From the IMG/VR virus record IMGVR_UViG_3300025909_000005: DNA of 64,000 nucleotides; one strand, 5' to 3'. A model generated the notes under the pieces. The model searched no databases and was not told the origin of the DNA. It was given only the letters and a program-made list of their open reading frames with translations. Below, one piece after another: positions 1 to 64,000 of this stretch (positions are counted from its first letter, which is position 1; each line of letters starts with the position of its first letter). The position numbers and the translations under genes were made by a program. The DNA is from a virus. Its lineage: Duplodnaviria; Caudoviricetes.

Positions 1-2
1 AG

Positions 3-278
3 AAGTGGCAGGACCGCAACAAGTCGTACAGCTTCGAAGGTCACCGCGGCGTGCAGCGCTTCGTAGAACTGCTTCGCGTGATGGGTGGTTACCGTGACCT
101 CGATGACTTCTTTGCCGACAACTCAGGCGCCGTTGAGGCCGTCCTTCAATGGGCTGCTGATCGCAATGTCGACGAGTGGGAAGAGAACCTCAAGAGCGAA
201 CTCGGTGACGACGGAGACGATGATGACGAGGATCACGATGGTGATGAAGGTCATGACACTGACCACGATCACGAGTAA
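3..278 (+). CDS. Hypothetical protein, 5'-truncated, acidic/His-rich C-terminal tail
   Basis: Frame is open from the window edge to TAA at 278; ends DDGDDDDEDHDGDEGHDTDHDHE. Confidence 0.7.
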   Translation, partial: KWQDRNKSYSFEGHRGVQRFVELLRVMGGYRDLDDFFADNSGAVEAVLQWAADRNVDEWEENLKSELGDDGDDDDEDHDGDEGHDTDHDHE

Positions 279-287
279 CTCTTACAA

Positions 288-1493
288 GTGACCGAATTAC
301 AAAGGGCCTTCGGGCCCTTTGTGCTGCCTAAATATTCGATGATGATAGAGACCCCGTACAAGTCCTTTTGGATGGGCGGCTTTGAAGGTGCAGACCACGT
401 GAATGAGCAGGGCGCACGCCTTGACATGGTTGCGTGGAGCGGTCACCTTGCCTCCGTTGAAAGTGACTACGAGCAACTTGCAAAGATGGACATCAAGACG
501 GTTCGTGAGAGCGTCGGTTGGAGAATTTCCCAACCGACGATCGATTCGCACCTTGACTTGTCGAGAGCTGTGGCCTTCGCTGAGGCGGCCAAGAAGCACG
601 ACATTCAACTGATCTGGACGTTCATGCATTACGGCACACCAGAGGGGGTGAGTCTTCTTGATGACAGCTTCGTTGACCACTTTGTGGAATACGCAACGAA
701 GGTAGCAGAGACACTCGCGCCTTTTGATGACGCGCCTGTCTTCAACCTCATCAATGAGATTTCGTTTCTGTCGTGGGCTACCTCGCAGACTAACTTCATG
801 TGGCCATACCAGGGAAAACCTGAGGGTGCAAGAAGCGAAGCTGCAAGGCAAGGGTTTGTGACGAAGTGCCGGCTCGTGCGTGCAGTGTTGAAGGCGATGG
901 AGGCGGTGAGGGACGTCTGTCCTGCTGCCCGATTCCTGCACGTCGAGCCCCTCGTCCACATGGTTACGCCGTTCGACAAGCCCGAGCTTGAAGAGCTGGC
1001 ACAAGAAATTCGATCACACCAGTGGCAAGTTTGGGAGCTCCTTCGTGGTACAATGGAACCACAGCTTGGTGGCTACCCTGAAGCGCTTGACCTCATGGGT
1101 GTGAACTACTACTACAATGGACAGATGGAGGTTGTGACCGACAAGTACCTTGAATGGATTGAACCTGATCCGCGGCGACTGCCGTTCAATGCACTACTAG
1201 AAGAAACTTGGGGCCGTTACAGACGACCCCTCATTATATCCGAGACTGGCCACATGGACGACACTCGTGCTCTGTGGCTCGATCGCATCTTCAAAGAACT
1301 CAAAGACGCAACCGACTCTGGTGTTCCCATTGAAGGCGTGTGCGTCTATCCAATCTCTGACCGACCATGCTGGCATGACATCGAAAAGATCATCAAGTGT
1401 GGCATCATTCAACTCGATTATGATCGAAGCCTGCACCAGGACTCGATCGAAACCATTCGGCGTTGGCAACAGCGCTTTAAGGAAGCTGCATGA
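288..1493 (+). CDS. Glycoside hydrolase, GH1-like (clan A) beta-glycosidase of the type found next to GT4/glf genes
   Basis: 401 aa; SFWMGGFEGADH N-terminus, VRESVGW, LINEISF (acid/base NE), MGVNYY, IISETG (nucleophile). Confidence 0.8.
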   Translation: MTELQRAFGPFVLPKYSMMIETPYKSFWMGGFEGADHVNEQGARLDMVAWSGHLASVESDYEQLAKMDIKTVRESVGWRISQPTIDSHLDLSRAVAFAEAAKKHDIQLIWTFMHYGTPEGVSLLDDSFVDHFVEYATKVAETLAPFDDAPVFNLINEISFLSWATSQTNFMWPYQGKPEGARSEAARQGFVTKCRLVRAVLKAMEAVRDVCPAARFLHVEPLVHMVTPFDKPELEELAQEIRSHQWQVWELLRGTMEPQLGGYPEALDLMGVNYYYNGQMEVVTDKYLEWIEPDPRRLPFNALLEETWGRYRRPLIISETGHMDDTRALWLDRIFKELKDATDSGVPIEGVCVYPISDRPCWHDIEKIIKCGIIQLDYDRSLHQDSIETIRRWQQRFKEAA

Positions 1494-2638
1494 AAACCCT
1501 CGTTGTTCTTTCCCATCTTCGCTGGGACTTTGTCTTTCAACGTCCACAGCACCTGCTGACTCGCCTGTCCAAGTACTACAACATCATCTTCGTCGAAGAG
1601 CCAATGAAGGGGCCGGTGGCCCTCGATGTTCACCACATCTCTCCATCGATTCAAGTCGTCGTGCCTCACACTGGCGTGGAGGAGTTCGGCTTCAGCGACG
1701 CACAAATGGAGGTGATTGGCCCCATGCTTCACAGCTGGCTACGTGATGAAGTGCAGTCAGGCTACGGTCTCTGGTTCTACACGCCTCAGGCGCTGCCGCT
1801 CAAGGACTACCTGAGTGACTACGAGTTCATCGTGTTCGATGTCATGGACGAACTGTCGATGTTTGCGAACGCACCAATCCAGTTGAAGGAGCGTGAGGCT
1901 GAGCTGCTCAAGATTGCTGACCTCGTCACGGCTGGTGGCCCATCGTTAGCCCGTGCCAAGCAGCTAGTTCGCCCTGATACACTCTCACTGCCATCCTCCG
2001 TGGATGGCACGCACTTCGCGCCGAAGACTGCCGAGGAACGCGAGGCTGACAACCACTTTGAAGATAGACTGGAACACGACATTGCGCACCCACGTCTCGG
2101 CTTCTTTGGTGTGATCGACGAGCGCCTAGACACCGACCTCATCGCCTACATTGCTGACGCGGACCCTCGTTGGCAGCTCGTCATGGTGGGCCCTGTCGTG
2201 AAGATCGACCCTGAAACTTTGCCAAAGCGAGCGAACATTCACTGGCTTGGTCAACAGGACTACGCAGTCCTGCCACAGCTTGTCCATGAATGGGAGGTGT
2301 GCATGCTTCCATTCGCGCTAAACGATGCCACGAAGTTCATCTCACCAACGAAGACCCTTGAGTACCTGGCTGCTGAGAAGCCAGTTGTCTCCACCGCAGT
2401 TCACGATGTGGTAGAGCTGTACGGCGACGCCGTCGAGATTGCCCACGACAAGGATGAGTTCGTCGCGAAGCTTCATGACGTCATGAATGAATCGGAAGTT
2501 GCTAAGGCTGAGCGCCTGTTCCTGACTCGAGAAGTAGTGAAGGCGAATGAGTGGGATGCAACTGCAGAGAAGTTTCACCAGGCAATTGAACAGGTGATCA
2601 GCTCCAAACCAAGTTACGCTTACATCTCAGCTCCATAA
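1490..2638 (+). CDS. Glycosyltransferase, GT-B fold (GT4-like; family often fused or linked to UDP-galactopyranose mutase)
   Basis: LSHLRWDFVFQRPQHLL N-terminus; GFFGVIDERLD; ISPTKTLEYLAAEKPVVST; ATGA overlap with upstream gene. Confidence 0.85.
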   Translation: MKTLVVLSHLRWDFVFQRPQHLLTRLSKYYNIIFVEEPMKGPVALDVHHISPSIQVVVPHTGVEEFGFSDAQMEVIGPMLHSWLRDEVQSGYGLWFYTPQALPLKDYLSDYEFIVFDVMDELSMFANAPIQLKEREAELLKIADLVTAGGPSLARAKQLVRPDTLSLPSSVDGTHFAPKTAEEREADNHFEDRLEHDIAHPRLGFFGVIDERLDTDLIAYIADADPRWQLVMVGPVVKIDPETLPKRANIHWLGQQDYAVLPQLVHEWEVCMLPFALNDATKFISPTKTLEYLAAEKPVVSTAVHDVVELYGDAVEIAHDKDEFVAKLHDVMNESEVAKAERLFLTREVVKANEWDATAEKFHQAIEQVISSKPSYAYISAP

Positions 2639-2661
2639 ATATCTGCACTAGATATAGGAGC
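2630..2661 (+). promoter_or_regulatory. Late promoter TAAATA (2636-2641) inside a hairpin that pairs with the Shine-Dalgarno of the next gene
   Basis: gctcc 2630-2634 / ggagc 2657-2661 and tatct 2640-2644 / agata 2650-2654. Confidence 0.55.
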
Positions 2662-2665
2662 CTGA

Positions 2666-3487
2666 ATGCCCGACGAGAAGACTTCACCCGAAGCCAAGCC
2701 TGCCGAGATCCCAGCACCAGCTGTCGCCACTCCTAGCGACGCAAAAGCAGAGAAGCCATCTGTTGACAAGGAAGCGATTCTGACGTTCGTTGAGAACATG
2801 ATCGATACCTTGACCTTCAGGCGGCTGGCTCTCTCTGCGCTGCTGATCTTGATTGGCCTGGTTCTGTTTTCTCTCTATGAGAACCGGACCGCGATCGTGA
2901 ATCACTACACGCAACCGCAGGTCATCGCTACTGACGAATCGCCGCCAGCTAGCTGGACCCTGTCCGACGGTAGCAAGTCTCAACTGGTTCAGCTGACGCA
3001 CACCACGGCGGTGAAGATGGTCATGGTCACAGATGTGGACCTGAAGAAGAACCGCAAGCTCGTTCGCTTCTACTACATCAACGACGACACGATCAAGCTG
3101 TCTCAGGAGGAGCTTCAGGCTGTTGCACTCCCCCAGGCGGTGTTTGACTACGATGCCAAGAACACGGAACAGATGGTCGCCATTCTGAGCAATGACTTCC
3201 GTTGCGACCCGTACAAGGACACGATCTACTTCCGCTACGCGCCTGAACTGCAGGACAAGATTCCTACCATTTGCCGAATTGCAGTGCCTCCATTTGTAGG
3301 CCAGTTTGTAGGTTTTCTTTCAGTTGGCATTGGAAAGCAGCTGCAACCGAGTGATATGGACAGCGTCCGCCTGGAAGTAAGCCGGCTAGCTGTTGACATC
3401 TACCTGCATGACGTGATCAAGAAGCCAGGTTCAGCAGCATCCGCTGCCTCTGCAGCGAAGGCCCGTTTTCTACACCTGACGAACTGA
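2666..3487 (+). CDS. Single-TM membrane protein with GAF-like C-terminal domain, T4 holin T-like (paralog A)
   Basis: One TM helix (LALSALLILIGLVLFSLY); C-terminal TICRIAVPPFVGQFVGFLSVG resembles the holin T periplasmic domain; late promoter upstream. Confidence 0.5.
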   Translation: MPDEKTSPEAKPAEIPAPAVATPSDAKAEKPSVDKEAILTFVENMIDTLTFRRLALSALLILIGLVLFSLYENRTAIVNHYTQPQVIATDESPPASWTLSDGSKSQLVQLTHTTAVKMVMVTDVDLKKNRKLVRFYYINDDTIKLSQEELQAVALPQAVFDYDAKNTEQMVAILSNDFRCDPYKDTIYFRYAPELQDKIPTICRIAVPPFVGQFVGFLSVGIGKQLQPSDMDSVRLEVSRLAVDIYLHDVIKKPGSAASAASAAKARFLHLTN

Positions 3488-3508
3488 CTCCCCCATCACC
3501 TCTGGCCC

Positions 3509-3514
3509 TAAATA
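3509..3514 (+). promoter_or_regulatory. T4-like late promoter core TAAATA
   Basis: Intergenic TAAATA 27 nt upstream of ATG 3541. Confidence 0.6.
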
Positions 3515-3540
3515 GTCATCTAGACAAGAGGGTACACGGA

Positions 3541-4251
3541 ATGGCCATCCAAGAACGGGTGTTGTCACTAGTCGCCAAGATCGTCAGGGTCATTTCGCTC
3601 AAGAACGTGGCGCTTTGGTCCCTAGCCGGCGTTTTGGCACTTGTTGGCCTCACTGCATTTCAGAATCGAACGGCGATCGTCAGCTACATTATCAACGGCC
3701 CAACCGTAGATACGGCGCCCCTGTCTTCGTTTACAGTCTCTGCTGCGTCTCAATCGCGTATCAAGTCACTGGTAGATTCAGATGACTTGATCAATGCAAT
3801 GGTTGTGTTGAACGCCGACATTCGCAACAACCGCCGCGTCCCAATTCACTGGTACTCTGACGATCCATCTGCTGAAAAGGCGCTCGACAGCCTCTTCAGC
3901 GGGAAGTACGGTGGCATTCCACTCTTCACGTCTGACGAGAAGAACAATGAGGGTGTCGTTGGCGTGATCAACGGCGAGTTCACCTGCTCGGAGTACACGG
4001 CGGGCGGCAACGCTGCCCTGTTCCCAAGCATGCAGTCCCGCTTCCCGTACGTTTGCCGCACGTCGCTCCCACCATACTACGGTCAGTTCTCTGGTTACAT
4101 CACGATCTGTTTGAACCGCGTTCCATCTGCAGATGAGCTCATCAACTTGAAGACCGAGGCGCTGAACATTTCGACCGAGATCTACTTCCGCGACGTGCTG
4201 CCATCAAGCAAGAAGGTCAATCCTACAAACCCGGCAAATCCTGCAAACTGA
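3541..4251 (+). CDS. Holin T-like membrane protein (paralog B)
   Basis: Clear paralog of 2666-3487 (NRTAIV after the TM; YVCRTSLPPYYGQFSGYITI; ISTEIY vs LAVDIY). Confidence 0.5.
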   Translation: MAIQERVLSLVAKIVRVISLKNVALWSLAGVLALVGLTAFQNRTAIVSYIINGPTVDTAPLSSFTVSAASQSRIKSLVDSDDLINAMVVLNADIRNNRRVPIHWYSDDPSAEKALDSLFSGKYGGIPLFTSDEKNNEGVVGVINGEFTCSEYTAGGNAALFPSMQSRFPYVCRTSLPPYYGQFSGYITICLNRVPSADELINLKTEALNISTEIYFRDVLPSSKKVNPTNPANPAN

Positions 4252-4285
4252 GCGCGCGGGTAATAGCATTAGTGGCTAGATAGCG
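4251..4285. repeat. 35-bp intergenic element, exact reverse complement of 42247-42281
   Basis: agcgcgcgggtaatagcattagtggctagatagcg; compared base by base. Confidence 0.95.
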
Positions 4286-4348
4286 CCCACGGTTCAGCAT
4301 AAATAGGCCATACACAGATACCCGTTGACCCCTCTTAAGGAGACCACG

Positions 4349-4654
4349 ATGTCCATTTCATCATTTTTCGCCAGCCTCAAGGCCAAGCTCCGTGCTGCCG
4401 AGGCCAAGGTAGAAGCAAAGTACGAGGCTGAAAAGGCCAAGGTTGAGGGCGAGTACAAGGCCCACAAGGTAGAAGCCACAGCCAAGGACAAGATCGATGC
4501 TGTTGAGCAAAAGGCCGACGACAAGCTCGCCGCCGCCGAAGAGAAGCTCAAGAACGCAACGACCGAGACCGAAAAGTTCGCAGCCCAAGCTGAGTACGAC
4601 GTTGCAAAGGCCGAACACGCCGTTGCTTCCCGTACGAAGCACGCCGCCGAGTAA
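4349..4654 (+). CDS. Small Lys/Ala/Glu-rich helical protein (LEA/phasin-like composition)
   Basis: SD aaggag before ATG 4349; late TAAATA at 4300-4305. Confidence 0.75.
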   Translation: MSISSFFASLKAKLRAAEAKVEAKYEAEKAKVEGEYKAHKVEATAKDKIDAVEQKADDKLAAAEEKLKNATTETEKFAAQAEYDVAKAEHAVASRTKHAAE

Positions 4655-4657
4655 GTC

Positions 4658-4855
4658 ATGTACGTGGGACCCTTCTTCTTTGGTGTCCTACTCCTGGGGC
4701 TGTTCCTCATTGCCCTTGTCCTGTGTCTTGCCTGGGCCCGAAAGATTCCAGGCATGCGCAGGTCGCGGCGCAATGACTGTAACTACGCAGGCCCAGAACG
4801 TCGTCACGCGAAGGTCGTAGAGTTCGAAGTTGATGATACAATAGAAAATGAGTAA
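4658..4855 (+). CDS. Small membrane protein with RRSRR...YAGPERR motif
   Basis: N-terminal TM helix followed by an Arg-rich segment. Confidence 0.6.
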   Translation: MYVGPFFFGVLLLGLFLIALVLCLAWARKIPGMRRSRRNDCNYAGPERRHAKVVEFEVDDTIENE

Positions 4856-4857
4856 CT

Positions 4858-4992
4858 ATGAGTCTCGAATCTATATCTCTGATCAACGGTCTTTCGATCG
4901 GGCTTGAGCACGTCGATGAGATTCCAGAGGAAGACATTCCTACCTCCATCATTCTAGACTTCTTCATCTTTCGATTCATCTTCTCCGTATGA
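4858..4992 (+). CDS. Small hypothetical protein (44 aa, below ORF-track cutoff)
   Basis: MSLESISLINGLSIGLEHVDE...; fills the gap, ATGA overlap with the NUDIX gene. Confidence 0.45.
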   Translation: MSLESISLINGLSIGLEHVDEIPEEDIPTSIILDFFIFRFIFSV

Positions 4993-5447
4993 ACTTCCCT
5001 ACCATCGCCATGATCCAAGAAGCGGTTGCCACGCGTGCTGGCATCATTCCGTTCCTGGCAGATGGGCGCGCGCTGTTCTTCGTGTCGTCAGATCCTTCGT
5101 ACGGCGGGCCAGATCCTGCGATTGCGAAGGGGCGAGTTGACCAGGGAGAGACAGTCGTGCAGGCAGCCATTCGTGAGGGAGCTGAAGAGCTCGGCCTTCG
5201 TCCAAGCAACTTTGCAGGCAAGCCTTTCCTCGGCTGGTCTGGCTCGGTTGGCGGCCTTCAGGCAACGTATGAGATGGCCGTCTACTGTGTGCAGGTCAAG
5301 GATGAGAAGGCCTTCAGCAAACCAGGTCACGAGACAGAGCGCACAGTTTGGTACACGCGGGAAGAATTTGCAAAACACGGCCGCCGTTCACACCAGGCAA
5401 TGGCGAATGCAGCCTTCGATAAGATTGACGCGCGCCTTCGAAAATAA
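4989..5447 (+). CDS. NUDIX hydrolase
   Basis: Nudix box KGRVDQGETVVQAAIREGAEELG. Confidence 0.85.
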   Translation: MNFPTIAMIQEAVATRAGIIPFLADGRALFFVSSDPSYGGPDPAIAKGRVDQGETVVQAAIREGAEELGLRPSNFAGKPFLGWSGSVGGLQATYEMAVYCVQVKDEKAFSKPGHETERTVWYTREEFAKHGRRSHQAMANAAFDKIDARLRK

Positions 5448-5469
5448 ATACAGAACAGAACAACTACCG

Positions 5470-5507
5470 GAAATGGGGTCCTGTTCTACGTGGCAGGACC
5501 CCATTTC
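5470..5507. terminator. 14-bp stem-loop, probable terminator
   Basis: gaaatggggtcctg / caggaccccatttc. Confidence 0.65.
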
Positions 5508-5509
5508 TG

Positions 5510-5538
5510 TTTACAGGACTTCTCTTTCAGGTTATAAT
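5510..5538 (+). promoter_or_regulatory. Sigma70-like early promoter
   Basis: TTTACA-17-TATAAT. Confidence 0.8.
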
Positions 5539-5544
5539 CAGACT

Positions 5545-6000
5545 ATGCATGATACAGACGAATCAGGTTACGAAAAGCGAGCCCGAGCTGGGCTGATTCC
5601 CTACATGCGTGGGGAAGATGGCCAGCTCAGCTACCTCATGATGGTCAGCTCCGACCCAAAGTTCGGAGGCCCTCGTCCGATGATCTCGAAAGGGAAGATC
5701 GAAAAGGGTGAGACCAAGCTGGAGGCAGCGGTCCGTGAAGCGGAAGAGGAACTCGGCTTCAAGATGCGAAATGCACGGGGCAACCTGGTGCAGATCGCCG
5801 AGGAGCGGGTGACGCTGCATTCGGGCGCCTATGACCTCGCGGTCTATGGTGCTGAGATCATCGACAAGTACGACTTCGACAAATGGTGCGACGAGACGGA
5901 ATACGTCGTATGGATGACCCTGTCGGAGTTTCGAAACAAGGGTCGCCGAGACCACGTGAAGTACGTGGAAAAGCTAGAAAATATCGTGAGGACATCATGA
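5545..6000 (+). CDS. NUDIX hydrolase (paralog of 4989-5447)
   Basis: RARAGLIPY start; KGKIEKGETKLEAAVREAEEELG; start placed at ATG 5545 after the promoter. Confidence 0.85.
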   Translation: MHDTDESGYEKRARAGLIPYMRGEDGQLSYLMMVSSDPKFGGPRPMISKGKIEKGETKLEAAVREAEEELGFKMRNARGNLVQIAEERVTLHSGAYDLAVYGAEIIDKYDFDKWCDETEYVVWMTLSEFRNKGRRDHVKYVEKLENIVRTS

Positions 6001-6614
6001 GCAGGATCTTGACACTTGACGCACAGGGACAGCCACACAGGTGGGTCTCCTACGAAGACGCAATCGTTTACCACGCAAAGAACCTGGTTGCTTGGCAGCT
6101 GGGCGAAGGCGAAGGCGACGTCATGTACCGTGGCGGTGAGAACCGCATCACTGGCCTGACGTCGACGATCACGACTGCACCGATCATCGCCGTGAAGGGC
6201 GAGACAGGCAAGCGCGCGTACAAGGTTCCTTCGCTTACGAACCGTGAACTGTTCCGGCGTGACCGTCACCTGTGCGCGTACTGCGGCAAGGTCTTCTCAG
6301 ACCTGCGTCTGACGCGTGACCACATCATCCCGCAGTCGAAGGGTGGTAAGGACACGTGGATGAACGTGGTCACAGCTTGCGAGAGCTGCAACCACAGGAA
6401 GGACGACCACATGCTCGAGGAAATCGGCATGAAGCTCCTGTACGTGCCGTACACGCCGAACAGGGCTGAAGCGCTCATCCTGGAAAACAGGAACGTTCTC
6501 GCCTGCCAGATGGAGTACCTCAAGTCATTCCTCCCAGACCACTCGCGGGTGTGGGACGACATGAGGGACAAGGAAATCGCTGCGAAGCCGACACGTCACT
6601 CCTTCTACCAGTGA
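5997..6614 (+). CDS. HNH endonuclease (McrA-like, zinc-binding)
   Basis: RELFRRDRHLCAYCG...LTRDHIIPQSKGG...WMNVVTACESCNHRK. Confidence 0.9.
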   Translation: MSRILTLDAQGQPHRWVSYEDAIVYHAKNLVAWQLGEGEGDVMYRGGENRITGLTSTITTAPIIAVKGETGKRAYKVPSLTNRELFRRDRHLCAYCGKVFSDLRLTRDHIIPQSKGGKDTWMNVVTACESCNHRKDDHMLEEIGMKLLYVPYTPNRAEALILENRNVLACQMEYLKSFLPDHSRVWDDMRDKEIAAKPTRHSFYQ

Positions 6615-6749
6615 TCTCAAGCGCCATCACCGGCGCTTCTGCCGGAGCCATCTTCGCATCAGGGCAACGCCTTGGTGTAGTGGTGGCTTCGGCCATTTTG
6701 ACCGCAATTTTGAACTGCTACTGTTTTCACCTTTCTAGAAAGAAGCACC

Positions 6750-7316
6750 ATGGATCTTGAGCAACGAATCGCTACCATCGTCGAGCGCACGCGGACATTG
6801 TGGCTCATCTTCGCTCTTGCCCTGTCAGCAGTCGTCATTGGCTTCTGCCCGCCATGGGCTTGGATCCTACTCCTTCCAGCCTTCTACCTCACGTACTACG
6901 CCGCCCTCGTCATTGCGACCCTCGTGCTGGCGTCGCAGGTGACTGCGGAGGAGTTCCATGAGAACGAGAGGCAACAGCAGGAAATGCGAGAGCGCGTGCA
7001 GCAGCTCGACCCCGATGCTCTCGACGAACTCAACGCGTACCTCGACACGGGCATCAAGGAGCCTGACGAAAAGCTGCTGAAGCTGATGGAGAAGGCAGGA
7101 CTCACGGAGGTTCAGATCAACCCGATCGAGGAGCACTCCGAACCGCCATTCGGCTTCTTCGATGGCAAGCCGCTCTACGACTGGATAGTGCTGAAGGGTC
7201 AGGGCCGATTCGAGTACGCTGGCCTGAAGCAGGACTTCGGCAAGGTCTGCCCCAAGGGGAAGATCTGCGCTGACATCGATGGGATCGTGTACATGCGCGA
7301 TCAGCAACCTGCGTAA
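6750..7316 (+). CDS. Hypothetical membrane protein (2 TM)
   Basis: 188-aa ORF with two hydrophobic helices. Confidence 0.7.
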   Translation: MDLEQRIATIVERTRTLWLIFALALSAVVIGFCPPWAWILLLPAFYLTYYAALVIATLVLASQVTAEEFHENERQQQEMRERVQQLDPDALDELNAYLDTGIKEPDEKLLKLMEKAGLTEVQINPIEEHSEPPFGFFDGKPLYDWIVLKGQGRFEYAGLKQDFGKVCPKGKICADIDGIVYMRDQQPA

Positions 7317-7356
7317 AGTTGATGCAAACTGCGCGTTCAGCGCTTATAATGCATAT

Positions 7357-7860
7357 ATAGATTGATGCTACGGCAGAAACCGCTAGCACATTGAGTGGGT
7401 CCCTGGAGACCCACAAAGAACTAAGCGACCGAAAGTTAGACGATTATCTTGCAGATACGTTGGTGTCCCCGGACATCATGTTACCCGTCCAACATCTCTT
7501 TGTCGCCCTTTTCTCAAGTTCTAATTTCAACCCCAAACAATCGTCTCACTGACGAACCGCCGCGACTTGGTTATCCATTCTACGGCAACCTTTCATTGTC
7601 CTCGGATGATGACGTGCATCGAGATACGTTAACTCGGTTAGGTGCCTGTGCCGAATTGCAGGATATTGCTGATCGAAATCAGATAGGACACCAGTAGCCG
7701 AATCTCCCGGTGTAGGAAGTCATTAACCTCAGGTGCCTGGCCGTCGGTCGGGAATTTCTTTTGAGGCATGTAGGTGAATCAACCGCGAAAGCGGGCCACC
7801 GTTCCGAACTTTCCAAACGCATTTTTTGTTTGTCAGTGAGACACCCTCATTCGCTGCCGT
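7357..7860 (+). ncRNA. Candidate structured non-coding RNA(s), Y-RNA-like, upstream of Ro60
   Basis: 575-nt gap without a credible ORF; TATAAT at 7345-7350; about 10 hand-identified helices including 15-bp 7543-7557/7828-7842 and bulged-C helix 7425-7432/7500-7506. Confidence 0.6.
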
Positions 7861-7891
7861 GTGCAGCCGTACCTCCAGAAAGGAAACACCC

Positions 7892-9508
7892 ATGTCATCT
7901 TCGATCTACACGAACACCGCAGCTTCCCAGTCGACCAAGCCGACCGTCGCCAAGACGCCAGTCACGTCGCCACAGCCGGGTCGCGAAGCCGAGATGTCTG
8001 TGAACAACACGGGTGGCTTCACCTTCGTGCTCACGCACTGGGGTATCCTGGACCGCTTCCTCATGCTCGGCTCCGAGTCGGGCGGCTACTACGTCGGTGC
8101 GCAGGAAACGACCAACATGTCGTTCGACGTGGTCAAGAAGTGCATCAAGGAAGACGGCGTTCGCGTCGTGAACCGTGCGCTCGAGTACTCGCTCGCAGGC
8201 CGTGCGCCGAAGAATGACCCGGCTGTCGTGGCCATCGCCCTCGCGGCGGTGTACGGCAACCCGGAAACCGTGGCGGCTGCCTACGAGGCGCTGCCGAAGA
8301 TCGCACGTACCGGTACGTGGCTGTTCCTGTTCGTCGAAATCCTCGACAAGCTGGGCAAGTGGAACGCCGCTGCAAAGCGCGGCGTGGCGAACTGGTACAC
8401 CAGCAAGCCAATCGACAAGCTGTCCGTCCAGCTGCTGAAGTACCAGCAGCGCAACGGCTGGGCGCACCGCGACGTGCTGCGTCTCGCACACGTGAAGCCG
8501 TCGTCTGACGTCGTGTCGAACGTGTTCCGCTACTCGATCAAGGGCGAACTGCCGGAAGGCGCAAGCGTTCCGCAGGTGCTCATCGACTTCGAGTCGCTGA
8601 AGCGTTCTGAGGACAAGAAGACTGTCCTGAAGCTGATTGAAGGCTCTGACCTGCTCACGTGGGAAATGGTGCCGACACAGTTCCTGAAGGACAAGGACGT
8701 GCTCATGGCGCTTCTGGCGAACATGGGTCTCACGGCAATGATCCGCAAGCTGGGTGCCCTCTCGGCCCACGGCGTGATCGCACCGCTGTCGGAAGGTTCG
8801 AAGCTGGTCATGGCCAAGCTCTCGGACATCGATCAGCTGAAGCGCGCTCGTGTCCACCCGGTCACGATCCTGCAGGCGTTCAAGCAGTACCAGTCAGGCC
8901 ACGGCACGAAGGGTTCGCTGACCTGGTCGCCAGATGCACGTGTGCTGACGTCGCTTGACGACGCCTTCTACGCAGCGTTCGCGCTAGGTGAGAAGACGAA
9001 CGACAACTACCTGCTGGGTGTCGACATCTCGGGCTCGATGCAGGGCGCGAACGTGAACGGTTCTCCGAACCTCACGGCCGCTGAAGTTGCAGCAGTGATG
9101 GCCATGGCCATCGTGCGCAACCAGCCGAACCACTGGATCACTGGCTTCAACACCCGTCTGATCGACCTGCACCTGACTCCGTCGATGCGCCTCGACGCAG
9201 CACTGAAGGCGCTGAACAAGCACTGGGACGGTGGCGCCACCGACCCGTCGAAGACCTACGAGTACGCCACGGCGCACAACATCAAGGTCGACAAGTTCGT
9301 GTCCATCACGGACAACGAAGTGAACTGCGGCCAGCAGCACACGTCGCAGGCCCTCGCCAAGTACCGTCAAAAGTCTGGCGTGGCAGCGAAGAGCGTGATC
9401 ATCGGCACCTCGGTGTCCAAGTTCACACTCGCTGACCCGAAGGATGCCGGCATGCTGGACATCGCGGGCTTCGACAGCGCGGCACCGCAGCTGATCGCAC
9501 AGCTCTAA
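7892..9508 (+). CDS. rsr: Ro60/Rsr-like RNA-binding protein (TROVE + vWA domains)
   Basis: NNTGGFTF, LDRFLMLGSESGGYY, KYQQRNGWAHRDVLRLAHVKP, LTWEMVP, RVHPVTIL, vWA MIDAS LGVDISGSM, ITDNE, MLDIAGFD; SD aaagga. Confidence 0.93.
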   Translation: MSSSIYTNTAASQSTKPTVAKTPVTSPQPGREAEMSVNNTGGFTFVLTHWGILDRFLMLGSESGGYYVGAQETTNMSFDVVKKCIKEDGVRVVNRALEYSLAGRAPKNDPAVVAIALAAVYGNPETVAAAYEALPKIARTGTWLFLFVEILDKLGKWNAAAKRGVANWYTSKPIDKLSVQLLKYQQRNGWAHRDVLRLAHVKPSSDVVSNVFRYSIKGELPEGASVPQVLIDFESLKRSEDKKTVLKLIEGSDLLTWEMVPTQFLKDKDVLMALLANMGLTAMIRKLGALSAHGVIAPLSEGSKLVMAKLSDIDQLKRARVHPVTILQAFKQYQSGHGTKGSLTWSPDARVLTSLDDAFYAAFALGEKTNDNYLLGVDISGSMQGANVNGSPNLTAAEVAAVMAMAIVRNQPNHWITGFNTRLIDLHLTPSMRLDAALKALNKHWDGGATDPSKTYEYATAHNIKVDKFVSITDNEVNCGQQHTSQALAKYRQKSGVAAKSVIIGTSVSKFTLADPKDAGMLDIAGFDSAAPQLIAQL

Positions 9509-9511
9509 ACC

Positions 9512-9538
9512 AAGGAGGCTTCGGCCTCCTTTCTTTTT
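9512..9538 (+). terminator. Rho-independent terminator
   Basis: aaggaggc-ttcg-gcctcctt followed by a T-rich run. Confidence 0.9.
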
Positions 9539-9554
9539 GTAACAGGAAATACGG

Positions 9555-9821
9555 ATGGACCACGCAGAACGTGAGGCGGTGAGGGAGGCGAACCCACCTG
9601 TCGTGGATTGGGCGCACAGCGCTCACGCCTACTTCGACTGGGGTTGGAAGGGCTGCGGCTTCGGCCAGTTCTCCTTCCACTATGACCACGAGACCGAGAA
9701 GTGGTCCTGTTCGAACGAGATGATGGGCCCTGAAGCTTCGCGAAAGCTGCTTCACGCGTTCGCTGACTTCGTCGCTGACAACCTCGCGCCGGTCATTCTT
9801 GAGCAAGACAAGCGAGATTGA
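9555..9821 (+). CDS. Hypothetical protein
   Basis: 88-aa ORF with SD-like aggaaa. Confidence 0.65.
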   Translation: MDHAEREAVREANPPVVDWAHSAHAYFDWGWKGCGFGQFSFHYDHETEKWSCSNEMMGPEASRKLLHAFADFVADNLAPVILEQDKRD

Positions 9822-9850
9822 TGTACATCTGCACGGGACTGTTGTAAAAT
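9822..9850 (+). promoter_or_regulatory. Early promoter
   Basis: TGTACA-17-TAAAAT. Confidence 0.7.
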
Positions 9851-9856
9851 GGTCTC

Positions 9857-10543
9857 ATGCAAATCTACTGTGACGGCGGTCAAAAGACGCATCAGACCAA
9901 AACCGCACTGACCAAGAAGCGAGCACTGGTCCAGACGATCTCGTTCGGCATTCGTGTCGAGCTCGGTGGTGATGAAAGCGCTGAGCTCTCTGGTCGCCGC
10001 ACAGGTCGCACGATCAATGGGCTGCACGAGCAGTTTGCGTTCATCGAGGCTGTCATCTTCGCAGATGCGCACAACGGCAACACGTTCAACACGGTGATCT
10101 ACACCGACTGCATCGGCCTCACCGGCATGTGGATGTTGCCAACTCTGTCCGAACGCATGAGCACTGGCGTCGCCCGCCGCTTCCGCAAGGACCTCGACCG
10201 ACTCGATAAGTACTACTCGAAGCGCGTTCTCGATCTGGCCTTTGACTACTTCCTCTTCGCGAAGGTGGTGTGGGTCAAGGGACACGACACGAACAAGTGC
10301 ATCGGAAACGCTCGCGCAGACTATCTCGCAACCATGGCCTACGAATCGCGCACTCCGCAGCCGTTCGAGAAGTGGATCAGAGTTGGCTTCGCAAAGTACG
10401 ATGGCAACGGAAAGCATCACCGAGTTTACGCCGCATTCGGCAACACCCTGCAAAAGGAAAAGCAAGTATGGCCACAATCCACCATGACCTCATCGGAACG
10501 ATCCCTGAAGTTGAGTGCTTCCGCAACGGAGTCCTCGAAGTAG
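9857..10543 (+). CDS. Ribonuclease HI-like protein
   Basis: IYCDGG, EQFAFIEA, IYTDC, VWVKGH, GNARADYLA match the RNase H catalytic D/E/D/H/D order. Confidence 0.75.
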   Translation: MQIYCDGGQKTHQTKTALTKKRALVQTISFGIRVELGGDESAELSGRRTGRTINGLHEQFAFIEAVIFADAHNGNTFNTVIYTDCIGLTGMWMLPTLSERMSTGVARRFRKDLDRLDKYYSKRVLDLAFDYFLFAKVVWVKGHDTNKCIGNARADYLATMAYESRTPQPFEKWIRVGFAKYDGNGKHHRVYAAFGNTLQKEKQVWPQSTMTSSERSLKLSASATESSK

Positions 10544-10773
10544 CTGACCGCATCGTCGCCCACCGTGCCGCGATGGTCCGTCCTGAGTTCGGTCTCATGG
10601 ACCGAGTGGACATCGACCTCTGGATTCAAGATCAGTTCAAGGACCCTGCCGCCCTCAAGGCGATCAGCGACGGCGTCATTCTCGAAATGTGCGCGACTCA
10701 CTTCTACGGCCTGGACCCGGAAGAGTTCGACGACATCCTCGACCTCATCACCGAAATCCGCGCTCTGTCCTGA
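10468..10773 (+). CDS. Hypothetical protein
   Basis: ATG 10468 after aaggaaaa; overlaps the RNase H tail. Confidence 0.6.
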   Translation: MATIHHDLIGTIPEVECFRNGVLEVADRIVAHRAAMVRPEFGLMDRVDIDLWIQDQFKDPAALKAISDGVILEMCATHFYGLDPEEFDDILDLITEIRALS

Positions 10774-10774
10774 T

Positions 10775-10803
10775 TGTACACGGCGCGAGCCGTAGGTTAT
10801 AAT
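10775..10803 (+). promoter_or_regulatory. Early promoter
   Basis: TGTACA-17-TATAAT. Confidence 0.8.
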
Positions 10804-10825
10804 CGATCAAACGATAGGACAACCC

Positions 10826-11065
10826 ATGGCCCTCCCGCAAAACCCAGATCAGTTCCGCCAGCGGGCGGACACGGCAGCCTGCTTCTTCGGGTACGACATT
10901 GACGATCCCTCATGGACTGCCTCGATGAACCACCTGATGGACTGCATCGCCTACGCGCGCAGAAACCCGCTGGCGGCCCCCTCTGACTACATGTCGCCCA
11001 TCGACATCATGTTCGGACGAACTGTCGTCGATCTCATCGAGGAATACGAGGCACTACAACAATGA
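10826..11065 (+). CDS. Hypothetical protein
   Basis: SD agga; directly downstream of the early promoter. Confidence 0.7.
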   Translation: MALPQNPDQFRQRADTAACFFGYDIDDPSWTASMNHLMDCIAYARRNPLAAPSDYMSPIDIMFGRTVVDLIEEYEALQQ

Positions 11066-11305
11066 GCAGCAACTGATGGAACGCACCACTGAAGTCCATC
11101 TCACGCAGGAAGAGATGCAGGCGATTCTTCGTCGCGCACTGGGGCTGCCACACGCTGGTGTGATCGACATCTTCATCGAGGACGAGCTGCCACTGCGCGG
11201 CAGCTTCAAGGTGGTTCACTTCGAAACGGACATCAGACCGCACCTGTAACGCCTTTGGTTACACTTCAGGTTCTAGAGGAGTGGCAGATGTTCTATAATC
11301 GATCT

Positions 11306-12010
11306 ATGAAAAGTGATTCACTGACGAAGTTCGAGAAGCTTCGCATCTCAGCACGCTACTGGCTCCTCGGCCTGGCTGAACACGATGAGCGGTACTACAG
11401 CGTGTTGGACGCCATGGAGTATGGCCTCGAACACCACTGCGGTGTTCGCAACGGCGGCGACCCCGAGTTCATCCACCAGCTGATGATCTTCCACCACATC
11501 CGCACGTTCCACAAGGTGCTGCGGAACCCTCACACCGTCTACAAGCTGATCTTCCTGCACGATGCAGTCGAGGACCCACGCACTGACGCTTCTACTGGCG
11601 AAAAGGTGTTCGTCTCCCTCGAGGAGGTGGCTCGTCGCTGGGGCCCTGAGCTGGCCAACAAGCTTCGCCTGATCTCGAAGGAGATTCTTGGCGTCAAGAA
11701 CCCCGACTACTCGCTCGATACCATCTTCGCTGACGAGGACCTCTCAGTGGTGAAGTCTGGCGACCGCGTCAACAACGTCTCCACGATGTTCGGCGTGTTC
11801 AAGCCGGCGCGGCTTGAGCGCTACGTCAAGGAAACGATCGAGCAGTTCCTCGATCGAATCAAGTCTGCACGCCGCAAGTTCCCGCACCAAGAAGCGATCT
11901 ACGAGAACGCCAAGATGGAGCTCGTGAACCAGCTGACCCTCATCAACCACATCATGAGCACCACGAATGAACTGGGAACTTCCGTTTCGGCCAATTCTAC
12001 CGCATCCTGA
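11306..12010 (+). CDS. HD-domain phosphohydrolase, RelA/SpoT hydrolase-like (small alarmone hydrolase)
   Basis: H..R..G.PEFIHQL, LHDAVED, VKSGDRVNN; TATAAT at 11294-11299. Confidence 0.8.
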   Translation: MKSDSLTKFEKLRISARYWLLGLAEHDERYYSVLDAMEYGLEHHCGVRNGGDPEFIHQLMIFHHIRTFHKVLRNPHTVYKLIFLHDAVEDPRTDASTGEKVFVSLEEVARRWGPELANKLRLISKEILGVKNPDYSLDTIFADEDLSVVKSGDRVNNVSTMFGVFKPARLERYVKETIEQFLDRIKSARRKFPHQEAIYENAKMELVNQLTLINHIMSTTNELGTSVSANSTAS

Positions 12011-12146
12011 TCTGCCGCAGAGCTTCCGCGACCTCGTCACCTACAAGGATGTCGAGCTGCGCATCGCAATGCTGCTGACGGAGCTGCCGCCCGATCAACG
12101 CGAGAAGGTGCTGGTGACGGCGCTGCACCGCTCGGAGATCGTGTAG
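11967..12146 (+). CDS. Small hypothetical protein (59 aa)
   Basis: Fills the gap between the HD gene and 12148. Confidence 0.4.
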   Translation: MNWELPFRPILPHPDLPQSFRDLVTYKDVELRIAMLLTELPPDQREKVLVTALHRSEIV

Positions 12147-12147
12147 C

Positions 12148-12345
12148 ATGCGCTTCATGATCCACTACAACGGGGCCGCCGTCTACGTGAAGGAGCGAGA
12201 GTTCTTTCTAGCGCAGAAGAAGGCAGCTCCTACATGGGACACGTCGAACTGGCATGGACCAATCGAGGCCGATGGCATCGAGCATGCACGCCTCATTGGA
12301 CAGAACATGGTCCGTGACGGCAAACTGAAAGCACCACATCAATGA
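12148..12345 (+). CDS. Hypothetical protein
   Basis: Coupled ORF in the operon. Confidence 0.6.
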   Translation: MRFMIHYNGAAVYVKEREFFLAQKKAAPTWDTSNWHGPIEADGIEHARLIGQNMVRDGKLKAPHQ

Positions 12346-12596
12346 CGCAAGAACGACACTGCGTGATCGTCGCGAAGACTCTCGAGGACATCCTTGCCGC
12401 GTGCGACCGCCACATTCGCAATGCGAGCATGACCCTCATGGACTCGATCGAGTGTGGCGATGTCACATCAACTGACAACTTCTGGTGCGAGTACATGAAA
12501 AGCGGCTGGGAAGACCTTCGCGCCGACGTGCTCGAAATGATCAAGGAGCGAGACGTTCGCGCCAACTGGATCGTACCAATTCGGGACAAAGAATGA
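12342..12596 (+). CDS. Hypothetical protein
   Basis: ATGA overlaps on both sides. Confidence 0.65.
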   Translation: MTQERHCVIVAKTLEDILAACDRHIRNASMTLMDSIECGDVTSTDNFWCEYMKSGWEDLRADVLEMIKERDVRANWIVPIRDKE

Positions 12597-13210
12597 CAGT
12601 CAAGATGATCCTCGCTGTTGACGAGGGCAATGCAATCGGTTGGGAAGACGGCTCGCTGCCGTGGAAGATTCCAGCCGACATGAAGCGGTTCAAGGAGCTC
12701 ACGACAGGCCACGACGTCCTCATGGGATGGAAGACCTTCATCTCCCTCAGGCGGCCGCACGGCCTGCCGAACCGCACCAACCACATCCTCACAAGGAAGT
12801 CGTATGCTGAATGTGCGCCCTTCCTCGGCGTTGATGCCGCGAAGGTCCATGAGTTTACAAATTCGCCCGCGCGGTGGCTCACGCTGCCCCAAGAAGTTCG
12901 TGTCACGGATACCTTTCAGGACTACGTACGCGCGCACCAAGAAGGGTTGAACCCGAAGGACCTGTGGATCATCGGCGGAGCCGAGGTCTACATGCAGGCG
13001 ATCGTCCACAAGCTCGTCGACGAAATCTATGTCACGCGTGTGGCAATGATGTCTGGTGCAAGCGTGAGGCTCCCGTTCGACCTGTATGACATCGAGAAGT
13101 TCATTGACCACCAGGACGCTTATGGTGTACAATGGACCATGCACGAACGAATGGTGCAAAAGCAAGACGATCTCAGCTTTGACTTCACAACTTTGAAGAA
13201 GACCCAATGA
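12593..13210 (+). CDS. folA: Dihydrofolate reductase
   Basis: ILAVDEGNAIG, LPWKIPADMKRFKELT, VLMGWKTF, LPNRTN, IIGGAEVY, IYVTRV. Confidence 0.92.
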   Translation: MTVKMILAVDEGNAIGWEDGSLPWKIPADMKRFKELTTGHDVLMGWKTFISLRRPHGLPNRTNHILTRKSYAECAPFLGVDAAKVHEFTNSPARWLTLPQEVRVTDTFQDYVRAHQEGLNPKDLWIIGGAEVYMQAIVHKLVDEIYVTRVAMMSGASVRLPFDLYDIEKFIDHQDAYGVQWTMHERMVQKQDDLSFDFTTLKKTQ

Positions 13211-13635
13211 CCATTTTTCGTACCCGCGGTTTCGACTCCCTGATCGGGAAGGGAAGCAGCATCCAAGGTGATCTCATCATCGAACAGAACTCAACGTTCC
13301 AGGTCGATGGAGTCGTGCGCGCAAGTCGCATCAACGAGATCACGAACCCCGCGCTCGAGCGCAAGAAGAACGAGACCACGCTGCGCGTAAATGGACTCGT
13401 GTGCGGTGGTGACGGGGTTCCAGAAGCAGGCGGCCTTCTCATCGAGGTAGCCAACGTCATCGTTTCTGGTGCGATCCACTGCAGCAAGCTGACCGTTGAA
13501 GGTACGCTGGCCGTCAAGGCAGGCGCAACGCTGAATGCCGACGAGATCTACTACCGCGATCTGGTGATCGAAACGGGCGCCATCGTGCATGGACAAATGT
13601 TCCATCTCGATCACCTGCCAACCAGCGCAGAGTAA
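13207..13635 (+). CDS. Bactofilin-like polymer-forming protein
   Basis: SLIGKGSSIQGDL...QVDGVVRA...VSGAIHC...LAVKAGATLNA...LVIETGAIVHGQM beta-helix repeat pattern. Confidence 0.7.
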   Translation: MTIFRTRGFDSLIGKGSSIQGDLIIEQNSTFQVDGVVRASRINEITNPALERKKNETTLRVNGLVCGGDGVPEAGGLLIEVANVIVSGAIHCSKLTVEGTLAVKAGATLNADEIYYRDLVIETGAIVHGQMFHLDHLPTSAE

Positions 13636-13648
13636 TCTCCTTTCTCCG

Positions 13649-13669
13649 CTCTGTCTAAATACGACAGAG
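13649..13669 (+). promoter_or_regulatory. Late promoter TAAATA in the loop of a 7-bp hairpin
   Basis: ctctgtc-taaatac-gacagag. Confidence 0.6.
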
Positions 13670-13706
13670 ACTTCCATACACGATACACACAACCTGAGGT
13701 GCACTC

Positions 13707-15671
13707 ATGAGCAAGCTTTCCTCTCTCACGTCCTCATTCGCCAGCAAGTTCGCAAAGCCGGAGGTGATGAGCCTCGATGCGTACCTCGACCTGTGCAAGA
13801 CGGACCACATGGCGTACGCGAACGCCGCCGAACGCATGGTTGCTGCCATCGGCCAACCGAAGCTGGTCGACACGTCCGGCGACCCGCGCCTGAGTCGCAT
13901 CCACTCGAACAAGAAGATCCGCGTGTACGACGCGTTCTCCGACTTCTACGGTGCTGAAGACGCCCTCGAACCGCTCGTCGCGTACTTCCGCCACGCAGCT
14001 GCCAACCTCGAAGAAGCCAAGCAGATCCTGTACCTCAAGGGCCCGGTCGGCGGCGGCAAGTCCTCCATCGTCGAGCGCCTGAAGACGCTCATGGAGAAGT
14101 TCCCAATCTACGTGCTGTACGACGCCAGCGAAAAGAACCCTGAACTGGCCACCTCGCCAGTGTTCGAGTCGCCGCTCGGTCTGTTCGACCGCAACGACCC
14201 AGCCCACCTCGAGCTGATCAACGACTCGGGCATTCCGCTCGGCTACTTCAACCAGACCGTCATCTCCGGCTGGGCTCAGCAGAAGCTGCGCGAGTTCGAA
14301 GGCGACATCACCCGCTTCTCGGTCGTCAAGCTGTGGCCGAACAAGGACAGCCAGGTCGCCGTCATGAAGGTCGAACCAGGTGACGAGAACAACCAGGACG
14401 TCTCTGTCCTGATCGGCAAGACGGACCTGCGCAAGCTCGAAGAGTACCCGCAGAACCACCCGTACGCCTACTCGTACAGCGGCGGTCTGAACCGCACCAA
14501 CCAGGGTCTGATGGACTTCGCTGAAATGTTCAAGGCGAACATCAAGACGCTGAACCCGCTGCTGATGGCCACGCAGGAACACAACTACAACGGCACGGAA
14601 GCCATCCCTGCGATGCCGTACCAAGGCATCATCGTCGCGCACTCGAACGAGAGCGAATGGCACCAGTTCAAGAACAACAAGACGAACGAGGCCTTCCTGG
14701 ACCGCGTGTACATCGTCGACGTTCCGTACTGCCTGCGCATCGACGAAGAGATCAAGATCTACGAGAAGATGCTGAACGGCTCCACCCTGCGCTCGGCGCC
14801 GGTGGCACCAGGCACGCTCAAGATGCTGGCCCAGTGGATGATCCTCACGCGCCTGAAGGACCACGAGAACTCGAACCTCTACGCGAAGCTGCGCGTCTAC
14901 AACGGCGACAACGTGAAGGACACGATGCCGAACGCCAAGCCGTACGAAGAGTACCGCTCGGCGGCGGGTGTCGACGAAGGCATGAACGGCATGTCGACCC
15001 GCTTCGCCTTCAAGATCCTGTCGGCGGTGTTCGACCTCCGTCCGGAAGAGAAGCAAGCCAACCCGATCGACCTCATGTTCGTCATCGAGGAAGTGATCAA
15101 GAAGGAACAGCTGCCTGAAGAGAAGCACCAGAAGTACCTCGACTTCATCAAGGGCTTCCTGCAGCCGAAGTACTCCGAGTTCCTCGACAAGGAACTGCGC
15201 ACGGCGTACCTCGAGTCGGGCAACAGCTTCGGCCAGAACATGTTCGAACGCTACGTCCTCTTCGCAGAAGCGTGGATCAACGACGAACAGTGCCGTGATC
15301 CGGAAACGTACACGATGCTGAACCGCGACATCCTCAACCAGAAGCTGGAAGAGATTGAGAAGGCGGCTGGCATCACGAACGCGAAGGACTTCCGCAACGA
15401 GATCGTGAACTATGTTCTCCGTTACAAGTCGAAGAACGAAGGCAAGTCGCCACGCTGGGACCAGTACGAGAAGATCAAGACGGTCATCGAGAAGCGCATG
15501 TTCTCGGCAACCGAGCAAATCATGCCGGTCATCGCGTTCGGTCCGAAGCAGGACACCGAGACGGAAGAAAAGCACAAGGGCTTCGTGCAGCGCATGCTCG
15601 ACAAGGGCTACACGGAAAATCAGGTGAAGATCCTGGTGTCGTGGTACACCAACAACCGCAAGAGCTCCTAA
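13707..15671 (+). CDS. prkA: PrkA/YeaG-family AAA+ ATPase (serine kinase annotation)
   Basis: ILYLKGPVGGGKSS, GGLNRTNQGLMDFAEMFKA, AHSNESEW, AFLDR, GMSTRFAFK. Confidence 0.95.
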   Translation: MSKLSSLTSSFASKFAKPEVMSLDAYLDLCKTDHMAYANAAERMVAAIGQPKLVDTSGDPRLSRIHSNKKIRVYDAFSDFYGAEDALEPLVAYFRHAAANLEEAKQILYLKGPVGGGKSSIVERLKTLMEKFPIYVLYDASEKNPELATSPVFESPLGLFDRNDPAHLELINDSGIPLGYFNQTVISGWAQQKLREFEGDITRFSVVKLWPNKDSQVAVMKVEPGDENNQDVSVLIGKTDLRKLEEYPQNHPYAYSYSGGLNRTNQGLMDFAEMFKANIKTLNPLLMATQEHNYNGTEAIPAMPYQGIIVAHSNESEWHQFKNNKTNEAFLDRVYIVDVPYCLRIDEEIKIYEKMLNGSTLRSAPVAPGTLKMLAQWMILTRLKDHENSNLYAKLRVYNGDNVKDTMPNAKPYEEYRSAAGVDEGMNGMSTRFAFKILSAVFDLRPEEKQANPIDLMFVIEEVIKKEQLPEEKHQKYLDFIKGFLQPKYSEFLDKELRTAYLESGNSFGQNMFERYVLFAEAWINDEQCRDPETYTMLNRDILNQKLEEIEKAAGITNAKDFRNEIVNYVLRYKSKNEGKSPRWDQYEKIKTVIEKRMFSATEQIMPVIAFGPKQDTETEEKHKGFVQRMLDKGYTENQVKILVSWYTNNRKSS

Positions 15672-15672
15672 A

Positions 15673-15846
15673 ATGGGCGTGTTCCTCGTCATCTGTGCTC
15701 TCCTCTGCCTAGGCGTAATTGCCTGGGCAATTCAGAGCGATGACGTGAGCAGCGACGGTGCTTGTGCAATTGCCTTCATCTTCGCCATAGCCGCGTTGGC
15801 CCTGCTCATCATGGCAGGGATCAACATCAACGGCGTTCGCCCATAA
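15673..15846 (+). CDS. Small 2-TM membrane protein (57 aa) inside the prkA operon
   Basis: MGVFLVICALLCLGVIAWAI...AIAFIFAIAALALLIMAG. Confidence 0.5.
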   Translation: MGVFLVICALLCLGVIAWAIQSDDVSSDGACAIAFIFAIAALALLIMAGININGVRP

Positions 15847-15855
15847 GGAGGGTCC

Positions 15856-17223
15856 ATGTTCAAGACACCACTATCATCGACGTTCATCTTCGTCGACCGT
15901 CGTCAGACCGGTCGGGGAAAATCAACGAACAACCGGCAGAAGCTTCTCAAGCGGATCAAGGACTCCATTCGCAACGCGAAGCCTGAAGACATTGACGCAG
16001 GCGGCATCAAGACCGCTGGATCCGGCGCTGCGGGCGGTTTCACCAATCCGGTGAAGGTTGCTCGCAGCGCCCTCCATGAGCCAACGTTCCACTACGACAG
16101 CGAGCACGGTGAGCGCGAGTACGTGCTCATCGGCAACGACAAAGGCGGTGGTGAAGAAGGAGATCGTGGCTTCCTCAAGGGCGAGGAGTTCCCCGTCTCA
16201 CGTGGAGGTGGCAGAGGCGGCTCTGGAGCTGGTCGTGGAGGTGGCAATTCCGAAGATGACTTCATCATCAACATCTCCCGTCAGGAGTTCTTCGACGTCT
16301 TCTTCGAGGACTGCGAGCTTCCTGACCTGAAGGAGACCCACGAGAAGGACCTGCCGGAGTTCATCAACAAGCGCGCCGGCTTCCAAAAGACCGGCAACCC
16401 TGGTCAACTCGCGATCATCCGCACGTTCAAGCTGTCGAAGGCCCGTCGCCTCGCACTCACGAAGAAGTCCCGTGAGGAGCTCGCTGAGCTCGAGGCAGAG
16501 CTGGAGCAGCTCATGTCGGACGACCACGAGCAGGACGTCACGCAGTGGGCGCAGCGGATGGGTTGGGTCACGCACCGAATCCAGGAACTGAAGGACAAGA
16601 TCGACGGCGTCACGATGTACGAGGACCTCGATCACCGCTACCGCAAGACGGAGAAGGTGCAGGTCAAGGCCTCCGATGCCGTGCTGTTCATGCTCATGGA
16701 CGTCTCAGGCTCCATGGACGAGGACAAGAAGCGGGCAGCTCGCAAGTTCTTCTCGCTGCAGTACGCCTTCATCAAGCGCAAGTATCCGCAGACCGACCTC
16801 GTGTTCATCGCCCACACGGACGAGCCCGAGGAAATGACGGAAGAGGAGTTCTTTACGACTCGTCTGTCAGGCGGCACCGTCGTTTCACCAGCATGGGCGC
16901 TCTGCCACCAGATCATCCGTGAACGGTACGACGCCAACCAAACGAACCTCTACGTTTCCTACGCCGGTGACGGCGACAACTGGGACGGCGACAACGCGTT
17001 GGTCATGCAGGAAATCGAAGGTGGCCTGATCCAGAAGCTTCGTCACTGCGTCTACCTCCAGGTTGGCCACATCGCCAGCAACTGGGCCGGCAGCCTGTGG
17101 AACACGATGCAGTCCATCGCCAACACCACTGAGAAGATGGCCGTCCTCAAGATCAACGACGACTCAGCCGTCTTCGATGCATTCAAGTCCCTCTACGGCA
17201 AGAAAGGTCTGAAGAAGAAATGA
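15856..17223 (+). CDS. yeaH: YeaH/YhbH (DUF444) vWA-domain protein
   Basis: DRR..GRGKSTNNRQK, EFFDVFFEDCELPDL, FMLMDVSGSM, SGGTVVS, GDGDNW. Confidence 0.93.
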   Translation: MFKTPLSSTFIFVDRRQTGRGKSTNNRQKLLKRIKDSIRNAKPEDIDAGGIKTAGSGAAGGFTNPVKVARSALHEPTFHYDSEHGEREYVLIGNDKGGGEEGDRGFLKGEEFPVSRGGGRGGSGAGRGGGNSEDDFIINISRQEFFDVFFEDCELPDLKETHEKDLPEFINKRAGFQKTGNPGQLAIIRTFKLSKARRLALTKKSREELAELEAELEQLMSDDHEQDVTQWAQRMGWVTHRIQELKDKIDGVTMYEDLDHRYRKTEKVQVKASDAVLFMLMDVSGSMDEDKKRAARKFFSLQYAFIKRKYPQTDLVFIAHTDEPEEMTEEEFFTTRLSGGTVVSPAWALCHQIIRERYDANQTNLYVSYAGDGDNWDGDNALVMQEIEGGLIQKLRHCVYLQVGHIASNWAGSLWNTMQSIANTTEKMAVLKINDDSAVFDAFKSLYGKKGLKKK

Positions 17224-18710
17224 CTGAAGAACCTCTCTACATCACGTCACACACTGACTGGACTCCAGACCTGATCGCTCGGGTCTACAAGGAGATCGAG
17301 AAGATCGCTGTCGAGGAGCTGGAGCTCGACTACTACCCGAACTCGATCGAGATCATCTCGGCCGAGCAGATGCTCGACGCCTACTCGTCCATCGGTCTCC
17401 CGATCCACTACAACCACTGGTCGTTCGGCAAGGACTTCCTCCGCAGCTCCAAGGCGTATGAGTCAGGCCGTCAGGGCCTGGCGTACGAGATCGTGATCAA
17501 CACGAACCCGTGCATCTCGTACCTCATGGAAGAGAACTCGATGCTCATGCAGACGATGGTCATCGCGCACGCTGCGTTCGGCCACAACACCGTCTTCAAG
17601 AACAACGAGTGCTTTAAGCAGTGGACGAATGCAGGCTCGATCGTCGACTACATGATCTTCGCGCGTGACTACATCCGTCAGTGCGAGGAACGGTACGGTG
17701 AGGAAGAGGTCGAGCTCACGCTCGATGCTGCCCACGCACTGGCTGCCCACGGCGTGGACAAGTTCAAGCGCAAGCACCAGCCTCGCCTCAGCGAGGAAGC
17801 CCGTCTGCAGAAGCTCCTGGAGGAAGAGGATACGAAGCAGCGCGAGCTCGACATCATCCTGAAGCGGACGTCGATCAAGCCTGACGTGGACCTCAGCGAG
17901 CACGATGCCGATGACGAGATCGAGGAAGAGGAGAACCTTCTCTACTTCATCATGAAGAACTCGCCGAAGCTGCCTCAGTGGAAGCGGGAAATCCTGCGCA
18001 TCGTCTACAAGGTCAACCAGTACTTCTACCCGCAGGGTCAGACGAAGAACCTGAACGAGGGCATGGCGTCCTTCGTCCACTACTACATCATGACGCGTCT
18101 CGAGGAGAAGGGCTTCATCTCTCCCGACGGCATGATGGCGTTCCTCGAGTCCCACTCAGGCGTCATCTACCAGCCCGAGTACTACCAGAAGTGGTACAGC
18201 GGCATCAACCCGTACAAGCTCGGCTTCGAAATCCTGATGGACGTGAAGCGCATCTGCGAGAACCCAACCGAGGAAGACAAGGAGTGGTTCCCTCAGCTAA
18301 TCGGCAAGCGCTGGCAGGATGCAGTGAAGGAAGCTGCGTTCGAACACCGTGACGATGGCTTCGTGGCGCAGTACCTGTCACCGAAGGTCATTCGTGACCT
18401 AAAGATCTTCACGGTCAAGCTCTCGTACCCAGAAGATGGTGGTGATGAGGACGATGAAATCCCTGGCATCGTCACCGAGATTCATGATGACGTCGGCTAC
18501 CGCAACATCCGCAACGCCCTCGCGAAGAGCATGGAGCGCATCAACCACGTGCCGCAGATCGCAGTGATCGGCGCTGATATGGAAGGGGATCGCACCCTCG
18601 TGCTGAAGTACATGCCGTACGAAGGCCGTCAGCTCGACGTCGCGGAAGCCGAAGAGGTCTCAGACTACATCGACATGCTCTGGGGCTACCAAGTGGAGTT
18701 GAACTGCTGA
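17220..18710 (+). CDS. ycgB: SpoVR/YcgB-family protein
   Basis: IEIISAEQMLDAYSSIGLP, HWSFGKDF, AYEIVIN, HAAFGHN, YFYPQGQTK..NEG.AS. Confidence 0.95.
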   Translation: MTEEPLYITSHTDWTPDLIARVYKEIEKIAVEELELDYYPNSIEIISAEQMLDAYSSIGLPIHYNHWSFGKDFLRSSKAYESGRQGLAYEIVINTNPCISYLMEENSMLMQTMVIAHAAFGHNTVFKNNECFKQWTNAGSIVDYMIFARDYIRQCEERYGEEEVELTLDAAHALAAHGVDKFKRKHQPRLSEEARLQKLLEEEDTKQRELDIILKRTSIKPDVDLSEHDADDEIEEEENLLYFIMKNSPKLPQWKREILRIVYKVNQYFYPQGQTKNLNEGMASFVHYYIMTRLEEKGFISPDGMMAFLESHSGVIYQPEYYQKWYSGINPYKLGFEILMDVKRICENPTEEDKEWFPQLIGKRWQDAVKEAAFEHRDDGFVAQYLSPKVIRDLKIFTVKLSYPEDGGDEDDEIPGIVTEIHDDVGYRNIRNALAKSMERINHVPQIAVIGADMEGDRTLVLKYMPYEGRQLDVAEAEEVSDYIDMLWGYQVELNC

Positions 18711-18931
18711 TGTCAGTTGTGTGGTGGTTCCTCGGTGCCTACGGTCTGCTGTGCATCTTCTTGTGCGGCTATGCCGTAGGCCGTAAGGAGGCTCAAGATG
18801 AATATCTTCTGGAATCTACTCGTCCTGCTCGCGTGCGCGGCTCCGTTCTTGATCGTGCTATTGCTCGCACATTTGCTCGGAGACGACAGGAAACCCGACT
18901 CGGAATCGGACGATCCTCTCGCAAGCGTTAA
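18710..18931 (+). CDS. Small membrane protein
   Basis: N-terminal TM helix, basic tail. Confidence 0.6.
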   Translation: MSVVWWFLGAYGLLCIFLCGYAVGRKEAQDEYLLESTRPARVRGSVLDRAIARTFARRRQETRLGIGRSSRKR

Positions 18932-18984
18932 GGCCAGGATCGAACGTCGAGACAAGTGGAATGGGAGCGGTTGGTAAGAAGTAG

Positions 18985-19012
18985 TGTACATCTCGGGAGA
19001 TGTAGGTATAAT
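18985..19012 (+). promoter_or_regulatory. Early promoter
   Basis: TGTACA-16-TATAAT. Confidence 0.7.
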
Positions 19013-19042
19013 GAACTCATACCAACCCAATCGGAGTTTCTC

Positions 19043-19588
19043 ATGGATTACACGGCCACCAAGATCAAGACGTTCAACGGCATGGAAGGTCGCGGCTACA
19101 ACGCCACGATCTGCCTGAACGGCAAGGCGGTTGCGGAAGTCATCGACGACGCTCACGGCGGCCCGATCATGGTTCACTGGCTCGACTACAAGGGCCCGAA
19201 GGTCGAAGGCGAAATGCGCCAGTTCGGTGAAGACACCCTCGTGAAGCGCACGATGACCGTCAACGAAGCTCGCTTCCATGCGATCCTCAACACGCTGCCG
19301 AAGGTCGAGCACAAGAGCGGCGACTTCTCCTACTGGCCGACGGTCGACATCGCGATGGACGAGATCGTCAACCGCTCGATCACCGCCAAGCGGCTCACCG
19401 CGATGCTCAAGAAGAAGATCGTCTTCATCAAGTCGAAGGCCATCTACACGATCACCCTCGTCGAGCCGATCGAATCGGATCGCGCGCAGGCCTCGATCAA
19501 GCGCCTCAAGGCCGACGGCGTCCAACACATCTTCAACGAGATGAAGTTCGAAGACGCCCTCACGATGGCCTACGACATGGGCTTCTGA
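19043..19588 (+). CDS. Hypothetical early protein
   Basis: SD ggag before ATG 19043; strong phage codon bias. Confidence 0.8.
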   Translation: MDYTATKIKTFNGMEGRGYNATICLNGKAVAEVIDDAHGGPIMVHWLDYKGPKVEGEMRQFGEDTLVKRTMTVNEARFHAILNTLPKVEHKSGDFSYWPTVDIAMDEIVNRSITAKRLTAMLKKKIVFIKSKAIYTITLVEPIESDRAQASIKRLKADGVQHIFNEMKFEDALTMAYDMGF

Positions 19589-19733
19589 TGAACCCGATCT
19601 CCGCAATCTTCCTGCTCATCGCCCTCGCTGGGGCGGTGGGTCAGATCCTCGGCCTCGTCATCTTCATGCTGGTGATGGCTGCAGCTCTGGACATCCTCGA
19701 CGCCGTCTTTGACGAGCTCGAGGATGAGGACGA

Positions 19734-22424
19734 TTAGCGGAGGCGAGCGTTCTCGCGCTTGAGTTTCTCCACCTCGGCGCGCAGCTCCTTCACAGCCTCA
19801 ACCAAGAGAGCGACCATGTTGCCGTAACCAACAGACAGCATGCCGTTCTCGTCTTCCTTCACGACTTCAGGCAGCACGGCCTGCACCTCTTGGGCGATCA
19901 CGCCCACTTGGCGCTTGCCCTTGTGCTCTTCATCTGTACGCGTGTAGGTGTAGCCTGTGATCTGGCCAACCTTGTCAAGCGCGTTTGGAATTGGCACGAG
20001 GTCTGTCTTGATTCGAGCATCAGAGAAAGCAGTGATGTCACCAGACGAGTAGAGCGCAGATGCCGACAGGGTGCCAGTAGAGGACGTAATTGTCACCGCT
20101 GAGCATGAGTATGCCGGCGATGTAGCGCCCGAGAACCAACCAACTGGATAGGCAGTCGAGTCCGTGCGACCCGCGTTGTGGGTAACCGTACCCGCTGTCG
20201 AAGCAGAAGATGCCGATGTCGCCGAACCGGCGGTTGTTGCAGAACCTGCTGTCGTTGCGTAGTTGACTGAGAAGTTGGATGGGTTGTAGACGTAGTGATT
20301 GACACCGTCATTACCACCCCAGAGCCAGCTTGGCTGGTTTCCGCCGACGTTGCCTGCCCAGTTGAAGGTCATTGCGGTGCCGTTGCCACCGCCTTGGGAA
20401 AGTGTGGAGGCCTTCGTTGCAAGCGTCGCAGATGATGCTGAGCCAGCCGAACCGGTGACGTTGATGGACCAGGTGCCAGAGGCGCCGGTGCCTGTGAGAG
20501 TTGGTGAGTACGAGTTGTAGTTGCCGCTGTTCAGGATAGTCGACCAAGCGCCCCACGCGGAGGTCGTGCCCGTGTCGTCGTTGACGCGGAAGATGAGACC
20601 AGATGGTGCAGCTTCTTCTGCGTTCCAGTTGGCTGCTAGCTGCATCGAGCGGACGCCGCCAGGACCGATGGCTTGAAGACCTACGTAGTAGCTTCCAGGG
20701 AAGTCAGTGGAGGTGTATGCGTCGATGCCCGCAATCGAGTTGCTTGGGAACGTCGTTGGACCAGGAGATGCCTGACCATTGATGAACGAGTAGTAGAGCG
20801 TTGGCGTGCCTGTCACGTTCGCGTAGGCAACCGAGTTCGCAGTCGCGGCGGTTGTCGCATTGGTGGCGTTCGTTGCATTCGTGGCGTTGGTAGCCGTTGC
20901 TGCATTTCCCGAGATCGAGATGTTCCACGTACCAGTTGCACCAGTGCCGTCTGTCTTGACAGCGTCAGTGATGCCGAACCCAGCCAGAGTTGTTGGGTTC
21001 GTGCCAGCCGTAACGCGACCCTTCGCATCCGTCGTGACCGACTTGTACGTACCTGCAGTGCCAACGCTCGTGAGAGCCAGACCAGCGGCTGCTGCGTTCG
21101 ATGGGTTCGTGCCATCGGTCGAGGTCATGAGACCACCACCAGCCAAGATGTTTGCGATCAGCACGTTGCTGCTTGTCGTCAGTCCAGCACCGTAGTTGAC
21201 GGAGACCTGACCACCTACGCCAAGCGTGATGCCTGGACCAGCAGAATTGATGACAGGGCCGGAGAAGGCAGTGTACACGATTGCGTCAGTGCCAACTGAC
21301 GCAATCGTGTTCAGCTGTACCCAAGTTGTCTTGGCCTGAGTGGTTCCGCCAGCGAGAACGAAGACGGCTGAGTTGTTCAGCTCGATCGCGTTCGATGCAT
21401 CCGAAGGACGGGACCAGGCGCCTGAAGATACCTGCCAAATACCGTTCTGAGCGGCAGACGTTTGATCCTTGACAAGAACACGGTCACCCTGTGCGAGTGA
21501 CACACCGTCCACGGTCTGCAGACCGGAGAGGGTGAGGTTCGTTGTCGATGCCGCCTTGACAGAACCCACCCAGTGAAGGCCCTGAACAAAGTTGTCGACG
21601 TAGCCCTTCGTGACTAGGTCGCTAGACAGCGTTGGGTCAGCCGCATTCATCGCCTTGAAGCCACCGAGATTCAGCGCCGCAGTCATGGCATTCGTACCAT
21701 CAACGTTGAGCTTCAGCGTGTTCTGTGAAGTGAGGTACGCAGAGAGGGTTGTCGCACCCAAGAACGTGCCGATGCCGTTCAGCTTATTGATGTCGGTAGC
21801 TGGAACGGTGATGCCATCGATCAACGTCTTCTCAGCAGTTGTCAAGTGAATGCCAGGTGAAGTCGACGTGTTGTTGATGTGGGCAGTCAGCGTCGTGTTC
21901 GTTGTTGACGTCGTTGTCTGAAGCGCCGAGATGTCCGAGGTCTGCTGCGCATCAACAGTCGTGATTGCATTCAGTTGCGTCTGGATGTTCGATGTCGTAC
22001 CCGCAACGAAGTTGACGGCAGCTGCCGTGAGTGTGGGCAGGTTCAGAGCATCAAGGAACGTGTTTTGAGCTGATGAAAGGTGAACAGTCGTGTCGGCGAT
22101 GTGGGTCGCCAGGTCAGTGGAGCTCGTCGACTGATTTGACGCCAGCGTTGGAATCGAGTTGATGTCGGCGGCCGTAACCGTGATGGCATCGATGAGGGAG
22201 TTCTGCGCCGATGTCAGGTGCAGCGTTTGATCGGCAATGTGAGCTGCAAGCTGGGCAGCAGTTGCCACGAGGTCCCACCCAGTTCCATTGTAAGAGTAAA
22301 GGCCTTGTCCAGTGTAGTAGAAGAGTTCGCCCTGGTTCGGTGTCGTTGGGAACGTTGTTCCGACCGGCAGCGACGCATTGATGATCGCTGAGCCTTCAAC
22401 GATGGATGGGTTGTCGAGATACAT
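19734..22424 (-). CDS. Tail fibre protein with C-terminal intramolecular chaperone (peptidase S74)
   Basis: Gly/Ser/Thr-rich shaft; GDITAFSDARIKTD cleavage motif; QVGVIAQEV...LSVGYGNMVALLVEAVKEL. Confidence 0.88.
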   Translation of the reverse strand: MYLDNPSIVEGSAIINASLPVGTTFPTTPNQGELFYYTGQGLYSYNGTGWDLVATAAQLAAHIADQTLHLTSAQNSLIDAITVTAADINSIPTLASNQSTSSTDLATHIADTTVHLSSAQNTFLDALNLPTLTAAAVNFVAGTTSNIQTQLNAITTVDAQQTSDISALQTTTSTTNTTLTAHINNTSTSPGIHLTTAEKTLIDGITVPATDINKLNGIGTFLGATTLSAYLTSQNTLKLNVDGTNAMTAALNLGGFKAMNAADPTLSSDLVTKGYVDNFVQGLHWVGSVKAASTTNLTLSGLQTVDGVSLAQGDRVLVKDQTSAAQNGIWQVSSGAWSRPSDASNAIELNNSAVFVLAGGTTQAKTTWVQLNTIASVGTDAIVYTAFSGPVINSAGPGITLGVGGQVSVNYGAGLTTSSNVLIANILAGGGLMTSTDGTNPSNAAAAGLALTSVGTAGTYKSVTTDAKGRVTAGTNPTTLAGFGITDAVKTDGTGATGTWNISISGNAATATNATNATNATNATTAATANSVAYANVTGTPTLYYSFINGQASPGPTTFPSNSIAGIDAYTSTDFPGSYYVGLQAIGPGGVRSMQLAANWNAEEAAPSGLIFRVNDDTGTTSAWGAWSTILNSGNYNSYSPTLTGTGASGTWSINVTGSAGSASSATLATKASTLSQGGGNGTAMTFNWAGNVGGNQPSWLWGGNDGVNHYVYNPSNFSVNYATTAGSATTAGSATSASSASTAGTVTHNAGRTDSTAYPVGWFSGATSPAYSCSAVTITSSTGTLSASALYSSGDITAFSDARIKTDLVPIPNALDKVGQITGYTYTRTDEEHKGKRQVGVIAQEVQAVLPEVVKEDENGMLSVGYGNMVALLVEAVKELRAEVEKLKRENARLR

Positions 22425-22439
22425 GTTCGCCTTTGAAGG

Positions 22440-23033
22440 TTATGGTGTGTAGCCAGCGTCGAAGTTCACGTCGATGGTGCCAAGAGTAGAGCCACCTGAT
22501 GAAGCGGCAATGATGACCTGAATGGCGCCTGTAGCCTCAGACGTGGTGCTTGAATTTGAGATGGACCAGCTTGAGCCGCTGGTGAGCTGAATCCAGCTGC
22601 CATAGTTTCCGTTGAGCGTGCCGCCAGACGCTGGCGTTGTAATCGTTGCCTTCGCCCAGTAGCTCGTGCCGATTGAAGTTGTAGTCGGGCTGTACCAATT
22701 AGTGGTGGTCGTGAGCGATCCGCCATTGCTCCTCTGCGACGATCCATCGCTATTGAGCCTGAAGGTTGCAGATCGAAGACCAGTTGAAGCAGCCGTGTTG
22801 AAAGCTAGCACGCTGAAGGACTGAATGTTGGCTGACGTCTTGGTGATGCCACGAAACTCACCCATTCGAATCGTCCCTGACGATGGAATAGCGGTGCCGT
22901 CAGTTGCAGAGGTTGACTGGCCGGACGGTACATTTGCACCACCCTTGTAGTACTCCGAGAGCGAGATCGGGTTTGAACCACCAAACTCCGTTTGGATTGA
23001 GCTCATGGTGAGATTGGTTGTAGGTGTGGTCAT
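22440..23033 (-). CDS. Tail-fibre partner / putative tip adhesin
   Basis: IQTEFGGSNPISLSEYYKGG N-terminal domain; late TAAATA upstream (23081-23086, minus strand). Confidence 0.6.
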   Translation of the reverse strand: MTTPTTNLTMSSIQTEFGGSNPISLSEYYKGGANVPSGQSTSATDGTAIPSSGTIRMGEFRGITKTSANIQSFSVLAFNTAASTGLRSATFRLNSDGSSQRSNGGSLTTTTNWYSPTTTSIGTSYWAKATITTPASGGTLNGNYGSWIQLTSGSSWSISNSSTTSEATGAIQVIIAASSGGSTLGTIDVNFDAGYTP

Positions 23034-23126
23034 GGGCCTTCGTGAGGATGTGGACCTCACTGCGTGTATGTTACAATTGATATTTATGGGAAGTGTTCTT
23101 GGCCAAGAAGAAGACTAAATAGACGC

Positions 23127-23513
23127 ATGAAACTTACAGATCTACACGAAGCGGGTGGCCTGAAGGCAGCAAAGGCGGCTCACGCTGAGATTGATGCCAA
23201 GATCGGCAACCTCGTTCAGAAGGTTGCTGACACGCTGGAAGCACGCGAGCTCATCGACGATGTAGAAGTTACAGACTTCTCGTTCACTGCCGCAGTTGAC
23301 CACGACGATGATCATGTCGAAGTTGAGTTCACGCCAGAGGGCACTGTCAGCATGAAGCTGCACACCTCACAGCACGGCGACAAGTACGAAGCATCTACCT
23401 CGTTCTCCTGGGAAGGTCGATCTGTCAGGCAGATTGTGGATCAGCTTGCTGAGTTTCTGCATGACGAGATCACGCACCATGACTATGGGCAGCCTGATGG
23501 AGACGACGAGTGA
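23127..23513 (+). CDS. Acidic late protein with MKLTDLHE N-terminus (candidate capsid-internal protein)
   Basis: TAAATA at 23116-23121; shared N-terminal motif. Confidence 0.65.
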   Translation: MKLTDLHEAGGLKAAKAAHAEIDAKIGNLVQKVADTLEARELIDDVEVTDFSFTAAVDHDDDHVEVEFTPEGTVSMKLHTSQHGDKYEASTSFSWEGRSVRQIVDQLAEFLHDEITHHDYGQPDGDDE

Positions 23514-24412
23514 AGCTGCTCGAACTGAAGGAGCCGGTCTCCAGTGGCAAGTCCACCAAGGACATGGGCACGACTCGCGCCTCGAAGGCCGACATCCAAT
23601 CTGCCATCAAGTTCGTGTCGAAGCATGCCGGGATCCCCATTGAGGAGATCAAGCCGAACCTGCTTGGCTCAACCAACAAGACGCTGAGCGGTGCTCAGGA
23701 AGATTCAGGTGACATTGATATCGCTGTTGAGAACGGCCGTCATGGCAAGATGATTGACATCGTCCACAAGATGCTTGACGCCACAGGCACAGATGAGATT
23801 CACCGTGCAGGTGCTGGTGTCTTCTCGTTTGCGGTGCCAGTTCCAGGTGGGCGCAAGGTGCAGGTCGACCTGATGTTTGTGCCCTCTACGAAGTGGGCAC
23901 GCTGGTCCTTCCACTCTGCACCGTCCTCGAAGTACAAGGCGGCTGTCCGCTCCCTGCTGCTCGTCAACATGATGAAGCAGGTCTTTGAGCCAGGCAAGGA
24001 CATCGAAGTCAAGGAGAACGGTGAGACAGTGGCACGAGCACGTCGCAGCTTCAAGGCCGACGTTGGTCTTGAGCGCCTGTTCAAGGTCATGAAGATGCGG
24101 AAGGACGGCAAGGGCCGTACGAAGTCGCTAGCGAAGGTCACACCTGAGGAGCTGCAAGCCGAGCTGACCCGCATGGGTCGCAAGGACAAGTTCGATCCAA
24201 ACCCGGATCCCATCGTGGATCCCGATCAGGCCGCAGAGCTGATGTTTGGTAAGGGTGTGAAGGCAAAGGACGCCATGTCAGTTGAGCAGATCATCGACCT
24301 GATCAAGAAGCGACATGACGCCGAGGAGATCTTCAAGAACACCATGGACGACCTCAAGGACTCAGGCCTTGAGGTACCACCAGAACTTGAGAAGTACCGC
24401 GCTGCGGATTAA
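23510..24412 (+). CDS. Pol-beta-superfamily nucleotidyltransferase-like protein with MKLLELKE N-terminus
   Basis: LLGS...SGDIDIAV (GS, DxD) and KVQVDLMF third Asp. Confidence 0.65.
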   Translation: MKLLELKEPVSSGKSTKDMGTTRASKADIQSAIKFVSKHAGIPIEEIKPNLLGSTNKTLSGAQEDSGDIDIAVENGRHGKMIDIVHKMLDATGTDEIHRAGAGVFSFAVPVPGGRKVQVDLMFVPSTKWARWSFHSAPSSKYKAAVRSLLLVNMMKQVFEPGKDIEVKENGETVARARRSFKADVGLERLFKVMKMRKDGKGRTKSLAKVTPEELQAELTRMGRKDKFDPNPDPIVDPDQAAELMFGKGVKAKDAMSVEQIIDLIKKRHDAEEIFKNTMDDLKDSGLEVPPELEKYRAAD

Positions 24413-25098
24413 GAGCCTTCGTGAGGGTACGAACCAGACGTAATTGAAAGCGTGAAGGTTTCTCTGACCGTGTGTGTCGCGACATCTCTGATTGAGATGG
24501 CAAAGTTGGCAAAGTTGCCAGCGTTTGGAACGGCATCATCGATCGCCGGAATGTGGAACGTAACACCGTTGACCATATTGTGCCAGGTTCCGCCACCTAC
24601 AGGTGGATTGCCAGGGCCATTGTCATAGACGTTTGCGAAGTTGTCGCTGTTGCCAGACCAAAGCATTTCAAAAGCGCCGGTTCCACTGACACCAGACCAA
24701 GTCAACCAGACTGGAGGGCTGCCGGAAAGTCCAGCACCAGAGTCAGACGAGCCATAGATACCGCCGTCGTTGTTCAGGCTGATCTGCGCGTTGCCATTGG
24801 CAGTTGCGCCAATGACCGCACTGCCAGCAACTGAGTACGTGTTGCCTTGAGCTGGATACGTGAAGACCTGATTCGACGTACCGTAGAACATCGAGATCTG
24901 AATCGTGGAGGACGTCGAGATCTGAGCGGGCGACGTTGCAGACAGTGGTGTCGTCGTCTTCGAGCCGGTGCCTGCGGCAGTTCCGCTTGGCACATGCGAG
25001 CCACCGCGGTGGTAGTTGTTCAAGCTAATCGGGTGGCCACCACCGAACTCGGCAGCAATCTCAGCGAGGCTGAGTGAACCGCTTGTCTTGACGCTCAT
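24409..25098 (-). CDS. Tail-fibre partner / putative tip adhesin (paralog of 22440-23033)
   Basis: IAAEFGGGHPISLNNYHRGG N-terminus, divergent C-terminus. Confidence 0.6.
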   Translation of the reverse strand: MSVKTSGSLSLAEIAAEFGGGHPISLNNYHRGGSHVPSGTAAGTGSKTTTPLSATSPAQISTSSTIQISMFYGTSNQVFTYPAQGNTYSVAGSAVIGATANGNAQISLNNDGGIYGSSDSGAGLSGSPPVWLTWSGVSGTGAFEMLWSGNSDNFANVYDNGPGNPPVGGGTWHNMVNGVTFHIPAIDDAVPNAGNFANFAISIRDVATHTVRETFTLSITSGSYPHEGS

Positions 25099-26754
25099 TT
25101 AGTTCTTCTCCGCGAGCTGCGCCTTTAGAGACTCAACTTCAGCACGCAGTTCCTTGATCGCTTCGACCATCAGGCCGGCAAGGTTGCCGTATGCGAGTGA
25201 GAGCAGGCCGTTCTCATTCTCTTGGACAGCTTCTGGAAGAACGGCTTGAACATCTTGAGCAATGAGACCAGTGCCAGCACGACCATCGTCCTTGCGCGTG
25301 TACGTGACGCCATTCAGCGCGTCAACCTTGTCAAGCGCGTTCGTGATTAGAACGATGTTTTCCTTGAGGTTGCGGTCAGAGTAGGCAGTGACGTTGCCCG
25401 TTGCAGTAAGGTTGCCAGCAGAATCGAGACTTAGGGCGGTGGCGTCACTAACGTTGTGCCATTCGAAAGTCGAGTCTGTTCCGAAGACCGTGCTGCCGCC
25501 TGAATTGAAACGCAGGCGATTAGCGCCATCAGAAGATGTCTGCCACGTGTCAACTGTGCCGTAGATGATGGTTGGCTTGCCAGTGACACCAGTCCAAGGA
25601 ACAGAGGCAGCAGAAGCTACAGCGAAGTTCGCTGGGTTCCAGACCTGCATCGTGACGCCGTCGCCGTTGTTACCCCAGACCCAGGCAGGAGTGCCGCCGT
25701 TTCCAGAGTAGCTAAACGTCATGGCGGTGCCGTTGCCGCCCGCTTGTGCAAGCGTCGACGCCTTCGCTGCGAGCGTAGCTGAGTTGGCGCTGTTGGCTGT
25801 TGTTGCCGCTGCAACCGTGAAGTTCAACGGGTTGTACATCGTGGCGACGGTAGAACCAGAGTTCGCAAGACCCCAAACGACGCCAGGCTGGCCGCTATTG
25901 GTGGAGTTGTTGAAGCCGAGCTGTGTGCCGCCGGTCGTCTGACCGCTGCGGATCCAGAGTGCGTTGACCGACTCGGTAGCGTTCGTTGCTGAGTTTGCGG
26001 TGTTGGCGCTGACTGCAGAACCGTTGATGTTGATTGGCCAAGTGGTGCCGAAGTCGGTGCTGTCGACTTGAACGCGGAGCTGACTCGTGCCAGACCAACC
26101 GACGTAGATCTTGTTCGTGAGCTGGCTAGTGCCGCCGCCCTGCTGAACAGGCATGAATGGAAGTTGACCAGTTGTCAGCTGACCCGTCTGGTTCGCGAGG
26201 GTCAGGTAGTACGTTCCATCGCGACCATCAAGCAGGTCAGCATCAAGGCCAGAACCTGAGCCGTCGTTGTTCGCTGCCCAAACCGTGTTGCCAAGCCAGC
26301 GGAGGCCAGTTGTAGAGGATGGGTCGATCGAGAGACCAGTCGTGAGCGAGCCGCCGTTGCCAGTCCAGGTCGAACCCGTACCAATCGTTGCGACGCCGTT
26401 GTTGCCGTCAAAGATGACAGGCTTGTTGACACCACCGGAATCCTGGTTGCCAATAACGAGACGCTGGTTGCCAGACGTAGCAGTGATGCGGAGGAAGCTT
26501 GGCACTTCCAGCTGGCCGAGCATCGTGTCGCCCGCCTTCGCGACGTAGACGCCAGGAGATTGGATCAGGTTCCAGGTCTGAGAAACTTGGTCGCCAAAGG
26601 CAAGAGAATTGGAATCCTGGTTGAAGCCAAACTGATACAGACCTTGACCTGTTCCAGTCGTCAGGTAGAACAGCTCACCATCCGAAGCGGTGGAAGTTGC
26701 TGGGAGAGCGGGACCATAAGGAATGATCGAGCCGCCCGTGAGATTTTTGTTCAT
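25099..26754 (-). CDS. Tail fibre protein with S74 chaperone
   Basis: GNVTAYSDRNLKEN; GLIAQDV...LAYGNLAGLMVEAIKEL; GSGLDADLLDG repeat; late TAAATA at 26787-26792 (minus strand). Confidence 0.88.
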   Translation of the reverse strand: MNKNLTGGSIIPYGPALPATSTASDGELFYLTTGTGQGLYQFGFNQDSNSLAFGDQVSQTWNLIQSPGVYVAKAGDTMLGQLEVPSFLRITATSGNQRLVIGNQDSGGVNKPVIFDGNNGVATIGTGSTWTGNGGSLTTGLSIDPSSTTGLRWLGNTVWAANNDGSGSGLDADLLDGRDGTYYLTLANQTGQLTTGQLPFMPVQQGGGTSQLTNKIYVGWSGTSQLRVQVDSTDFGTTWPININGSAVSANTANSATNATESVNALWIRSGQTTGGTQLGFNNSTNSGQPGVVWGLANSGSTVATMYNPLNFTVAAATTANSANSATLAAKASTLAQAGGNGTAMTFSYSGNGGTPAWVWGNNGDGVTMQVWNPANFAVASAASVPWTGVTGKPTIIYGTVDTWQTSSDGANRLRFNSGGSTVFGTDSTFEWHNVSDATALSLDSAGNLTATGNVTAYSDRNLKENIVLITNALDKVDALNGVTYTRKDDGRAGTGLIAQDVQAVLPEAVQENENGLLSLAYGNLAGLMVEAIKELRAEVESLKAQLAEKN

Positions 26755-26848
26755 GTGTTTGTCCTGGACAGGGATGCTTACGGACCTATTTATGGGTTCG
26801 AGACAAGAACGTTGGATGTTACAATTGTTCATTCAAGTAGGAGCGCAC

Positions 26849-27859
26849 ATGACACAAGAACAAACCGGATTCCTCAATCACGACTTCCGCACCGCCCTGT
26901 TTCAGCTGGTGGAATACGGAACAACCTCGGCACCTCGCGGCTCCGAGACGAAGGAGATCCTGAACTACAACATCACCCTTCGTAGCCCACGTAACCGCGT
27001 CATTACCTTTCCAGAACGCAAGACAAGCACGAAGTACCTACTCGGGGAGCTGTGCTGGTACCTTGGTGGTGACAACACTATCGAGGGCATTCTCCCGTAC
27101 TCCAAGTTCTGGACGAACATCGTGAACTCGGGCGAGTACGATGGCTACCCGAAGGACACGATCAATTCGAACTACGGCAACCGTCTCTTCGGCCACGCAC
27201 ACATCGATGCCTTCGCCGATCGTGAAGGCCCGTTCAACCAGTGGACTGAAACCATCTCGCTGCTGCGTCGAGACAAGGACACACGTCAGGCGATCATGAA
27301 CATCCACGTTCCAGGTGACCGTCACTTCGGCAACAAGGACGTGCCTTGCACGTTGACCCTGCAGTGGTTCATTCGCGAGAACAAGCTTCACCTCGTCGTC
27401 AACATGCGCTCGAACGACATCATCCGTGGCTTCACGAACGACGTCTTCCAGTTCACGATGCTCCAGGAAATCATGCTCGTGAACCTTCGCGAGTATTACC
27501 CAGACCTCGAGCTCGGCCACTACTACCACAACGCGGGCTCGATGCACCTCTACGACCTGCACTACGAGATGGCCGACAAGATCATCGCAAACCCGACCGC
27601 GTATGACCTCGAGATGATCCCGATGGATCGCTTCGATACAGAGATTCAAGAGGCGCTCCTCGGTGTCGAACGCGTCTGGCGCGAACACGGCTTCCCAGAA
27701 GACGCGATGGACGCTGAAGAACCGGAAGACTTCGATCACGATGCCTTCCACGCACACTACAGCAAGCTGACCCCGTACTGGCAGACCCTCGTGAAGGCGA
27801 TGTTCTTCAAGGACGAGGAAGCCATGCACGCAATGTTTGGACAGGAACACGACGAATGA
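26849..27859 (+). CDS. Thymidylate-synthase-fold enzyme of dCMP hydroxymethylase type
   Basis: TRQAI, catalytic VPCT, MRSNDIIRGFTNDV (Asp where ThyA has Asn), AGSMHLY; a canonical ThyA is encoded separately. Confidence 0.75.
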   Translation: MTQEQTGFLNHDFRTALFQLVEYGTTSAPRGSETKEILNYNITLRSPRNRVITFPERKTSTKYLLGELCWYLGGDNTIEGILPYSKFWTNIVNSGEYDGYPKDTINSNYGNRLFGHAHIDAFADREGPFNQWTETISLLRRDKDTRQAIMNIHVPGDRHFGNKDVPCTLTLQWFIRENKLHLVVNMRSNDIIRGFTNDVFQFTMLQEIMLVNLREYYPDLELGHYYHNAGSMHLYDLHYEMADKIIANPTAYDLEMIPMDRFDTEIQEALLGVERVWREHGFPEDAMDAEEPEDFDHDAFHAHYSKLTPYWQTLVKAMFFKDEEAMHAMFGQEHDE

Positions 27860-28833
27860 CCGCTACGATTGAAGCTCCTACACTAGAAATCAAGACACGA
27901 GCTCTACCTCCAAAGGTATCGACTGTCTCCAAGATCTGGGTAGAGAAGTATCGGCCTAAGCACGTCAAGGACGTCATTGTCAAGGATGACCGTGATCGTG
28001 CTGCCTTCGATCACTACGTTTCAACAGGTGAAATCCCGAACCTGCTCCTCTCCGGTGGGCCAGGAACGGGCAAGACCTCGATGTCTCTCGCTCTCGTACG
28101 TGATCTCGAAGTTGACCCAAGCGACGTGCTGAAGATCAACTGCTCGGACGAGAAGATCGATGCCATGCGGGACAAGGTGAAGAACTTCGCGAACACCATG
28201 GCGATGGGCAAGTTCAAGGTCGTGCGCCTTGAGGAGTTCGACTACCTTGGCCACGACGCGCAGGCCCTGCTTCGCGACCTCATCGAGTCGACTGAGCGGA
28301 ACTGCCGATACATCGCGACCTGCAACTACATCAACAAGATCACGCCAGCTCTGCGTTCCCGGTTCCAGGACTACACGTTCGCGAACCCCAGCGTGACTGA
28401 GGTTGCCATCAAGGTGGCAGACATCCTCGACGCAGAGAAGGTGAAGTTCGAGATCGAGGACCTTGACAAGCTCATCACAGCCGGCATGCCCGACTTTCGT
28501 CGCATCATCCAGTTGGCACAGAAGAACTCGATCGGCGGCAGGCTCGTCCTCGATGGTGGTGGCGCAACCCATGACTGGAAGCTAGAGCTCCTGCCAATGA
28601 TCGAAGCAGGCAACATTTCCGCGTGTCGCAAGCTCGTGTGCGAAACTGCTGGGAAGGAGGAGCTCGTCGACGTCTTCCGCTTCATGTACCAGAACATTCA
28701 CCGCGCGAAGAAGCTGAATCAAGACGAGGCAGTGGTCATCATCGCCAAGTACCAATTCCAACACGCCTTCGTTCAGCTCATGGATCCTGAGCTCAACATC
28801 GCTGCAATGTTCGCCGAACTGAGTCTTTTATGA
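27856..28833 (+). CDS. Clamp loader ATPase subunit (T4 gp44 / RFC-like)
   Basis: WVEKYRPK, LLLSGGPGTGKTS, KVVRLEEFDYL, AQALLR, ATCNY, ALRSR. Confidence 0.92.
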   Translation: MTATIEAPTLEIKTRALPPKVSTVSKIWVEKYRPKHVKDVIVKDDRDRAAFDHYVSTGEIPNLLLSGGPGTGKTSMSLALVRDLEVDPSDVLKINCSDEKIDAMRDKVKNFANTMAMGKFKVVRLEEFDYLGHDAQALLRDLIESTERNCRYIATCNYINKITPALRSRFQDYTFANPSVTEVAIKVADILDAEKVKFEIEDLDKLITAGMPDFRRIIQLAQKNSIGGRLVLDGGGATHDWKLELLPMIEAGNISACRKLVCETAGKEELVDVFRFMYQNIHRAKKLNQDEAVVIIAKYQFQHAFVQLMDPELNIAAMFAELSLL

Positions 28834-29294
28834 GCCTAACAATCCTCTCCTACTGGAACGATGAGAAGGAGTGCAACGTCTACGGCGTCCGCGGAATGGG
28901 CGATGACTACAACGCCTTCTACAAGTCGCTGTACACGCAGTCCGAACCTTCACGTTCAGCCCCTCGAGTCACAAAGCAAGTCTACCGCTCCATGTGGTCG
29001 AAGGACGACTTCCCATGGGACTACATCTGGTTCTACGACACAGAGGATGAACTCAGGTTCCTGGAGTGTTACAATAGCATCATTGAGCACGAAGACTCGC
29101 GCTCGCCCCGGCCACCCAAGGTACAACCTGAGGGATTCACGTGGTGCGGCCGCTGCCATACTTTCCACGAGAATCAACCGCCGTGGCATGAGGTGGAGAA
29201 GCAAATCATAGATAGGCTGGCGGAAGAGATCACCAAGGAAATCGATGCAGAGATCCTTGCTGAGCTGTTGGCCATCTCGAAGAAACAAGAATGA
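28830..29294 (+). CDS. Hypothetical protein
   Basis: 154 aa; C-terminal RLAEEITKEIDAEILAEL helix. Confidence 0.65.
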   Translation: MSLTILSYWNDEKECNVYGVRGMGDDYNAFYKSLYTQSEPSRSAPRVTKQVYRSMWSKDDFPWDYIWFYDTEDELRFLECYNSIIEHEDSRSPRPPKVQPEGFTWCGRCHTFHENQPPWHEVEKQIIDRLAEEITKEIDAEILAELLAISKKQE

Positions 29295-31036
29295 GATACG
29301 AAAAGCAGATCCTCGAAGCCTACAAGCGGATTGAGTTTACGCCTCGCCCTGGCCAGGTGGAAGCCATCGATCAGATCATCATCGCGATGCTTGACGAAGG
29401 CTACAAGAACATCATCCTGTCCGCTCCAACCGGCACGGGTAAGTCTATCATTGCCGCAATTGTGGCTGACGTTGTCCATGAGATCAAGCACCCAGGCCAG
29501 AACGCAGGTGCGAGCTTCCTCCTGACCGCCACAAACGTGCTGGCTCACCAGTACCACGACACCTTCATCGATGACGAGTCGCCTGACGACGACCTGTTCC
29601 ACATCATCAAGGGTGCCGGCAACTACGCGTGTGAGGCCCTTTCCACTGCCGAGGAGCCGCAGAACGCCGAGTCCTGCTCGATCATCATGTTCCGCAAGCA
29701 GGCGATGGACTCGCTCATCAACACCTACTGTGACCGCTGCGAGTTCCAGCGCGCTCGCTCGAAGAAGACCTTCGCACGCCACCTCATCACGAACTACTCG
29801 TGGTACTTCCTCGACCGCATGTATTCGACGAAGCCAATGGAGAAGCGTACTGTCTGCGTCTTTGATGAGGCGCACCTGCTGAACGACCTCTTCGTTGAGC
29901 ACAACGCCATCTTCTTCTCGGAGAAGCGGTTGATTGGGTTCGCAGAAGAGGTGAGTGAGCACCTGAAGGTGAGCCACACGGAAATCTTCAAGAACCTGAA
30001 GATGCTGCGTGAGCACCTTACGGCAGGCAAGATCACCGACCAGAACTACAAGAAGTACCTGCACATCCTGCTGCAGACGTACAAGGACATCTCTGATGCA
30101 GCCTCGAAGGAAGCGGATCGAAACGTCCACAACCACAAGAGGTATCTTGACCTGAGCCGTCTGTCGAAGAAGTTCTTCAACCTCGGCTGCAAGATCGACG
30201 ACCTGGAGATCTTTGAGTACCCGCACGTGTTCGAGTACAAGGAGAAGGACAAGGCAAAGTTCCAGAACGACCACGAGGTTTCGGTGAAGCCAATCTTCGT
30301 GGGTGAGATGTTCGAGGCGCTCGACAACGCAGACCACAACCTGCTCATGTCAGCCACCATCTCCGACCTCTGGGCCAAGCGGACCATGTCCCTGCCTGGC
30401 ACAACGAAGTTCATCAAGCTGCCACCTCAGTTCCCGCCTGAGAACAAGAAGGTCATCTTCTACAAGGCGCAGAACCTGAACTACAACACGATGAAGGACC
30501 CCCAAGTCGTGAAGAAGCTGGCGGCCACCTGCTACGAGATTGTCAAGCACCACACCGACAAGGGAGAGCGTGGCATCATCCTCGCGCCATCCTTCGTCAT
30601 CCTCCAGTCAGTGGCATCGGCTCTTCGTGTGATGAACCCGAAGTACCGTATCTTTGAACAGGAACGGGGACAGAAGCTGGCTGAGGTGCTTGAGCAGTTC
30701 AAGGCGTACAAGGGCCCGGCAGTTATCCTCACGCCTTCTGGCTTTGAGGGCATTGACTTGCCAGGCGACCTCTCAAGGTTCCAGATTCTGTGCAAGGCGC
30801 CGTTCGGTTCGCTTGGCGACAAGCGCGTCGCCCACATCCTGAACGTCTACCCTGACATCTACTCCCTCACGACTCTCATGAAGGTGACTCAGGGCGCAGG
30901 TCGATCGGTCCGTTCAGCTGAGGACTGGGCTACCACGTACTGCCTCGACATGGGTATTCAGCGACTGTGGTCGAAGAACAACGCATGGGCCGATGAATTC
31001 TCTACGTCCTACACTTCACAGTTGGCAGACGACTGA
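29291..31036 (+). CDS. SF2 helicase, DinG/YoaA-like
   Basis: PRPGQ, SAPTGTGKS, Cys cluster, FDEAH, MSAT, EGIDLPGD, KAPF, QGAGRSVRS. Confidence 0.88.
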   Translation: MRYEKQILEAYKRIEFTPRPGQVEAIDQIIIAMLDEGYKNIILSAPTGTGKSIIAAIVADVVHEIKHPGQNAGASFLLTATNVLAHQYHDTFIDDESPDDDLFHIIKGAGNYACEALSTAEEPQNAESCSIIMFRKQAMDSLINTYCDRCEFQRARSKKTFARHLITNYSWYFLDRMYSTKPMEKRTVCVFDEAHLLNDLFVEHNAIFFSEKRLIGFAEEVSEHLKVSHTEIFKNLKMLREHLTAGKITDQNYKKYLHILLQTYKDISDAASKEADRNVHNHKRYLDLSRLSKKFFNLGCKIDDLEIFEYPHVFEYKEKDKAKFQNDHEVSVKPIFVGEMFEALDNADHNLLMSATISDLWAKRTMSLPGTTKFIKLPPQFPPENKKVIFYKAQNLNYNTMKDPQVVKKLAATCYEIVKHHTDKGERGIILAPSFVILQSVASALRVMNPKYRIFEQERGQKLAEVLEQFKAYKGPAVILTPSGFEGIDLPGDLSRFQILCKAPFGSLGDKRVAHILNVYPDIYSLTTLMKVTQGAGRSVRSAEDWATTYCLDMGIQRLWSKNNAWADEFSTSYTSQLADD

Positions 31037-31053
31037 GTGTGTAAAATGACTAC

Positions 31054-32454
31054 ATGGCATTCCACTCAGATGAAGACCCTCGTACAGAGAAGGAACGTGC
31101 CTCACGACTCAAGCAGTTTCGAAAGCAGTTAGCCGATCAGTGGAATCGAGAACACTTCAGGGCCAGCTACAAGTACGCTCCTGAGGACGTCGATTTCTTT
31201 GACGTTCAGATGTTTGAGCGAGAGCTGCTTGACAACATCTTTCTTTGGTACGATCCAATGGCCCACCGTGGCGCAACCCAAAAGAACGGGCTTACCCGTG
31301 AAACGAATCGACTTATCAAGAAGCTTGGCATGACAGCAGCTCCAAGACCACGGCGTGGTCGACAGAACCACACCAAGGCTCGTCGGTACATGCCCAACTC
31401 CTACCCCAAGTACGCAAACACCTCTATGAACGACCTCCCAATCTTCGGCCCTCGCGACCTTCCTGAATCTGAGGTTCTCCTCGGCGTGTATGGCTCTGAG
31501 GACTGGATCGGCGCAGACTCAGCACGGTACCGCCACCTGACGGGCCAGCCGACGGTTCAGCGTGACGTCACCTGGATCGTACCGGCGACGTTCGACCTGG
31601 CCGATTGGGTCGAGGCGAACACGAAGATGTTCACGTTCTTCGGTGCCAACCGCTGCATCGTGCAGGAGGAAGACGGCATGATGAAGCTGTCGTCTGGTCG
31701 TGGGAAGCTGGAGGTCGAGGTCATCGGCGGTCCGCAGTGGGTTCGAGGCCACGTTGAGAAGTTCGACAGCGAGTTTAGCCGTGCCGAAAACCTGATCGAG
31801 TGGGTCTACAGCGAACGGGGTGACACGATCTCCGTGCCACTGAACTTCCGTCCCGCCATCAAGGCCGCGTATCCATGGATCGACATGGATCTGAACGACT
31901 ACATCGACCAGTACCTGGACTCCCAGGCCTCTGTGCTGATCCTCATCGGTAAGCCTGGAACCGGCAAGACGACCTTCATCAAGAACCTCATCCACCGTTC
32001 CGGCGCCGACGCCAAGGTGGCGTACGACGAGAAGGTCATGATGGGCGACGGCCTCTTTGCTGGCTTCATCGACGACGAGTCCCGCTTCCTGATCATGGAA
32101 GATGCTGACGCGTTCCTGCAGTCCCGCACGGATGGCAACACGATGATGCACAAGTTCCTGAACGTCTCTGACGGCCTCATCTCCGCGGCAGACAAGAAGC
32201 TGGTGTTCTCCACCAACCTCGACAAGGTCACCGACATCGACGAAGCTCTCATGCGTCCGGGTCGCTGCTTCGACGTCATCGAGTTCCGCGAGCTCACGAT
32301 CGATGAGGCGAAGGCCGTCATTGCTGAGACCGGTTCTGGCAAGCTGCCTACCGACAAGGACGGCAACGTCAAGAAGAAGATCACCCTTGCCGAGATCTTC
32401 TCCGTGCAACCCAGCGAAGGCAAGGTCAAGAAGGCAAGGCTTGGATTCGTATGA
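31054..32454 (+). CDS. AAA+ ATPase (start uncertain)
   Basis: GKPGTGKTT, LIMEDAD, FLNVSDG, FSTN, DEALMRPGRCFD. Confidence 0.85.
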   Translation: MAFHSDEDPRTEKERASRLKQFRKQLADQWNREHFRASYKYAPEDVDFFDVQMFERELLDNIFLWYDPMAHRGATQKNGLTRETNRLIKKLGMTAAPRPRRGRQNHTKARRYMPNSYPKYANTSMNDLPIFGPRDLPESEVLLGVYGSEDWIGADSARYRHLTGQPTVQRDVTWIVPATFDLADWVEANTKMFTFFGANRCIVQEEDGMMKLSSGRGKLEVEVIGGPQWVRGHVEKFDSEFSRAENLIEWVYSERGDTISVPLNFRPAIKAAYPWIDMDLNDYIDQYLDSQASVLILIGKPGTGKTTFIKNLIHRSGADAKVAYDEKVMMGDGLFAGFIDDESRFLIMEDADAFLQSRTDGNTMMHKFLNVSDGLISAADKKLVFSTNLDKVTDIDEALMRPGRCFDVIEFRELTIDEAKAVIAETGSGKLPTDKDGNVKKKITLAEIFSVQPSEGKVKKARLGFV

Positions 32455-32747
32455 AGATCACCACCCGTCCTGAGAGCGCCATTCACGGGAAGGGCGCCTA
32501 CACGGTTCGCATGACGTACCACCAGCTCGAGCTCATCGCAGCGCTGGTGAATTCAATCCGTCTTGGGCAACACGGCAGCGTCTACAAGCGCGCGGCCTAC
32601 GACCTCCATGGTCTCTTCGATGATGTTTTCGATCAGACTTTTATGGACGACGCCGTTCAAAATGTTGATATAGTGATGTCAGTCGTAGATGACCTCTGCG
32701 AACCCATCGAACAATTCTCTGTTAGCGAGTTCGCAATCGAAGTATGA
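32451..32747 (+). CDS. Hypothetical protein
   Basis: Coupled ORF. Confidence 0.6.
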   Translation: MKITTRPESAIHGKGAYTVRMTYHQLELIAALVNSIRLGQHGSVYKRAAYDLHGLFDDVFDQTFMDDAVQNVDIVMSVVDDLCEPIEQFSVSEFAIEV

Positions 32748-33292
32748 AATCAGTCTACGCAATCGAAGGACTTGACCGTCTCGGCAAGTCGACCCTCATT
32801 CGCGGCATCATGGATCGCGGTGGTTTCTACCAGACGATCCACTTCAGCAAGCCTGAAAAGCTGGCTGTCTACGAGCAAGCGAAGGACAAGAGCCCTCTCC
32901 AGCTCTACCAGGAGCAGAGCTTCCGCAACTCGATGCTGCTCGCCCGTTCCGGTGCGCGGATCATCTTCGATCGCTGGCACCTCGGCGAAGCTGTCTATGC
33001 CCCACTCTACCGTGGCTATGATGGTGACTACGTCTTCAAGCAGGAGAAGATGTTCGCGATGGACGAAGTCCACTCGATTCGCCTCATCCTCCTCGTTGAA
33101 AACTTCAACTACTCGAAGCACTTCGTCTCTGATGGCGACAGCTTCGATGACACGAAGCGGAAGGCTGAGCAGGAACTTTTCTTCGATGCCATGGCAAAGT
33201 CGATCATTCCGGATCGTCGGATCGTGTGCGTTACGGCTGAGGATGGTGGCTTCCGACGCAAGGAAGACATCCTTGAGGAAGCGCTGTCGTGA
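32744..33292 (+). CDS. dNMP kinase (thymidylate-kinase-like P-loop)
   Basis: AIEGLDRLGKST, IIFDRWHLGEAVY. Confidence 0.8.
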   Translation: MKSVYAIEGLDRLGKSTLIRGIMDRGGFYQTIHFSKPEKLAVYEQAKDKSPLQLYQEQSFRNSMLLARSGARIIFDRWHLGEAVYAPLYRGYDGDYVFKQEKMFAMDEVHSIRLILLVENFNYSKHFVSDGDSFDDTKRKAEQELFFDAMAKSIIPDRRIVCVTAEDGGFRRKEDILEEALS

Positions 33293-33735
33293 GCAACATC
33301 GTCATCACCTTCAAGATTGGAAATCCTGTAGAGCAGGATCTCGTGCGCAACTCGTTCAACATCGTAGTGCGCCACATGCACGGCGACATGAACGGCTACA
33401 GCAGCGAGACGCGCTACTACTCGATGCAAGAAGAAGGTGCTGAAGGTGCTGTTGAGCGGGCAAAGCGCGCCGCCTACGTTCTCATGAAGCTGCGCGATCA
33501 TCCAGGCCTGTGGGGCATGCACGAGGACACCCTCTTTCCGATAGTGAAGAAGTATGCCAAGGAAATTGGCATGAAGGGTAAGGAGCTGAAGCAGTTCTTC
33601 GATGACTTCATTCAGCCAGATGACACAGATGACTCGTACGAAGCGTACGCGCTCATCGAAAGCGTAGCCGTCTATTGGTACGACGCCTACGGTCAGCAGC
33701 ACCACGTTTCAACAACTTTCACCCAAACTTTATGA
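33289..33735 (+). CDS. Hypothetical protein
   Basis: Coupled ORF, GTG start. Confidence 0.65.
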   Translation: MSNIVITFKIGNPVEQDLVRNSFNIVVRHMHGDMNGYSSETRYYSMQEEGAEGAVERAKRAAYVLMKLRDHPGLWGMHEDTLFPIVKKYAKEIGMKGKELKQFFDDFIQPDDTDDSYEAYALIESVAVYWYDAYGQQHHVSTTFTQTL

Positions 33736-34106
33736 TCAAACTTGCCATTGGCGCTCCTCTGAAGGAAGTCGCATGCCACAACGTCTACAAGCTCGTCGTC
33801 GAGTTCATGCACGGTGATGCCGACGCCTACACGAAGACCGAGTACTTCTACAGTGAAGATCGGCTCGACGAGCTGACAAAGGACGTTGCCATGCTTGAGC
33901 TGTGCGAGGGCTGGAACTGGGAAGACAGGCTCGATGAATTCGCAGAGCAGGTCGGTCTGTCGAGCGATGAGCTTGAGACGTGGGAAGATAAATTTCGTGA
34001 GTGCGACGCGACGAATGACTGCAACTCGCTGGCCTCGCCTAGCGTCAGCGAGCTCACCTACTTTGGGGATGAAGGCACGGAGTACAGCGTGGACATCATC
34101 AAGTAA
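33732..34106 (+). CDS. Hypothetical acidic protein
   Basis: ATGA overlap; start placed at 33732. Confidence 0.65.
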   Translation: MIKLAIGAPLKEVACHNVYKLVVEFMHGDADAYTKTEYFYSEDRLDELTKDVAMLELCEGWNWEDRLDEFAEQVGLSSDELETWEDKFRECDATNDCNSLASPSVSELTYFGDEGTEYSVDIIK

Positions 34107-34321
34107 TGAAGGTCGTCGCGATCTCAACCCCTGAGGAGGCGCGGGAGCGCCTCATTTCAGCTCGTGACATGGGCTACGTGACGTTCATCTACGATCACGT
34201 GGACCCAAAGCACGAGCTTCTAGAGGAAAGCTTCCTGTACGTCAGCTCAGATGATGAGCTCAAGGAAAAGCTTCACCTCCTCAAGATGGACATCAGCACA
34301 GTCGACCTGTTACGGTGGTAA
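34106..34321 (+). CDS. Hypothetical protein
   Basis: TAATG coupling. Confidence 0.6.
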   Translation: MKVVAISTPEEARERLISARDMGYVTFIYDHVDPKHELLEESFLYVSSDDELKEKLHLLKMDISTVDLLRW

Positions 34322-34354
34322 CATCTTGGGGTCACTGTGTACTAAAATACGAAT

Positions 34355-34777
34355 ATGGCATACAATAACCCCACCCCTGTTGCAGTCGCTGTCATGTTTG
34401 TCGGCGATGCCCTTGAAGAGGCTCGTCTTCTTACTGTCTGCCGCAAACTAGCCCCTGTTGGTGGCTGGGCCCTGCCTGGTGGCTTCGTCGATGAAGGTGA
34501 AACTGCTGAGCGGGCGATCCAGCGAGAGGTTCTTGAGGAGTGCGGCATTCGCACGGATATCAGTCTCTGGGTGCCGATTCAGACGGAGATTACGCCGCGC
34601 AATCAGCTCCTTGTCTTCATGGAATACCTCGCACCTCTCGACGAGAATGTGTTGAGCAACTTCAATGAAAATGACGAGGTCTCTGCTCTCGGCACGTTCA
34701 ATGGTAGCACCACGCTATGCTTCCCACTGCATGACAAAGTGGCTCGTGCTGCTGTCAATTCTTTCCAAACCGCATGA
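34355..34777 (+). CDS. NUDIX hydrolase (ADP-ribose pyrophosphatase-like)
   Basis: YNNPTPVAV start; WALPGGFVDEGETAERAIQREVLEECG. Confidence 0.85.
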   Translation: MAYNNPTPVAVAVMFVGDALEEARLLTVCRKLAPVGGWALPGGFVDEGETAERAIQREVLEECGIRTDISLWVPIQTEITPRNQLLVFMEYLAPLDENVLSNFNENDEVSALGTFNGSTTLCFPLHDKVARAAVNSFQTA

Positions 34778-35301
34778 CCGCATCCACGTTCGGCGCCGCC
34801 TTTGACAAGCTGAGTCACGAGACTCAGCGTCAGTTCATCCACAACCTGAACATGAGGCGTGGCCACTACGCTGGCCTCATGGGCGGGTGTTCGACTCTCG
34901 AGTGGATCAGCCAAGTCAAGGCGGTCATTCTTGGCGACACGCCCGGCCCTGGACGTCCGAAAGACCCGAACTACCACCACACTCCCTTCTACAGCACGAA
35001 GAACTCCAGTCTCTGGATGAATGCCCAGCTCGTAGAAGCCGGCATTGACGAGCGTCGGCTTGCCTGGTTCAACACTACCCTCGCTGATGGCACCCTACTC
35101 GAGCAAGGGAAGGTGACGCAGTTCCTGCCGTTCAATCCGAAGATCATCGTGTTGGGCGGCAATGCCGAGAAGTGGGTGCGATGCGTCGCACCTACACCGG
35201 TCTACACGAAGGTGTTTCACCCAGCTTTTGCGAAGCGGTTCCATTCCAAGGAACCGTACGCGCTCATCAACGAACTTCTCTTTATCAAGGAACTGCAGTG
35301 A
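34774..35301 (+). CDS. Uracil-DNA glycosylase-superfamily-like protein
   Basis: ILGDTPG...PF...WFNT...IIVLGGNA...FHPAF motif order. Confidence 0.55.
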   Translation: MTASTFGAAFDKLSHETQRQFIHNLNMRRGHYAGLMGGCSTLEWISQVKAVILGDTPGPGRPKDPNYHHTPFYSTKNSSLWMNAQLVEAGIDERRLAWFNTTLADGTLLEQGKVTQFLPFNPKIIVLGGNAEKWVRCVAPTPVYTKVFHPAFAKRFHSKEPYALINELLFIKELQ

Positions 35302-35453
35302 TTGCTCTTCTCATGTTTCTTTTCGGTCTGCTCCTCCTTGGAGTTGCCACTCGCATCGTGCCATCGAAGGAGATACTCTTCGTCGGTGGACTGCTGATCA
35401 TCCTCTCACCAGCTGTGTTGATCATCAACCTTCTTCACTCCTGAAAGACCGTC

Positions 35454-35927
35454 ATGACTTGTAAGTGTGGGAACTACACTCGTTTCCTGAGCCTCGGCGG
35501 CAAGTGCAGTGACATGTGCTATACGAGGGTGCCTCACCTGAAGTACGAGAATGATGGCTACGCGCCGCCCATTCCAGGTCTGGGCGGCGGCGACTACATC
35601 GAACTTAAAGTCTGCCTCAACTGCGGTCTCTTGCAGGGCTTCAAGGCGCCGTTCTCCGACGAAGACCTGAAGGTCGCGCTCGACATCGAAGAGGACGAGG
35701 AAGAACCAGACGACAACCTCGTAGAGCTCATCGAGGCGATTGCAGCGATCGACATGCTCCGCTGGACTGGTCAAGATGTTGCCATGGTTATCAGGCAGGT
35801 CTACACCGATTTTCATGACAAGCGCCGCATCGACCTGCTAGAACACTTCCTTGGTGCCAACCTCTGGTACAAGCAAGAAATTCTCCAAGAGCTGAATGAT
35901 CGGCTCGACCTACAAAATGGCGAATGA
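35454..35927 (+). CDS. Hypothetical protein with Cys motifs (possible Zn ribbon)
   Basis: CKCG...GKCSDMC...CLNCG. Confidence 0.65.
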   Translation: MTCKCGNYTRFLSLGGKCSDMCYTRVPHLKYENDGYAPPIPGLGGGDYIELKVCLNCGLLQGFKAPFSDEDLKVALDIEEDEEEPDDNLVELIEAIAAIDMLRWTGQDVAMVIRQVYTDFHDKRRIDLLEHFLGANLWYKQEILQELNDRLDLQNGE

Positions 35928-35976
35928 CCCGGGCAAACTCGGGTATAATCGACCATCAACTAAAGAAAGGCGCATC

Positions 35977-36162
35977 ATGCGTAGCGTATCACTTCTCGGC
36001 CTGCTCTGGCTGGTTCTCTGGATTGCCGGCATCATCGGCTGGGTCCTGAACATCATCGACATCTTCCACATGGCGCACCCGCTTGACAGCGGCTTCGGCA
36101 TCCTGCGGATCGTCGGCATCTTCGTCGCACCGCTCGGCTCAATCCTCGGTCTGTTCTTCTGA
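35977..36162 (+). CDS. Small 2-TM membrane protein
   Basis: SD aaagg; hydrophobic. Confidence 0.65.
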   Translation: MRSVSLLGLLWLVLWIAGIIGWVLNIIDIFHMAHPLDSGFGILRIVGIFVAPLGSILGLFF

Positions 36163-36163
36163 C

Positions 36164-36841
36164 GTGAAGTTCCCTGACGAGTTCCGGCTGGTCACACCAG
36201 CGAAGCACTACTTCGACGATCCAGCATACCCTGAAGCTGTCGAGTACGTTGCCGCGCGGAACGAACTCTTTGATCGCATGGTGAATGGCACGCTCTACGT
36301 GAAGTTCATCGCTGGTGACCGCAAGGGCTCGATCGCGCGGATGGTGCGTGACACGCGCTATGATAAAGATGGCGATGAATACGTGCAGCCACGTGCCTCA
36401 ATCAAGGCGCGGCGTCGTTACTGGAATGATCCAGATGAGTACGAAATCGACTGGTCATGGTTCAGTGGCATCTGCAAGTGGGACAAGCGCAAGAACAGCT
36501 GTCAACTCACGATGCCTGACGCAGATGCAGTCTTCCTGCCGAATTACAACGGACCGACCATCTACGAGATGTTTGACCGAAAGGCGGCAAAGGAAGAGCT
36601 GCTGAAGAACCCAGACCAGACGGACATCGATGGCAACGTGCTGGCGATCGGCGACAAGGTGCTGTACATCAACGCGCGGTACTACGCGGGCATGGAGCTC
36701 TGTCACGGTACTATCCAGGAGTTCAAGGTCACAGCAGACTCGAAGGGACACTCATTCACCACAGTCGTGAAGAATGACGAAGCTGACGAGGTGTCATCCA
36801 TCTCGTACCCGTGGCAAATGATCTACAAGAAAGCAACATGA
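36164..36841 (+). CDS. Hypothetical protein
   Basis: GTG start; coupled to the next gene. Confidence 0.65.
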   Translation: MKFPDEFRLVTPAKHYFDDPAYPEAVEYVAARNELFDRMVNGTLYVKFIAGDRKGSIARMVRDTRYDKDGDEYVQPRASIKARRRYWNDPDEYEIDWSWFSGICKWDKRKNSCQLTMPDADAVFLPNYNGPTIYEMFDRKAAKEELLKNPDQTDIDGNVLAIGDKVLYINARYYAGMELCHGTIQEFKVTADSKGHSFTTVVKNDEADEVSSISYPWQMIYKKAT

Positions 36842-38040
36842 AAATCCTGATTACGGGCTTCAACAAGAACCAGTGCACGCGAAAGTTCTACCTTCGTCAG
36901 CAGCTGAAGGTCGTGCCTTCGCACTACTCGCTGTTCAACTGCCTCGTCGACATGGGTCACGAGGTCGAGCAGCGCCAGGTAACGCTCGGTGAAGACCTGA
37001 GTGGCTACGACGAGATCATCGTCTTCATCGCGGGGCCACGCCAGCTGGTTGCCACGACGGTCTACGAGGGGCTGTGGGCCATTTCGCAGAAGCCGGGCTG
37101 CATCCTCGCTTTCGACGACTGGCAGGTTCCTGACCTCTTCAAGGGTGTGGCAAAGTGCGACCAGAAGCCTGACGAGCTCTTCGCTCAGTTCATTCTCGAT
37201 GTCAACAAGAAGACCCTCGAGGATGTCAAGCCGTACGAGCAGCAGTTCATGCAGGCGATCAGCGTGATCACCGCGAAGCAGAACCGCATGCTCATCAGCG
37301 CGTTCCAAACCGGCCATGTGTCGGGCGACGTGCATGGACCTGAGCTGCTCTTCGACAAGATCACGTATCCAAGTGATCGTCTCTTCGTCTACAACCCGAA
37401 CCCGTACCACCGCAACCGCATGTGGAACGATGAGGCCCATGAAGGATCAGAAGACCCGACCTGGAAGCCATCGTCGCTGAGCTACACCGCTCGCCCACGT
37501 CCTCCGAAGGAGGAGCGCTTCAACTTCGCCAGTCTCGTGCAGTCGAAGACACAGAAGTGGCTCAAGAAGCAGGGCTACACGGGCAACCCGAAGAACGACG
37601 AGGAAGGTGTGATCCGCGGCAATGGTCGGTACCCTTCTGCAGGTCCCAACACGACACCATTCTGGCCCGTCGACCTCTACGGCTCCAAAGCAGAGACGCA
37701 GAAGCGGCTCACCGAGGACGAAATGGTTGGCGTCATCACCCGCGACTGGGGCTGCCTCATGCCTGGCTACGAACACGCTGGCTCTGGCTGGTGGCGTGCT
37801 CGGCCGCTGCAGTGTGCTGATGCTGACTCGATCCTGATCGGTGAGGATCGTGAGCTGCGCGTCTACTACGGCGACGACTACAAGTACTTCGGTCTTGTCG
37901 CAGCGGACCTGGTTGACATGTCTCCTCAAGACCTTCACGACTGCGCCATTCACCAGAAGATCCAGCTTTACAAGTACCATCCACTCGACAAACTTCGTCA
38001 GGTGAATGAGCTTCAGACGGTTCTGGACGCGCCAAAGTGA
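36838..38040 (+). CDS. GT-B glycosyltransferase resembling T4 DNA beta-glucosyltransferase (BGT)
   Basis: MKILITG..., VVPSHYSLFNCLVDMGHEV, YDEIIVF, LAFDDWQVP, WWRARPLQCADADSILIG parallel BGT segments (TVPSSETIYLFKVISEMGLNV, YDRLIVV, LFTDIRLP, TLRVWETMASDAVMLID) as I recall them. Confidence 0.55.
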   Translation: MKILITGFNKNQCTRKFYLRQQLKVVPSHYSLFNCLVDMGHEVEQRQVTLGEDLSGYDEIIVFIAGPRQLVATTVYEGLWAISQKPGCILAFDDWQVPDLFKGVAKCDQKPDELFAQFILDVNKKTLEDVKPYEQQFMQAISVITAKQNRMLISAFQTGHVSGDVHGPELLFDKITYPSDRLFVYNPNPYHRNRMWNDEAHEGSEDPTWKPSSLSYTARPRPPKEERFNFASLVQSKTQKWLKKQGYTGNPKNDEEGVIRGNGRYPSAGPNTTPFWPVDLYGSKAETQKRLTEDEMVGVITRDWGCLMPGYEHAGSGWWRARPLQCADADSILIGEDRELRVYYGDDYKYFGLVAADLVDMSPQDLHDCAIHQKIQLYKYHPLDKLRQVNELQTVLDAPK

Positions 38041-38052
38041 TACAATGGTAGC

Positions 38053-38424
38053 ATGATCGACCTAAACCTCTACCCTCCGAAAGAAGCCCAAGTGGGCGTC
38101 TATGATGGCCACTCCTACGGCGCCAAAGGCCTCCTCGACATTCACGTCGATGAGGACTCCAATGGTGTCTTCGAGGGCTCCCGCTTCAACGGTGAGATCA
38201 TCCACCTGAAGGATGGCGACGAGGAGGTCGGCACGTTCTGTGTCGGCTACCTGAGTGTCGGCCCTGGCACGTTCTGGGTCGAGGTGCCGGTCGAGGCATG
38301 CAGCATCTACAACGAAGAACAACATGACCCAACCTACCAAGCGAAGCTTTGGTTGGCGTCAGAAGAGGGAAAAGAATGGCTGAAACAACACCCACTACCG
38401 AGGCTTCCAGGGGATCCGAAGTAA
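38053..38424 (+). CDS. Hypothetical protein
   Basis: 123 aa; TACAAT upstream. Confidence 0.65.
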   Translation: MIDLNLYPPKEAQVGVYDGHSYGAKGLLDIHVDEDSNGVFEGSRFNGEIIHLKDGDEEVGTFCVGYLSVGPGTFWVEVPVEACSIYNEEQHDPTYQAKLWLASEEGKEWLKQHPLPRLPGDPK

Positions 38425-39719
38425 GGAAGAAGGCCCTTGTCGTCGGCGCTGGCTTTGCTGGCGCCGTTGTCGCTAGAGAGCTCGCAGATACAGGTGACTG
38501 GGACGTACTCGTCATCGATGCACGCAATCACGTTGCGGGCAACGCCTTTGACTACGTGAACGAGCTGGGCATTCGCGTGCACAAGTACGGTCCCCATCTC
38601 TGGCATGGAAACTCGGACATCGCGCAGGAATGGGCGTCGCGTTTCACAGAGTGGGTTCCGTACAAGCACTACGTGACAGCTCAGCTGCCTGATGGCCAGC
38701 ACGTGCCGCTGCCAATCAACGCGAAGACGATCATGGAGGTCTTCGGCCAAGAGTTTCACAACTTCGCCATGTCGAAGCCTGAGTACTGGGCCTACCAAGA
38801 CGAGGACATTGCTGACGGCATCGGCTACCTTCCGCTCGCCTTCGAGGCGTTCATGGAGCAGCAGCGGGTCAAGTACGAGGCCGTGACAAACTCCCGTGAG
38901 CACGTCGAGTCATCGGTTGGCAAGCGACTGTGCGAGTTGTTCTTCGCGCCGTACACCAAGAAGATGTGGGGCATGGATCTCGCTGACCTTCCAACGTCGG
39001 TAGCGGCCCGCATCCCAACGAAGACCGACTCGGACAAGTACTACTTTCCGAAGGACAAGTACCAGTTCATTCCGAAGGACGGCTACACCGCACTGATCAC
39101 GAAGGCACTTGACCACCCGAACATCACGGTGAAGCTCTGCACGAAGCGCCAAGAGCTCATGCAGTACGCAGGAAGCTATGAGTACCCCTACGTTATTTCG
39201 ACGGGGTGGGACAACGTCAAGTTCGACGCCGTGTTCACGTCAGAGCCCATCGACACGTACTACAACTGCGACCTTGGTGAGCTGCCTTGGCGCTCCATCA
39301 AGTGCCACACGTACAACGTGCCAGTGCCGAAGCTACTCGACGCACCAGTGGTCAACTTCACGCACGACGGTCCACACACGCGTGCTACCGAGTGGAAGCA
39401 GATTCCAGGCCACGATTTTCCTGACTACGCGCGAGATGAATACAGCTCGAGCAAGTACTGGACGACCATCACTGTTGAAGAGCCGTGTGATTACCGCGAC
39501 AACAACATGGAGCGGTACTACCCAGTCAAGACGTCGCATGTCATTGACCCCAATCGTGAACTCTACAAGCAGTACCGTGACCGTGCCAAGAAGGACGGCA
39601 TTCACTTCATCGGCCGCTGTGGTCGCTACGTGTACACGGACATGATGCCCTGCATCAACTCGACCCTCGCTCAGGTCGGTCGTTTCTTGTCGGGTGATAC
39701 AATACCATCAGAGGACTGA
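38376..39719 (+). CDS. glf: UDP-galactopyranose mutase
   Basis: VVGAGFAGAVVA FAD motif, HVAGNAFD, VHKYGPHLWH, PYTKKMWG, RYYP, FIGRCGRYVYTDM; SD gaggg before ATG 38376. Confidence 0.9.
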   Translation: MAETTPTTEASRGSEVRKKALVVGAGFAGAVVARELADTGDWDVLVIDARNHVAGNAFDYVNELGIRVHKYGPHLWHGNSDIAQEWASRFTEWVPYKHYVTAQLPDGQHVPLPINAKTIMEVFGQEFHNFAMSKPEYWAYQDEDIADGIGYLPLAFEAFMEQQRVKYEAVTNSREHVESSVGKRLCELFFAPYTKKMWGMDLADLPTSVAARIPTKTDSDKYYFPKDKYQFIPKDGYTALITKALDHPNITVKLCTKRQELMQYAGSYEYPYVISTGWDNVKFDAVFTSEPIDTYYNCDLGELPWRSIKCHTYNVPVPKLLDAPVVNFTHDGPHTRATEWKQIPGHDFPDYARDEYSSSKYWTTITVEEPCDYRDNNMERYYPVKTSHVIDPNRELYKQYRDRAKKDGIHFIGRCGRYVYTDMMPCINSTLAQVGRFLSGDTIPSED

Positions 39720-39721
39720 AA

Positions 39722-40228
39722 ATGATGAATGACATTCCCGTTGGCTACGCACTCACGATCACCTCGTGGGAGAACGACGCCGACTGCTACAAGGACGTGA
39801 ACTTCTACGGCCTGGCCTACGAGGACGTGTGGTTCCTCATTGACCTTGCGAAGCTCTTCAAGTCGATGAACAACTACGCAGACCCAGGGTTCGGAGGCGG
39901 AGCTTGGCACTGGAAAAATGGCGAGAAGAACTACTTCAGCGACGTCTACGCTGCGATTGACGAGGTAGTTGAGAAGTACAAGGACATCAACGTCAGCTCA
40001 GAGCTCTACGGCCAGTGGTCGAATCTTCGTGCTGACGCTGAAATCGACCCAGAGTACGGAGACGACGGCTACAATCAAATGATTCAGGAACTCGTGAGCT
40101 ACCCTGAAGACGAGTACTACCGTGGGAATTACATTCGCGTGTTTGACAGCTTCAAGGTGCACTACTACAAGGCTGCTGTCGATGACTGCACAAGTGACTT
40201 CGAGGGCAAGCTGCCAGAGCCGGTATGA
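39722..40228 (+). CDS. Hypothetical protein
   Basis: 168-aa ORF. Confidence 0.7.
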   Translation: MMNDIPVGYALTITSWENDADCYKDVNFYGLAYEDVWFLIDLAKLFKSMNNYADPGFGGGAWHWKNGEKNYFSDVYAAIDEVVEKYKDINVSSELYGQWSNLRADAEIDPEYGDDGYNQMIQELVSYPEDEYYRGNYIRVFDSFKVHYYKAAVDDCTSDFEGKLPEPV

Positions 40229-40503
40229 GCAACCTTCTCTTCAACATCCGTTTTGGCTCGTACCACTGGCAGGTCCGCAGGGATCGACCATGGTTCAGCA
40301 TCAGCCATAATCCAGTGCATGATGAACGTGGACCTGGTTTCAAGTGGTTCATGGTCTACTGCTGGTTCGGAAAGCACGTGTGAAGAGCGGGCCCAAGTAC
40401 ATTCCAGGGGAATGCAGGTGCAGCAACTGCTGCAACCCTGGCCCAAAATGGGAAGCAGAGACGCGTTGGGCCCGGAACAACCGCAAGAAGAGAATCCTCG
40501 GCA

Positions 40504-41004
40504 TTGAGAAGAGGTACCGTGAACGAACAGCCTACCAACAACGAGCCTTCAGAAAAGAGTACCCTCCCCTCTTCGGAGAGAAGCGAAAGCTCCGCTCGGC
40601 CCCAAAGAAGGTCAAGAGGTTCTATCGCTGGCAGACCAGTCTCTGGCGATATCGACAGGCCTTTGCCGAGTCCAGAAGAAATCGCCTGGCGGAACAGGGT
40701 TGAAGAGGATCGCTGGGCACTCTACCAAGAGCGGCCCTACGTTGATGTGGTAGCGCGTGCCAAGCTTCGAGTCCAGCACGAGGAGTGGCTAGGCAAGCCT
40801 GTCCCTGAGTTCACCGTCATTCACACAGAAGAATACACCGCAATCGAGAGTCACTCTCACGACGATGACCTCTGGCTTCGGCTGTCAGGAAATTTTCTGC
40901 CCGACCGCCGGCTCATGATCGCAACAGAAATCTGCGACCAGCTCAATCGCATTGAGCAACAGGACCTAGAAGCAGCCCTAATCAGGAAGAAGAATGCAAT
41001 TTGA
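40504..41004 (+). CDS. Hypothetical protein (start uncertain; overlaps basic ORF 40344-40703)
   Basis: C-terminal half looks globular and abuts the kinase gene. Confidence 0.45.
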   Translation: MRRGTVNEQPTNNEPSEKSTLPSSERSESSARPQRRSRGSIAGRPVSGDIDRPLPSPEEIAWRNRVEEDRWALYQERPYVDVVARAKLRVQHEEWLGKPVPEFTVIHTEEYTAIESHSHDDDLWLRLSGNFLPDRRLMIATEICDQLNRIEQQDLEAALIRKKNAI

Positions 41005-41722
41005 CAAACCCACTCTCATCACCCTCACAGCACCAACTTGTTCAGGCAAGTCGTTCCTGCTCGAGTACCTGACAGATCAGGTCACCCCATACCGTCGCAC
41101 CGTCGTGAAGGGGTTGTGCGAGCGAATCGTCAGCACCACAACTCGAAAGTCACGAGAAGGTGAAGAGGAAGGTAAGGACTACTACTTCATCAGCGAAGAG
41201 GAGTCGATTCGCATGGAGCAGGACGGGCTGTTCGCTGAGCTCATCACGTTCCGAGGCACCCGCTACGGCGTCACAAAGGTCGAGATGGCCAAGAAGATGG
41301 CCAGCGACCGTCCGCCAATCGTGATCCTTGAGCCGCAAGGTCTGAAGATCTACGAGAAGCTCTGTCAGGAGAATGGTTGGGGCATCTACAAGGTGTTCGT
41401 CAGCACGTCTGAGCCAGTGCGAATTCAGCGCCTGAATCACCGAACCTCTCTCGACATGCAGGACGTCATTCGTCGACGCCATGAGTTCCAAGGGGACGAG
41501 CTCTTCGAAGCGATCAAGAAGGTCATCTCAACGCACACGAACCGCATGGAGTCGATCATGGGTGAAGAGCGGCGCTGGCAGGGCATGAGCGTCTGGGATG
41601 CCATTATCACGGGTGAGGACCGCATGAAGGCGATCGCTGACCTCAAGCAGGGCATCGCATGGCGGAACCAGCGCACCAAGAATCCAACTCCTTTCAATGG
41701 GTACTTCAATGACATTGCTTGA
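40994..41722 (+). CDS. Guanylate kinase-like nucleoside monophosphate kinase
   Basis: TAPTCSGKS P-loop; IVSTTTRKSREGEEEGKDYYF; RYG. Confidence 0.85.
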   Translation: MQFDKPTLITLTAPTCSGKSFLLEYLTDQVTPYRRTVVKGLCERIVSTTTRKSREGEEEGKDYYFISEEESIRMEQDGLFAELITFRGTRYGVTKVEMAKKMASDRPPIVILEPQGLKIYEKLCQENGWGIYKVFVSTSEPVRIQRLNHRTSLDMQDVIRRRHEFQGDELFEAIKKVISTHTNRMESIMGEERRWQGMSVWDAIITGEDRMKAIADLKQGIAWRNQRTKNPTPFNGYFNDIA

Positions 41723-42164
41723 AATTGTAGGCGTAGGCGTTAGCGACCTCGCGTGTCTTGGCTTTGGCGTCTGGGTCGGTGTCTACCTTGTAGGTCGCTC
41801 CATTCGGAAGCAGGCCGAGAAGCTGGTTCCTCCAAGCCTGATGGACAAGCTGCCGAGCATGGAGGAAGCGCAGGACCTCTTCAAGGACATCGACTTCAAT
41901 GACATCGCAAGTCGACTTCAGTCAGCACTTCAGCAGCCAACGGTTGTTCTAGGGCCGCAGGTACCAGCAGAGCACCCAGTCAGGCAGTTCGAGGGAGTGA
42001 TCGGTTCACGAGGGCCGAACATGATCGTGGTCGCACCGAATGGTGCTGAGTTCGCCATCACGGACGGCACTAAGGGCATGAAACCGGAGCAGCTCATATC
42101 GGGAACGAAGGTGGAAGCCCACGCAAGCGGGAACGTCCTCAAGTACGTCTTCCCGAAGAAGTAA
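41709..42164 (+). CDS. Hypothetical membrane-anchored protein
   Basis: N-terminal TM helix. Confidence 0.6.
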   Translation: MTLLEIVGVGVSDLACLGFGVWVGVYLVGRSIRKQAEKLVPPSLMDKLPSMEEAQDLFKDIDFNDIASRLQSALQQPTVVLGPQVPAEHPVRQFEGVIGSRGPNMIVVAPNGAEFAITDGTKGMKPEQLISGTKVEAHASGNVLKYVFPKK

Positions 42165-42168
42165 CAAG

Positions 42169-42195
42169 AAGCCCGATTCGTCGGGCTTTGTTTTG
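42169..42195 (+). terminator. Rho-independent terminator
   Basis: aagcccga-ttcg-tcgggctt plus T-rich tail. Confidence 0.88.
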
Positions 42196-42205
42196 CCCGG
42201 GCCTG

Positions 42206-42234
42206 TGTACATCGAACGCTATCTGACTTACAAT
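42206..42234 (+). promoter_or_regulatory. Early promoter
   Basis: TGTACA-17-TACAAT; spacer carries cgctatct, repeated at 42247. Confidence 0.75.
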
Positions 42235-42246
42235 TGCACTGTAAAC

Positions 42247-42281
42247 CGCTATCTAGCCACTAATGCTATTACCCGCGCGCT
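42247..42281. repeat. 35-bp element, inverted copy of 4251-4285
   Basis: cgctatctagccactaatgctattacccgcgcgct. Confidence 0.95.
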
Positions 42282-42296
42282 GCGCATGGAGAATGT

Positions 42297-42542
42297 ATGC
42301 CCACTCTGACGAGTTCCAGTGTCACGTACGAATTCAGCCTCGAGGAACTGACGAAGCTGATCGCAGCCGACCTGATGGTTCCCATTGACGCGATCAAGAT
42401 CGACTTCGTGCAGAAGGACTTCGCTGGCTACGGCGATCGTGGTTCTGACTTCCGCACCGTGGGTTTGAAGGTAACGGTCGACAACACGAAGATCAAGAGC
42501 GAGCCGGCTTTCGCAGAACGCGGCGGCTGGAACGACAGATGA
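42297..42542 (+). CDS. Hypothetical early protein
   Basis: SD ggag. Confidence 0.7.
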   Translation: MPTLTSSSVTYEFSLEELTKLIAADLMVPIDAIKIDFVQKDFAGYGDRGSDFRTVGLKVTVDNTKIKSEPAFAERGGWNDR

Positions 42543-42699
42543 AAGACTTTGGCAAGGCGTTCCTCGCGCTCATCGTGATCTGCATCGTTTTCGGATCACT
42601 TCTCCTCTTCGTCAAGCCGATCAAGGACCCATGTCCGACGGCCTACTACGTCCATGGCGGTTCACCGCAGACGTGCCCTCATTCCACCAGGTGAAAAAC

Positions 42700-43245
42700 A
42701 TGCGCCTCTACTCCTTCGTCGCCGGCCTCTACCTCTCGCAGCTGCAGCGCGGCCTGCAGACGGCTCACGTTCTCGGTGAGCTGAACAGCAAGTACGAGGA
42801 CCACGGTGCCAACCTGGCACGCATGGAAAAGCAGCAGCTCCTGCGTGAGTGGCAGCGCAAGCACAAGACAATCATCATCGCCAGTGCCATGACGGCCGGT
42901 GAAGTGCGCCGCCTACACGAAAAGCTGCTCACGATGACCGCCGACTGGCAGCCGTCTCCGATGCAGATGCCTGTCGCCATGTTCTGCGAGGACGTAGAAA
43001 GCGCAGACGGTATGGCCACTGCAGTTGGCATTGTCGTTCCTCAGCACTACTACGACGCGAAGTTCGTCAGCGGCAAGCTTGATCCTGCCGGGCTGGATTC
43101 CTACGTCTACACCGACGAGGACGGCAAGGAGGAGTACTACGTCAACTACCCGTACGAAGATGGCATGGGTATCATGAAGTGCGTCTCCCAGCTCCAGTTC
43201 GAGTTTGTAAAATTGATCAAGAGCTATCCGCTCGCCCAGAGCTGA
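42700..43245 (+). CDS. Peptidyl-tRNA hydrolase 2 (Pth2)-like protein
   Basis: YLSQLQRGLQTAH, W...HKTIII, FCED...TAVGIV pattern. Confidence 0.55.
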   Translation: MRLYSFVAGLYLSQLQRGLQTAHVLGELNSKYEDHGANLARMEKQQLLREWQRKHKTIIIASAMTAGEVRRLHEKLLTMTADWQPSPMQMPVAMFCEDVESADGMATAVGIVVPQHYYDAKFVSGKLDPAGLDSYVYTDEDGKEEYYVNYPYEDGMGIMKCVSQLQFEFVKLIKSYPLAQS

Positions 43246-43495
43246 GATTGTCGTGTCCAATAAATACTCCATACTGCAGATGAGCAGTATGGAGTTGACA
43301 TGACTGGAAGAGACCCTAACGACAAGGCGCCTCTGATCGCTGCCATTGTGGTGGCGGTCCTTGCATTCGCCGCGTTCCTCTTCATTGTGCACGAGGGCAG
43401 AGCTCTCTTGCCCCAGATTTCCGTAGCCCACGCTCATCTGAAGATTCAGACGCTTCACCATCCTGGTGCTAGCGCGCCAATTTAAGGAGAAAGCA

Positions 43496-43774
43496 ATGGA
43501 CAATTACGACCCAAATGACCCAGTAGTCCGTGAAGAGCGCACTGTTGTCACGCCAGCACCTGCGCCAATCGCACCAACCCCAGCTGCACCGACCGTCGTC
43601 ACGACTGGTTCTGGTGGCATCATCGCTGCCATCATCGTTTTCTTGGTAGTCGTGATCGGTGGTTGGATGTGGTACACGAACACCACGCCTACGCAGGCTG
43701 TTCACAAGGTAGAAACTTCGACCTCGAATGTCTACCACGACGCAACTGGCTCTGCAAAGCCAGCAAGCAACTAA
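43496..43774 (+). CDS. Small membrane protein with Pro/Thr-rich linker
   Basis: SD aaggag; one TM; late TAAATA at 43261-43266 upstream of the cluster. Confidence 0.7.
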   Translation: MDNYDPNDPVVREERTVVTPAPAPIAPTPAAPTVVTTGSGGIIAAIIVFLVVVIGGWMWYTNTTPTQAVHKVETSTSNVYHDATGSAKPASN

Positions 43775-43787
43775 GGAGTTCTCACAC

Positions 43788-44081
43788 ATGCGTTCCCTCG
43801 TTCTCACTGCACTCGCTGCAGCATCTCTCGCTCTCGGCGGTTGCGCCGGCATGAGCAACCACGACCAGCGCGTCCTCTCGGGCGCAGCAATCGGTGGTGT
43901 CGTCGGTCACGCCGTCCTCGGCGGTACTGGTGGTGCCGTCGCCGGTGCTGTAGTTGGTGGTGTCGTCGGCGACTCTGTTGACCGCGACGCACGTGATCGC
44001 GAACAGCGCGACCGTGACTACCGCTACAACGACTGCCGTCGTTACAACAGCGAAGAGTTCTGCCGCCGCAACGTGCGCTAA
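43788..44081 (+). CDS. Glycine-zipper lipoprotein
   Basis: Lipobox LGGC; GAAIGGVVGHAVLGGTGGAVAGAVVGGVVG. Confidence 0.8.
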   Translation: MRSLVLTALAAASLALGGCAGMSNHDQRVLSGAAIGGVVGHAVLGGTGGAVAGAVVGGVVGDSVDRDARDREQRDRDYRYNDCRRYNSEEFCRRNVR

Positions 44082-44100
44082 GCAGAACCTGCTCCAAACG

Positions 44101-44124
44101 AAGCCCGCCCCGTGCGGGCTTTTT
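44101..44124 (+). terminator. Rho-independent terminator
   Basis: aagcccgc-cccgt-gcgggctt-ttt. Confidence 0.85.
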
Positions 44125-44162
44125 CGTATGTACTTCTGGGGTGAGTGTGATAAAATCACCCT

Positions 44163-44387
44163 ATGGTAAGCGACAAATACCGCCTTCGTCGGGCGAGGAG
44201 AGGCTTTGCCTCACGACGGCTCGAGCTCCTCGGCAAGCTGTGGATGGCAGAGAACATGCTCACGCATGCGATCATCGGTCACATGGCTGGCGATCCTAAG
44301 GGAGAAGCAAAGAAGGCCGAGGCGCGAACAGAGATCGCAACGATCGAGTCCGAGCTCAACACCATCTGCCATCCCGAAAAGCCATAA
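44163..44387 (+). CDS. Hypothetical protein
   Basis: Follows TGTACT-16-TAAAAT (44129-44156). Confidence 0.6.
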   Translation: MVSDKYRLRRARRGFASRRLELLGKLWMAENMLTHAIIGHMAGDPKGEAKKAEARTEIATIESELNTICHPEKP

Positions 44388-44417
44388 GTAGCTGTTGCGG
44401 CGCGAGTCGCAATTCAG

Positions 44418-44447
44418 TTTACACGCTACATCACAGGATGATATAAT
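44418..44447 (+). promoter_or_regulatory. Early promoter
   Basis: TTTACA-18-TATAAT. Confidence 0.7.
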
Positions 44448-44453
44448 AGGCTC

Positions 44454-46472
44454 ATGAGCAAAACCATCGAACAGAAGTTCAAGAAGCTGTCGGAAGTCGA
44501 GCACGTTCTCGCACGTCCCGGCCGCTACATCGGCTCCATCGCGGCTCACACCGCCGTCGAATGGGTTCCGGTCCTCGACAACCCAAAGAAGATGCAGAAG
44601 AAGGAGGTCACGTACTCTCCTGGCTTCCTGAAGATCTTCGACGAAGTCATCACGAACTCGGCCGACCACTCGCGTACGGCCGAGGGCAAGCACCTCGACA
44701 TCATCCGCGTCGAAGTCGACCAAGCCAAGGGCGAAATCTCCGTGTACGACAACGGCGGTATCCCCGTCGTCAAGCACTCCGAGTACGGCCAGTGGGTTCC
44801 GGAAATGATCTTCGAACTCCGCGCGGGTTCGAACTTCAACGACGACGATCAAGCTGACCTCGCCGGCCAGAACGGTGAAGGTGCGGCTCTCACGTGCATC
44901 TTCTCAGAGTACTTCACCGTCGAAACCTGCGACGGCAAGAACCGCTTCAAGATGACCTTCACGGACAACTCGCAGACGCGTCCGGAACCGAAGATCACGG
45001 CAGTCGACTCGAAGGGCTACACGCGCATCACCTACAAGCCGGAGTTCGAACGCCTCGGTATGGAGGAGATCGATGAGGACAACTTCCTCATGCTCTACGC
45101 CCGTACGCTGGAGATCGCAGCTACGAACACGCACCTCAAGGTGTACTTCAACGGCACCCGCATCGTGACGCAGTCGTTCCGCGACTACATCGAGATGTTC
45201 GCCCCGACGCCCGAGTCCGACATCATCTTCGACTCCACGCCGTACTTCAAGGTCGGCGTGATGGAGTCGCAGGAAGGCTTCCAACACACCTCGTTCGTGA
45301 GCTGCACGCACACGAAGGTCGGTGGTACCCACGTCACGTATGTCGTCAACCAGATCGTCGACAGCGTTCGCGAGTACATCAAGAAGAAGCACAAGCTGGA
45401 GATCAAGCCGGCCGATGTCCGCAACCACATGCACCTCTTCATCGACTGCCGCATCATCAACCCGCGGTACTCGAGCCAGACGAAGGACGACCTCATCACC
45501 GAGGTCTCCGCGTACAGCGGCAAGGGCAGCATCAACGGCGGCGCCAAGCCGGAGCCGCGCACGTGGACCGTGCCTGACAAGTTCATCGCGAAGCTGCTGA
45601 AGACCAGCATCGTCCAGTCTATCCTCGACTGGGTGAAGGCGAAGGAAGAAGCTGAGCTGGCCAAGGAACTGCGCAAGGCCGGCAAGGAGCAGAAGGCGTA
45701 CGATCCCCGCAAGGTCGACAAGTTCAGCGACGCGATGGAGCGCATTCAGCGTCACAAGTGCGTGCTCTTCATTGCTGAGGGTGACAGCGCGTCCAAGTCC
45801 ATCCAAGGCGGTCGCGGCAAGAACCCGTACATCGGCTCGTTCCCGCTGAAGGGCAAGCCGCTCAACGTACGTGAGAAGGAAATCGCTCGCATCCTCGGTC
45901 TCGATCGCAAGAAGGAGATGGAGGCCAAGGGCAAGAAGGCCGAGCCCAACGAAATCCAAAAGCTGCTCACGATCATCGGTCTCGAAATCGGCCGGCCGGT
46001 CAAGTCCCTCGCAGAGCTCCGCTTCGGCAAGCTGGCGATCACGACCGACGCCGACGTCGACGGTTTCCACATCAGCGGCCTCCTCATCAACCTCATCCAC
46101 CACTTCTGGCCGGAGCTGATGAAGATGGGCTTCGTCCACATCTTCCGGACGCCGATCGTGGTCGTCACGCTGAAGGACAAGTCCAAGCTCGAGTTCTTCA
46201 CCGAGAAGGAGTTCCACGAGTGGGAGGAGAAGTCCGGCAAGAAGCTGAACGGCTGGACGAAGGCCTACTACAAGGGTCTGGCGAAGTGGGACACGGACGA
46301 GTTCGCTGAGTTCCTCAGCAACACGGACAAGTACCTCTTCAAGGTCACCATGGAAAACGCGGAAGACGACGACGCCATCGACCTCGCGTTCAACGGCCAG
46401 CGTGCCGACGACCGCAAGGAGTGGCTCGAAACGCCGGCCGACAACTTCGACGACTTCATCGTGGAGGCCTGA
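44454..46472 (+). CDS. Type IIA DNA topoisomerase, ATPase/TOPRIM subunit (T4 gp39+gp60-like, unsplit)
   Basis: EHVLARPGRYIGS, FDEVITNSAD, GQNGEGA, LFIAEGDSA, PLKGK, TDADVDG, YYKGL. Confidence 0.95.
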   Translation: MSKTIEQKFKKLSEVEHVLARPGRYIGSIAAHTAVEWVPVLDNPKKMQKKEVTYSPGFLKIFDEVITNSADHSRTAEGKHLDIIRVEVDQAKGEISVYDNGGIPVVKHSEYGQWVPEMIFELRAGSNFNDDDQADLAGQNGEGAALTCIFSEYFTVETCDGKNRFKMTFTDNSQTRPEPKITAVDSKGYTRITYKPEFERLGMEEIDEDNFLMLYARTLEIAATNTHLKVYFNGTRIVTQSFRDYIEMFAPTPESDIIFDSTPYFKVGVMESQEGFQHTSFVSCTHTKVGGTHVTYVVNQIVDSVREYIKKKHKLEIKPADVRNHMHLFIDCRIINPRYSSQTKDDLITEVSAYSGKGSINGGAKPEPRTWTVPDKFIAKLLKTSIVQSILDWVKAKEEAELAKELRKAGKEQKAYDPRKVDKFSDAMERIQRHKCVLFIAEGDSASKSIQGGRGKNPYIGSFPLKGKPLNVREKEIARILGLDRKKEMEAKGKKAEPNEIQKLLTIIGLEIGRPVKSLAELRFGKLAITTDADVDGFHISGLLINLIHHFWPELMKMGFVHIFRTPIVVVTLKDKSKLEFFTEKEFHEWEEKSGKKLNGWTKAYYKGLAKWDTDEFAEFLSNTDKYLFKVTMENAEDDDAIDLAFNGQRADDRKEWLETPADNFDDFIVEA

Positions 46473-46759
46473 TGCCTACGAAATGGTATGATGGACACTC
46501 GTACCCGACCACCGTGTCGGACTTGCCAAAGGACGGGCCGTTCAACGCGGCTCTGTACGAGGAGTGGTACTCAAATGACGATGGCTACGGGGGTCAATCC
46601 ACGGGCTATGCGCTGAAGCTGATCGTCTTCGAAACGCCGAAGGCGATGGAGGACTGGGCCCTTCAGCAGGTCAAGTCCGACAGCCGCAAGAAGTTCCAGC
46701 TGGTTCGCATCAACCCAATTCACCTCGAGGTGAAGACGGTACTGACGATCAAGGAGTGA
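46472..46759 (+). CDS. Hypothetical protein
   Basis: TGATG coupling. Confidence 0.65.
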   Translation: MPTKWYDGHSYPTTVSDLPKDGPFNAALYEEWYSNDDGYGGQSTGYALKLIVFETPKAMEDWALQQVKSDSRKKFQLVRINPIHLEVKTVLTIKE

Positions 46760-46760
46760 G

Positions 46761-46958
46761 ATGAGCAAGCCACCGAAGCACCTCACGTGGCGCAACGTCG
46801 TCGACGCCGACAAGCAGTACTGCGGCCATCCCGACACAGCAGCCTACAAGGCATTTCACCTGGGATACCAGTACTTCGTGTGGGATGGTGACGTCTACAA
46901 GGTGGACGAAAACGCCGAAGCAGTTCCGACGGACTGGACCGTCGGTGACGTCAGTTAG
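46761..46958 (+). CDS. Hypothetical protein
   Basis: SD aggag. Confidence 0.6.
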   Translation: MSKPPKHLTWRNVVDADKQYCGHPDTAAYKAFHLGYQYFVWDGDVYKVDENAEAVPTDWTVGDVS

Positions 46959-47706
46959 CCAGCTTCTTGATCTTGCCGTTCTTCGAGTCGTCGACTGGCC
47001 AAGCGTAGATGTACGAGCCAGCGAAGTCCTTGACGAGCATGAACTCGGTGCCGAACGCCACGTAGTGGTGAATCTGCGCCTTGTAACCAGGCATGACATT
47101 GTCGAAGTCGATGTGGCCTGGACCCATGTCTTCACCGAACTTCTTCAGGTAGGCGGCCACGGCCTGCACTTCCTTCTCTGAGTTCGGCTTGCCCTGGCCA
47201 CCGAGGTTACCGATCATGGTGATCTGGTCGGTCTTCGTCTGCGTCAACGCGCCGAAGAGGGCCTTGCCGAGCTGACGAATCGCAGCAGCTGCGTTGCCAG
47301 GAAGGTTCGCGACGTGGTGCCAACGAACAGAAATCTGGCCAGCCTTCTCAAGAGCCGTCTCAAGGTGAGCAGGCAGCTTCGAAGCAGGAACGTGGACGAC
47401 GATGTCGGAGTGCTCAGTGTCGTCGAGCCCGACGGTTGGCATGTTCTTGTGGAGATTTGCGAAGTGCTTCGCTGCATCAGGGTGGACGTGAATACCGCTG
47501 GTGGCATCGTCGGTCTCAGCCTTTGATACTCCCTTTGGAGAGCCGTGCTTTGGCTTCTCAGCGTCATCTGACTTGTCATCGTCCTTCTTTGCGAGTGGCT
47601 TGTCATCGGTCTTGAAGAAGGAATCTTGGTCGAGTCCGGTCTTGTTCTTGGTTTTTGTCTTGGTCGACTTTTCGTCGTCGGCTTCGTACAGGTCGGTGAG
47701 ACGCAT
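46951..47706 (-). CDS. Late protein with MRLTDLYE N-terminus (candidate capsid-internal protein)
   Basis: TAAATA on the minus strand at 47732-47737; charged low-complexity N-terminal region. Confidence 0.75.
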   Translation of the reverse strand: MRLTDLYEADDEKSTKTKTKNKTGLDQDSFFKTDDKPLAKKDDDKSDDAEKPKHGSPKGVSKAETDDATSGIHVHPDAAKHFANLHKNMPTVGLDDTEHSDIVVHVPASKLPAHLETALEKAGQISVRWHHVANLPGNAAAAIRQLGKALFGALTQTKTDQITMIGNLGGQGKPNSEKEVQAVAAYLKKFGEDMGPGHIDFDNVMPGYKAQIHHYVAFGTEFMLVKDFAGSYIYAWPVDDSKNGKIKKLAN

Positions 47707-47756
47707 AGATATGTCCTTGCTGGAGATCGTCTATTTACGGGCTCTCAGCATCACAG

Positions 47757-47785
47757 TGTACTTCCCCGAACAACTGACTTATAAT
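47757..47785 (+). promoter_or_regulatory. Early promoter
   Basis: TGTACT-17-TATAAT. Confidence 0.75.
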
Positions 47786-47791
47786 CGTTCT

Positions 47792-49177
47792 ATGGTAAAG
47801 CAAACCACCTCCGAATACAACGCGAACACGCGTCGTTCGATTCGAGTGAAGCACTTCATGGGTTCTGCCATGAAGTCGTTCTCGCTCTACGACAACGTGC
47901 GTTCGATTCCTGCCATTGACGGCCTCAAGCCGTCCCAGCGCAAGGCCCTCTACGGCACGCTGCAACGCGGCGAAAATGCACCGCTCCTCCAAGTCGAACG
48001 TCTCTCGGCCCACATCGCGGCCGTCACCGACTACCACCACGGCACCGGCTCCATGAGCTCGACGATCGCCGGCATGGGAGCCTACAAGTACGCTGGCTCC
48101 AACAACATGTGCCTCTTCAAGTCGAAGGGCCAGTTCGGTTCTCGTCTCACTCCTGACCCGGGCGCCGGCCGTTACATCGAAGCCCGCCTCGCTCCCGAGT
48201 TCCGTCAACTCATGCGGAAGGAAGACGACGCGATTCTCGACTACAACTTCTCCGACGGCGACCAGATCGAGCCGAAGCTGTACCTCCCCATCCTCCCGCT
48301 CATGCTCATCAACGGCAGCTCGGGTACCGGTACCGGCCACGCCAGCGAGATCAAGTCCTACCATCCCGAGCAAATCCGCGACGCGGTCGTGAAGCTGCTC
48401 GAGGGCAAGAAGCTCAAGCCGGGCACTCTCGTCCCGTGGTTCCGTGCACTCGGCGGCTACAAGGGAACCGTCGAACGCAACGCCGAGACCGGCCAGGTCG
48501 TCATGACGGGCAAGCTGCAGGTCGTCAACTCCACGACGATTCGAATTACCGAGCTGCCGGTCGGCATCTTCCTCGACCAGTACAAGGCCCACCTCGAGAA
48601 GCTGGAGGAACAGGACATCGTTTCGGACTGGGAGGACGCCTCCACCGAAGAGAGCTTCGACTTCACCGTGAAGGTGCCGCGCTCGACGACGGCCCAGTCC
48701 ATGGACTGGATCATGACGAAGTTCAAGATGATCACGCGCGACACGGAGAACTTCACCATTTGGAACAAGGAAGGACGTCTCCAGCGGTTCGAGTCCGCCG
48801 AAGCGGTGATCGAGGAGTTCGTGGCATGGCGCCTCGGCTTCTACGAAATCCGTCGGCAGAAGATGATCACCGACACGAAGGAAGCCATCCGCTTCCAGTC
48901 CGAGGTGGTTCGCTTCATCAAGTTCTACCTCGCCAACACGAAGGTGTTCAGCGGTACGGGCAAGAAGGAGCTCATCGAGCTGATGCAGAAGAACGGCTTC
49001 GACGACTACGATCGTCTGCTCGGCATGGCGATCTGGAACCTGACGAAGGACAAGATCGACGAGCTCGAGAAGAAGCTGACCGATCTGAAGGCGTACCTCA
49101 AGACGCTCGAATCCGACACCGCCGACGCCATGTACAAGCGTGAGCTGAAGGCATTCAAGTACGAGGAAACGGTATGA
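47792..49177 (+). CDS. Type IIA DNA topoisomerase, breakage-reunion subunit (T4 gp52-like)
   Basis: RSIPAIDGLKPSQRK, YHHG..S, GQFGSR, catalytic GAGRYI, LINGSSGTGTG, ITELP. Confidence 0.95.
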   Translation: MVKQTTSEYNANTRRSIRVKHFMGSAMKSFSLYDNVRSIPAIDGLKPSQRKALYGTLQRGENAPLLQVERLSAHIAAVTDYHHGTGSMSSTIAGMGAYKYAGSNNMCLFKSKGQFGSRLTPDPGAGRYIEARLAPEFRQLMRKEDDAILDYNFSDGDQIEPKLYLPILPLMLINGSSGTGTGHASEIKSYHPEQIRDAVVKLLEGKKLKPGTLVPWFRALGGYKGTVERNAETGQVVMTGKLQVVNSTTIRITELPVGIFLDQYKAHLEKLEEQDIVSDWEDASTEESFDFTVKVPRSTTAQSMDWIMTKFKMITRDTENFTIWNKEGRLQRFESAEAVIEEFVAWRLGFYEIRRQKMITDTKEAIRFQSEVVRFIKFYLANTKVFSGTGKKELIELMQKNGFDDYDRLLGMAIWNLTKDKIDELEKKLTDLKAYLKTLESDTADAMYKRELKAFKYEETV

Positions 49178-49629
49178 AGCAATCCAAGCTGGGCAAGGCC
49201 CTCCAGACCCTCATGGCCTACGTGACGGTCCCGCTCCTCCTGCTGGGGTACTACTACACAGGCAACGACGGCTTCCGCTACCTCTACGGCGTGCTGACGA
49301 CGCTGCTCTTCCTCTTCTGGATCGCCACGGGTGTCGCCCTGTTCTGGGTCAGGGTCGAGACCGGCGATGAGGACTTCCTCGAAGGAATGCAGGAGGCGTT
49401 CGCGAAGTCCGAGACAGAAGGTGACAAGAGCTACCGGAAGCTGGCCTACCCTGGCCCGTACCAGTACTTCATGCGCTTTCTGTCAGTCGTGTACATCGTC
49501 GCCACGTTCTACCTCGGCATGTACATCATCGGCACCATGTACCTGCTCGCCACGTTGATTGCACTTGGGGTGGCAAGCGTCATCGGAAAACGTGCTGCTC
49601 GGTACTTCGAGGCCGCCGAGAAACCGTAA
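49174..49629 (+). CDS. Hypothetical multi-TM membrane protein
   Basis: About 4 hydrophobic segments. Confidence 0.7.
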   Translation: MKQSKLGKALQTLMAYVTVPLLLLGYYYTGNDGFRYLYGVLTTLLFLFWIATGVALFWVRVETGDEDFLEGMQEAFAKSETEGDKSYRKLAYPGPYQYFMRFLSVVYIVATFYLGMYIIGTMYLLATLIALGVASVIGKRAARYFEAAEKP

Positions 49630-49656
49630 ATACATCTCAACACCCACAAGGCCAAG

Positions 49657-49911
49657 ATGTCTACGACCGGTTTTACCAACGAACGAAACCCCACGCCTGC
49701 AACTCTCACAGAAGATGAGGAGCACGTCCGTCAAGAGCTGGCTACACTGAGCCAACAAATTCACGGCATTCGAAACGAGCTCCACGTCCTGGAGCTACGT
49801 CGCGCAGTCCTTCGAAACGACTGCGATCACCGCGTTTTCAACGATACTGAGGGCTTCCCCTACGACATGCGTCACTGCGTGGTCTGTGGCTCCTCCCTCG
49901 GACAGGTCTGA
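49657..49911 (+). CDS. Small coiled-coil/Zn-finger protein
   Basis: CDH...CVVCG; TAAATA at 49627-49632. Confidence 0.65.
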   Translation: MSTTGFTNERNPTPATLTEDEEHVRQELATLSQQIHGIRNELHVLELRRAVLRNDCDHRVFNDTEGFPYDMRHCVVCGSSLGQV

Positions 49912-49914
49912 ACC

Positions 49915-50388
49915 ATGAAGAACACCAGCATCGAAGAGCTTCTCCCTCGAGTCCGCCGTGAGGTGCTGGAACTACGTGCCTCCTACTGGGACCCTCACTT
50001 TCAGCAGGGAATCAAGGAGGGACTCTCAGGTTTCGGCCTGAGCTTCATCACCAAGCGGATCGCACGCGACACAAGCGAGCGCCACTTCCGCTACAACAAG
50101 TACACTGAGGACGGTCGCCGACAGTACAACCAATCTCAGTATACGTCAGGCAGTCACAAGGCCCTCCGCGGCCACGTGCAAAAGTGCCTGTCAATCCTTG
50201 CGCGCGAAGGCGTCATGTATGGCCGGAACCATGCAGAAGGCGGCGTCCCGCGATACGCGCACGGCGAAACGGATAAGCGATTCCGAATCCGTATCACTCA
50301 GCAGCAAGCAATCGCGCGGCTTGCCAAGATGAAAGATCCGCTCCATGACGGACTTCGAAACACTCGGGCTGGTAGGAACGCCCACTGA
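49915..50388 (+). CDS. Hypothetical basic protein
   Basis: 157-aa ORF. Confidence 0.55.
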   Translation: MKNTSIEELLPRVRREVLELRASYWDPHFQQGIKEGLSGFGLSFITKRIARDTSERHFRYNKYTEDGRRQYNQSQYTSGSHKALRGHVQKCLSILAREGVMYGRNHAEGGVPRYAHGETDKRFRIRITQQQAIARLAKMKDPLHDGLRNTRAGRNAH

Positions 50389-51310
50389 GAAAGAGATCAC
50401 TCGAGCTTACCGCAAGCTCGCAATGAAGCACCACCCCGACCGTGGGGGCGACGCCGAAAAGTTCAAGGCTCTCAGTGTGGCCTACGAAGCAGTGAAGAAC
50501 CGCGGGTGGAGGGATTCACCCAAGCCGGCACCTTCCTCCTTCGGTCGACCACCACCGCGCCCAAGCCACAGTCGCCAGCAACAGTGGACGAAGCCTGAGC
50601 CACCAGCTGGAACATGGCGTGATCCTAACGCCAAGCCGTGGAACCAGCACTCAAAGCCGGGCTACGCCGAGCCGAGTGGCTACGCGGGCTCAGAGACGAT
50701 GGACGACATCCTTCAGCAGATGAAGACGGCCAATCGTCGCGCTAACTTCCGTGCCAATCCTCCAGCTCCACCTGAACCCGTACGCGATGGCAACGGCCAT
50801 GAGGTCGTGTATGTGCCCATTCGAGAGGCCCACAGGGGCTGTAGCATGGTCGTTCGTGGTGCCAAGACGGTCACTCTCCCCGCCGGGGTTCCTGATGGTT
50901 ACCGACTCAACGCGAATGGAAGCACCTTTGTCATTCGTCTGGACCCAGGTGAGAACTTCCACGTGAAGGGACTCGGTGACGGCAACACGATCTTCACGGC
51001 TGGCATTTCAGCTGGTGACATGGAACTGGACCTCGAGGTCGATGCCATTGACCTCATCACTGGTGCCTGGATCAAGGTGAAGGACTTCCTAGGTGAGGAG
51101 CTTGGCGTTCGCATTCCACCTGGTCACGACCCACTGATGCGCCTGAAGGTGGCGAACAAGGGCTACAACGGTTGGATGCCAGAGGAGAAGCGGCCTGGCA
51201 ACTACCGCAAGGACCTCTACATCAAAGTCAAACCTATCTTCAAAGCTCCAGCAAACATTGAGCGTGATAAAATCATAAAGCTATACAACACCATACAAGG
51301 CATCCTATGA
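50345..51310 (+). CDS. DnaJ/CbpA-like co-chaperone
   Basis: J-domain AYRKLAMKHHPDRGGDAEKFK; C-terminal DnaJ-like beta domains; no Zn finger. Confidence 0.85.
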   Translation: MTDFETLGLVGTPTEKEITRAYRKLAMKHHPDRGGDAEKFKALSVAYEAVKNRGWRDSPKPAPSSFGRPPPRPSHSRQQQWTKPEPPAGTWRDPNAKPWNQHSKPGYAEPSGYAGSETMDDILQQMKTANRRANFRANPPAPPEPVRDGNGHEVVYVPIREAHRGCSMVVRGAKTVTLPAGVPDGYRLNANGSTFVIRLDPGENFHVKGLGDGNTIFTAGISAGDMELDLEVDAIDLITGAWIKVKDFLGEELGVRIPPGHDPLMRLKVANKGYNGWMPEEKRPGNYRKDLYIKVKPIFKAPANIERDKIIKLYNTIQGIL

Positions 51311-51612
51311 AGACCCGGTCCATGCATGCAGACAAGTTCACCAGCATCCTCGTGAACTGTCTGTTCGCTGCTCTCTTTCAGCTGTTGTGGGGTCTCTTCA
51401 CAACGCTCACGCCAGGCGAGTCAGGCATCATCTTCCTGATCTTCTATGCCTGCTTCACGGCCATGGACTACGTGCGCGAGCTCAACGCGAAGCTCACGCT
51501 CAGCAACAACCTCAGTGCCCGCATTCTCGAGACTCTTGGCGACGTAGACTTCGTTGAGGAAGAGTTCGAGGAAGCAGGTGTAGAACGCGGTGAAGACGAC
51601 CTGGTGCTGTGA
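51307..51612 (+). CDS. Small membrane protein
   Basis: 2 TM helices, acidic tail. Confidence 0.65.
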   Translation: MKTRSMHADKFTSILVNCLFAALFQLLWGLFTTLTPGESGIIFLIFYACFTAMDYVRELNAKLTLSNNLSARILETLGDVDFVEEEFEEAGVERGEDDLVL

Positions 51613-52193
51613 TGCTCGAGCTCCACGTGCCCGAGTACCAAGGCCTGCTGAAGGTCATCTCAGGTGGACAGGACGGAGCTGATGAGGGTGGTCTGATCGG
51701 TGCAAAGCTCATGGGCCTGCCAACTGGTGGTACCGCCCCGAAGAACTTTCGCACCGACCGGGGTCCGCGACCAGACCAAGCAGAGCGCTATGGACTTGTC
51801 GAACACACGTCCTATGCGTACCCTCCGAGGACACTGGTGAATGTCCGTGACAGTGATGGTACCCTCATCATTGCCTGCAACCCGAACTCACCAGGCTGCG
51901 CCCTCACGCAGAAGTACTGCAAGGAGAACGGCAAGCCCTTCAAGATTCTCAAGGCGGACCGTGACCGCAGCTGGGCTGAGGAAGATCTGTGGATGATGAA
52001 GTCCATTGAGGAAGCTGCCGAGTGGCTGAAAGAACACAACATCCGCGTCCTCAACGTTGCTGGCAACCGTGACAAGCTCGGTCCGCGTGACCGCTTCCAC
52101 GAAGTCACAGCAAAGTACATCGTGTCCTTCCTGATTGCAGAGGTCAATGACCTTCCACTGCCGAGCATGGAAGCGCTCAACGAGTTACAATAG
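51609..52193 (+). CDS. SLOG-superfamily protein (putative molybdenum-carrier-like family)
   Basis: KVISGGQDGADEGGL, GGTAP, YPPRTLVNVRDSDGTL, VLNVAGNR. Confidence 0.8.
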   Translation: MMLELHVPEYQGLLKVISGGQDGADEGGLIGAKLMGLPTGGTAPKNFRTDRGPRPDQAERYGLVEHTSYAYPPRTLVNVRDSDGTLIIACNPNSPGCALTQKYCKENGKPFKILKADRDRSWAEEDLWMMKSIEEAAEWLKEHNIRVLNVAGNRDKLGPRDRFHEVTAKYIVSFLIAEVNDLPLPSMEALNELQ

Positions 52194-52197
52194 ACAC

Positions 52198-52719
52198 ATG
52201 AAAGAAAAATCGAAGTTCCTCTCATATCTCCTGCGTCACAAGCCGGAGAAGGCCAACCTCGTCCTTGACAAGGAAGGTTGGACAGACGTCGCCACGCTCA
52301 TCAAGAACGCGAAGTTCACTCTTGCCGAACTGCAAGAGATCGTTCGCACTGACGAGAAGGGTCGCTACTCCTTCAGCCCAGACGGCACAAAGATTCGCGC
52401 AAACCAGGGCCACAGCACGAAGTCTGTGCGCATGACCTTCGACCGCGCGGTCCCTCCACCAGTCCTCTATCACGGCACGTCGATTGACAACATTGCTCGC
52501 GTGATGAAGGAGGGGTTGAAGCCAATGAACCGCCATCATGTGCACCTGTCATCCAATCGCGATACCGCGCAGGACGTGGCTGGTCGCCGGAAGGGTGAGA
52601 CGACTGTGCTTGAGATCAATACCGCGGCGATGCTCAAGGACGGCATCCAGTTCTACCGTTCCGAGAACAACGTGTGGCTTGTTGACCACGTTGACCCCAA
52701 GTACTTTGAAAGAAAATAA
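52198..52719 (+). CDS. kptA: RNA 2'-phosphotransferase Tpt1/KptA (NAD-dependent, ART fold)
   Basis: SKFLSYLLRHKP, KEGW, IRANQGHS, LYHGT, MNRHHVHLS, NNVWL. Confidence 0.92.
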   Translation: MKEKSKFLSYLLRHKPEKANLVLDKEGWTDVATLIKNAKFTLAELQEIVRTDEKGRYSFSPDGTKIRANQGHSTKSVRMTFDRAVPPPVLYHGTSIDNIARVMKEGLKPMNRHHVHLSSNRDTAQDVAGRRKGETTVLEINTAAMLKDGIQFYRSENNVWLVDHVDPKYFERK

Positions 52720-52721
52720 GA

Positions 52722-53693
52722 ATGATGATTCGTGAATTCATGGCACCTGTCGTTCCCAAGGTAGTCGACCCCGACTGCCATGAAGAAGGTCCTCGCAACT
52801 GGGAGTTCCAGTACCTTGACCTGATCGGTGACATCCTTATGAATGGTGACGACCGAGTCGATCGCACTGGTGTCGGCACGCGAGCCCTCTTCGGCCGCAC
52901 GCTTGACATTAAGCTCAAGAACGGCTTTCCAATTCCGTGGACAAAGCGCCTGGCCCTCCGTCCCGTCGTGTCTGAACTCCTCTGGTTCCTCGAAGGTTCT
53001 GGTGACGAGCGCCGTCTGGCAGAGATTCTGCACGGTACACGTGACGCAGAGAAGAAGACCATTTGGACCGCGAACGCCCAAGCCGACTACTGGAAGCCGA
53101 AGGCCAAGTTCGATGGTGACCTTGGTCGAGTCTACGGCGTGCAATGGCGCGATTGGCAGACATACACGAAGGATGATCTGAGCAATGAGTGGGTTCCTGC
53201 TATCGCTGTCGATCAGGTCGCAGAGCTCATCAAGAAGCTCAAGACGAATCCTACCGACCGTCGCATGATCATCTCTGCCTGGAACGTCGGTGAAATCGGG
53301 CAGATGGCCCTGCCGCCCTGCCACATGATGGCGCAGTTCTTCGTTGCGAACAACGAGCTCTCCTGTCAGATGTACCAGCGCTCGGTCGACTCGATGCTCG
53401 GCCTGCCCTTCAACATTGCCTCATACGCTCTCCTGACCCACATGCTGGCTCAGGTCTGTGGTCTCGGTGTTGATCGCCTGATCATGAACCTCGGTGACGT
53501 GCACATCTACAGCAATCACTTCATCGGTGCGATGGAGCAGCTCGAACGTGGCTACCAAATCCCCGAGGTCGAACCTACTCCTGTCGTGCTGAAGATGGAC
53601 GACGTGAAGAACCTCGAGGACTTCACGATGGATTCGTTCAACTTCCAGTTCTACGATCCGCTTCCTGCAATCAAAATGGACATGGCTGTATGA
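52722..53693 (+). CDS. thyA: Thymidylate synthase (canonical, dUMP-specific)
   Basis: DRTGVGT, ELLWFLEG, LGRVYGVQWR, RRMIISAWN, ALPPCH, YQRSVDSMLGLPFNIASY, DVHIY. Confidence 0.96.
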   Translation: MMIREFMAPVVPKVVDPDCHEEGPRNWEFQYLDLIGDILMNGDDRVDRTGVGTRALFGRTLDIKLKNGFPIPWTKRLALRPVVSELLWFLEGSGDERRLAEILHGTRDAEKKTIWTANAQADYWKPKAKFDGDLGRVYGVQWRDWQTYTKDDLSNEWVPAIAVDQVAELIKKLKTNPTDRRMIISAWNVGEIGQMALPPCHMMAQFFVANNELSCQMYQRSVDSMLGLPFNIASYALLTHMLAQVCGLGVDRLIMNLGDVHIYSNHFIGAMEQLERGYQIPEVEPTPVVLKMDDVKNLEDFTMDSFNFQFYDPLPAIKMDMAV

Positions 53694-53956
53694 TCTGGAT
53701 TCTGCTCGCCTCGGCCCTCGTTGTCTACCTAGTCTGGGATGAACTCCGACTGGAAAGACAGGACTATGAAAAGGGACAGGCCCATCCTCAGGATGGAGCC
53801 GATGAGTGGGCGAGCGGACACCGATGGAAGATCGTCCCAGAAGAACGGTCAGGCCCACCCGCCCTCTACGATGCCACGACACCGATGACCGATGCAGAGG
53901 TACTTGACATGCTTGAGAAGCACTACGGCGGTACACGAGAACATGGGACAGACTGA
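53690..53956 (+). CDS. Small membrane-anchored protein
   Basis: N-terminal TM. Confidence 0.6.
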   Translation: MIWILLASALVVYLVWDELRLERQDYEKGQAHPQDGADEWASGHRWKIVPEERSGPPALYDATTPMTDAEVLDMLEKHYGGTREHGTD

Positions 53957-54297
53957 TGGGACACTACGCAGCTGAAATGGAAAGCACTCCTGATCCTGAT
54001 TGGAAAGAGAAGGAGGCAGTTCGCAAGGCAAAGGAAGCCAGGAAGTTCATCGTCGCCGATGACTGGACCATCATGAAGGTTGGGGAGTTCGACAAGAAAC
54101 ACTCAACGATCAAGATGAAGTGGGGCACGATGCCAATGAGCCCGTACATCGCACGACATGGCAAGAAGTTGTTCGACACCAAACAGGAAGCCTACGAGTA
54201 CCGCCAAAAGGAACTTGAGCTGACCATCAAGCACTACAAGAAGCACATCAAGCACCTCAAAGAGCTCCATGATCTTCCGCCACCTTCGACCGATTGA
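53956..54297 (+). CDS. Hypothetical protein
   Basis: TGATG coupling. Confidence 0.65.
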   Translation: MGHYAAEMESTPDPDWKEKEAVRKAKEARKFIVADDWTIMKVGEFDKKHSTIKMKWGTMPMSPYIARHGKKLFDTKQEAYEYRQKELELTIKHYKKHIKHLKELHDLPPPSTD

Positions 54298-54706
54298 GTA
54301 CAACACTCACCGCCAAAACGTCGAGATCAAGCTGGTCTCGACGATTCCTGGCATCTGCTTCTGCGTAGAGGAAGAAGATGGAAACATCTTCTCCATCCAG
54401 GTCTACGTTTGGCGAAGTGAGTCTCCTGACGGCTACACGCAGTACCACAAGGGAATTGCGCGTCGTGAAGTGATGAAGCAGGAGAAGCACCAGCTTGATG
54501 TTCGGTGCCTGAAGGACCTCTCTGCCTGGTCCATCGCGAACGTGATGAGACACCTTCCGCAGTACGCGCACGCCATCAACCTACTTGACGTGAACCACGC
54601 GCAAGCTCTCCAAGAAGAAGCTCACGCCATCGAGATCTTCAAGGCCATGAACATCGCGCAGCGCTACGAATCACTTTCACATCGAGACTCCTATGATGAA
54701 GACTAA
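54269..54706 (+). CDS. Hypothetical protein
   Basis: 145-aa ORF. Confidence 0.55.
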   Translation: MIFRHLRPIEYNTHRQNVEIKLVSTIPGICFCVEEEDGNIFSIQVYVWRSESPDGYTQYHKGIARREVMKQEKHQLDVRCLKDLSAWSIANVMRHLPQYAHAINLLDVNHAQALQEEAHAIEIFKAMNIAQRYESLSHRDSYDED

Positions 54707-55220
54707 CACGGGCTTCATGCTCAACGATGCCAAGAGCGGCATCATTTGCCACCAGGTGAACTGTCAAGGCGTGATGGGTTCTGGTATTGCGCTCGCGATC
54801 CGCAACAAGTGGCCCATCGTGTTTGAAGAGTACAAGAAGTACGTTGACAAGAAGTTGGCATTTGATGGATGGAGTGGTGGCGCTCCTGATGCCGACAGCC
54901 TCCTAGGTGGCTTCCTCCCAGTTCAAGTTGATGACAACCTCTGGGTCGGCAATCTCTTCTCGCAGTGCTCATACGGCCGGAACCCAGCCGCGCAGCGGTT
55001 CGGCCGCTACACCTCGTATGACGCGCTGGACATCTGTTTCAGGAACGTAGCAACATGGGCAACCGTCATGGAGGGCGATGAGGTCGTTCTTCGTGAGGTC
55101 CACTACCCGCAGATCGGTTGCGGACTGGGTGGCGGTGACTGGTCCATCGTTTCGAAGATCATCGACGTCCGGCTTGATACAATACCTCATACGTATTGGG
55201 AATACAAGAAGACCGCCTGA
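54693..55220 (+). CDS. Macrodomain (ADP-ribose binding/hydrolase; DarG/Poa1p-like)
   Basis: IICHQVNCQGVMGSGIALAI...K.P, NLFSQ, TSYDAL, YPQIGCGLGGGDW. Confidence 0.88.
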   Translation: MMKTNTGFMLNDAKSGIICHQVNCQGVMGSGIALAIRNKWPIVFEEYKKYVDKKLAFDGWSGGAPDADSLLGGFLPVQVDDNLWVGNLFSQCSYGRNPAAQRFGRYTSYDALDICFRNVATWATVMEGDEVVLREVHYPQIGCGLGGGDWSIVSKIIDVRLDTIPHTYWEYKKTA

Positions 55221-55275
55221 AATAACCAAAGAGGCAAAGAGTAACAAGTGCACCACACGAGATCAGCCATGAAGC

Positions 55276-56166
55276 ATGATCCCGTTCGATCCTACAGACA
55301 AGACACACAAAGACGCAGGCCGTGATTGGCTCATCAAGAACGCGAGCTTCACTCAAACGGAACCTCTCCTCGAGGCAGTTCGGGACAAGTGGTTCACGCG
55401 CGCGACGAAGGCCACCTTCAAACGCCACTACAACCGCTTCGTGAACTCGTACCCATTCGAGGCGCAGAAGATCTCAAAGTTCCGACCAGATGGTGTTGGG
55501 CCAGGAGAGATGATCGCCTGGTTCCTGTTTGACAATGTCACACTTGGTGGCAGGAACGGTGACATCGACGTGCTCGTGAACAACCGTCCATTCGCGGAGT
55601 TCAAGGCAGGCCAACTTCACAAGACGCACAACTCGGTTGACAACTTCAAGATCACCAAGGACGGGGATCCCTCAGTTGGTCAGATCATGCAAGACCTCTA
55701 CAGCTGGGCGAATGCCTACGAGGAGATGAGCGGGATGAAGATGAGGACCTCATCAATCTCTGCCAAGTTCCTCGAGGCTAACCTGAACCAGAAGATTCAG
55801 CTTCCGAAGCTGTCTCATGTTCCAGTCATGGTCCACAAGGAAAGCTTGAGCATCTGTGACCTGGATGGTGAGGTAATCTCTTCCCTTTTGGAGGTTGATC
55901 TACGCGACAGGATTGAGGATTTTGTGCTCAATTTTCCCGATCCGGCTGTAGATAATAGCATATCGACCTTCAAGAAGATTGTGACACGATGGCGAAAGCA
56001 GGCTTACAAGGACGCAGTCCAAGGCAAGAACTTCGCAGTTGTGAACAAGGATAACTTGATGATGATGTACTTCGGTCAGCTGACCGAAGGGAATATCGGG
56101 CTCTACAGAATCCACCGAAACCAACCATGGGCCCGGATTTACTTGCCATCGGCAAGGGCGACTTGA
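55276..56166 (+). CDS. Hypothetical protein, possible PD-(D/E)xK nuclease
   Basis: GVGPGE...GG..GDIDV....AEFKAG motif order. Confidence 0.45.
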   Translation: MIPFDPTDKTHKDAGRDWLIKNASFTQTEPLLEAVRDKWFTRATKATFKRHYNRFVNSYPFEAQKISKFRPDGVGPGEMIAWFLFDNVTLGGRNGDIDVLVNNRPFAEFKAGQLHKTHNSVDNFKITKDGDPSVGQIMQDLYSWANAYEEMSGMKMRTSSISAKFLEANLNQKIQLPKLSHVPVMVHKESLSICDLDGEVISSLLEVDLRDRIEDFVLNFPDPAVDNSISTFKKIVTRWRKQAYKDAVQGKNFAVVNKDNLMMMYFGQLTEGNIGLYRIHRNQPWARIYLPSARAT

Positions 56167-56175
56167 GTAGAAAGT

Positions 56176-56358
56176 ATGGGCGAACACATCGACAACCGTG
56201 CAAAGAGCAAGAAGAAGAAGGGTTTCAACGAGAACGTTGACCCGAAACTGGCTCGTGCACGTCGTGTAACCTTCAAGAACTACCTGCGGGAGCAGGAAGA
56301 AGAGTTGCTTGAAGCAGACCTCGACACCGATCTAGACGACGAAGACGCCGACGAGTAA
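56176..56358 (+). CDS. Small bipolar (basic/acidic) protein
   Basis: Lys-rich N-terminus, Asp/Glu-rich C-terminus. Confidence 0.55.
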   Translation: MGEHIDNRAKSKKKKGFNENVDPKLARARRVTFKNYLREQEEELLEADLDTDLDDEDADE

Positions 56359-56412
56359 AAACCATCCTGCTACCACCTCACATAAATAGGTGGTAATCCA
56401 CAGGATGGCTAA

Positions 56413-56907
56413 ATGCTGGTCGTACCACTCAAAGGCGATAAGATCGAGACGAGGGACGGTGTCTCTTTCACCGTTCTCTCATACACCAATTACCGAGATA
56501 AGGGCCCGGCCGTTTACGTCGAGCACACTCCTGCGGTACCGTCTGACGCCGTCTATTTCTTCGACATCAGCAAGATCAACGGCAAGCCCGTTGAGTTCAT
56601 CAAGGGTGCGAAGGTCTTCAAGGCGCTTGGTCCAATCAAGCGGAAGTGGCAGCTCCCCCAACCTAACGACATCGTCACGTACCGTGGACAAGGCGGCTCA
56701 TCTGAAGCCGTTGTCAAGAGCCTGAAGCTGCACAAGCGAGGCGACCTGGCCAAGGGATTGGTCATCATGGGAACCGATCGAGACACTGATGAGCAGGTGA
56801 TGATTCGCCTTGCACAGGTAATCGACCTGAAGCGTGACATCGGAAACGATCTGTTCTCGAGGGACAAGTTCCTCGCCTACTACGCTGACTACCAAGGTGC
56901 TCGCTGA
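56413..56907 (+). CDS. Hypothetical late protein
   Basis: TAAATA at 56383-56388 upstream. Confidence 0.75.
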   Translation: MLVVPLKGDKIETRDGVSFTVLSYTNYRDKGPAVYVEHTPAVPSDAVYFFDISKINGKPVEFIKGAKVFKALGPIKRKWQLPQPNDIVTYRGQGGSSEAVVKSLKLHKRGDLAKGLVIMGTDRDTDEQVMIRLAQVIDLKRDIGNDLFSRDKFLAYYADYQGAR

Positions 56908-57116
56908 TGAAATCCCTGCTCAATGAGCTCGACCAGAATGCTGGCAAGACCGCATACCAGACCTACACCATCACTCACGGCATCGAAGAGATTCGGGTGC
57001 TCGTACCGCTGACGGAGGTCAAGAACTTCGAGGTGGAGTTCAACGCCAACAAGGGCAAGTCAAAGGACGCGCTGCTTGAAATCGTCACACGCCTCAACGG
57101 CAAGATCAAGGGCTAA
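56907..57116 (+). CDS. Hypothetical protein
   Basis: TGATG coupling. Confidence 0.65.
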   Translation: MKSLLNELDQNAGKTAYQTYTITHGIEEIRVLVPLTEVKNFEVEFNANKGKSKDALLEIVTRLNGKIKG

Positions 57117-57118
57117 GC

Positions 57119-57763
57119 ATGTTCATCAAGCAGCTCTTCTCAAACAATGCCGTTTCTCTGCTCAAGACGGGCATTTCACCATCTGATACGATCCTCACGG
57201 TTCTACCAGGTCACGGTGACCTGTTCCCAACTCCGCAGGCCAACGAGTACTTTGCTGTCACGCTTGAAGATCAAGCGGCCACAGTTCGTGAAATCATTCA
57301 CGTTACGGCCCGCTCTGGTGACGTCTTCACAGTTGAACGCGGTGCAGAAGGAACGGAAGCTCTTGCCTGGTCTGCAACGGCTGGCAACGATACACTCGTC
57401 GATCACCGCATCACGGCAGATACCCTCTACCGCCTTGACAACGAATACCTGAACCTTCCAGACTGGCCGAGCCTGACCTCTTACAAGGAGGCCCTTGACT
57501 ACCTCTTGAACGGTAACCCTACATCTGGTGGTCAAGCCATCGATGTGGACGTGACAACTGCGGTAGACGGCCTTGAAACGGTCGTCTCACTTCCTTCTGC
57601 CTACAAGCCAAACACGACTGCTGTCTACATTGGCGGCGTGCGGCAGAAGCGCGGAGTTGACTTCCTAGAATCTGGTCCTGCTGAACTCCGCCTGCAATTC
57701 ACTCTCACAGATGAGCAGATCGCTGAAGGGCAAAACGTAGTTGTAGATTACGTCGTTGCATAA
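57119..57763 (+). CDS. Putative virion structural protein (tail/fibre-associated)
   Basis: EIIHVTARSGDVFTVERGAEGT motif; C-terminal VYIGGVRQ..G.DF beta module. Confidence 0.65.
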   Translation: MFIKQLFSNNAVSLLKTGISPSDTILTVLPGHGDLFPTPQANEYFAVTLEDQAATVREIIHVTARSGDVFTVERGAEGTEALAWSATAGNDTLVDHRITADTLYRLDNEYLNLPDWPSLTSYKEALDYLLNGNPTSGGQAIDVDVTTAVDGLETVVSLPSAYKPNTTAVYIGGVRQKRGVDFLESGPAELRLQFTLTDEQIAEGQNVVVDYVVA

Positions 57764-57822
57764 GAGACAGATCCCATAAATATCGCAACGGCTCGATTCA
57801 ACTCTTACCCTAAGGTGACAAC

Positions 57823-59223
57823 ATGGCACTAACCAAGATTCGCGGTAATACACAGGTTCTTGACCTGTCGATCACCAACTCCCAAATCGCCGACAAGGAT
57901 GCAAGCAATCCAGATGGCATTCTGCTCAGCAAGATCCAGGACGGTGACCTGCTGGTCAAGTCTGACGGTTCGGTAGCCTTCACTTCCCCTGTCTCTGGCG
58001 TCACGCCAACTCAAGACGGCCAGCTCGCAACGAAGGGCTACGTCGATGGCGTTGCTCAAGGTCTTGACGTCAAGGCCTCTGTTCGAGCAGTTGCTCAAAG
58101 CAACGTCACGATGTCTGGTACGCAGACGGTCGACGGCGTTTCACTGAACGTCGGTGACCGCGTCCTCCTCGCCGGCCAAACCAACAACGTCCAGAACGGC
58201 ATCTACGTCGTTTCCGCTGGTGCTTGGACACGCTCACCAGACGCAACAACGAACGCTGACGTTACTCCAGGCCTGTTCACCTTTGTTGAAGAAGGCTCGG
58301 TCGCTCAAGGCACAGGCTGGGTTCTGACCTCGACTGGTCCAACAACCCTCGGCACGACCCCACTGCCATTCACCCAGTTCTCTTCTGCAGGTATCACGAA
58401 CCCTGGCGCAGGTCTGACAAAGACTGGCAATACGCTTGACGTCGTCTCGTCAAACGGCGGTATCGTCGTCACTGCTGACGCCATCGCGCTGACGCTGGCT
58501 GACAGCACCCTTGCAATTGACGCAGGCGGTCTGAAGCTTGCTTCACTGGCTGAAGGCAACATCCTCATCGGTAGCGCTGGCGGTGTTGCAACTGCTCAAG
58601 CTGTTTCTGGTGATGCAACCCTGGCTGCTGATGGTACTCTCACCATCGGTACCGGTGCAGTCACGAACGCAAAGCTCGCTGGCAACATCTCCCTTGACAA
58701 GCTCGCCTCTGGTACCGCTGGTCAAGTCATCGTTGCAAACGGCTCTGGCGTTCCAACGTACACGTCCCTGACTGGTGACGTCACGATCTCCAGCTCTGGC
58801 GTTACGACGATTGCCAACGACGCAGTCACTACCGTCAAGGTTCAGGACGGCGCAGTCACGCTGGCCAAGCTCGTTGCTCTCGATGACGCTAAGTTCGTCG
58901 TTGGTACTGGCGCTGGCAACGCACAGGTTGCGATCACTGGTGACGTCACTGTTTCGAACGCCGGTGTTGCCACGGTTGACAGCTCCGTTGTTGTCAAGGT
59001 TGCAGACGTTATCACTCGCGAAACGCCAACTGGCGCCGTTGATGGTACCAACCCAACGTTCGTTCTTGCCAACACGCCGAAGACGGGCACGGAACACGTG
59101 TACCTCAACGGCCTCCTGATGGATGCAGGTAGCGGTAACGACTACTCGATCGCTGGCGACACGATCACATTCACATTCAACCCACAAACGGGTGACAAGA
59201 TCCGAGTGTCCTACTTCAAGTAA
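57823..59223 (+). CDS. Tail-fibre-like structural protein
   Basis: ATKGYVD...QTVDGVSL..GDRVLL module; Gly/Ala/Thr repeats; C-terminal VYLNGLL..GSGNDY; TAAATA at 57777-57782. Confidence 0.8.
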   Translation: MALTKIRGNTQVLDLSITNSQIADKDASNPDGILLSKIQDGDLLVKSDGSVAFTSPVSGVTPTQDGQLATKGYVDGVAQGLDVKASVRAVAQSNVTMSGTQTVDGVSLNVGDRVLLAGQTNNVQNGIYVVSAGAWTRSPDATTNADVTPGLFTFVEEGSVAQGTGWVLTSTGPTTLGTTPLPFTQFSSAGITNPGAGLTKTGNTLDVVSSNGGIVVTADAIALTLADSTLAIDAGGLKLASLAEGNILIGSAGGVATAQAVSGDATLAADGTLTIGTGAVTNAKLAGNISLDKLASGTAGQVIVANGSGVPTYTSLTGDVTISSSGVTTIANDAVTTVKVQDGAVTLAKLVALDDAKFVVGTGAGNAQVAITGDVTVSNAGVATVDSSVVVKVADVITRETPTGAVDGTNPTFVLANTPKTGTEHVYLNGLLMDAGSGNDYSIAGDTITFTFNPQTGDKIRVSYFK

Positions 59224-59232
59224 TCGACTTGA

Positions 59233-59259
59233 CTGGGCCGGGATTCGATCCCGGCCCAG
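59233..59259. terminator. 12-bp intergenic hairpin (terminator or processing site)
   Basis: ctgggccgggat-tcg-atcccggcccag. Confidence 0.6.
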
Positions 59260-59285
59260 ATTCTTAGGACGCGAAAGGCTTTAGA

Positions 59286-62200
59286 GTGAGAACACAACTA
59301 CCTGGTGAACAGATCCTAGATGGCAGCGTTGATACACCGGACCTTAAGAATGGCGCAGTCACAGATGTAAAGCTCAGTGACACTGGTGTCGCCGCTAGCA
59401 CCTTCACCAGCGTTACGGTGAATGCGAAGGGACGCGTCACCGCAGGCACGAATCCAACCACGCTCGCTGGATACGGCATCACAGACGCCGTTTCATCAAC
59501 TGATGCTGCCTCTTTCCCGATCATTCTCACGTCGCCTATCGCAGGCTTCACGGCTGGTCGTGTTCTCATGGGCACCACCAATCAGATCGTGCTCACGGAT
59601 GACGGCACGAACCTAACCGTCTCAATTGCAGACAACGCAGTTCTTCCTGGAACTGGCGCGGTCACTGTTCCATCTGGCACGACTGTTCAGCGTCCAACCG
59701 GCGCTGCTGGTCAGCTACGCTACAACACCACAATTCCTGCGCTCGAGGCCTACGTTGGTACTCGTGCATGGCAGCAGCTTGTTCTGGATGATGATCCTCG
59801 TCTTCAGAGCGACGCCTTTGTCAAGGTTGTTGACAAGACTCCAGTCGGTTCCCAGTACAGCTCCATCGCGGCAGCTTGCGCGGCAATCACGACAGCTTCT
59901 GAATCTCAGCCATGGATCGTTCGAGTTGGTCCTGGCCGCTATGTTGAGCCACAAATCGATGTTCCACCATGGGTCACGGTTGTGGGTCAAGCTGGCGCAG
60001 AATACGCAATCATCGTCACTCCTGACGATGGCACCCACCCCGTCTTCACGCTCGCCGAGAACTCTGGCGTTGCATCGCTGACCGTCTTCGATGCCACTGG
60101 CACAGATCAGGCTGGTTTCCAGATTCACAACTGCGGTTACTACGTCCTCCTGCACAAGGTGTCGATGACGAACGTCTCCGTTGGCTGGGACCTCGTTGCC
60201 GATTCTGTTGACTCGACGGTCTACTTCGAGTACTGCGACTGGGCAAGCAATGACGCGACCCAGGTTGGCCTGAAGATGTCTTCTGCCAATGGCTTCTCGC
60301 TGTACCTCAACGCAGAAAATTTCTACACCTACGGTCTCGCTGCAAACGCTACCTCAAGCATGATTCTGACAGGCAACAAGACTGTCCTGAACATGCAGGC
60401 CTTCGGTCTCGAAGGTGCTGACGGTACAGGTACCGCCCTGGTCGTTGAAGATGGCGCGCAAGTTGATGCCAAGGCCGGCCACATGTTTGGTTGGGACACT
60501 GCTGTCCACATTCCAAACACGGGCACTGCGCCGACGGTCAACATCTTGGCCGTTGACTTTTCGAACAACACAACGTGGGACCTCTTCACTGAGCACCCAT
60601 CTGCAATCGGTACCCTCAACGGCGGTACTGCTGATCGACTGAAGGTCAACGCCTCGGCGTCTCCTCTGTTCACGGCTGCCTACGCAGACGTGCTGCACAA
60701 CGAGTACGCGCAGACTGGCGACTTCTTCCTTGGTGACGATCAAAGCACGCTCACGAACATCTCACCTGCTATCTTCGAAAGCGGTGCAGTTGGTGTTCTG
60801 AATGGTGGTGCAATCTCGGTTGGCGCGGCTTCGGCGTCTGTTGACATCAGCGCCGGCTACGGTTACCTCCGCGATCCAACGACTCAGAAGCTGAAGCTCA
60901 TTACGTGGACTGCACAGACCAGCTTCCCGCTGATTGACAACTCACCGAACACAATTTGGGTTGACACGACTGGCACCTTCCACGCCACTCTCACGGACCC
61001 AGATGCGTACGAGAACATCATTCTTGGTGGTGCACTCTCCTTTGGTGGTTCGGTTGGCTTTATCGCGCGCACTGCTCTGCAGGCAGACAACGCTGCCACC
61101 CACCTTGACGACTTCCTTCGCGCTGCCTTTGGTACGATCTTTGTCTCGGGTTCGATGGTCTCTGAGAACGCGACGACGCCGTTCGCTCTCGATGTTTCGT
61201 CAGGCGTGTACTACTACTCGCGCATCAAGTTCTCGCCAAGCGGTGGAACTGGCGTCATGTTCCTCGAGTTCCAACCAGATGGAACATTCGCGCCCGCAAC
61301 AACGATCAACCACACGCAGTACAACAACGCAGGCACTCTGACGTCCCTCGCCGCAGGTACGTTCACAAAGCACGCGCTGTACCTGTTCGAAGACGGCGCT
61401 GACGAGACCTACGGCTTCGTGTTTGGTGACACGCAGTACGCCACCCTGAATGACGCCGTTGCTGGTCCTCTCCCAATCCCGCCATCGTTCTTCGTTCCAC
61501 CTGTCGTTGTCATCGCTGCGATTATCGTCCAGCAGGGTGCTACCCACATCTCGGAAATCCTTGATGAGCGTCCACGTCTTGGCTTCGTTGCAAGCGCGAC
61601 CTCTACGACCAGCGACCACGGTAACCTGACTGGTCTGCTTGACGACGACCACCCTCAGTACCTGCTAGCGAGCGGCGCTCGCTCCATGACGGGCAACCTT
61701 GACCTTGGTGGCTTCAGCCTAACGAGTGTCAACTTGGTTGACGGTGTTGACGTGTCGGCCCATGCTTCACGCCACCTGCCAAACGGTGCTGACCCAATCA
61801 CAACTGGTCCAGGCATCTCGGTCTCGGCCACGAGCACGAACTCCACAGGTACCGCGAACAGTCTCTCGCGAGCCGACCACGGCCACGCACTGGTTCTTGA
61901 CGCTGACCTGAATGCTCTTGCTGCGCTGACGACAACTGGTCTTGCAGCTCGTACCGCTGCTGATACCTGGACAACTCGTACCCTCACCGGCACCGCCGGT
62001 CAAATCGTCGTGACGAACGGCAGTGGCGCTGCTGGAAATCCAACGCTCACGCTTGACACCGTCGGCACGGCAGGCACATACGAATCCGTTACGACTGACA
62101 TCTACGGTCGCGTTACATCTGGCATCACTACTTCGTCGTACACTCTGGATTGGTCAAGGCTCGTCAACACGCCAACGACGCTGTCCGCCTACGGCATCAC

Positions 62201-64000
62201 GGACGCCCAGCCAGTTGACTCTGACCTGACTGCAATTGCTGGTCTTGGCACTGCTGGTTTCATCATCCGGACGGGTGCAGGTACGGCCGTTACACGTTCA
62301 CTCACCGCCCCAGCTGCCGGTCTCACGATCACGAATCCTGATGGCGTCTCTGCTGCTCCAGTCTTTGCGCTCGCAAACGACCTGGCCGCGCTGGAAGGAC
62401 TTGCCTCCACGGGTATCGCTGTTCGCACCGGCACCGACACGTGGGCACAGCGCACGATAGTTGCGCCTGCCGCGGGCATCACGATCACCAACGGCTCTGG
62501 TGCTGCTGGCAACCCTACTCTTGCGCTCGCAAACGACCTCGCAGCCCTCGAAGGACTCGCAGCGACCGGCTTTGCAGCTCGCACCGCAACTGACACGTGG
62601 ACGCAGCGCTCGATCACGGGCACCTCTGGTCGAATCTCTGTCACGAACGGCGACGGCGTTGCAGGCGCGCCAACCCTTGACCTCGTCGCAACTGGCACCG
62701 CGGGCTCCTACGGCATGGTCACGACCGATGCCTACGGTCGTGTAACAGCTGGTACCACCAATGACATCGCTCACGGCGGCACGAATCTAACGACACTTGG
62801 CTCTGCCAACCAGGTGCTTGGCGTAAACGCTGGAGCGACTGCTCTCGAGTACAAGACACTCACCCAGGGTACCGGCATCTCGATCACTAACGGTGCCGGC
62901 ACTGTTACAATCACCGCTACTGCAAATGGCACTGTCACCTCGGTAAACCTCACAGCTCCTGCTGCAGGTATTTCGGTTTCGGGCGGCCCAATCACGTCTT
63001 CTGGTTCCATCACGCTCGCACTCGCAAATGATCTTGCAGCGGTTGAAGGACTGGCAGGTACGGGCTTTGCAGTTCGTACTGCTGCTGACACCTGGACAAC
63101 CCGTAGCCTGACAGCTGGTTCCGGCATCGCAATCTCGAATGCTGACGGCGTTTCCGCTGCGCCAACGATCTCACTCTCAACTACTGGCACGGCTGGCACG
63201 TACGCAGTTGTAACGACGGACTCGTTCGGTCGAGTCACCTCGGGCACGACGACGCAGGCCTGGTCGACCATCACAGGCGCACCTACCACCATCTCGGGCT
63301 ACGGCATCACCGATGCCCAACCGCTTGATGCTGACCTAACAGCAATTGCTGCCTTCGCCTCGACGGGCTTTGCAGTTCGCACGGCCGCGGATACGTGGGC
63401 ACAACGCACGCTGACCGCTGGTTCCTCTAAGATCGCGATCACGAATGGTGCTGGTATCGCCGGCAATCCAACGATTGACGTCACTGAAGCGAACCTGACC
63501 ATCTCGAACATGGGCGGCACGCTTGCACTCACCCATGGCGGTACGGGTCTCACTGCTGGTGGCACGGCAAACCAAGTTCTTGGCATGAACGCCGCTGCAA
63601 CGGCACTCGAGTACAAGACAGTTACGGCTGGCACAAACGTCTCAGTTACGCAGGGTGTCGGCACAATCACGATCAACGCCACGGGTTCGGTTTCGTCGGT
63701 GAACATCACGCAGCCAGCGGCAGGCATCACCACTTCTGGCGGTCCGATCACGTCGACTGGCTCGATCACCCTCGCTCTGGCAAACGACCTTGCGGCTCTT
63801 GAAGGCCTCGGTTCCACGGGCTTTGCAGTTCGCACCGCCGCCGACACATGGGCTCAACGTTCCATCGCAGTTGGCTCTGGTCTCTCTGTTACGAACGGTG
63901 ACGGCGTTGCTGGCAACCCAACGATCAGCCTGTCTGGCACGAACTCCTCAGCATCTGGTGTCCTGTCTTCTTGGACGCTTGTTTCAGGAACTCGCTACTA
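59286..64000 (+). CDS. Very large tail fibre/spike protein, 3'-truncated by the window (absent from the ORF track)
   Basis: GTG 59286 starts [14 protein letters not shown]...; in frame with [13 protein letters not shown] at the window end; [12 protein letters not shown] motifs, beta-helix-like region, repeated [19 protein letters not shown] units. Confidence 0.85.
61899..63880 (+). repeat. About 7 degenerate protein-coding repeats in the large fibre
   Basis: (D/N)DL.A..GL..TGF.VRT..DTW..R units near 61.9, 62.2, 62.4, 62.5, 63.0, 63.3 and 63.8 kb. Confidence 0.8.

What the first reader, a model, noticed from the sequence alone, without database searches (positions are those of the whole stretch)
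7357..9508. Candidate phage Ro60 RNP with a ~500-nt, multi-domain Y-RNA-like locus
Seen: the largest non-coding gap in the window (7317-7891) follows a TATAAT (7345-7350) and precedes a full TROVE-vWA gene with its own terminator. By hand most of it can be paired. Hairpins: 7366-7388, 7395-7414, 7445-7457, 7459-7493, 7569-7590, 7593-7612, 7669-7682 (CGAA loop) and 7773-7800 (GAAA tetraloop). Unit 1 (~7425-7513) is closed by GCGAC[C]GA / UUGUCGC. This has the bulged-C, G.U, A-U geometry of the vertebrate Y-RNA Ro site (GUC[C]GA/UUGAC) and is followed by CCUUUUCU. Unit 2 is closed by a 15-bp helix, 7543-7557 / 7828-7842, containing GACGAA (bacterial GNCGAA consensus) and enclosing about 270 nt. 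CGAA recurs six times. Known: Ro orthologs are typically encoded beside ~100-130-nt Y RNAs, many with tRNA-like domains. Here I see no T-loop, and unit 2 is ~300 nt. Inference: a novel oversized or tandem Y-RNA class acting as a scaffold, decoy or RNA-repair RNP during infection.
Basis: partly seen in the sequence, partly recalled or inferred. Interest (0 to 1): 0.88.

Follow-up and report, generated by a model that had tools for sequence, protein, structure and literature searches.

The report
Tandem phage Y RNAs, one oversized
The 575-base gap in front of this T4-like phage's Ro60 gene encodes two conserved structured RNAs with a Y-RNA-type Ro60-docking stem, one of ordinary size and one about 300 bases long, so it is a real but enlarged variant of a known phage Ro60/Y-RNA module.

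Summary
Window 7892-9508 is a full-length Ro60 gene (TROVE plus vWA). The gap before it carries two conserved RNAs.

- **Unit 1 (7425-7506) and unit 2 (7543-7842)** recur upstream of Ro60 in about 35 related metagenomic phage loci, with Ro60 identity down to about 46-55%.
- **Shared closing stem:** both are closed by N5-C-G / UU(U/C)-N5', a 7-bp helix with one bulged C and a G.U pair, then a second helix ending in GG-UUAUC. Compensatory changes are abundant: 98.7% of cells paired in the unit 1 stem and 91% in the unit 2 stem.
- **Unit 2 core:** two core hairpins covary strongly (90% paired, against 24-44% in slid controls).
- **Expression:** contigs from four metatranscriptome studies lie wholly inside unit 2.
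- **Paralogs:** in two relatives the same stem module also sits in tRNA arrays. One copy there carries a YrlA-type tRNA-like domain.
- **Family membership:** the window RNAs match neither Rfam YrlA nor metazoan Y_RNA.
- **Leader hairpin:** the hairpin at 7850-7869 before the Ro60 ribosome site repeats the same bulged-C duplex in permuted form. It is a possible autoregulatory operator.
GACGAA is not the conserved motif, and the 7459-7493 helix is unlikely.

Earlier notes of this scan cover only this same genome. Verdict: a new variant of a known kind; Ro60 binding is untested.

The parts
7345..7350 (+). -10-like box TATAAT, putative promoter of the RNA-Ro60 transcription unit
   Evidence: Invariant TAnAAT in the 6-sequence alignment. 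A TA(T/G)AAT or TATAAAATA box lies 27-85 nt upstream of unit 1 in most relatives. The consensus scan did not call a full -35/-10 promoter here.
7366..7414 (+). Two 5' leader hairpins (7366-7388 and 7395-7414)
   Evidence: Present in the MFE fold. Stems differ by compensatory changes in L001, L003, L015 and L016; a single hairpin occupies this place in the other sub-clade (sequences).
7425..7506 (+). Unit 1, small Y-like RNA. P1 = 7425-7429 with 7502-7506; bulged C7430; G7431.U7501; A7432-U7500; upper stem 7435-7442 with 7486-7493; UUAUC 7444-7448. A pyrimidine tail follows at 7507-7514.
   Evidence: Model R1 scores 53.5 bits, E 2.8e-12 here and matches 30 or more relatives. The stem is 98.7% paired, with 5 of 7 pairs changed on both sides. 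MFE fold.
7543..7842 (+). Unit 2, ~300-nt ornate Y-like RNA. P1 = 7543-7557 with 7828-7842; bulged C7558; G7559.U7827; P2 = U7567-G7570 with C7813-A7816; UUAUC 7571-7575; variable 5' domain 7576-7640; three hairpins with YCGAA loops (7645-7662, 7669-7682, 7689-7712); GUAGG 7712-7716; variable region 7717-7798; CCGAACUUU 7804-7812.
   Evidence: P1 is 91.2% paired over 34 sequences. P2 is 95.9% paired, and GG>GA covaries with CC>UC. The second and third hairpins are 90.4% paired, covariation score 0.624. z = -3.53. RNA contigs lie at 7558-7818, 7566-7835, 7589-7765 and 7668-7820.
7850..7869 (+). Ro60-leader hairpin UUC-GCUGC-CGUGU-GCAGC-C-G. It has the same bulged-C/G pairing duplex as the Y stems, but is closed by a loop at the far end.
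   Evidence: Alignment A7. Of 32 sequences, 29 have a 5/5 stem; among those 29 the 5' flank reads UU(U/C) and pairs with the G after the bulge in 28. The motif occurs once in the 64-kb window. It is kept next to Ro60 where ORFs are inserted.
7880..7886 (+). Shine-Dalgarno-like AAGGAAA of the Ro60 gene
   Evidence: Read from the sequence. AAGGA/AGGAG is conserved in relatives.
7892..9508 (+). Ro60 (Rsr) gene, 538 aa
   Evidence: Pfam vWA_Ro60 E 2.7e-44 and TROVE E 3.5e-23. PDB 2NVO E 2.8e-95, 9NEN 5.5e-94, 1YVP 1e-90, full length.
9512..9541 (+). Intrinsic terminator after Ro60
   Evidence: 8-bp stem with 5 G-C pairs, followed by TCTTTTTGTA.

Best explanation
One transcription unit runs from a -10 box at 7345 to the terminator at 9512. 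It encodes two leader hairpins, two tandem Y-type non-coding RNAs and the phage Ro60 protein.

Both RNAs are closed by pairing of their 5' and 3' ends. The closing helix has 7 bp, a single bulged C and a G.U pair (N5-C-G-A / U-U-N5'). An asymmetric internal loop and a second helix ending in GG-UUAUC follow. This matches the layout of the Ro60 docking site on vertebrate Y RNAs.

Inference: phage Ro60 binds this stem on each RNA, which stabilises the processed RNAs. The differing loop domains give each RNP a different partner or activity. Unit 1 (about 82 nt) is a minimal Y RNA. Unit 2 (300 nt) carries a conserved multi-hairpin core (three hairpins with YCGAA loops, joined by AUAUUG, AUAGGUUACC and GUAGG) that most likely tethers or regulates a host factor such as an exoribonuclease, as known Y RNAs do with PNPase.

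A third copy of the bulged-C duplex, as a hairpin 10-20 nt before the Ro60 ribosome-binding site, may let Ro60 repress or stabilise its own mRNA.

Shown: conservation, covariation, linkage to Ro60, and RNA-library contigs confined to unit 2. Inferred: Ro60 binding, processing, the effector and autoregulation.
For: - **Ro60 protein:** it is full length and intact.
- **Selection on the gap:** the upstream 188-aa gene is only about 25% identical in relatives, while blocks of the gap keep 76-80% DNA identity.
- **Unit 1 stem:** 36 sequences, 98.7% paired, 5 of 7 pairs with changes on both sides, G.U kept in 32 of 33, 0 of 500 shuffles as good, slid controls far lower.
- **Unit 2 stem:** 34 sequences, 91.2% paired against 34-54% when slid. 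The G after the bulged C pairs with U (28) or C (6) in 34 of 34.
- **Unit 2 P2:** 95.9% paired, with a perfect GG>GA / CC>UC switch.
- **Unit 2 core hairpins:** 90.4% paired; covariation score 0.624 against at most 0.115 in slid controls.
[quoted passage not shown] The Ro60-contacted 5' strand reads GGUCCGA (PMC4201824).
- **Paralogs:** the same stem module occurs 4 and 5 more times in the two near-complete relatives' genomes, inside tRNA arrays. One copy matches Rfam YrlA over its full length (39.1 bits, E 1.4e-5, below the gathering score of 69) and holds a T-arm-like GGGUUCGAUUCCC.
- **Copy number:** the unit 2 core is single-copy and found only next to Ro60.
- **Expression:** contigs from four RNA libraries of four studies lie entirely within unit 2 with no loose ends. 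One library shows nothing else on 3 kb.
- **Precedent:** Thermus phage phiLo Ro60 binds two Y-like RNAs encoded upstream of its gene and engages host PNPase (PMC12135203).
Against: - No binding data exist for this protein and these RNAs.
- Rfam YrlA and metazoan Y_RNA models give no match even at E <= 10, so assignment to the class rests on the stem geometry and on linkage.
- The bacterial GNCGAA motif is not conserved here.
- At 300 nt, unit 2 is far outside the 100 +/- 20 nt usual for Y RNAs.
- The upper stem of unit 1 is only about 62% paired in the model-based alignment.
- The RNA evidence comes from assembled contigs. They show no strand, ends or abundance, and could include DNA carry-over.
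- The 5' domain of unit 2 in this window differs from the consensus of relatives: it lacks the GUUGAAAGAC hairpin.
Confidence: 0.75

Rival explanations
1. The region is purely a cis-acting 5' leader of the Ro60 mRNA (a riboswitch-like or autoregulatory element), not a source of free RNAs.
For: There is no terminator between unit 2 and Ro60. The spacer between the units has no promoter-like box. A conserved Ro-site-like hairpin lies next to the ribosome site.
Against: In L007, L008, L030 and L047 open reading frames lie between unit 2 and Ro60, while the small hairpin stays with Ro60. The same stem module sits in tRNA arrays far from Ro60. RNA-library contigs stop inside unit 2 and do not run into the coding region. 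No riboswitch family matches.
Confidence: 0.08
2. The RNAs are real structured phage RNAs, but the shared stem is a processing or stability module (for example for tRNA-array maturation) and not a Ro60 docking site. Linkage to Ro60 would then be functional only indirectly.
For: Stem modules abut tRNA genes with gaps of 0-3 nt in relatives. There is no match to the curated Y RNA models.
Against: About 35 loci keep both units directly upstream of Ro60 across 46-100% protein identity. The geometry equals the published Ro60 site, including the bulged C and the G.U pair (PMC4726728). One paralog is YrlA-like, and YrlA is a known Ro60 ligand (PMC4201824).
Confidence: 0.12
3. The gap encodes small proteins (the 53-aa and 82-aa ORFs at 7391-7552 and 7449-7697).
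For: These ORFs exist in the window.
Against: tblastn against relatives gives nothing better than E 0.03. The longest ORFs in relatives range from 20 to 92 aa in different frames. Substitutions preserve base pairing, not reading frames.
Confidence: 0.01

Closest known systems
Thermus phage phiLo Ro60 with Yrl1 and Yrl2 (PMC12135203)
   Same: A phage Ro60 gene is preceded on the same strand by two Y-like RNAs. There, EMSA showed binding to Ro60 and formation of complexes with host PNPase.
   Different: The phiLo RNAs were delimited by a CGAA motif and single-sequence folding. They are small and have no reported covariation. Here the stem is a covarying bulged-C helix, and the second RNA is 300 nt with a conserved multi-hairpin core. 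The host is a different kind of phage (T4-like, probably jumbo).
YrlA / YrlB of Salmonella, Mycobacterium smegmatis and mycobacteriophages (Rfam RF02553; PMC4201824)
   Same: Ro60-linked RNAs on the same strand, often more than one per locus. They are modular: a Ro60-binding stem plus an effector domain. A YrlA-like paralog with the same stem exists in a relative's tRNA array.
   Different: No tRNA-like domain is present in either window RNA; the positive control is. The conserved 5' motif is RACCGA with a bulged C, not GNCGAAN0-1G. Unit 2 is about three times the length of the 114-position Rfam YrlA model (RF02553).
Vertebrate Y RNAs (PMC4726728)
   Same: The lower stem is formed by the two ends: a 7-bp helix, a single bulged C followed by G.U and A-U, extra bases on the opposite strand, an upper stem, then a variable loop. 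The 5' strand CCGA...GGUUAUC resembles my recollection of hY1 (from memory, not tested).
   Different: The U-A pair before the bulge is flipped to A-U. There is no Pol III context or La tail function. The Rfam Y_RNA model does not match.
Deinococcus radiodurans Yrn1 in the Ro60-Y RNA-PNPase (RYPER) complex
   Same: It serves as the working model: the stem binds Ro60 and the large loop domain tethers an exoribonuclease (as summarised in PMC4201824 and PMC12135203).
   Different: No sequence or model similarity was found. The effector of unit 2 is unknown.

Membership tests
Y RNA (Ro60-associated non-coding RNA class) | The 5' and 3' ends pair into a conserved helix of about 7 bp with a single bulged C and a bulge on the opposite strand | tested here: met
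   Unit 1: (98.7% paired; the internal loop after the stem has 2 nt on the 5' strand and 4-6 nt on the 3' strand). Unit 2: (91.2% paired, bulged C invariant).
Y RNA (Ro60-associated non-coding RNA class) | Bound by the Ro60 protein | not testable with these tools
   No RNA-protein test is available here. It needs EMSA or RIP.
Y RNA (Ro60-associated non-coding RNA class) | In prokaryotes and phages: encoded next to the Ro60 gene on the same strand | tested here: met
   Both units lie upstream of Ro60 on the + strand in the window and in about 35 relatives.
Y RNA (Ro60-associated non-coding RNA class) | Small size, about 100 +/- 20 nt | tested here: inconclusive
   Unit 1 is about 82 nt (met). 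Unit 2 is 300 nt in the window and 221-395 nt in relatives (not met).
YrlA (Rfam RF02553) | tRNA-like domain (T-arm and D-arm) recognised by the family covariance model | tested here: not met
   No match at E <= 10 on 7250-7950 and no ARAGORN hit. The model does detect YrlA in phage Sparky and in L056.
YrlA (Rfam RF02553) | GNCGAAN0-1G motif near the 5' end | tested here: not met
   The conserved motif is RACCG(A/C). GACGAA in window unit 2 is not conserved in relatives.
Metazoan Y_RNA (Rfam RF00019) | Match to the family covariance model | tested here: not met
   No Rfam match of any family at E <= 10.
Large ornate phage RNAs held in Rfam (such as GOLLD and ROOL) | Match to a family covariance model | tested here: not met
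   No match at gathering score on the window, at E <= 10 on the gap, or on 15 relatives.
Ro60 / TROVE protein | TROVE (HEAT-repeat ring) domain followed by a vWA domain, full length | tested here: met
   (both Pfam domains above their cut-offs). (residues 21-535 align to 2NVO, 9NEN and 1YVP).

The most novel reading that the evidence does not exclude
Unit 2 would be the founding member of a class of large (about 220-400 nt) ornate Y RNAs. It would combine a Ro60-docked stem with a conserved three-hairpin YCGAA-loop core that recruits or blocks a host RNA-decay or repair factor during infection. The Ro60 mRNA would carry a circularly permuted copy of the same docking duplex beside its ribosome site, so that free Ro60 (not titrated by Y RNAs) feeds back on its own translation. 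Together with the stem modules released from tRNA arrays in relatives, this would make a phage-encoded multi-Y-RNA network around one Ro60.
Probability: 0.3. Interest if true: 0.8.

Novelty: new variant of a known kind. Interest (0 to 1): 0.62.

Why it matters
Ro60 and Y RNAs are conserved from bacteria to humans, yet what decides the job of each Y RNA is still open. This clade offers a natural series built on one docking stem: a minimal RNA, a 300-nt ornate RNA and, in relatives, tRNA-like versions. All come with deep covariation, which makes the link between loop domain and function directly testable.

The vertebrate-type bulged-C site in a phage also bears on how old that recognition mode is. 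A docking-site mimic in the Ro60 leader would be a simple, testable case of Ro60 autoregulation. The module itself (a phage Ro60 gene with upstream Y-like RNAs) is already known, so the gain is a new family and an unusual size, not a new principle.

Tried and rejected
**Searches that found nothing useful**
- Rfam at gathering score on the whole window, at E <= 10 on the gap and on 15 relatives. The only hit was one tRNA in L049.
- DNA search of the gap against 50,697 phage records: no match.
- The best Ro60 in that phage collection is only about 37% identical, in actinophages.
- The Ro60 scan of genome contigs found no relative.
- The window's own genome is not held.
- The motif scan GACCGAWHGG...GGTTATC of IMG/VR found 2 stretches, one of them already known.
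- The scan GGAACCG-N9-10-GGTTATC returned 118 or more stretches. Only 3 of the 80 that were fetched are genuine by R1, so the pattern is too weak for a census.
- R1 does not detect the Y RNAs of phage Sparky or of the most distant Ro60 loci.

**Steps not done or not informative**
- A covariance model of full-length unit 2 was not attempted: 300 positions exceed the calibration limit. Its stems were counted by script instead.
- MAFFT plus RNAalifold on full unit 2 recovered only P1, P2 and fragments.
- Pfam finds nothing in the ORFs inserted in L007, L008 and L002, nor in the upstream 188-aa protein.
- Review PMC10870794 is not held.

**Sequencing runs**
- The RNA contigs do not cover unit 1 or 7843-8134. 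This is not evidence of absence.
Full report
**What is there.** The window is part of a T4-like phage. It carries long-tail-fibre genes, an HNH endonuclease, a NUDIX hydrolase and an RNase H-like gene. It is held only as a metagenome-type record; no whole genome is available. Near-identical DNA occurs in rhizosphere metagenomes. Positions 7892-9508 encode a 538-aa protein with Pfam TROVE and vWA_Ro60 domains. This protein aligns over its full length to Deinococcus Rsr (2NVO, E 2.8e-95), human RO60 (9NEN) and Xenopus Ro60 (1YVP). A clean intrinsic terminator follows at 9512-9531. The 575-nt gap 7317-7891 has lower G+C than its flanks. It folds better than shuffles on the + strand only (z -2.54 against -0.90). 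It has no tRNA and no Rfam match, even at E <= 10.

**Relatives.** Ro60 searches of IMG/VR and JGI metagenomes gave 10 plus 41 loci with 33-100% protein identity. Several lie on contigs of 257-375 kb. The gene upstream of the gap is only about 25% identical in the nearest relatives, while blocks of the gap keep 76-80% DNA identity. Selection therefore acts on the non-coding sequence itself. No ORF in the gap is conserved.

**Two modules with one kind of stem.** Almost every locus shows the following signature twice: a 5-nt helix strand, C, G, 9-10 nt, GGUUAUC, a variable stretch, UU(U/C), then the complementary 5 nt.

*Unit 1 (window 7425-7506).*
- A covariance model built from 27 sequences (R1) found it in 30 or more loci, including loci not in the seed. 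It matched once in the window.
- On the resulting alignment, the stem (5 bp, bulged C, G.U, A-U) is 98.7% paired.
- Five of its 7 pairs change on both sides, and the G.U pair is kept in 32 of 33 sequences.
- No shuffle of 500 reaches the observed covariation. Sliding the partner strand drops pairing to 40-57%.
- The upper stem (7435-7442 with 7486-7493) is less well aligned (about 62% paired), but it shows U.G to C-G exchanges.

*Unit 2 (window 7543-7842).*
- The closing helix is 8-27 bp long and differs in sequence in every lineage.
- Counted from the bulged C outward in 34 sequences, it is 91.2% paired, against 34-54% when slid.
- The G after the bulge always pairs, with U in 28 sequences and C in 6. 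The observed 341 paired cells compare with 208 +/- 9 in shuffles.
- The GG of GGUUAUC pairs with the CC of a conserved UCCGA near the 3' end (95.9% paired). GG>GA switches occur together with CC>UC in 6 of 6 cases.

This layout is a seven-pair helix with one bulged cytidine, extra bases on the opposite strand, an upper stem and then a variable loop. It is how the Ro60 site of vertebrate Y RNAs is described (PMC4726728). The Ro60-contacted strand GGUCCGA (PMC4201824) corresponds here to GGAACCGA or GCGACCGA.

**Inside unit 2.** The 3' half is conserved. Three successive hairpins have loops containing YCGAA: window 7645-7662, 7669-7682 and 7689-7712. They are joined by AUAUUG and AUAGGUUACC and followed by GUAGG. 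Next come a variable region and CYGAAAUYU, just before the P2 strand.
- A model of the second and third hairpins (R2) matched 32 sequences.
- Those hairpins are 90.4% paired, against 24-44% in slid controls. Ten of 11 pairs change on both sides, and the covariation score is 0.624 against at most 0.115 in controls.
In the single sequence it is a modest enrichment: 7 against about 3-3.9 expected.
- The 5' half varies between sub-clades. Most relatives have a rod-like hairpin capped by GUU-GAAA-GAC; the window has different hairpins there.
- Unit 2 alone folds with z = -3.53.

**Is it a Y RNA family member?** The Rfam YrlA model works as a control. It finds the tRNA-like core upstream of Ro60 in Mycobacterium phage Sparky. 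It does not match the window RNAs, and neither does the metazoan Y_RNA model. Conversely, R1 does not match Sparky or the most distant Ro60 loci. The window RNAs are therefore not YrlA.

A decisive link came from the relatives' whole genomes.
- R1 finds 4 extra copies in one near-complete 350-kb genome and 5 in another of 336 kb.
- All of them lie inside dense tRNA arrays, on the tRNA strand, often abutting tRNA genes.
- One copy (L056 2948-3064) matches YrlA end to end (39.1 bits, E 1.4e-5, below the gathering score). It carries a T-arm-like GGGUUCGAUUCCC within the same stem.
- The stem module is thus shared by a YrlA-type RNA, which is a known class of Ro60 ligand.
- The R2 core is single-copy and found only next to Ro60.

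**Expression.** Logan contigs of four metatranscriptome runs from four studies were laid on 6700-9700. Each run has a contig wholly inside unit 2: 7589-7765, 7668-7820, 7558-7818 (the deepest, 9.8) and 7566-7835. Each contig aligns over its full length with no loose ends. One run shows nothing else in the 3 kb. Three runs also have pieces of the Ro60 coding region, partly from diverged relatives. Contigs cannot give strand, ends or level, and DNA carry-over is possible. This is therefore a hint, consistent with a stable RNA of about 300 nt, and not proof.

**Transcription unit.** A TAnAAT box precedes unit 1 in most loci. Some read TATAAAATA or TATAAATA, which from memory resembles T4 late promoters. 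The spacer between the units is 13-41 nt, pyrimidine-rich and without such a box. No terminator lies between unit 2 and Ro60. The simplest reading is a single primary transcript that is processed. This is inference.

**A third copy of the duplex.** Directly before the Ro60 ribosome site lies a hairpin (window 7850-7869; UUC-GCUGC-loop-GCAGC-C-G).
- Of 32 sequences, 29 have a perfect 5-bp stem. Stem variants include GUUGGC/GCCAAC, GUUGAC/GUCAAC, GCUGU/ACAGC and GCUAU/AUAGC.
- Among those 29, the 5' flank reads U, U, U/C, and the base next to the stem pairs with the G that follows a bulged C in 28.
- Strand for strand, this is the same local duplex as the Y stems, (R)C-C-G opposite UU(U/C)-G(Y). 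Here, however, the helix is closed by a loop and the G.U side opens toward the mRNA.
- The motif occurs once in the 64-kb window.
- It stays attached to Ro60 in loci where ORFs separate unit 2 from Ro60.
- I read it as a candidate Ro60 operator. I give about one chance in four that it mediates autoregulation. It could instead be a processing or stabilising hairpin.

**Comparison and novelty.** Ro60-linked Y-like RNAs are known in more than 250 bacteria and 22 phages (PMC4201824). Thermus phage phiLo Ro60 binds two Y-like RNAs encoded upstream of its gene and engages host PNPase (PMC12135203). A review of jumbo phages notes TROVE proteins in a subset of them (PMC7824862). The module is therefore known. 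Three things are new:
- a stem family with vertebrate-like bulged-C geometry, distinct from YrlA;
- a conserved, covarying Y-type RNA of about 300 nt with a multi-hairpin core;
- the permuted site in the Ro60 leader.

I file it as a new variant of a known kind. The earlier notes of this scan concern this same genome read in overlapping windows, not other DNA. They agree with the two-unit reading.

Noticed in passing
L056:984-6300 (-), L057:844-3770 (-), L058:779-6647 (-): Two related jumbo-phage genomes carry 4-5 extra copies of the Y-type stem module inside dense tRNA arrays (9-21 tRNAs per 4.6-7.5 kb). The copies lie on the tRNA strand, often 0-3 nt from a tRNA gene, which suggests release by tRNA-processing enzymes. 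One copy is YrlA-like.
   Followed up: partly
L007:2608-2955, L008:2625-2951, and the matching stretch of L030: A conserved ORF of about 110 aa (no Pfam family) is inserted between unit 2 and the Ro60 leader hairpin in one sub-clade. L047 has a different ORF at the same place.
   Followed up: partly
L046:100-650: A distant Ro60 locus (42% identity) has four tandem units of the form GGGUCGRA-N8-GGUUAYC upstream of Ro60. One holds a T-arm-like GGGUUCGAGUCCC. Neither R1 nor Rfam detected them at threshold.
   Followed up: no
window 7640-7648 and 7731-7739; 7712-7716 and 7770-7774: AGGUGCCUG and GUAGG each occur twice within unit 2. This suggests a partial internal duplication of the hairpin-GUAGG module in this lineage.
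   Followed up: no
window 6750-7316: The 188-aa gene upstream of the RNAs has no Pfam or PHROG family. It is only about 25% identical in relatives that keep the RNAs and Ro60 well conserved.
   Followed up: partly
window 5026-6614: A NUDIX-hydrolase-like ORF (5026-6000) overlaps the start of an HNH-endonuclease ORF (5883-6614) by about 118 nt. The true starts were not resolved.
   Followed up: no
window 9857-10543: An RNase H-like gene (Pfam just below its cut-off; PHROG RNase H, E 5e-8) lies two genes downstream of Ro60. A link to the RNP is possible but untested.
   Followed up: no
window 7643, 7657, 7802: The T>C differences seen in RNA-library contigs are the same variants found in the near-identical metagenome copies L012 and L013. 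They are strain variation, not editing.
   Followed up: partly

Follow-up and report, generated by a model that had tools for sequence, protein, structure and literature searches.

A co-directional block of genes on the + strand of a phage genome probably encodes a T-even-style pathway of cytosine replacement and glycosylation with a predicted new sugar. As we read it, the output of the block is likely DNA in which cytosine is replaced by 5hmC, to which galactofuranose (Galf) is then attached. The window, by which we mean the whole 64,000-nucleotide stretch of DNA that was analysed, contains all four elements that a first-pass annotation had placed in this block, namely a TS paralog, a nucleotide kinase, a BGT-like GT-B transferase and the UDP-galactopyranose mutase Glf, and all four lie on the + strand (Table 1). 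Folds, residue signatures and gene associations are the part established for the block.

Table 1. Coordinates of the block and of other genes discussed in the text.
Feature	Position	Strand	Basis or remark
GH1-like/GT4 pair, host-like	288-2638		could use UDP-Galf
TS-fold paralog, predicted dCMP hydroxymethylase (5hm-dCMP)	26849..27859	+	PF00303 E 5.5e-21
Thymidylate-kinase-fold P-loop nucleotide kinase, predicted hm-dCMP kinase	32744..33292	+	PHROG 761 and AF2 model
NUDIX hydrolase; possible dCTP-clearing pyrophosphohydrolase (speculative)	34355..34777	+	PF00293 E 5.1e-14
GT-B, T4 BGT-like fold, predicted DNA hmC galactofuranosyltransferase	36838..38040	+	PHROG 14998, structure match, context
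123-aa ORF between transferase and Glf, variable slot	38053..38424	+	no Pfam/PHROG match
UDP-galactopyranose mutase (Glf), predicted UDP-galactofuranose supplier	38376..39719	+	PF03275 E 4.6e-46
Guanylate-kinase-family protein, conserved neighbour in jumbo clade	40994..41722	+	PF00625 E 8.5e-15
Canonical ThyA of the window	52722-53693		PF00303 E 5.5e-88

The pathway that follows is inferred throughout: what each enzyme does, which sugar is used and in which anomeric form, how much of the cytosine is replaced, and that the product is protective. In it, the TS paralog would convert dCMP to 5hm-dCMP. The thymidylate-kinase-fold kinase, together with host NDP kinase, would then take 5hm-dCMP to 5hm-dCTP for the phage polymerase to put into DNA, and dCTP may be run down by a hydrolase of NUDIX or similar type. 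The phage Glf would make UDP-galactofuranose from host UDP-galactopyranose, and after replication the BGT-fold GT-B enzyme would move galactofuranose to the hydroxymethyl of 5hmC in DNA. Because the phage encodes its own Glf, we predict galactofuranose in place of glucose. An inverting mechanism such as that of BGT, in which D94 acted as base, would give 5-(beta-D-galactofuranosyloxymethyl)cytosine. Such a modification would shield the genome from restriction enzymes, CRISPR nucleases and type IV enzymes recognising hmC or glucosyl-hmC, and, if true, would be a variant of the sugar coat used by phages against host nucleases.

The reading frame of the TS paralog is open from 26723 (26723-27859), and the start used here, 26849, is that of a 99%-identical database protein. 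Its sequence includes KDVPCT and, further on, MRSNDIIRGFTNDV. Among solved structures it comes closest to MilA CMP hydroxymethylase (E 1.3e-26) and next to T4 dCMP hydroxymethylase (E 7.6e-14), with ThyA behind them. VPC and GELCW align with the catalytic residues of ThyA and T4 gp42 (Cys146 and the general-base Glu58), and the full signature in E. coli numbering (E58, R126, D143, C146, S167, D169, N177D) equals that of gp42. GFTND lies opposite GFRND of T4 and LPFN of ThyA, which places Asp at the N177 position. Since the window's canonical ThyA (motifs RSVD and GLPFNI) has Asn, the contrast previously drawn between the paralog, with its catalytic Cys in VPC, and the phage's own ThyA is real. 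Ser167 and Arg126 mark deoxyribose specificity and are Ala and Lys in the CMP-preferring MilA (PMC5175136); the corresponding motifs are MRSND and DKDTRQ in the paralog versus MRAND and DPDSKR in MilA. On these residues, Asp at the N177 position would mark the enzyme as cytosine-specific, and S167 and R126 would mark it as deoxyribose-specific.

Two further positions bear on the product. Asp143, whose presence goes with a hydroxymethyl product and not a methyl one (PMC13326640), occurs in the paralog (KDVPC), T4 (SDFMC) and MilA (NIDVAC), whereas ThyA has ALPPC. D169N is the mark of the 5-hydroxy-dCMP synthases described in 2026 (RB69 gp48, DLP3 gp80 and RL38J1 gp216; PMC13326640), and the RB69 and RL38J1 enzymes read MRSQN, combining Glu143 with Asn169. 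This Asn is absent from the paralog and from all 41 homologs linked to the transferase-Glf pair, where the residue is Asp (MRSND), as it is in 8 database homologs. Because residue 169 is Asp and not Asn, we predict that the acceptor base is 5hmC rather than 5-hydroxycytosine; the hmC half of the modification first proposed is thereby retained and the 5-hydroxycytosine half is not.

The transferase has its true start at the ATG at 36838 and is 400 aa long. It has no match in Pfam, and so we relied on its structure as modelled by AlphaFold2 (AF2; pLDDT 87.3, pTM 0.88). BGT entries occupy ranks 1-4 in Foldseek (best E 5.9e-7, TM 0.54/0.59), and T4 BGT (1c3j) is also the top match in VIA-align (Z 17.1, rmsd 3.7, 291 residues aligned), by a modest margin over the next GT-B matches at Z 15-16. 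Two independent aligners thus bear out the claim of a BGT-like fold, for which an HHpred check had been proposed. At the level of sequence, BLASTP against BGT gave E 0.35, hhalign against BGT gave a probability of 16-37% (E 3.5e-4 at 37%) over the N-terminal ~60 residues only, and hhalign against AGT found nothing. The modelled fold is a BGT-like GT-B, and sequence homology to BGT is tentative. D94-W95 and a GSGWWRxR motif are invariant in 44/44 diverse homologs. D94 follows strand 89-92 (ILAFDDW, versus YLFTDIR in BGT, where Asp100 stands at the end of N-domain strand 4), and was assigned as the putative catalytic Asp by this place after strand 4. Activity on 5hmC in duplex DNA is predicted from gene context only.

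As previously described, glf is two genes downstream of the transferase, with one small ORF intervening; this ORF is not a conserved component, and relatives have unrelated small ORFs or none there. The likely start of Glf is the ATG at 38376, preceded by a GAGGG ribosome-binding site. An N-terminal Rossmann motif for FAD binding is indicated by NAD_binding_8 (PF13450, E 2.5e-14) and by VVGAGFAG. Alignment with D. radiodurans UGM (E 1.4e-60) shows that most of the substrate-binding Arg/Tyr/Trp/Phe are kept, among them FF..Y....W, two Arg and YYP. One phosphate-binding Tyr of bacterial UGMs is replaced by His, insertions are present, and the score against the NCBIfam equivalog TIGR00031, 252.8 bits, falls below the cut-off of 303.75, which makes this Glf a divergent member whose substrate could therefore differ.

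The kinase is weakly supported by sequence (PF02223 E 0.002 and, for PHROG 761 'thymidylate kinase', E 1.3e-9), but its AF2 model (pLDDT 89.1) resembles the thymidylate kinases of human and Aquifex as well as YorR of B. subtilis, with Foldseek matches that include 2xx3, 2pbr, 4s35 and 3kb2 (E 2e-5 to 1e-4). The dNMP kinase claimed earlier is thus upheld by its fold. In the 9 loci with a kinase homolog (51-62% identity), this gene is always upstream of the transferase, and at least 8 of the 9 have it between the transferase and the TS gene. The BLASTP match to RB69p045 is weak. Lee et al. reported structural matches of DLP3_078 to 3kb2 and 4s35 and of RB69p045 to 4s35 (PMC13326640). The NUDIX gene is not kept at the corresponding position in relatives, and that interval of the closest relative contains a weak MazG-like ORF. 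No recognisable dCTPase was found in the window, and complete relatives gave only sub-threshold MazG-like matches. In 8 jumbo-clade loci a homolog of the guanylate-kinase-family protein (41-50% identity) lies 1.5-3 kb downstream of the Glf gene.

The source phage is uncultured, giant and T4-like, and comes from soil. Its transferase belongs to a family whose conserved partner is Glf, in more than 50 phage loci, near a maker of 5-hydroxymethyl pyrimidine. A check of co-occurrence across phages, as had been suggested, showed that 50 of the 53 IMG/VR loci have Glf directly downstream of the transferase and in the same orientation; of the remaining three, one stops at the contig edge, and the family members L059 and L060 are without Glf. 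The same adjacency is seen in Aeromonas phage 25 and its relatives, Stenotrophomonas phage IME13, Erwinia phage FBB1, phage C48C1 and Actinomycetia phage DSL-LC01, so that cultured Aeromonas, Stenotrophomonas, Erwinia and actinobacterial phages have the pair as well. TS-family genes located 1-8 kb upstream of the pair all carry the D143/C146/D169/D177 signature (41/41). In type, 6 of them resemble the window's enzyme and 35 resemble T4 gp42, so that one pair is served by two different hydroxymethylase lineages. Phage C48C1 has no TS-family gene, and a Tet_JBP oxygenase (E 3.3e-17) is found immediately upstream of its pair. The association of the genes is far above chance. The near-obligate adjacency of transferase and Glf argues that the donor of the transferase is the Glf product. 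A distant relative of the transferase sits inside the RB69-type arabinofuranosyl-5-hydroxycytosine cluster of Providencia phage PSTRCR_121, so that this is a family met repeatedly at loci for the glycosylation of DNA bases.

Glf and the GT-B enzyme might instead work away from DNA, building a Galf glycan on virion proteins or the host envelope, possibly with the GH1-like/GT4 pair, and the TS paralog would then be separate. The acceptors of GT-B enzymes are of many kinds, and bacterial homologs of the GH1-like protein (45-51% identity, Burkholderiales) adjoin a GT4 that carries a fused flavin amine-oxidase-like domain, which shows that a GT4 and a flavoenzyme do occur together at loci of this kind; the window's phage GT4, which is without this domain, is counted on the same side. 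We nevertheless consider this glycan unlikely, given that the best structural match of the transferase is a DNA glucosyltransferase and that the neighbour of the pair is a hydroxymethylase in 41 loci and, in C48C1, a TET/JBP oxygenase. Moreover, the GH1-like/GT4 pair was not found in phage 25, FBB1, C48C1 or RL38J1, and it is absent from two relatives judged 100% complete (358 kb and 220 kb) that keep transferase and Glf, which speaks against the idea that Glf serves only a GT4 surface-glycan pathway. We likewise doubt that hmC in the DNA carries a sugar other than Galf, whether through action of Glf on another UDP-sugar, such as UDP-arabinopyranose (to the furanose) or UDP-GalNAc, or through a common pyranose donor for the transferase. 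Certain UGM-family enzymes take other UDP-sugars, and both the divergence of this Glf (its sub-cut-off score, insertions and Tyr-to-His change at a phosphate-contacting position) and the distant transferase homolog within an arabinofuranose cluster would fit such a sugar. Against it stand the strong Pfam GLF match, the retention of most UGM substrate-binding residues and the near-obligate adjacency of the two genes. Galf is more likely than Araf because the known Araf phages make UDP-Araf by a different, Glf-independent pathway, whose isomerase, kinase/uridylyltransferase and phosphatase are not beside the pair; of the two sugars originally named, Galf is thus favoured.

The base itself could also be other than 5hmC. 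Were the TS paralog a dCMP methylase like that of phage XP-12, or some other C5 transferase, the DNA would contain 5-methylcytosine, with no hydroxyl for the sugar. Sequence poorly separates the methylases of this superfamily from its hydroxymethylases and the paralog is only ~28-31% identical to T4 gp42, but Asp143 is as in gp42 and MilA, not the Leu of methyl-forming ThyA, and gp42-type enzymes stand in for the paralog beside the same pair in sister loci, so that we regard this as very unlikely. The sole published link between a phage Glf and DNA glycosylation, that of the Pootjesviridae, uses 5-hydroxycytosine, and the window phage could have this base, as RB69, DLP3 and RL38J1 do, with galactofuranose joined to it by a direct ether link. 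With Asp169 in the window enzyme, in its 8 database homologs and in every linked TS gene, whereas the validated 5hodCMP synthases all have Asn, this seems extremely improbable.

The predicted galactofuranosylation of 5hmC follows the same logic as the glucosylation of 5hmC in T-even phages (T4 gp42, gp1 kinase, gp56 dCTPase and alpha-/beta-glucosyltransferases), in which dCMP hydroxymethylation is followed by a phage kinase and a post-replicative GT-B enzyme, and the hydroxymethylase active-site signature is common to gp42 and the TS paralog. However, the lineage of the paralog is MilA-like and distinct from that of gp42 (~30% identity), the kinase is of thymidylate-kinase fold rather than gp1-like, the transferase is without significant full-length sequence similarity to BGT, and a gp56-type dCTPase was not found in the window. 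Unlike T4, the window phage supplies its own sugar-nucleotide enzyme, Glf.

The galactosyl/glucosyl-5-hydroxycytosine system of RL38J1 and other Pootjesviridae (PMC13326640) resembles the window in having a phage Glf, a TS-fold acceptor maker and a thymidylate-kinase-like kinase, a fold that the window kinase has in common with the genes called 'nucleotide kinase' in the RB69, DLP3 and RL38J1 clusters. The Pootjesviridae Glf has been proposed to make UDP-Galf for the base-proximal galactose at cytosine C5 (Lee et al. 2026, PMC13326640), so that the earlier statement that no galactofuranosyl modification was known calls for an update, the UDP-Galf proposal being already published for galactosyl-5-hydroxycytosine. 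The two systems differ in that RL38J1 gp216, which carries D169N, has 5-hydroxy-dCMP as its product while Asp169 is retained in the window enzyme, in that the RL38J1 transferases gp151, gp215 and gp237 have no BLASTP similarity to the window transferase, and in that the RL38J1 Glf lies ~60 kb from the transferases rather than in a tight conserved pair. RB69, DLP3 and related Straboviridae, with arabinofuranosyl-5-hydroxycytosine, likewise place a furanose on C5-oxygenated cytosine, but their base is 5hoC and their UDP-Araf is derived from ribulose-5-phosphate via isomerase, kinase/uridylyltransferase and phosphatase, not by a mutase. In the TET/5mYOX-glycosyltransferase clusters, as predicted for the window, a 5-hydroxymethyl pyrimidine is glycosylated by a BGT-like GT-B enzyme; no mutase or furanose appears in either description of these clusters (Burke et al. 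2021, PMC8256090; bioRxiv 10.1101/2023.12.21.572611). Their acceptor is generated in DNA, whereas in the window phage it would be made at the nucleotide level by the TS-fold enzyme, and phage C48C1 joins a Tet_JBP oxygenase to the same transferase-Glf pair.

The block that begins with a second thymidylate synthase (TS) fold gene rather probably puts galactofuranose (Galf) on 5-hydroxymethylcytosine (5hmC) in DNA. This supports, in narrowed form, what the first-pass annotation had proposed from the sequence, namely Galf or arabinofuranose on either hydroxymethyl- or hydroxy-cytosine. All four elements named there, the TS paralog, a kinase, a glycosyltransferase resembling T4 β-glucosyltransferase (BGT) and the UDP-galactopyranose mutase gene (Glf), are present in the window. 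Every gene from ~26.8 kb to 43 kb lies on the + strand, and some adjacent genes of the block overlap by a few bases (e.g. 27856-27859). When the 13.6-kb block was compared by megablast with 50,697 phage records, no match was returned, and by this search nothing in culture is closely related to the window phage. Counts of sigma-70-like promoters and terminators at 26-44 kb were not above those of shuffled controls, and the T4 late-promoter motif TATAAATA does not occur in the window.

Features of the predicted DNA modification block, and the canonical ThyA of the same window
Feature	Coordinates	Strand	Remarks
TS-fold gene (TS paralog)	26849-27859	+	First in block
Clamp-loader-like AAA+ gene, then helicase, then second AAA+ gene		+	Between TS paralog and kinase
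Small P-loop kinase	32744-33292	+	
Several small ORFs including NUDIX hydrolase	34355-34777 (NUDIX)	+	Between kinase and transferase
400-aa transferase	36838-38040	+	No Pfam match
123-aa ORF	38053-38424	+	Between transferase and Glf
UDP-galactopyranose mutase (Glf)	38376-39719	+	
Guanylate-kinase-like gene	40994-41722	+	Downstream of Glf
Canonical ThyA	52722-53693		PF00303 E 5.5e-88

Immediately ahead of the TS paralog, two large (-) strand proteins (19734-22424 and 25099-26832) interrupt an otherwise + strand early-gene region. Both end in Peptidase_S74, a domain that serves as an intramolecular chaperone and is characteristic of tail fibres or spikes. Elsewhere, the window encodes a complete PrkA / DUF444 / SpoVR triad (13707-18710, +; PF08298 E 7.7e-149, PF04285 E 1.1e-108, PF04293 E 5.2e-142), which is a phage-borne version of the bacterial YeaG-YeaH-YcgB stress-response module, and a Ro60/TROVE protein with a vWA domain (7826-9508, +; PF25045 E 2.7e-44). 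Neither a Y-RNA nor another RNA family was detected when the window was scanned with Rfam at gathering thresholds, and no tRNA genes were found there.

By sequence, the closest solved relatives of the TS paralog are the CMP hydroxymethylase MilA (E 1.3e-26) and the T4 dCMP hydroxymethylase gp42 (E 7.6e-14). True thymidylate synthases match at E 1e-10 or worse, and the paralog scores far under every NCBIfam ThyA cut-off. In alignments read with E. coli ThyA numbering, it keeps the nucleophile Cys146 and Glu58, and the Asp noted at first reading does replace Asn177 (GFTND), which is the cytosine-specifying change. Both Ser167 and Arg126 are present, where MilA has Ala and Lys; MilA prefers ribo-CMP, and an A176S/K133R mutant switches to dCMP (PMC5175136). 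Position 143 is Asp in the paralog, T4 gp42 and MilA, as opposed to Leu in methyl-forming ThyA. The choice between hydroxymethyl- and hydroxy-cytosine is decided at position 169, which is Asp in the paralog: its sequence there is MRSND, as it is in eight database homologs, whereas the 5-hydroxy-dCMP synthases RB69 gp48 and RL38J1 gp216 read MRSQN. D169N is found in all phage TS homologs shown to make 5-hydroxy-dCMP (Lee et al., 2026, PMC13326640). Because it carries Asp169 in place of that change, the TS paralog is predicted to make 5-hydroxymethyl-dCMP, which retains the first of the two bases and discards the second.

The kinase is weak at the sequence level (PF02223 E 0.002; PHROG 761 E 1.3e-9), with no match in a sequence search of the PDB. 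Its AlphaFold2 model, made with nine orthologs in the alignment (pLDDT 89.1), finds its matches among thymidylate kinases and in YorR of B. subtilis, and on this model the dNMP kinase originally annotated is retained as a thymidylate-kinase-like protein. Members of the set of structures matched have also been reported for DLP3_078 (3kb2 and 4s35) and RB69p045 (4s35) (Lee et al., 2026, PMC13326640). Orthologs of the kinase lie upstream of the transferase at 9/9 such loci, and at least eight are between the TS gene and the transferase. No dCTPase was recognised in the searches that follow. A 252-aa ORF upstream of the transferase (36083-36841) was considered as a MazG-type dCTPase and rejected, as it has no Pfam match even at E 10; in the closest relative, an ORF in the corresponding interval gives a sub-threshold MazG match (E 0.037). 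Complete relatives contain no match above cut-off to MazG (PF03819) or to the gp56-type pyrophosphatase (PF08761), a model that barely detects T4's own gene.

The transferase, whose true start is the ATG at 36838, belongs to a family with 671 database matches, many of them on 100-360 kb contigs that also encode the TS paralog. A structural model from 69 sequences (pLDDT 87.3, pTM 0.88) was compared with the PDB by Foldseek, and T4 BGT entries occupied ranks 1-4 (E 5.9e-7). VIA-align against representatives also placed BGT at the top (Z 17.1, rmsd 3.7 Å, 291 residues aligned), followed by PimA, SenB, HepE and T4 α-glucosyltransferase (AGT) at Z 15-16. Profile comparison by hhalign gave no full-length match to BGT and a weak one over the N-terminal ~60 residues only (probability 37%, E 3.5e-4), and nothing against AGT. 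Because sequence similarity is confined to that region, we describe the transferase as BGT-like in its modeled fold, the level at which the annotated resemblance is seen, and do not claim homology to BGT. Among 44 diverse aligned members, D94-W95 and a GSGWWRxR motif are invariant. D94-W95 directly follows the fourth strand, which is the place of the catalytic Asp100 in BGT. No BLASTP match to the transferase was found in RL38J1 gp215 and gp237, RB69 gp46 and gp47, or T4 AGT.

Glf has clear GLF and FAD-binding domains. Aligned with D. radiodurans UGM (E 1.4e-60), it keeps the aromatic and Arg residues that hold UDP-galactose, with His at one Tyr; it also carries insertions and scores under the NCBIfam equivalog cut-off. 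Its ATG at 38376 is preceded by a GAGGG ribosome-binding site and, as annotated, it is the second gene downstream of the transferase. The small ORF between the two was rejected as a conserved third component, since relatives carry unrelated small ORFs there. This gap (38053-38424 in the window, and in the related loci L017-L026) is a hot spot of small gene insertions, with a different unrelated ORF of 60-185 aa in each relative, often translationally coupled on both sides. In the closest relative, a 350-kb IMG/VR contig (L026), Glf is directly followed by a GGDEF diguanylate cyclase with a MASE11 sensor domain (L026:12680-13813; PF00990 E 1.2e-44), a gene that the window does not have at that place.

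The main evidence that the block acts on 5hmC is gene association. A transferase profile scan of IMG/VR yielded 53 loci, at 50 of which Glf is directly downstream on the same strand; one of the exceptions ends at the contig edge. A TS-family gene lies 1-8 kb upstream of the transferase at 41 loci, all of which (41/41) have the hydroxymethylase signature D143/C146/D169/D177, so the three genes do co-occur across phages. Six of the 41 TS genes are of the window's MilA-like type and 35 are 47-57% identical to T4 gp42. Since both types occur beside the transferase-Glf pair, even within the jumbo clade (where loci L020-L022 and L024 have the gp42 type), the two hydroxymethylase lineages take each other's place there. 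A large metagenomic group of IMG/VR contigs (L027-L069) has a compact gp42 - transferase - Glf cluster, with a transferase 39-45% identical to the window's and a TS gene ~50% identical to T4 gp42. Among cultured phages, the adjacent pair is carried by Aeromonas phage 25 and ~18 relatives (Aes508 and phiAS4 are among the Aeromonas carriers), Stenotrophomonas IME13, Erwinia FBB1 and Actinomycetia phage DSL-LC01. An enzyme with the gp42 signature is encoded by each of three carriers: phage 25, FBB1 and DSL-LC01.

The transferase family also occurs in other settings. In Phage C48C1 (L001, OQ984149; Kyanoviridae), a Tet_JBP oxygenase, a transferase homolog and Glf stand in a row (10586-14033), with the oxygenase (E 3.3e-17) immediately upstream of the pair; the phage has no TS-family gene. 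Tet_JBP oxygenases are the other known route to 5-hydroxymethyl pyrimidine in DNA. Because C48C1 has no PF00145 cytosine C5-methyltransferase, we do not claim 5mC as the substrate; it may be thymine, and C48C1 may carry a counterpart of base J with Galf on thymine. C48C1 also encodes an isocitrate lyase (L001:5178-6419; PF00463 E 4.4e-94) and a di-haem cytochrome c peroxidase (L001:18993-20414; PF03150 E 3.5e-23), which are unusual auxiliary metabolic genes. A 24.6%-identical relative of the transferase lies in Providencia phage PSTRCR_121 (L071:5372-11791), inside an RB69-type cluster of SIS isomerase, nucleotidyltransferase, U32 peptidase and a TS gene with E143/N169. Judged by these genes, the cluster is of the arabinofuranosyl-5-hydroxycytosine type; nothing matching the Providencia homolog was found in RB69, T4 or RL38J1. 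From this placement, the transferase family recurs in DNA-base glycosylation loci, and the predicted sugar is a furanose both there and in the Glf-paired loci. We give about even chances to a broader reading, in which the transferase represents a widespread unnamed family of DNA furanosyltransferases that, with phage Glf, puts Galf on 5hmC, the pair having been joined on three or more occasions to a different maker of the acceptor (gp42-type, MilA-like TS and TET/JBP oxygenase). Carriers range from jumbo phages of soil and many T4-like phages from aquatic sources to an actinophage and to cultured phages of Aeromonas and Erwinia, in which glycosyltransferases had for years been described as missing.

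The main rival explanation is that UDP-Galf feeds not DNA but the window's GH1-like/GT4 pair (288-2638, +). The closest cellular homologs of that pair are in Burkholderiales (Rhizobacter, Aquabacterium, Roseateles; 45-51% identity), where the GH1-like gene adjoins a GT4 that carries a fused flavin amine-oxidase-like domain, which favors such a role; the phage GT4 does not have this flavoprotein domain. These homologs may also hint at the host. The GH1-like/GT4 pair was found in two other relatives, but phage 25, FBB1, C48C1 and Rhizobium phage RL38J1 do not have it, and neither do two relatives of 358 kb and 220 kb, both assessed as 100% complete, which keep transferase-Glf. Therefore, Glf does not depend on the GH1-like/GT4 pair, which argues against the exclusive service to a GT4 pathway that the first-pass annotation had raised. 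In the window phage, UDP-Galf might feed both. For Galf on 5hmC, the identity of the sugar rests on the Glf assignment, and the anomer is predicted by analogy with the inverting mechanism of BGT.

The sugar on phage DNA decides to which restriction, CRISPR and type IV systems the phage is open, and complicates sequencing and engineering. To our knowledge, galactofuranose has never been demonstrated on DNA. If the prediction is true, Galf on hmC would be a new chemical type beside the glucose, gentiobiose and arabinose series, and the transferase would be a new enzyme for labeling 5hmC with a sugar that mammals do not have. It would also explain the report of gene-42-positive Aeromonas phages without glucosyltransferase genes (Petrov et al., 2010). 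Because cultured phages carry the same pair, the prediction is testable by mass spectrometry without culturing the window phage.

Full-text searches for literature that connects hmC with galactofuranose or with Aeromonas phages found nothing beyond Lee et al., 2026, and neither a mutase nor a furanose is mentioned in two papers on phage glycosyltransferases associated with TET enzymes (Burke et al., 2021, PMC8256090; bioRxiv 10.1101/2023.12.21.572611). Closest among published systems is RL38J1, in which a phage mutase was proposed to make UDP-Galf for galactose on 5-hydroxycytosine (Lee et al., 2026, PMC13326640). RL38J1 differs from the window in its D169N enzyme, its unrelated transferases and its distant glf. 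The window block follows the same logic as the T-even phages; compared with them, it is new in bringing its own mutase, in the furanose predicted as its sugar and in having a transferase of a distinct family.
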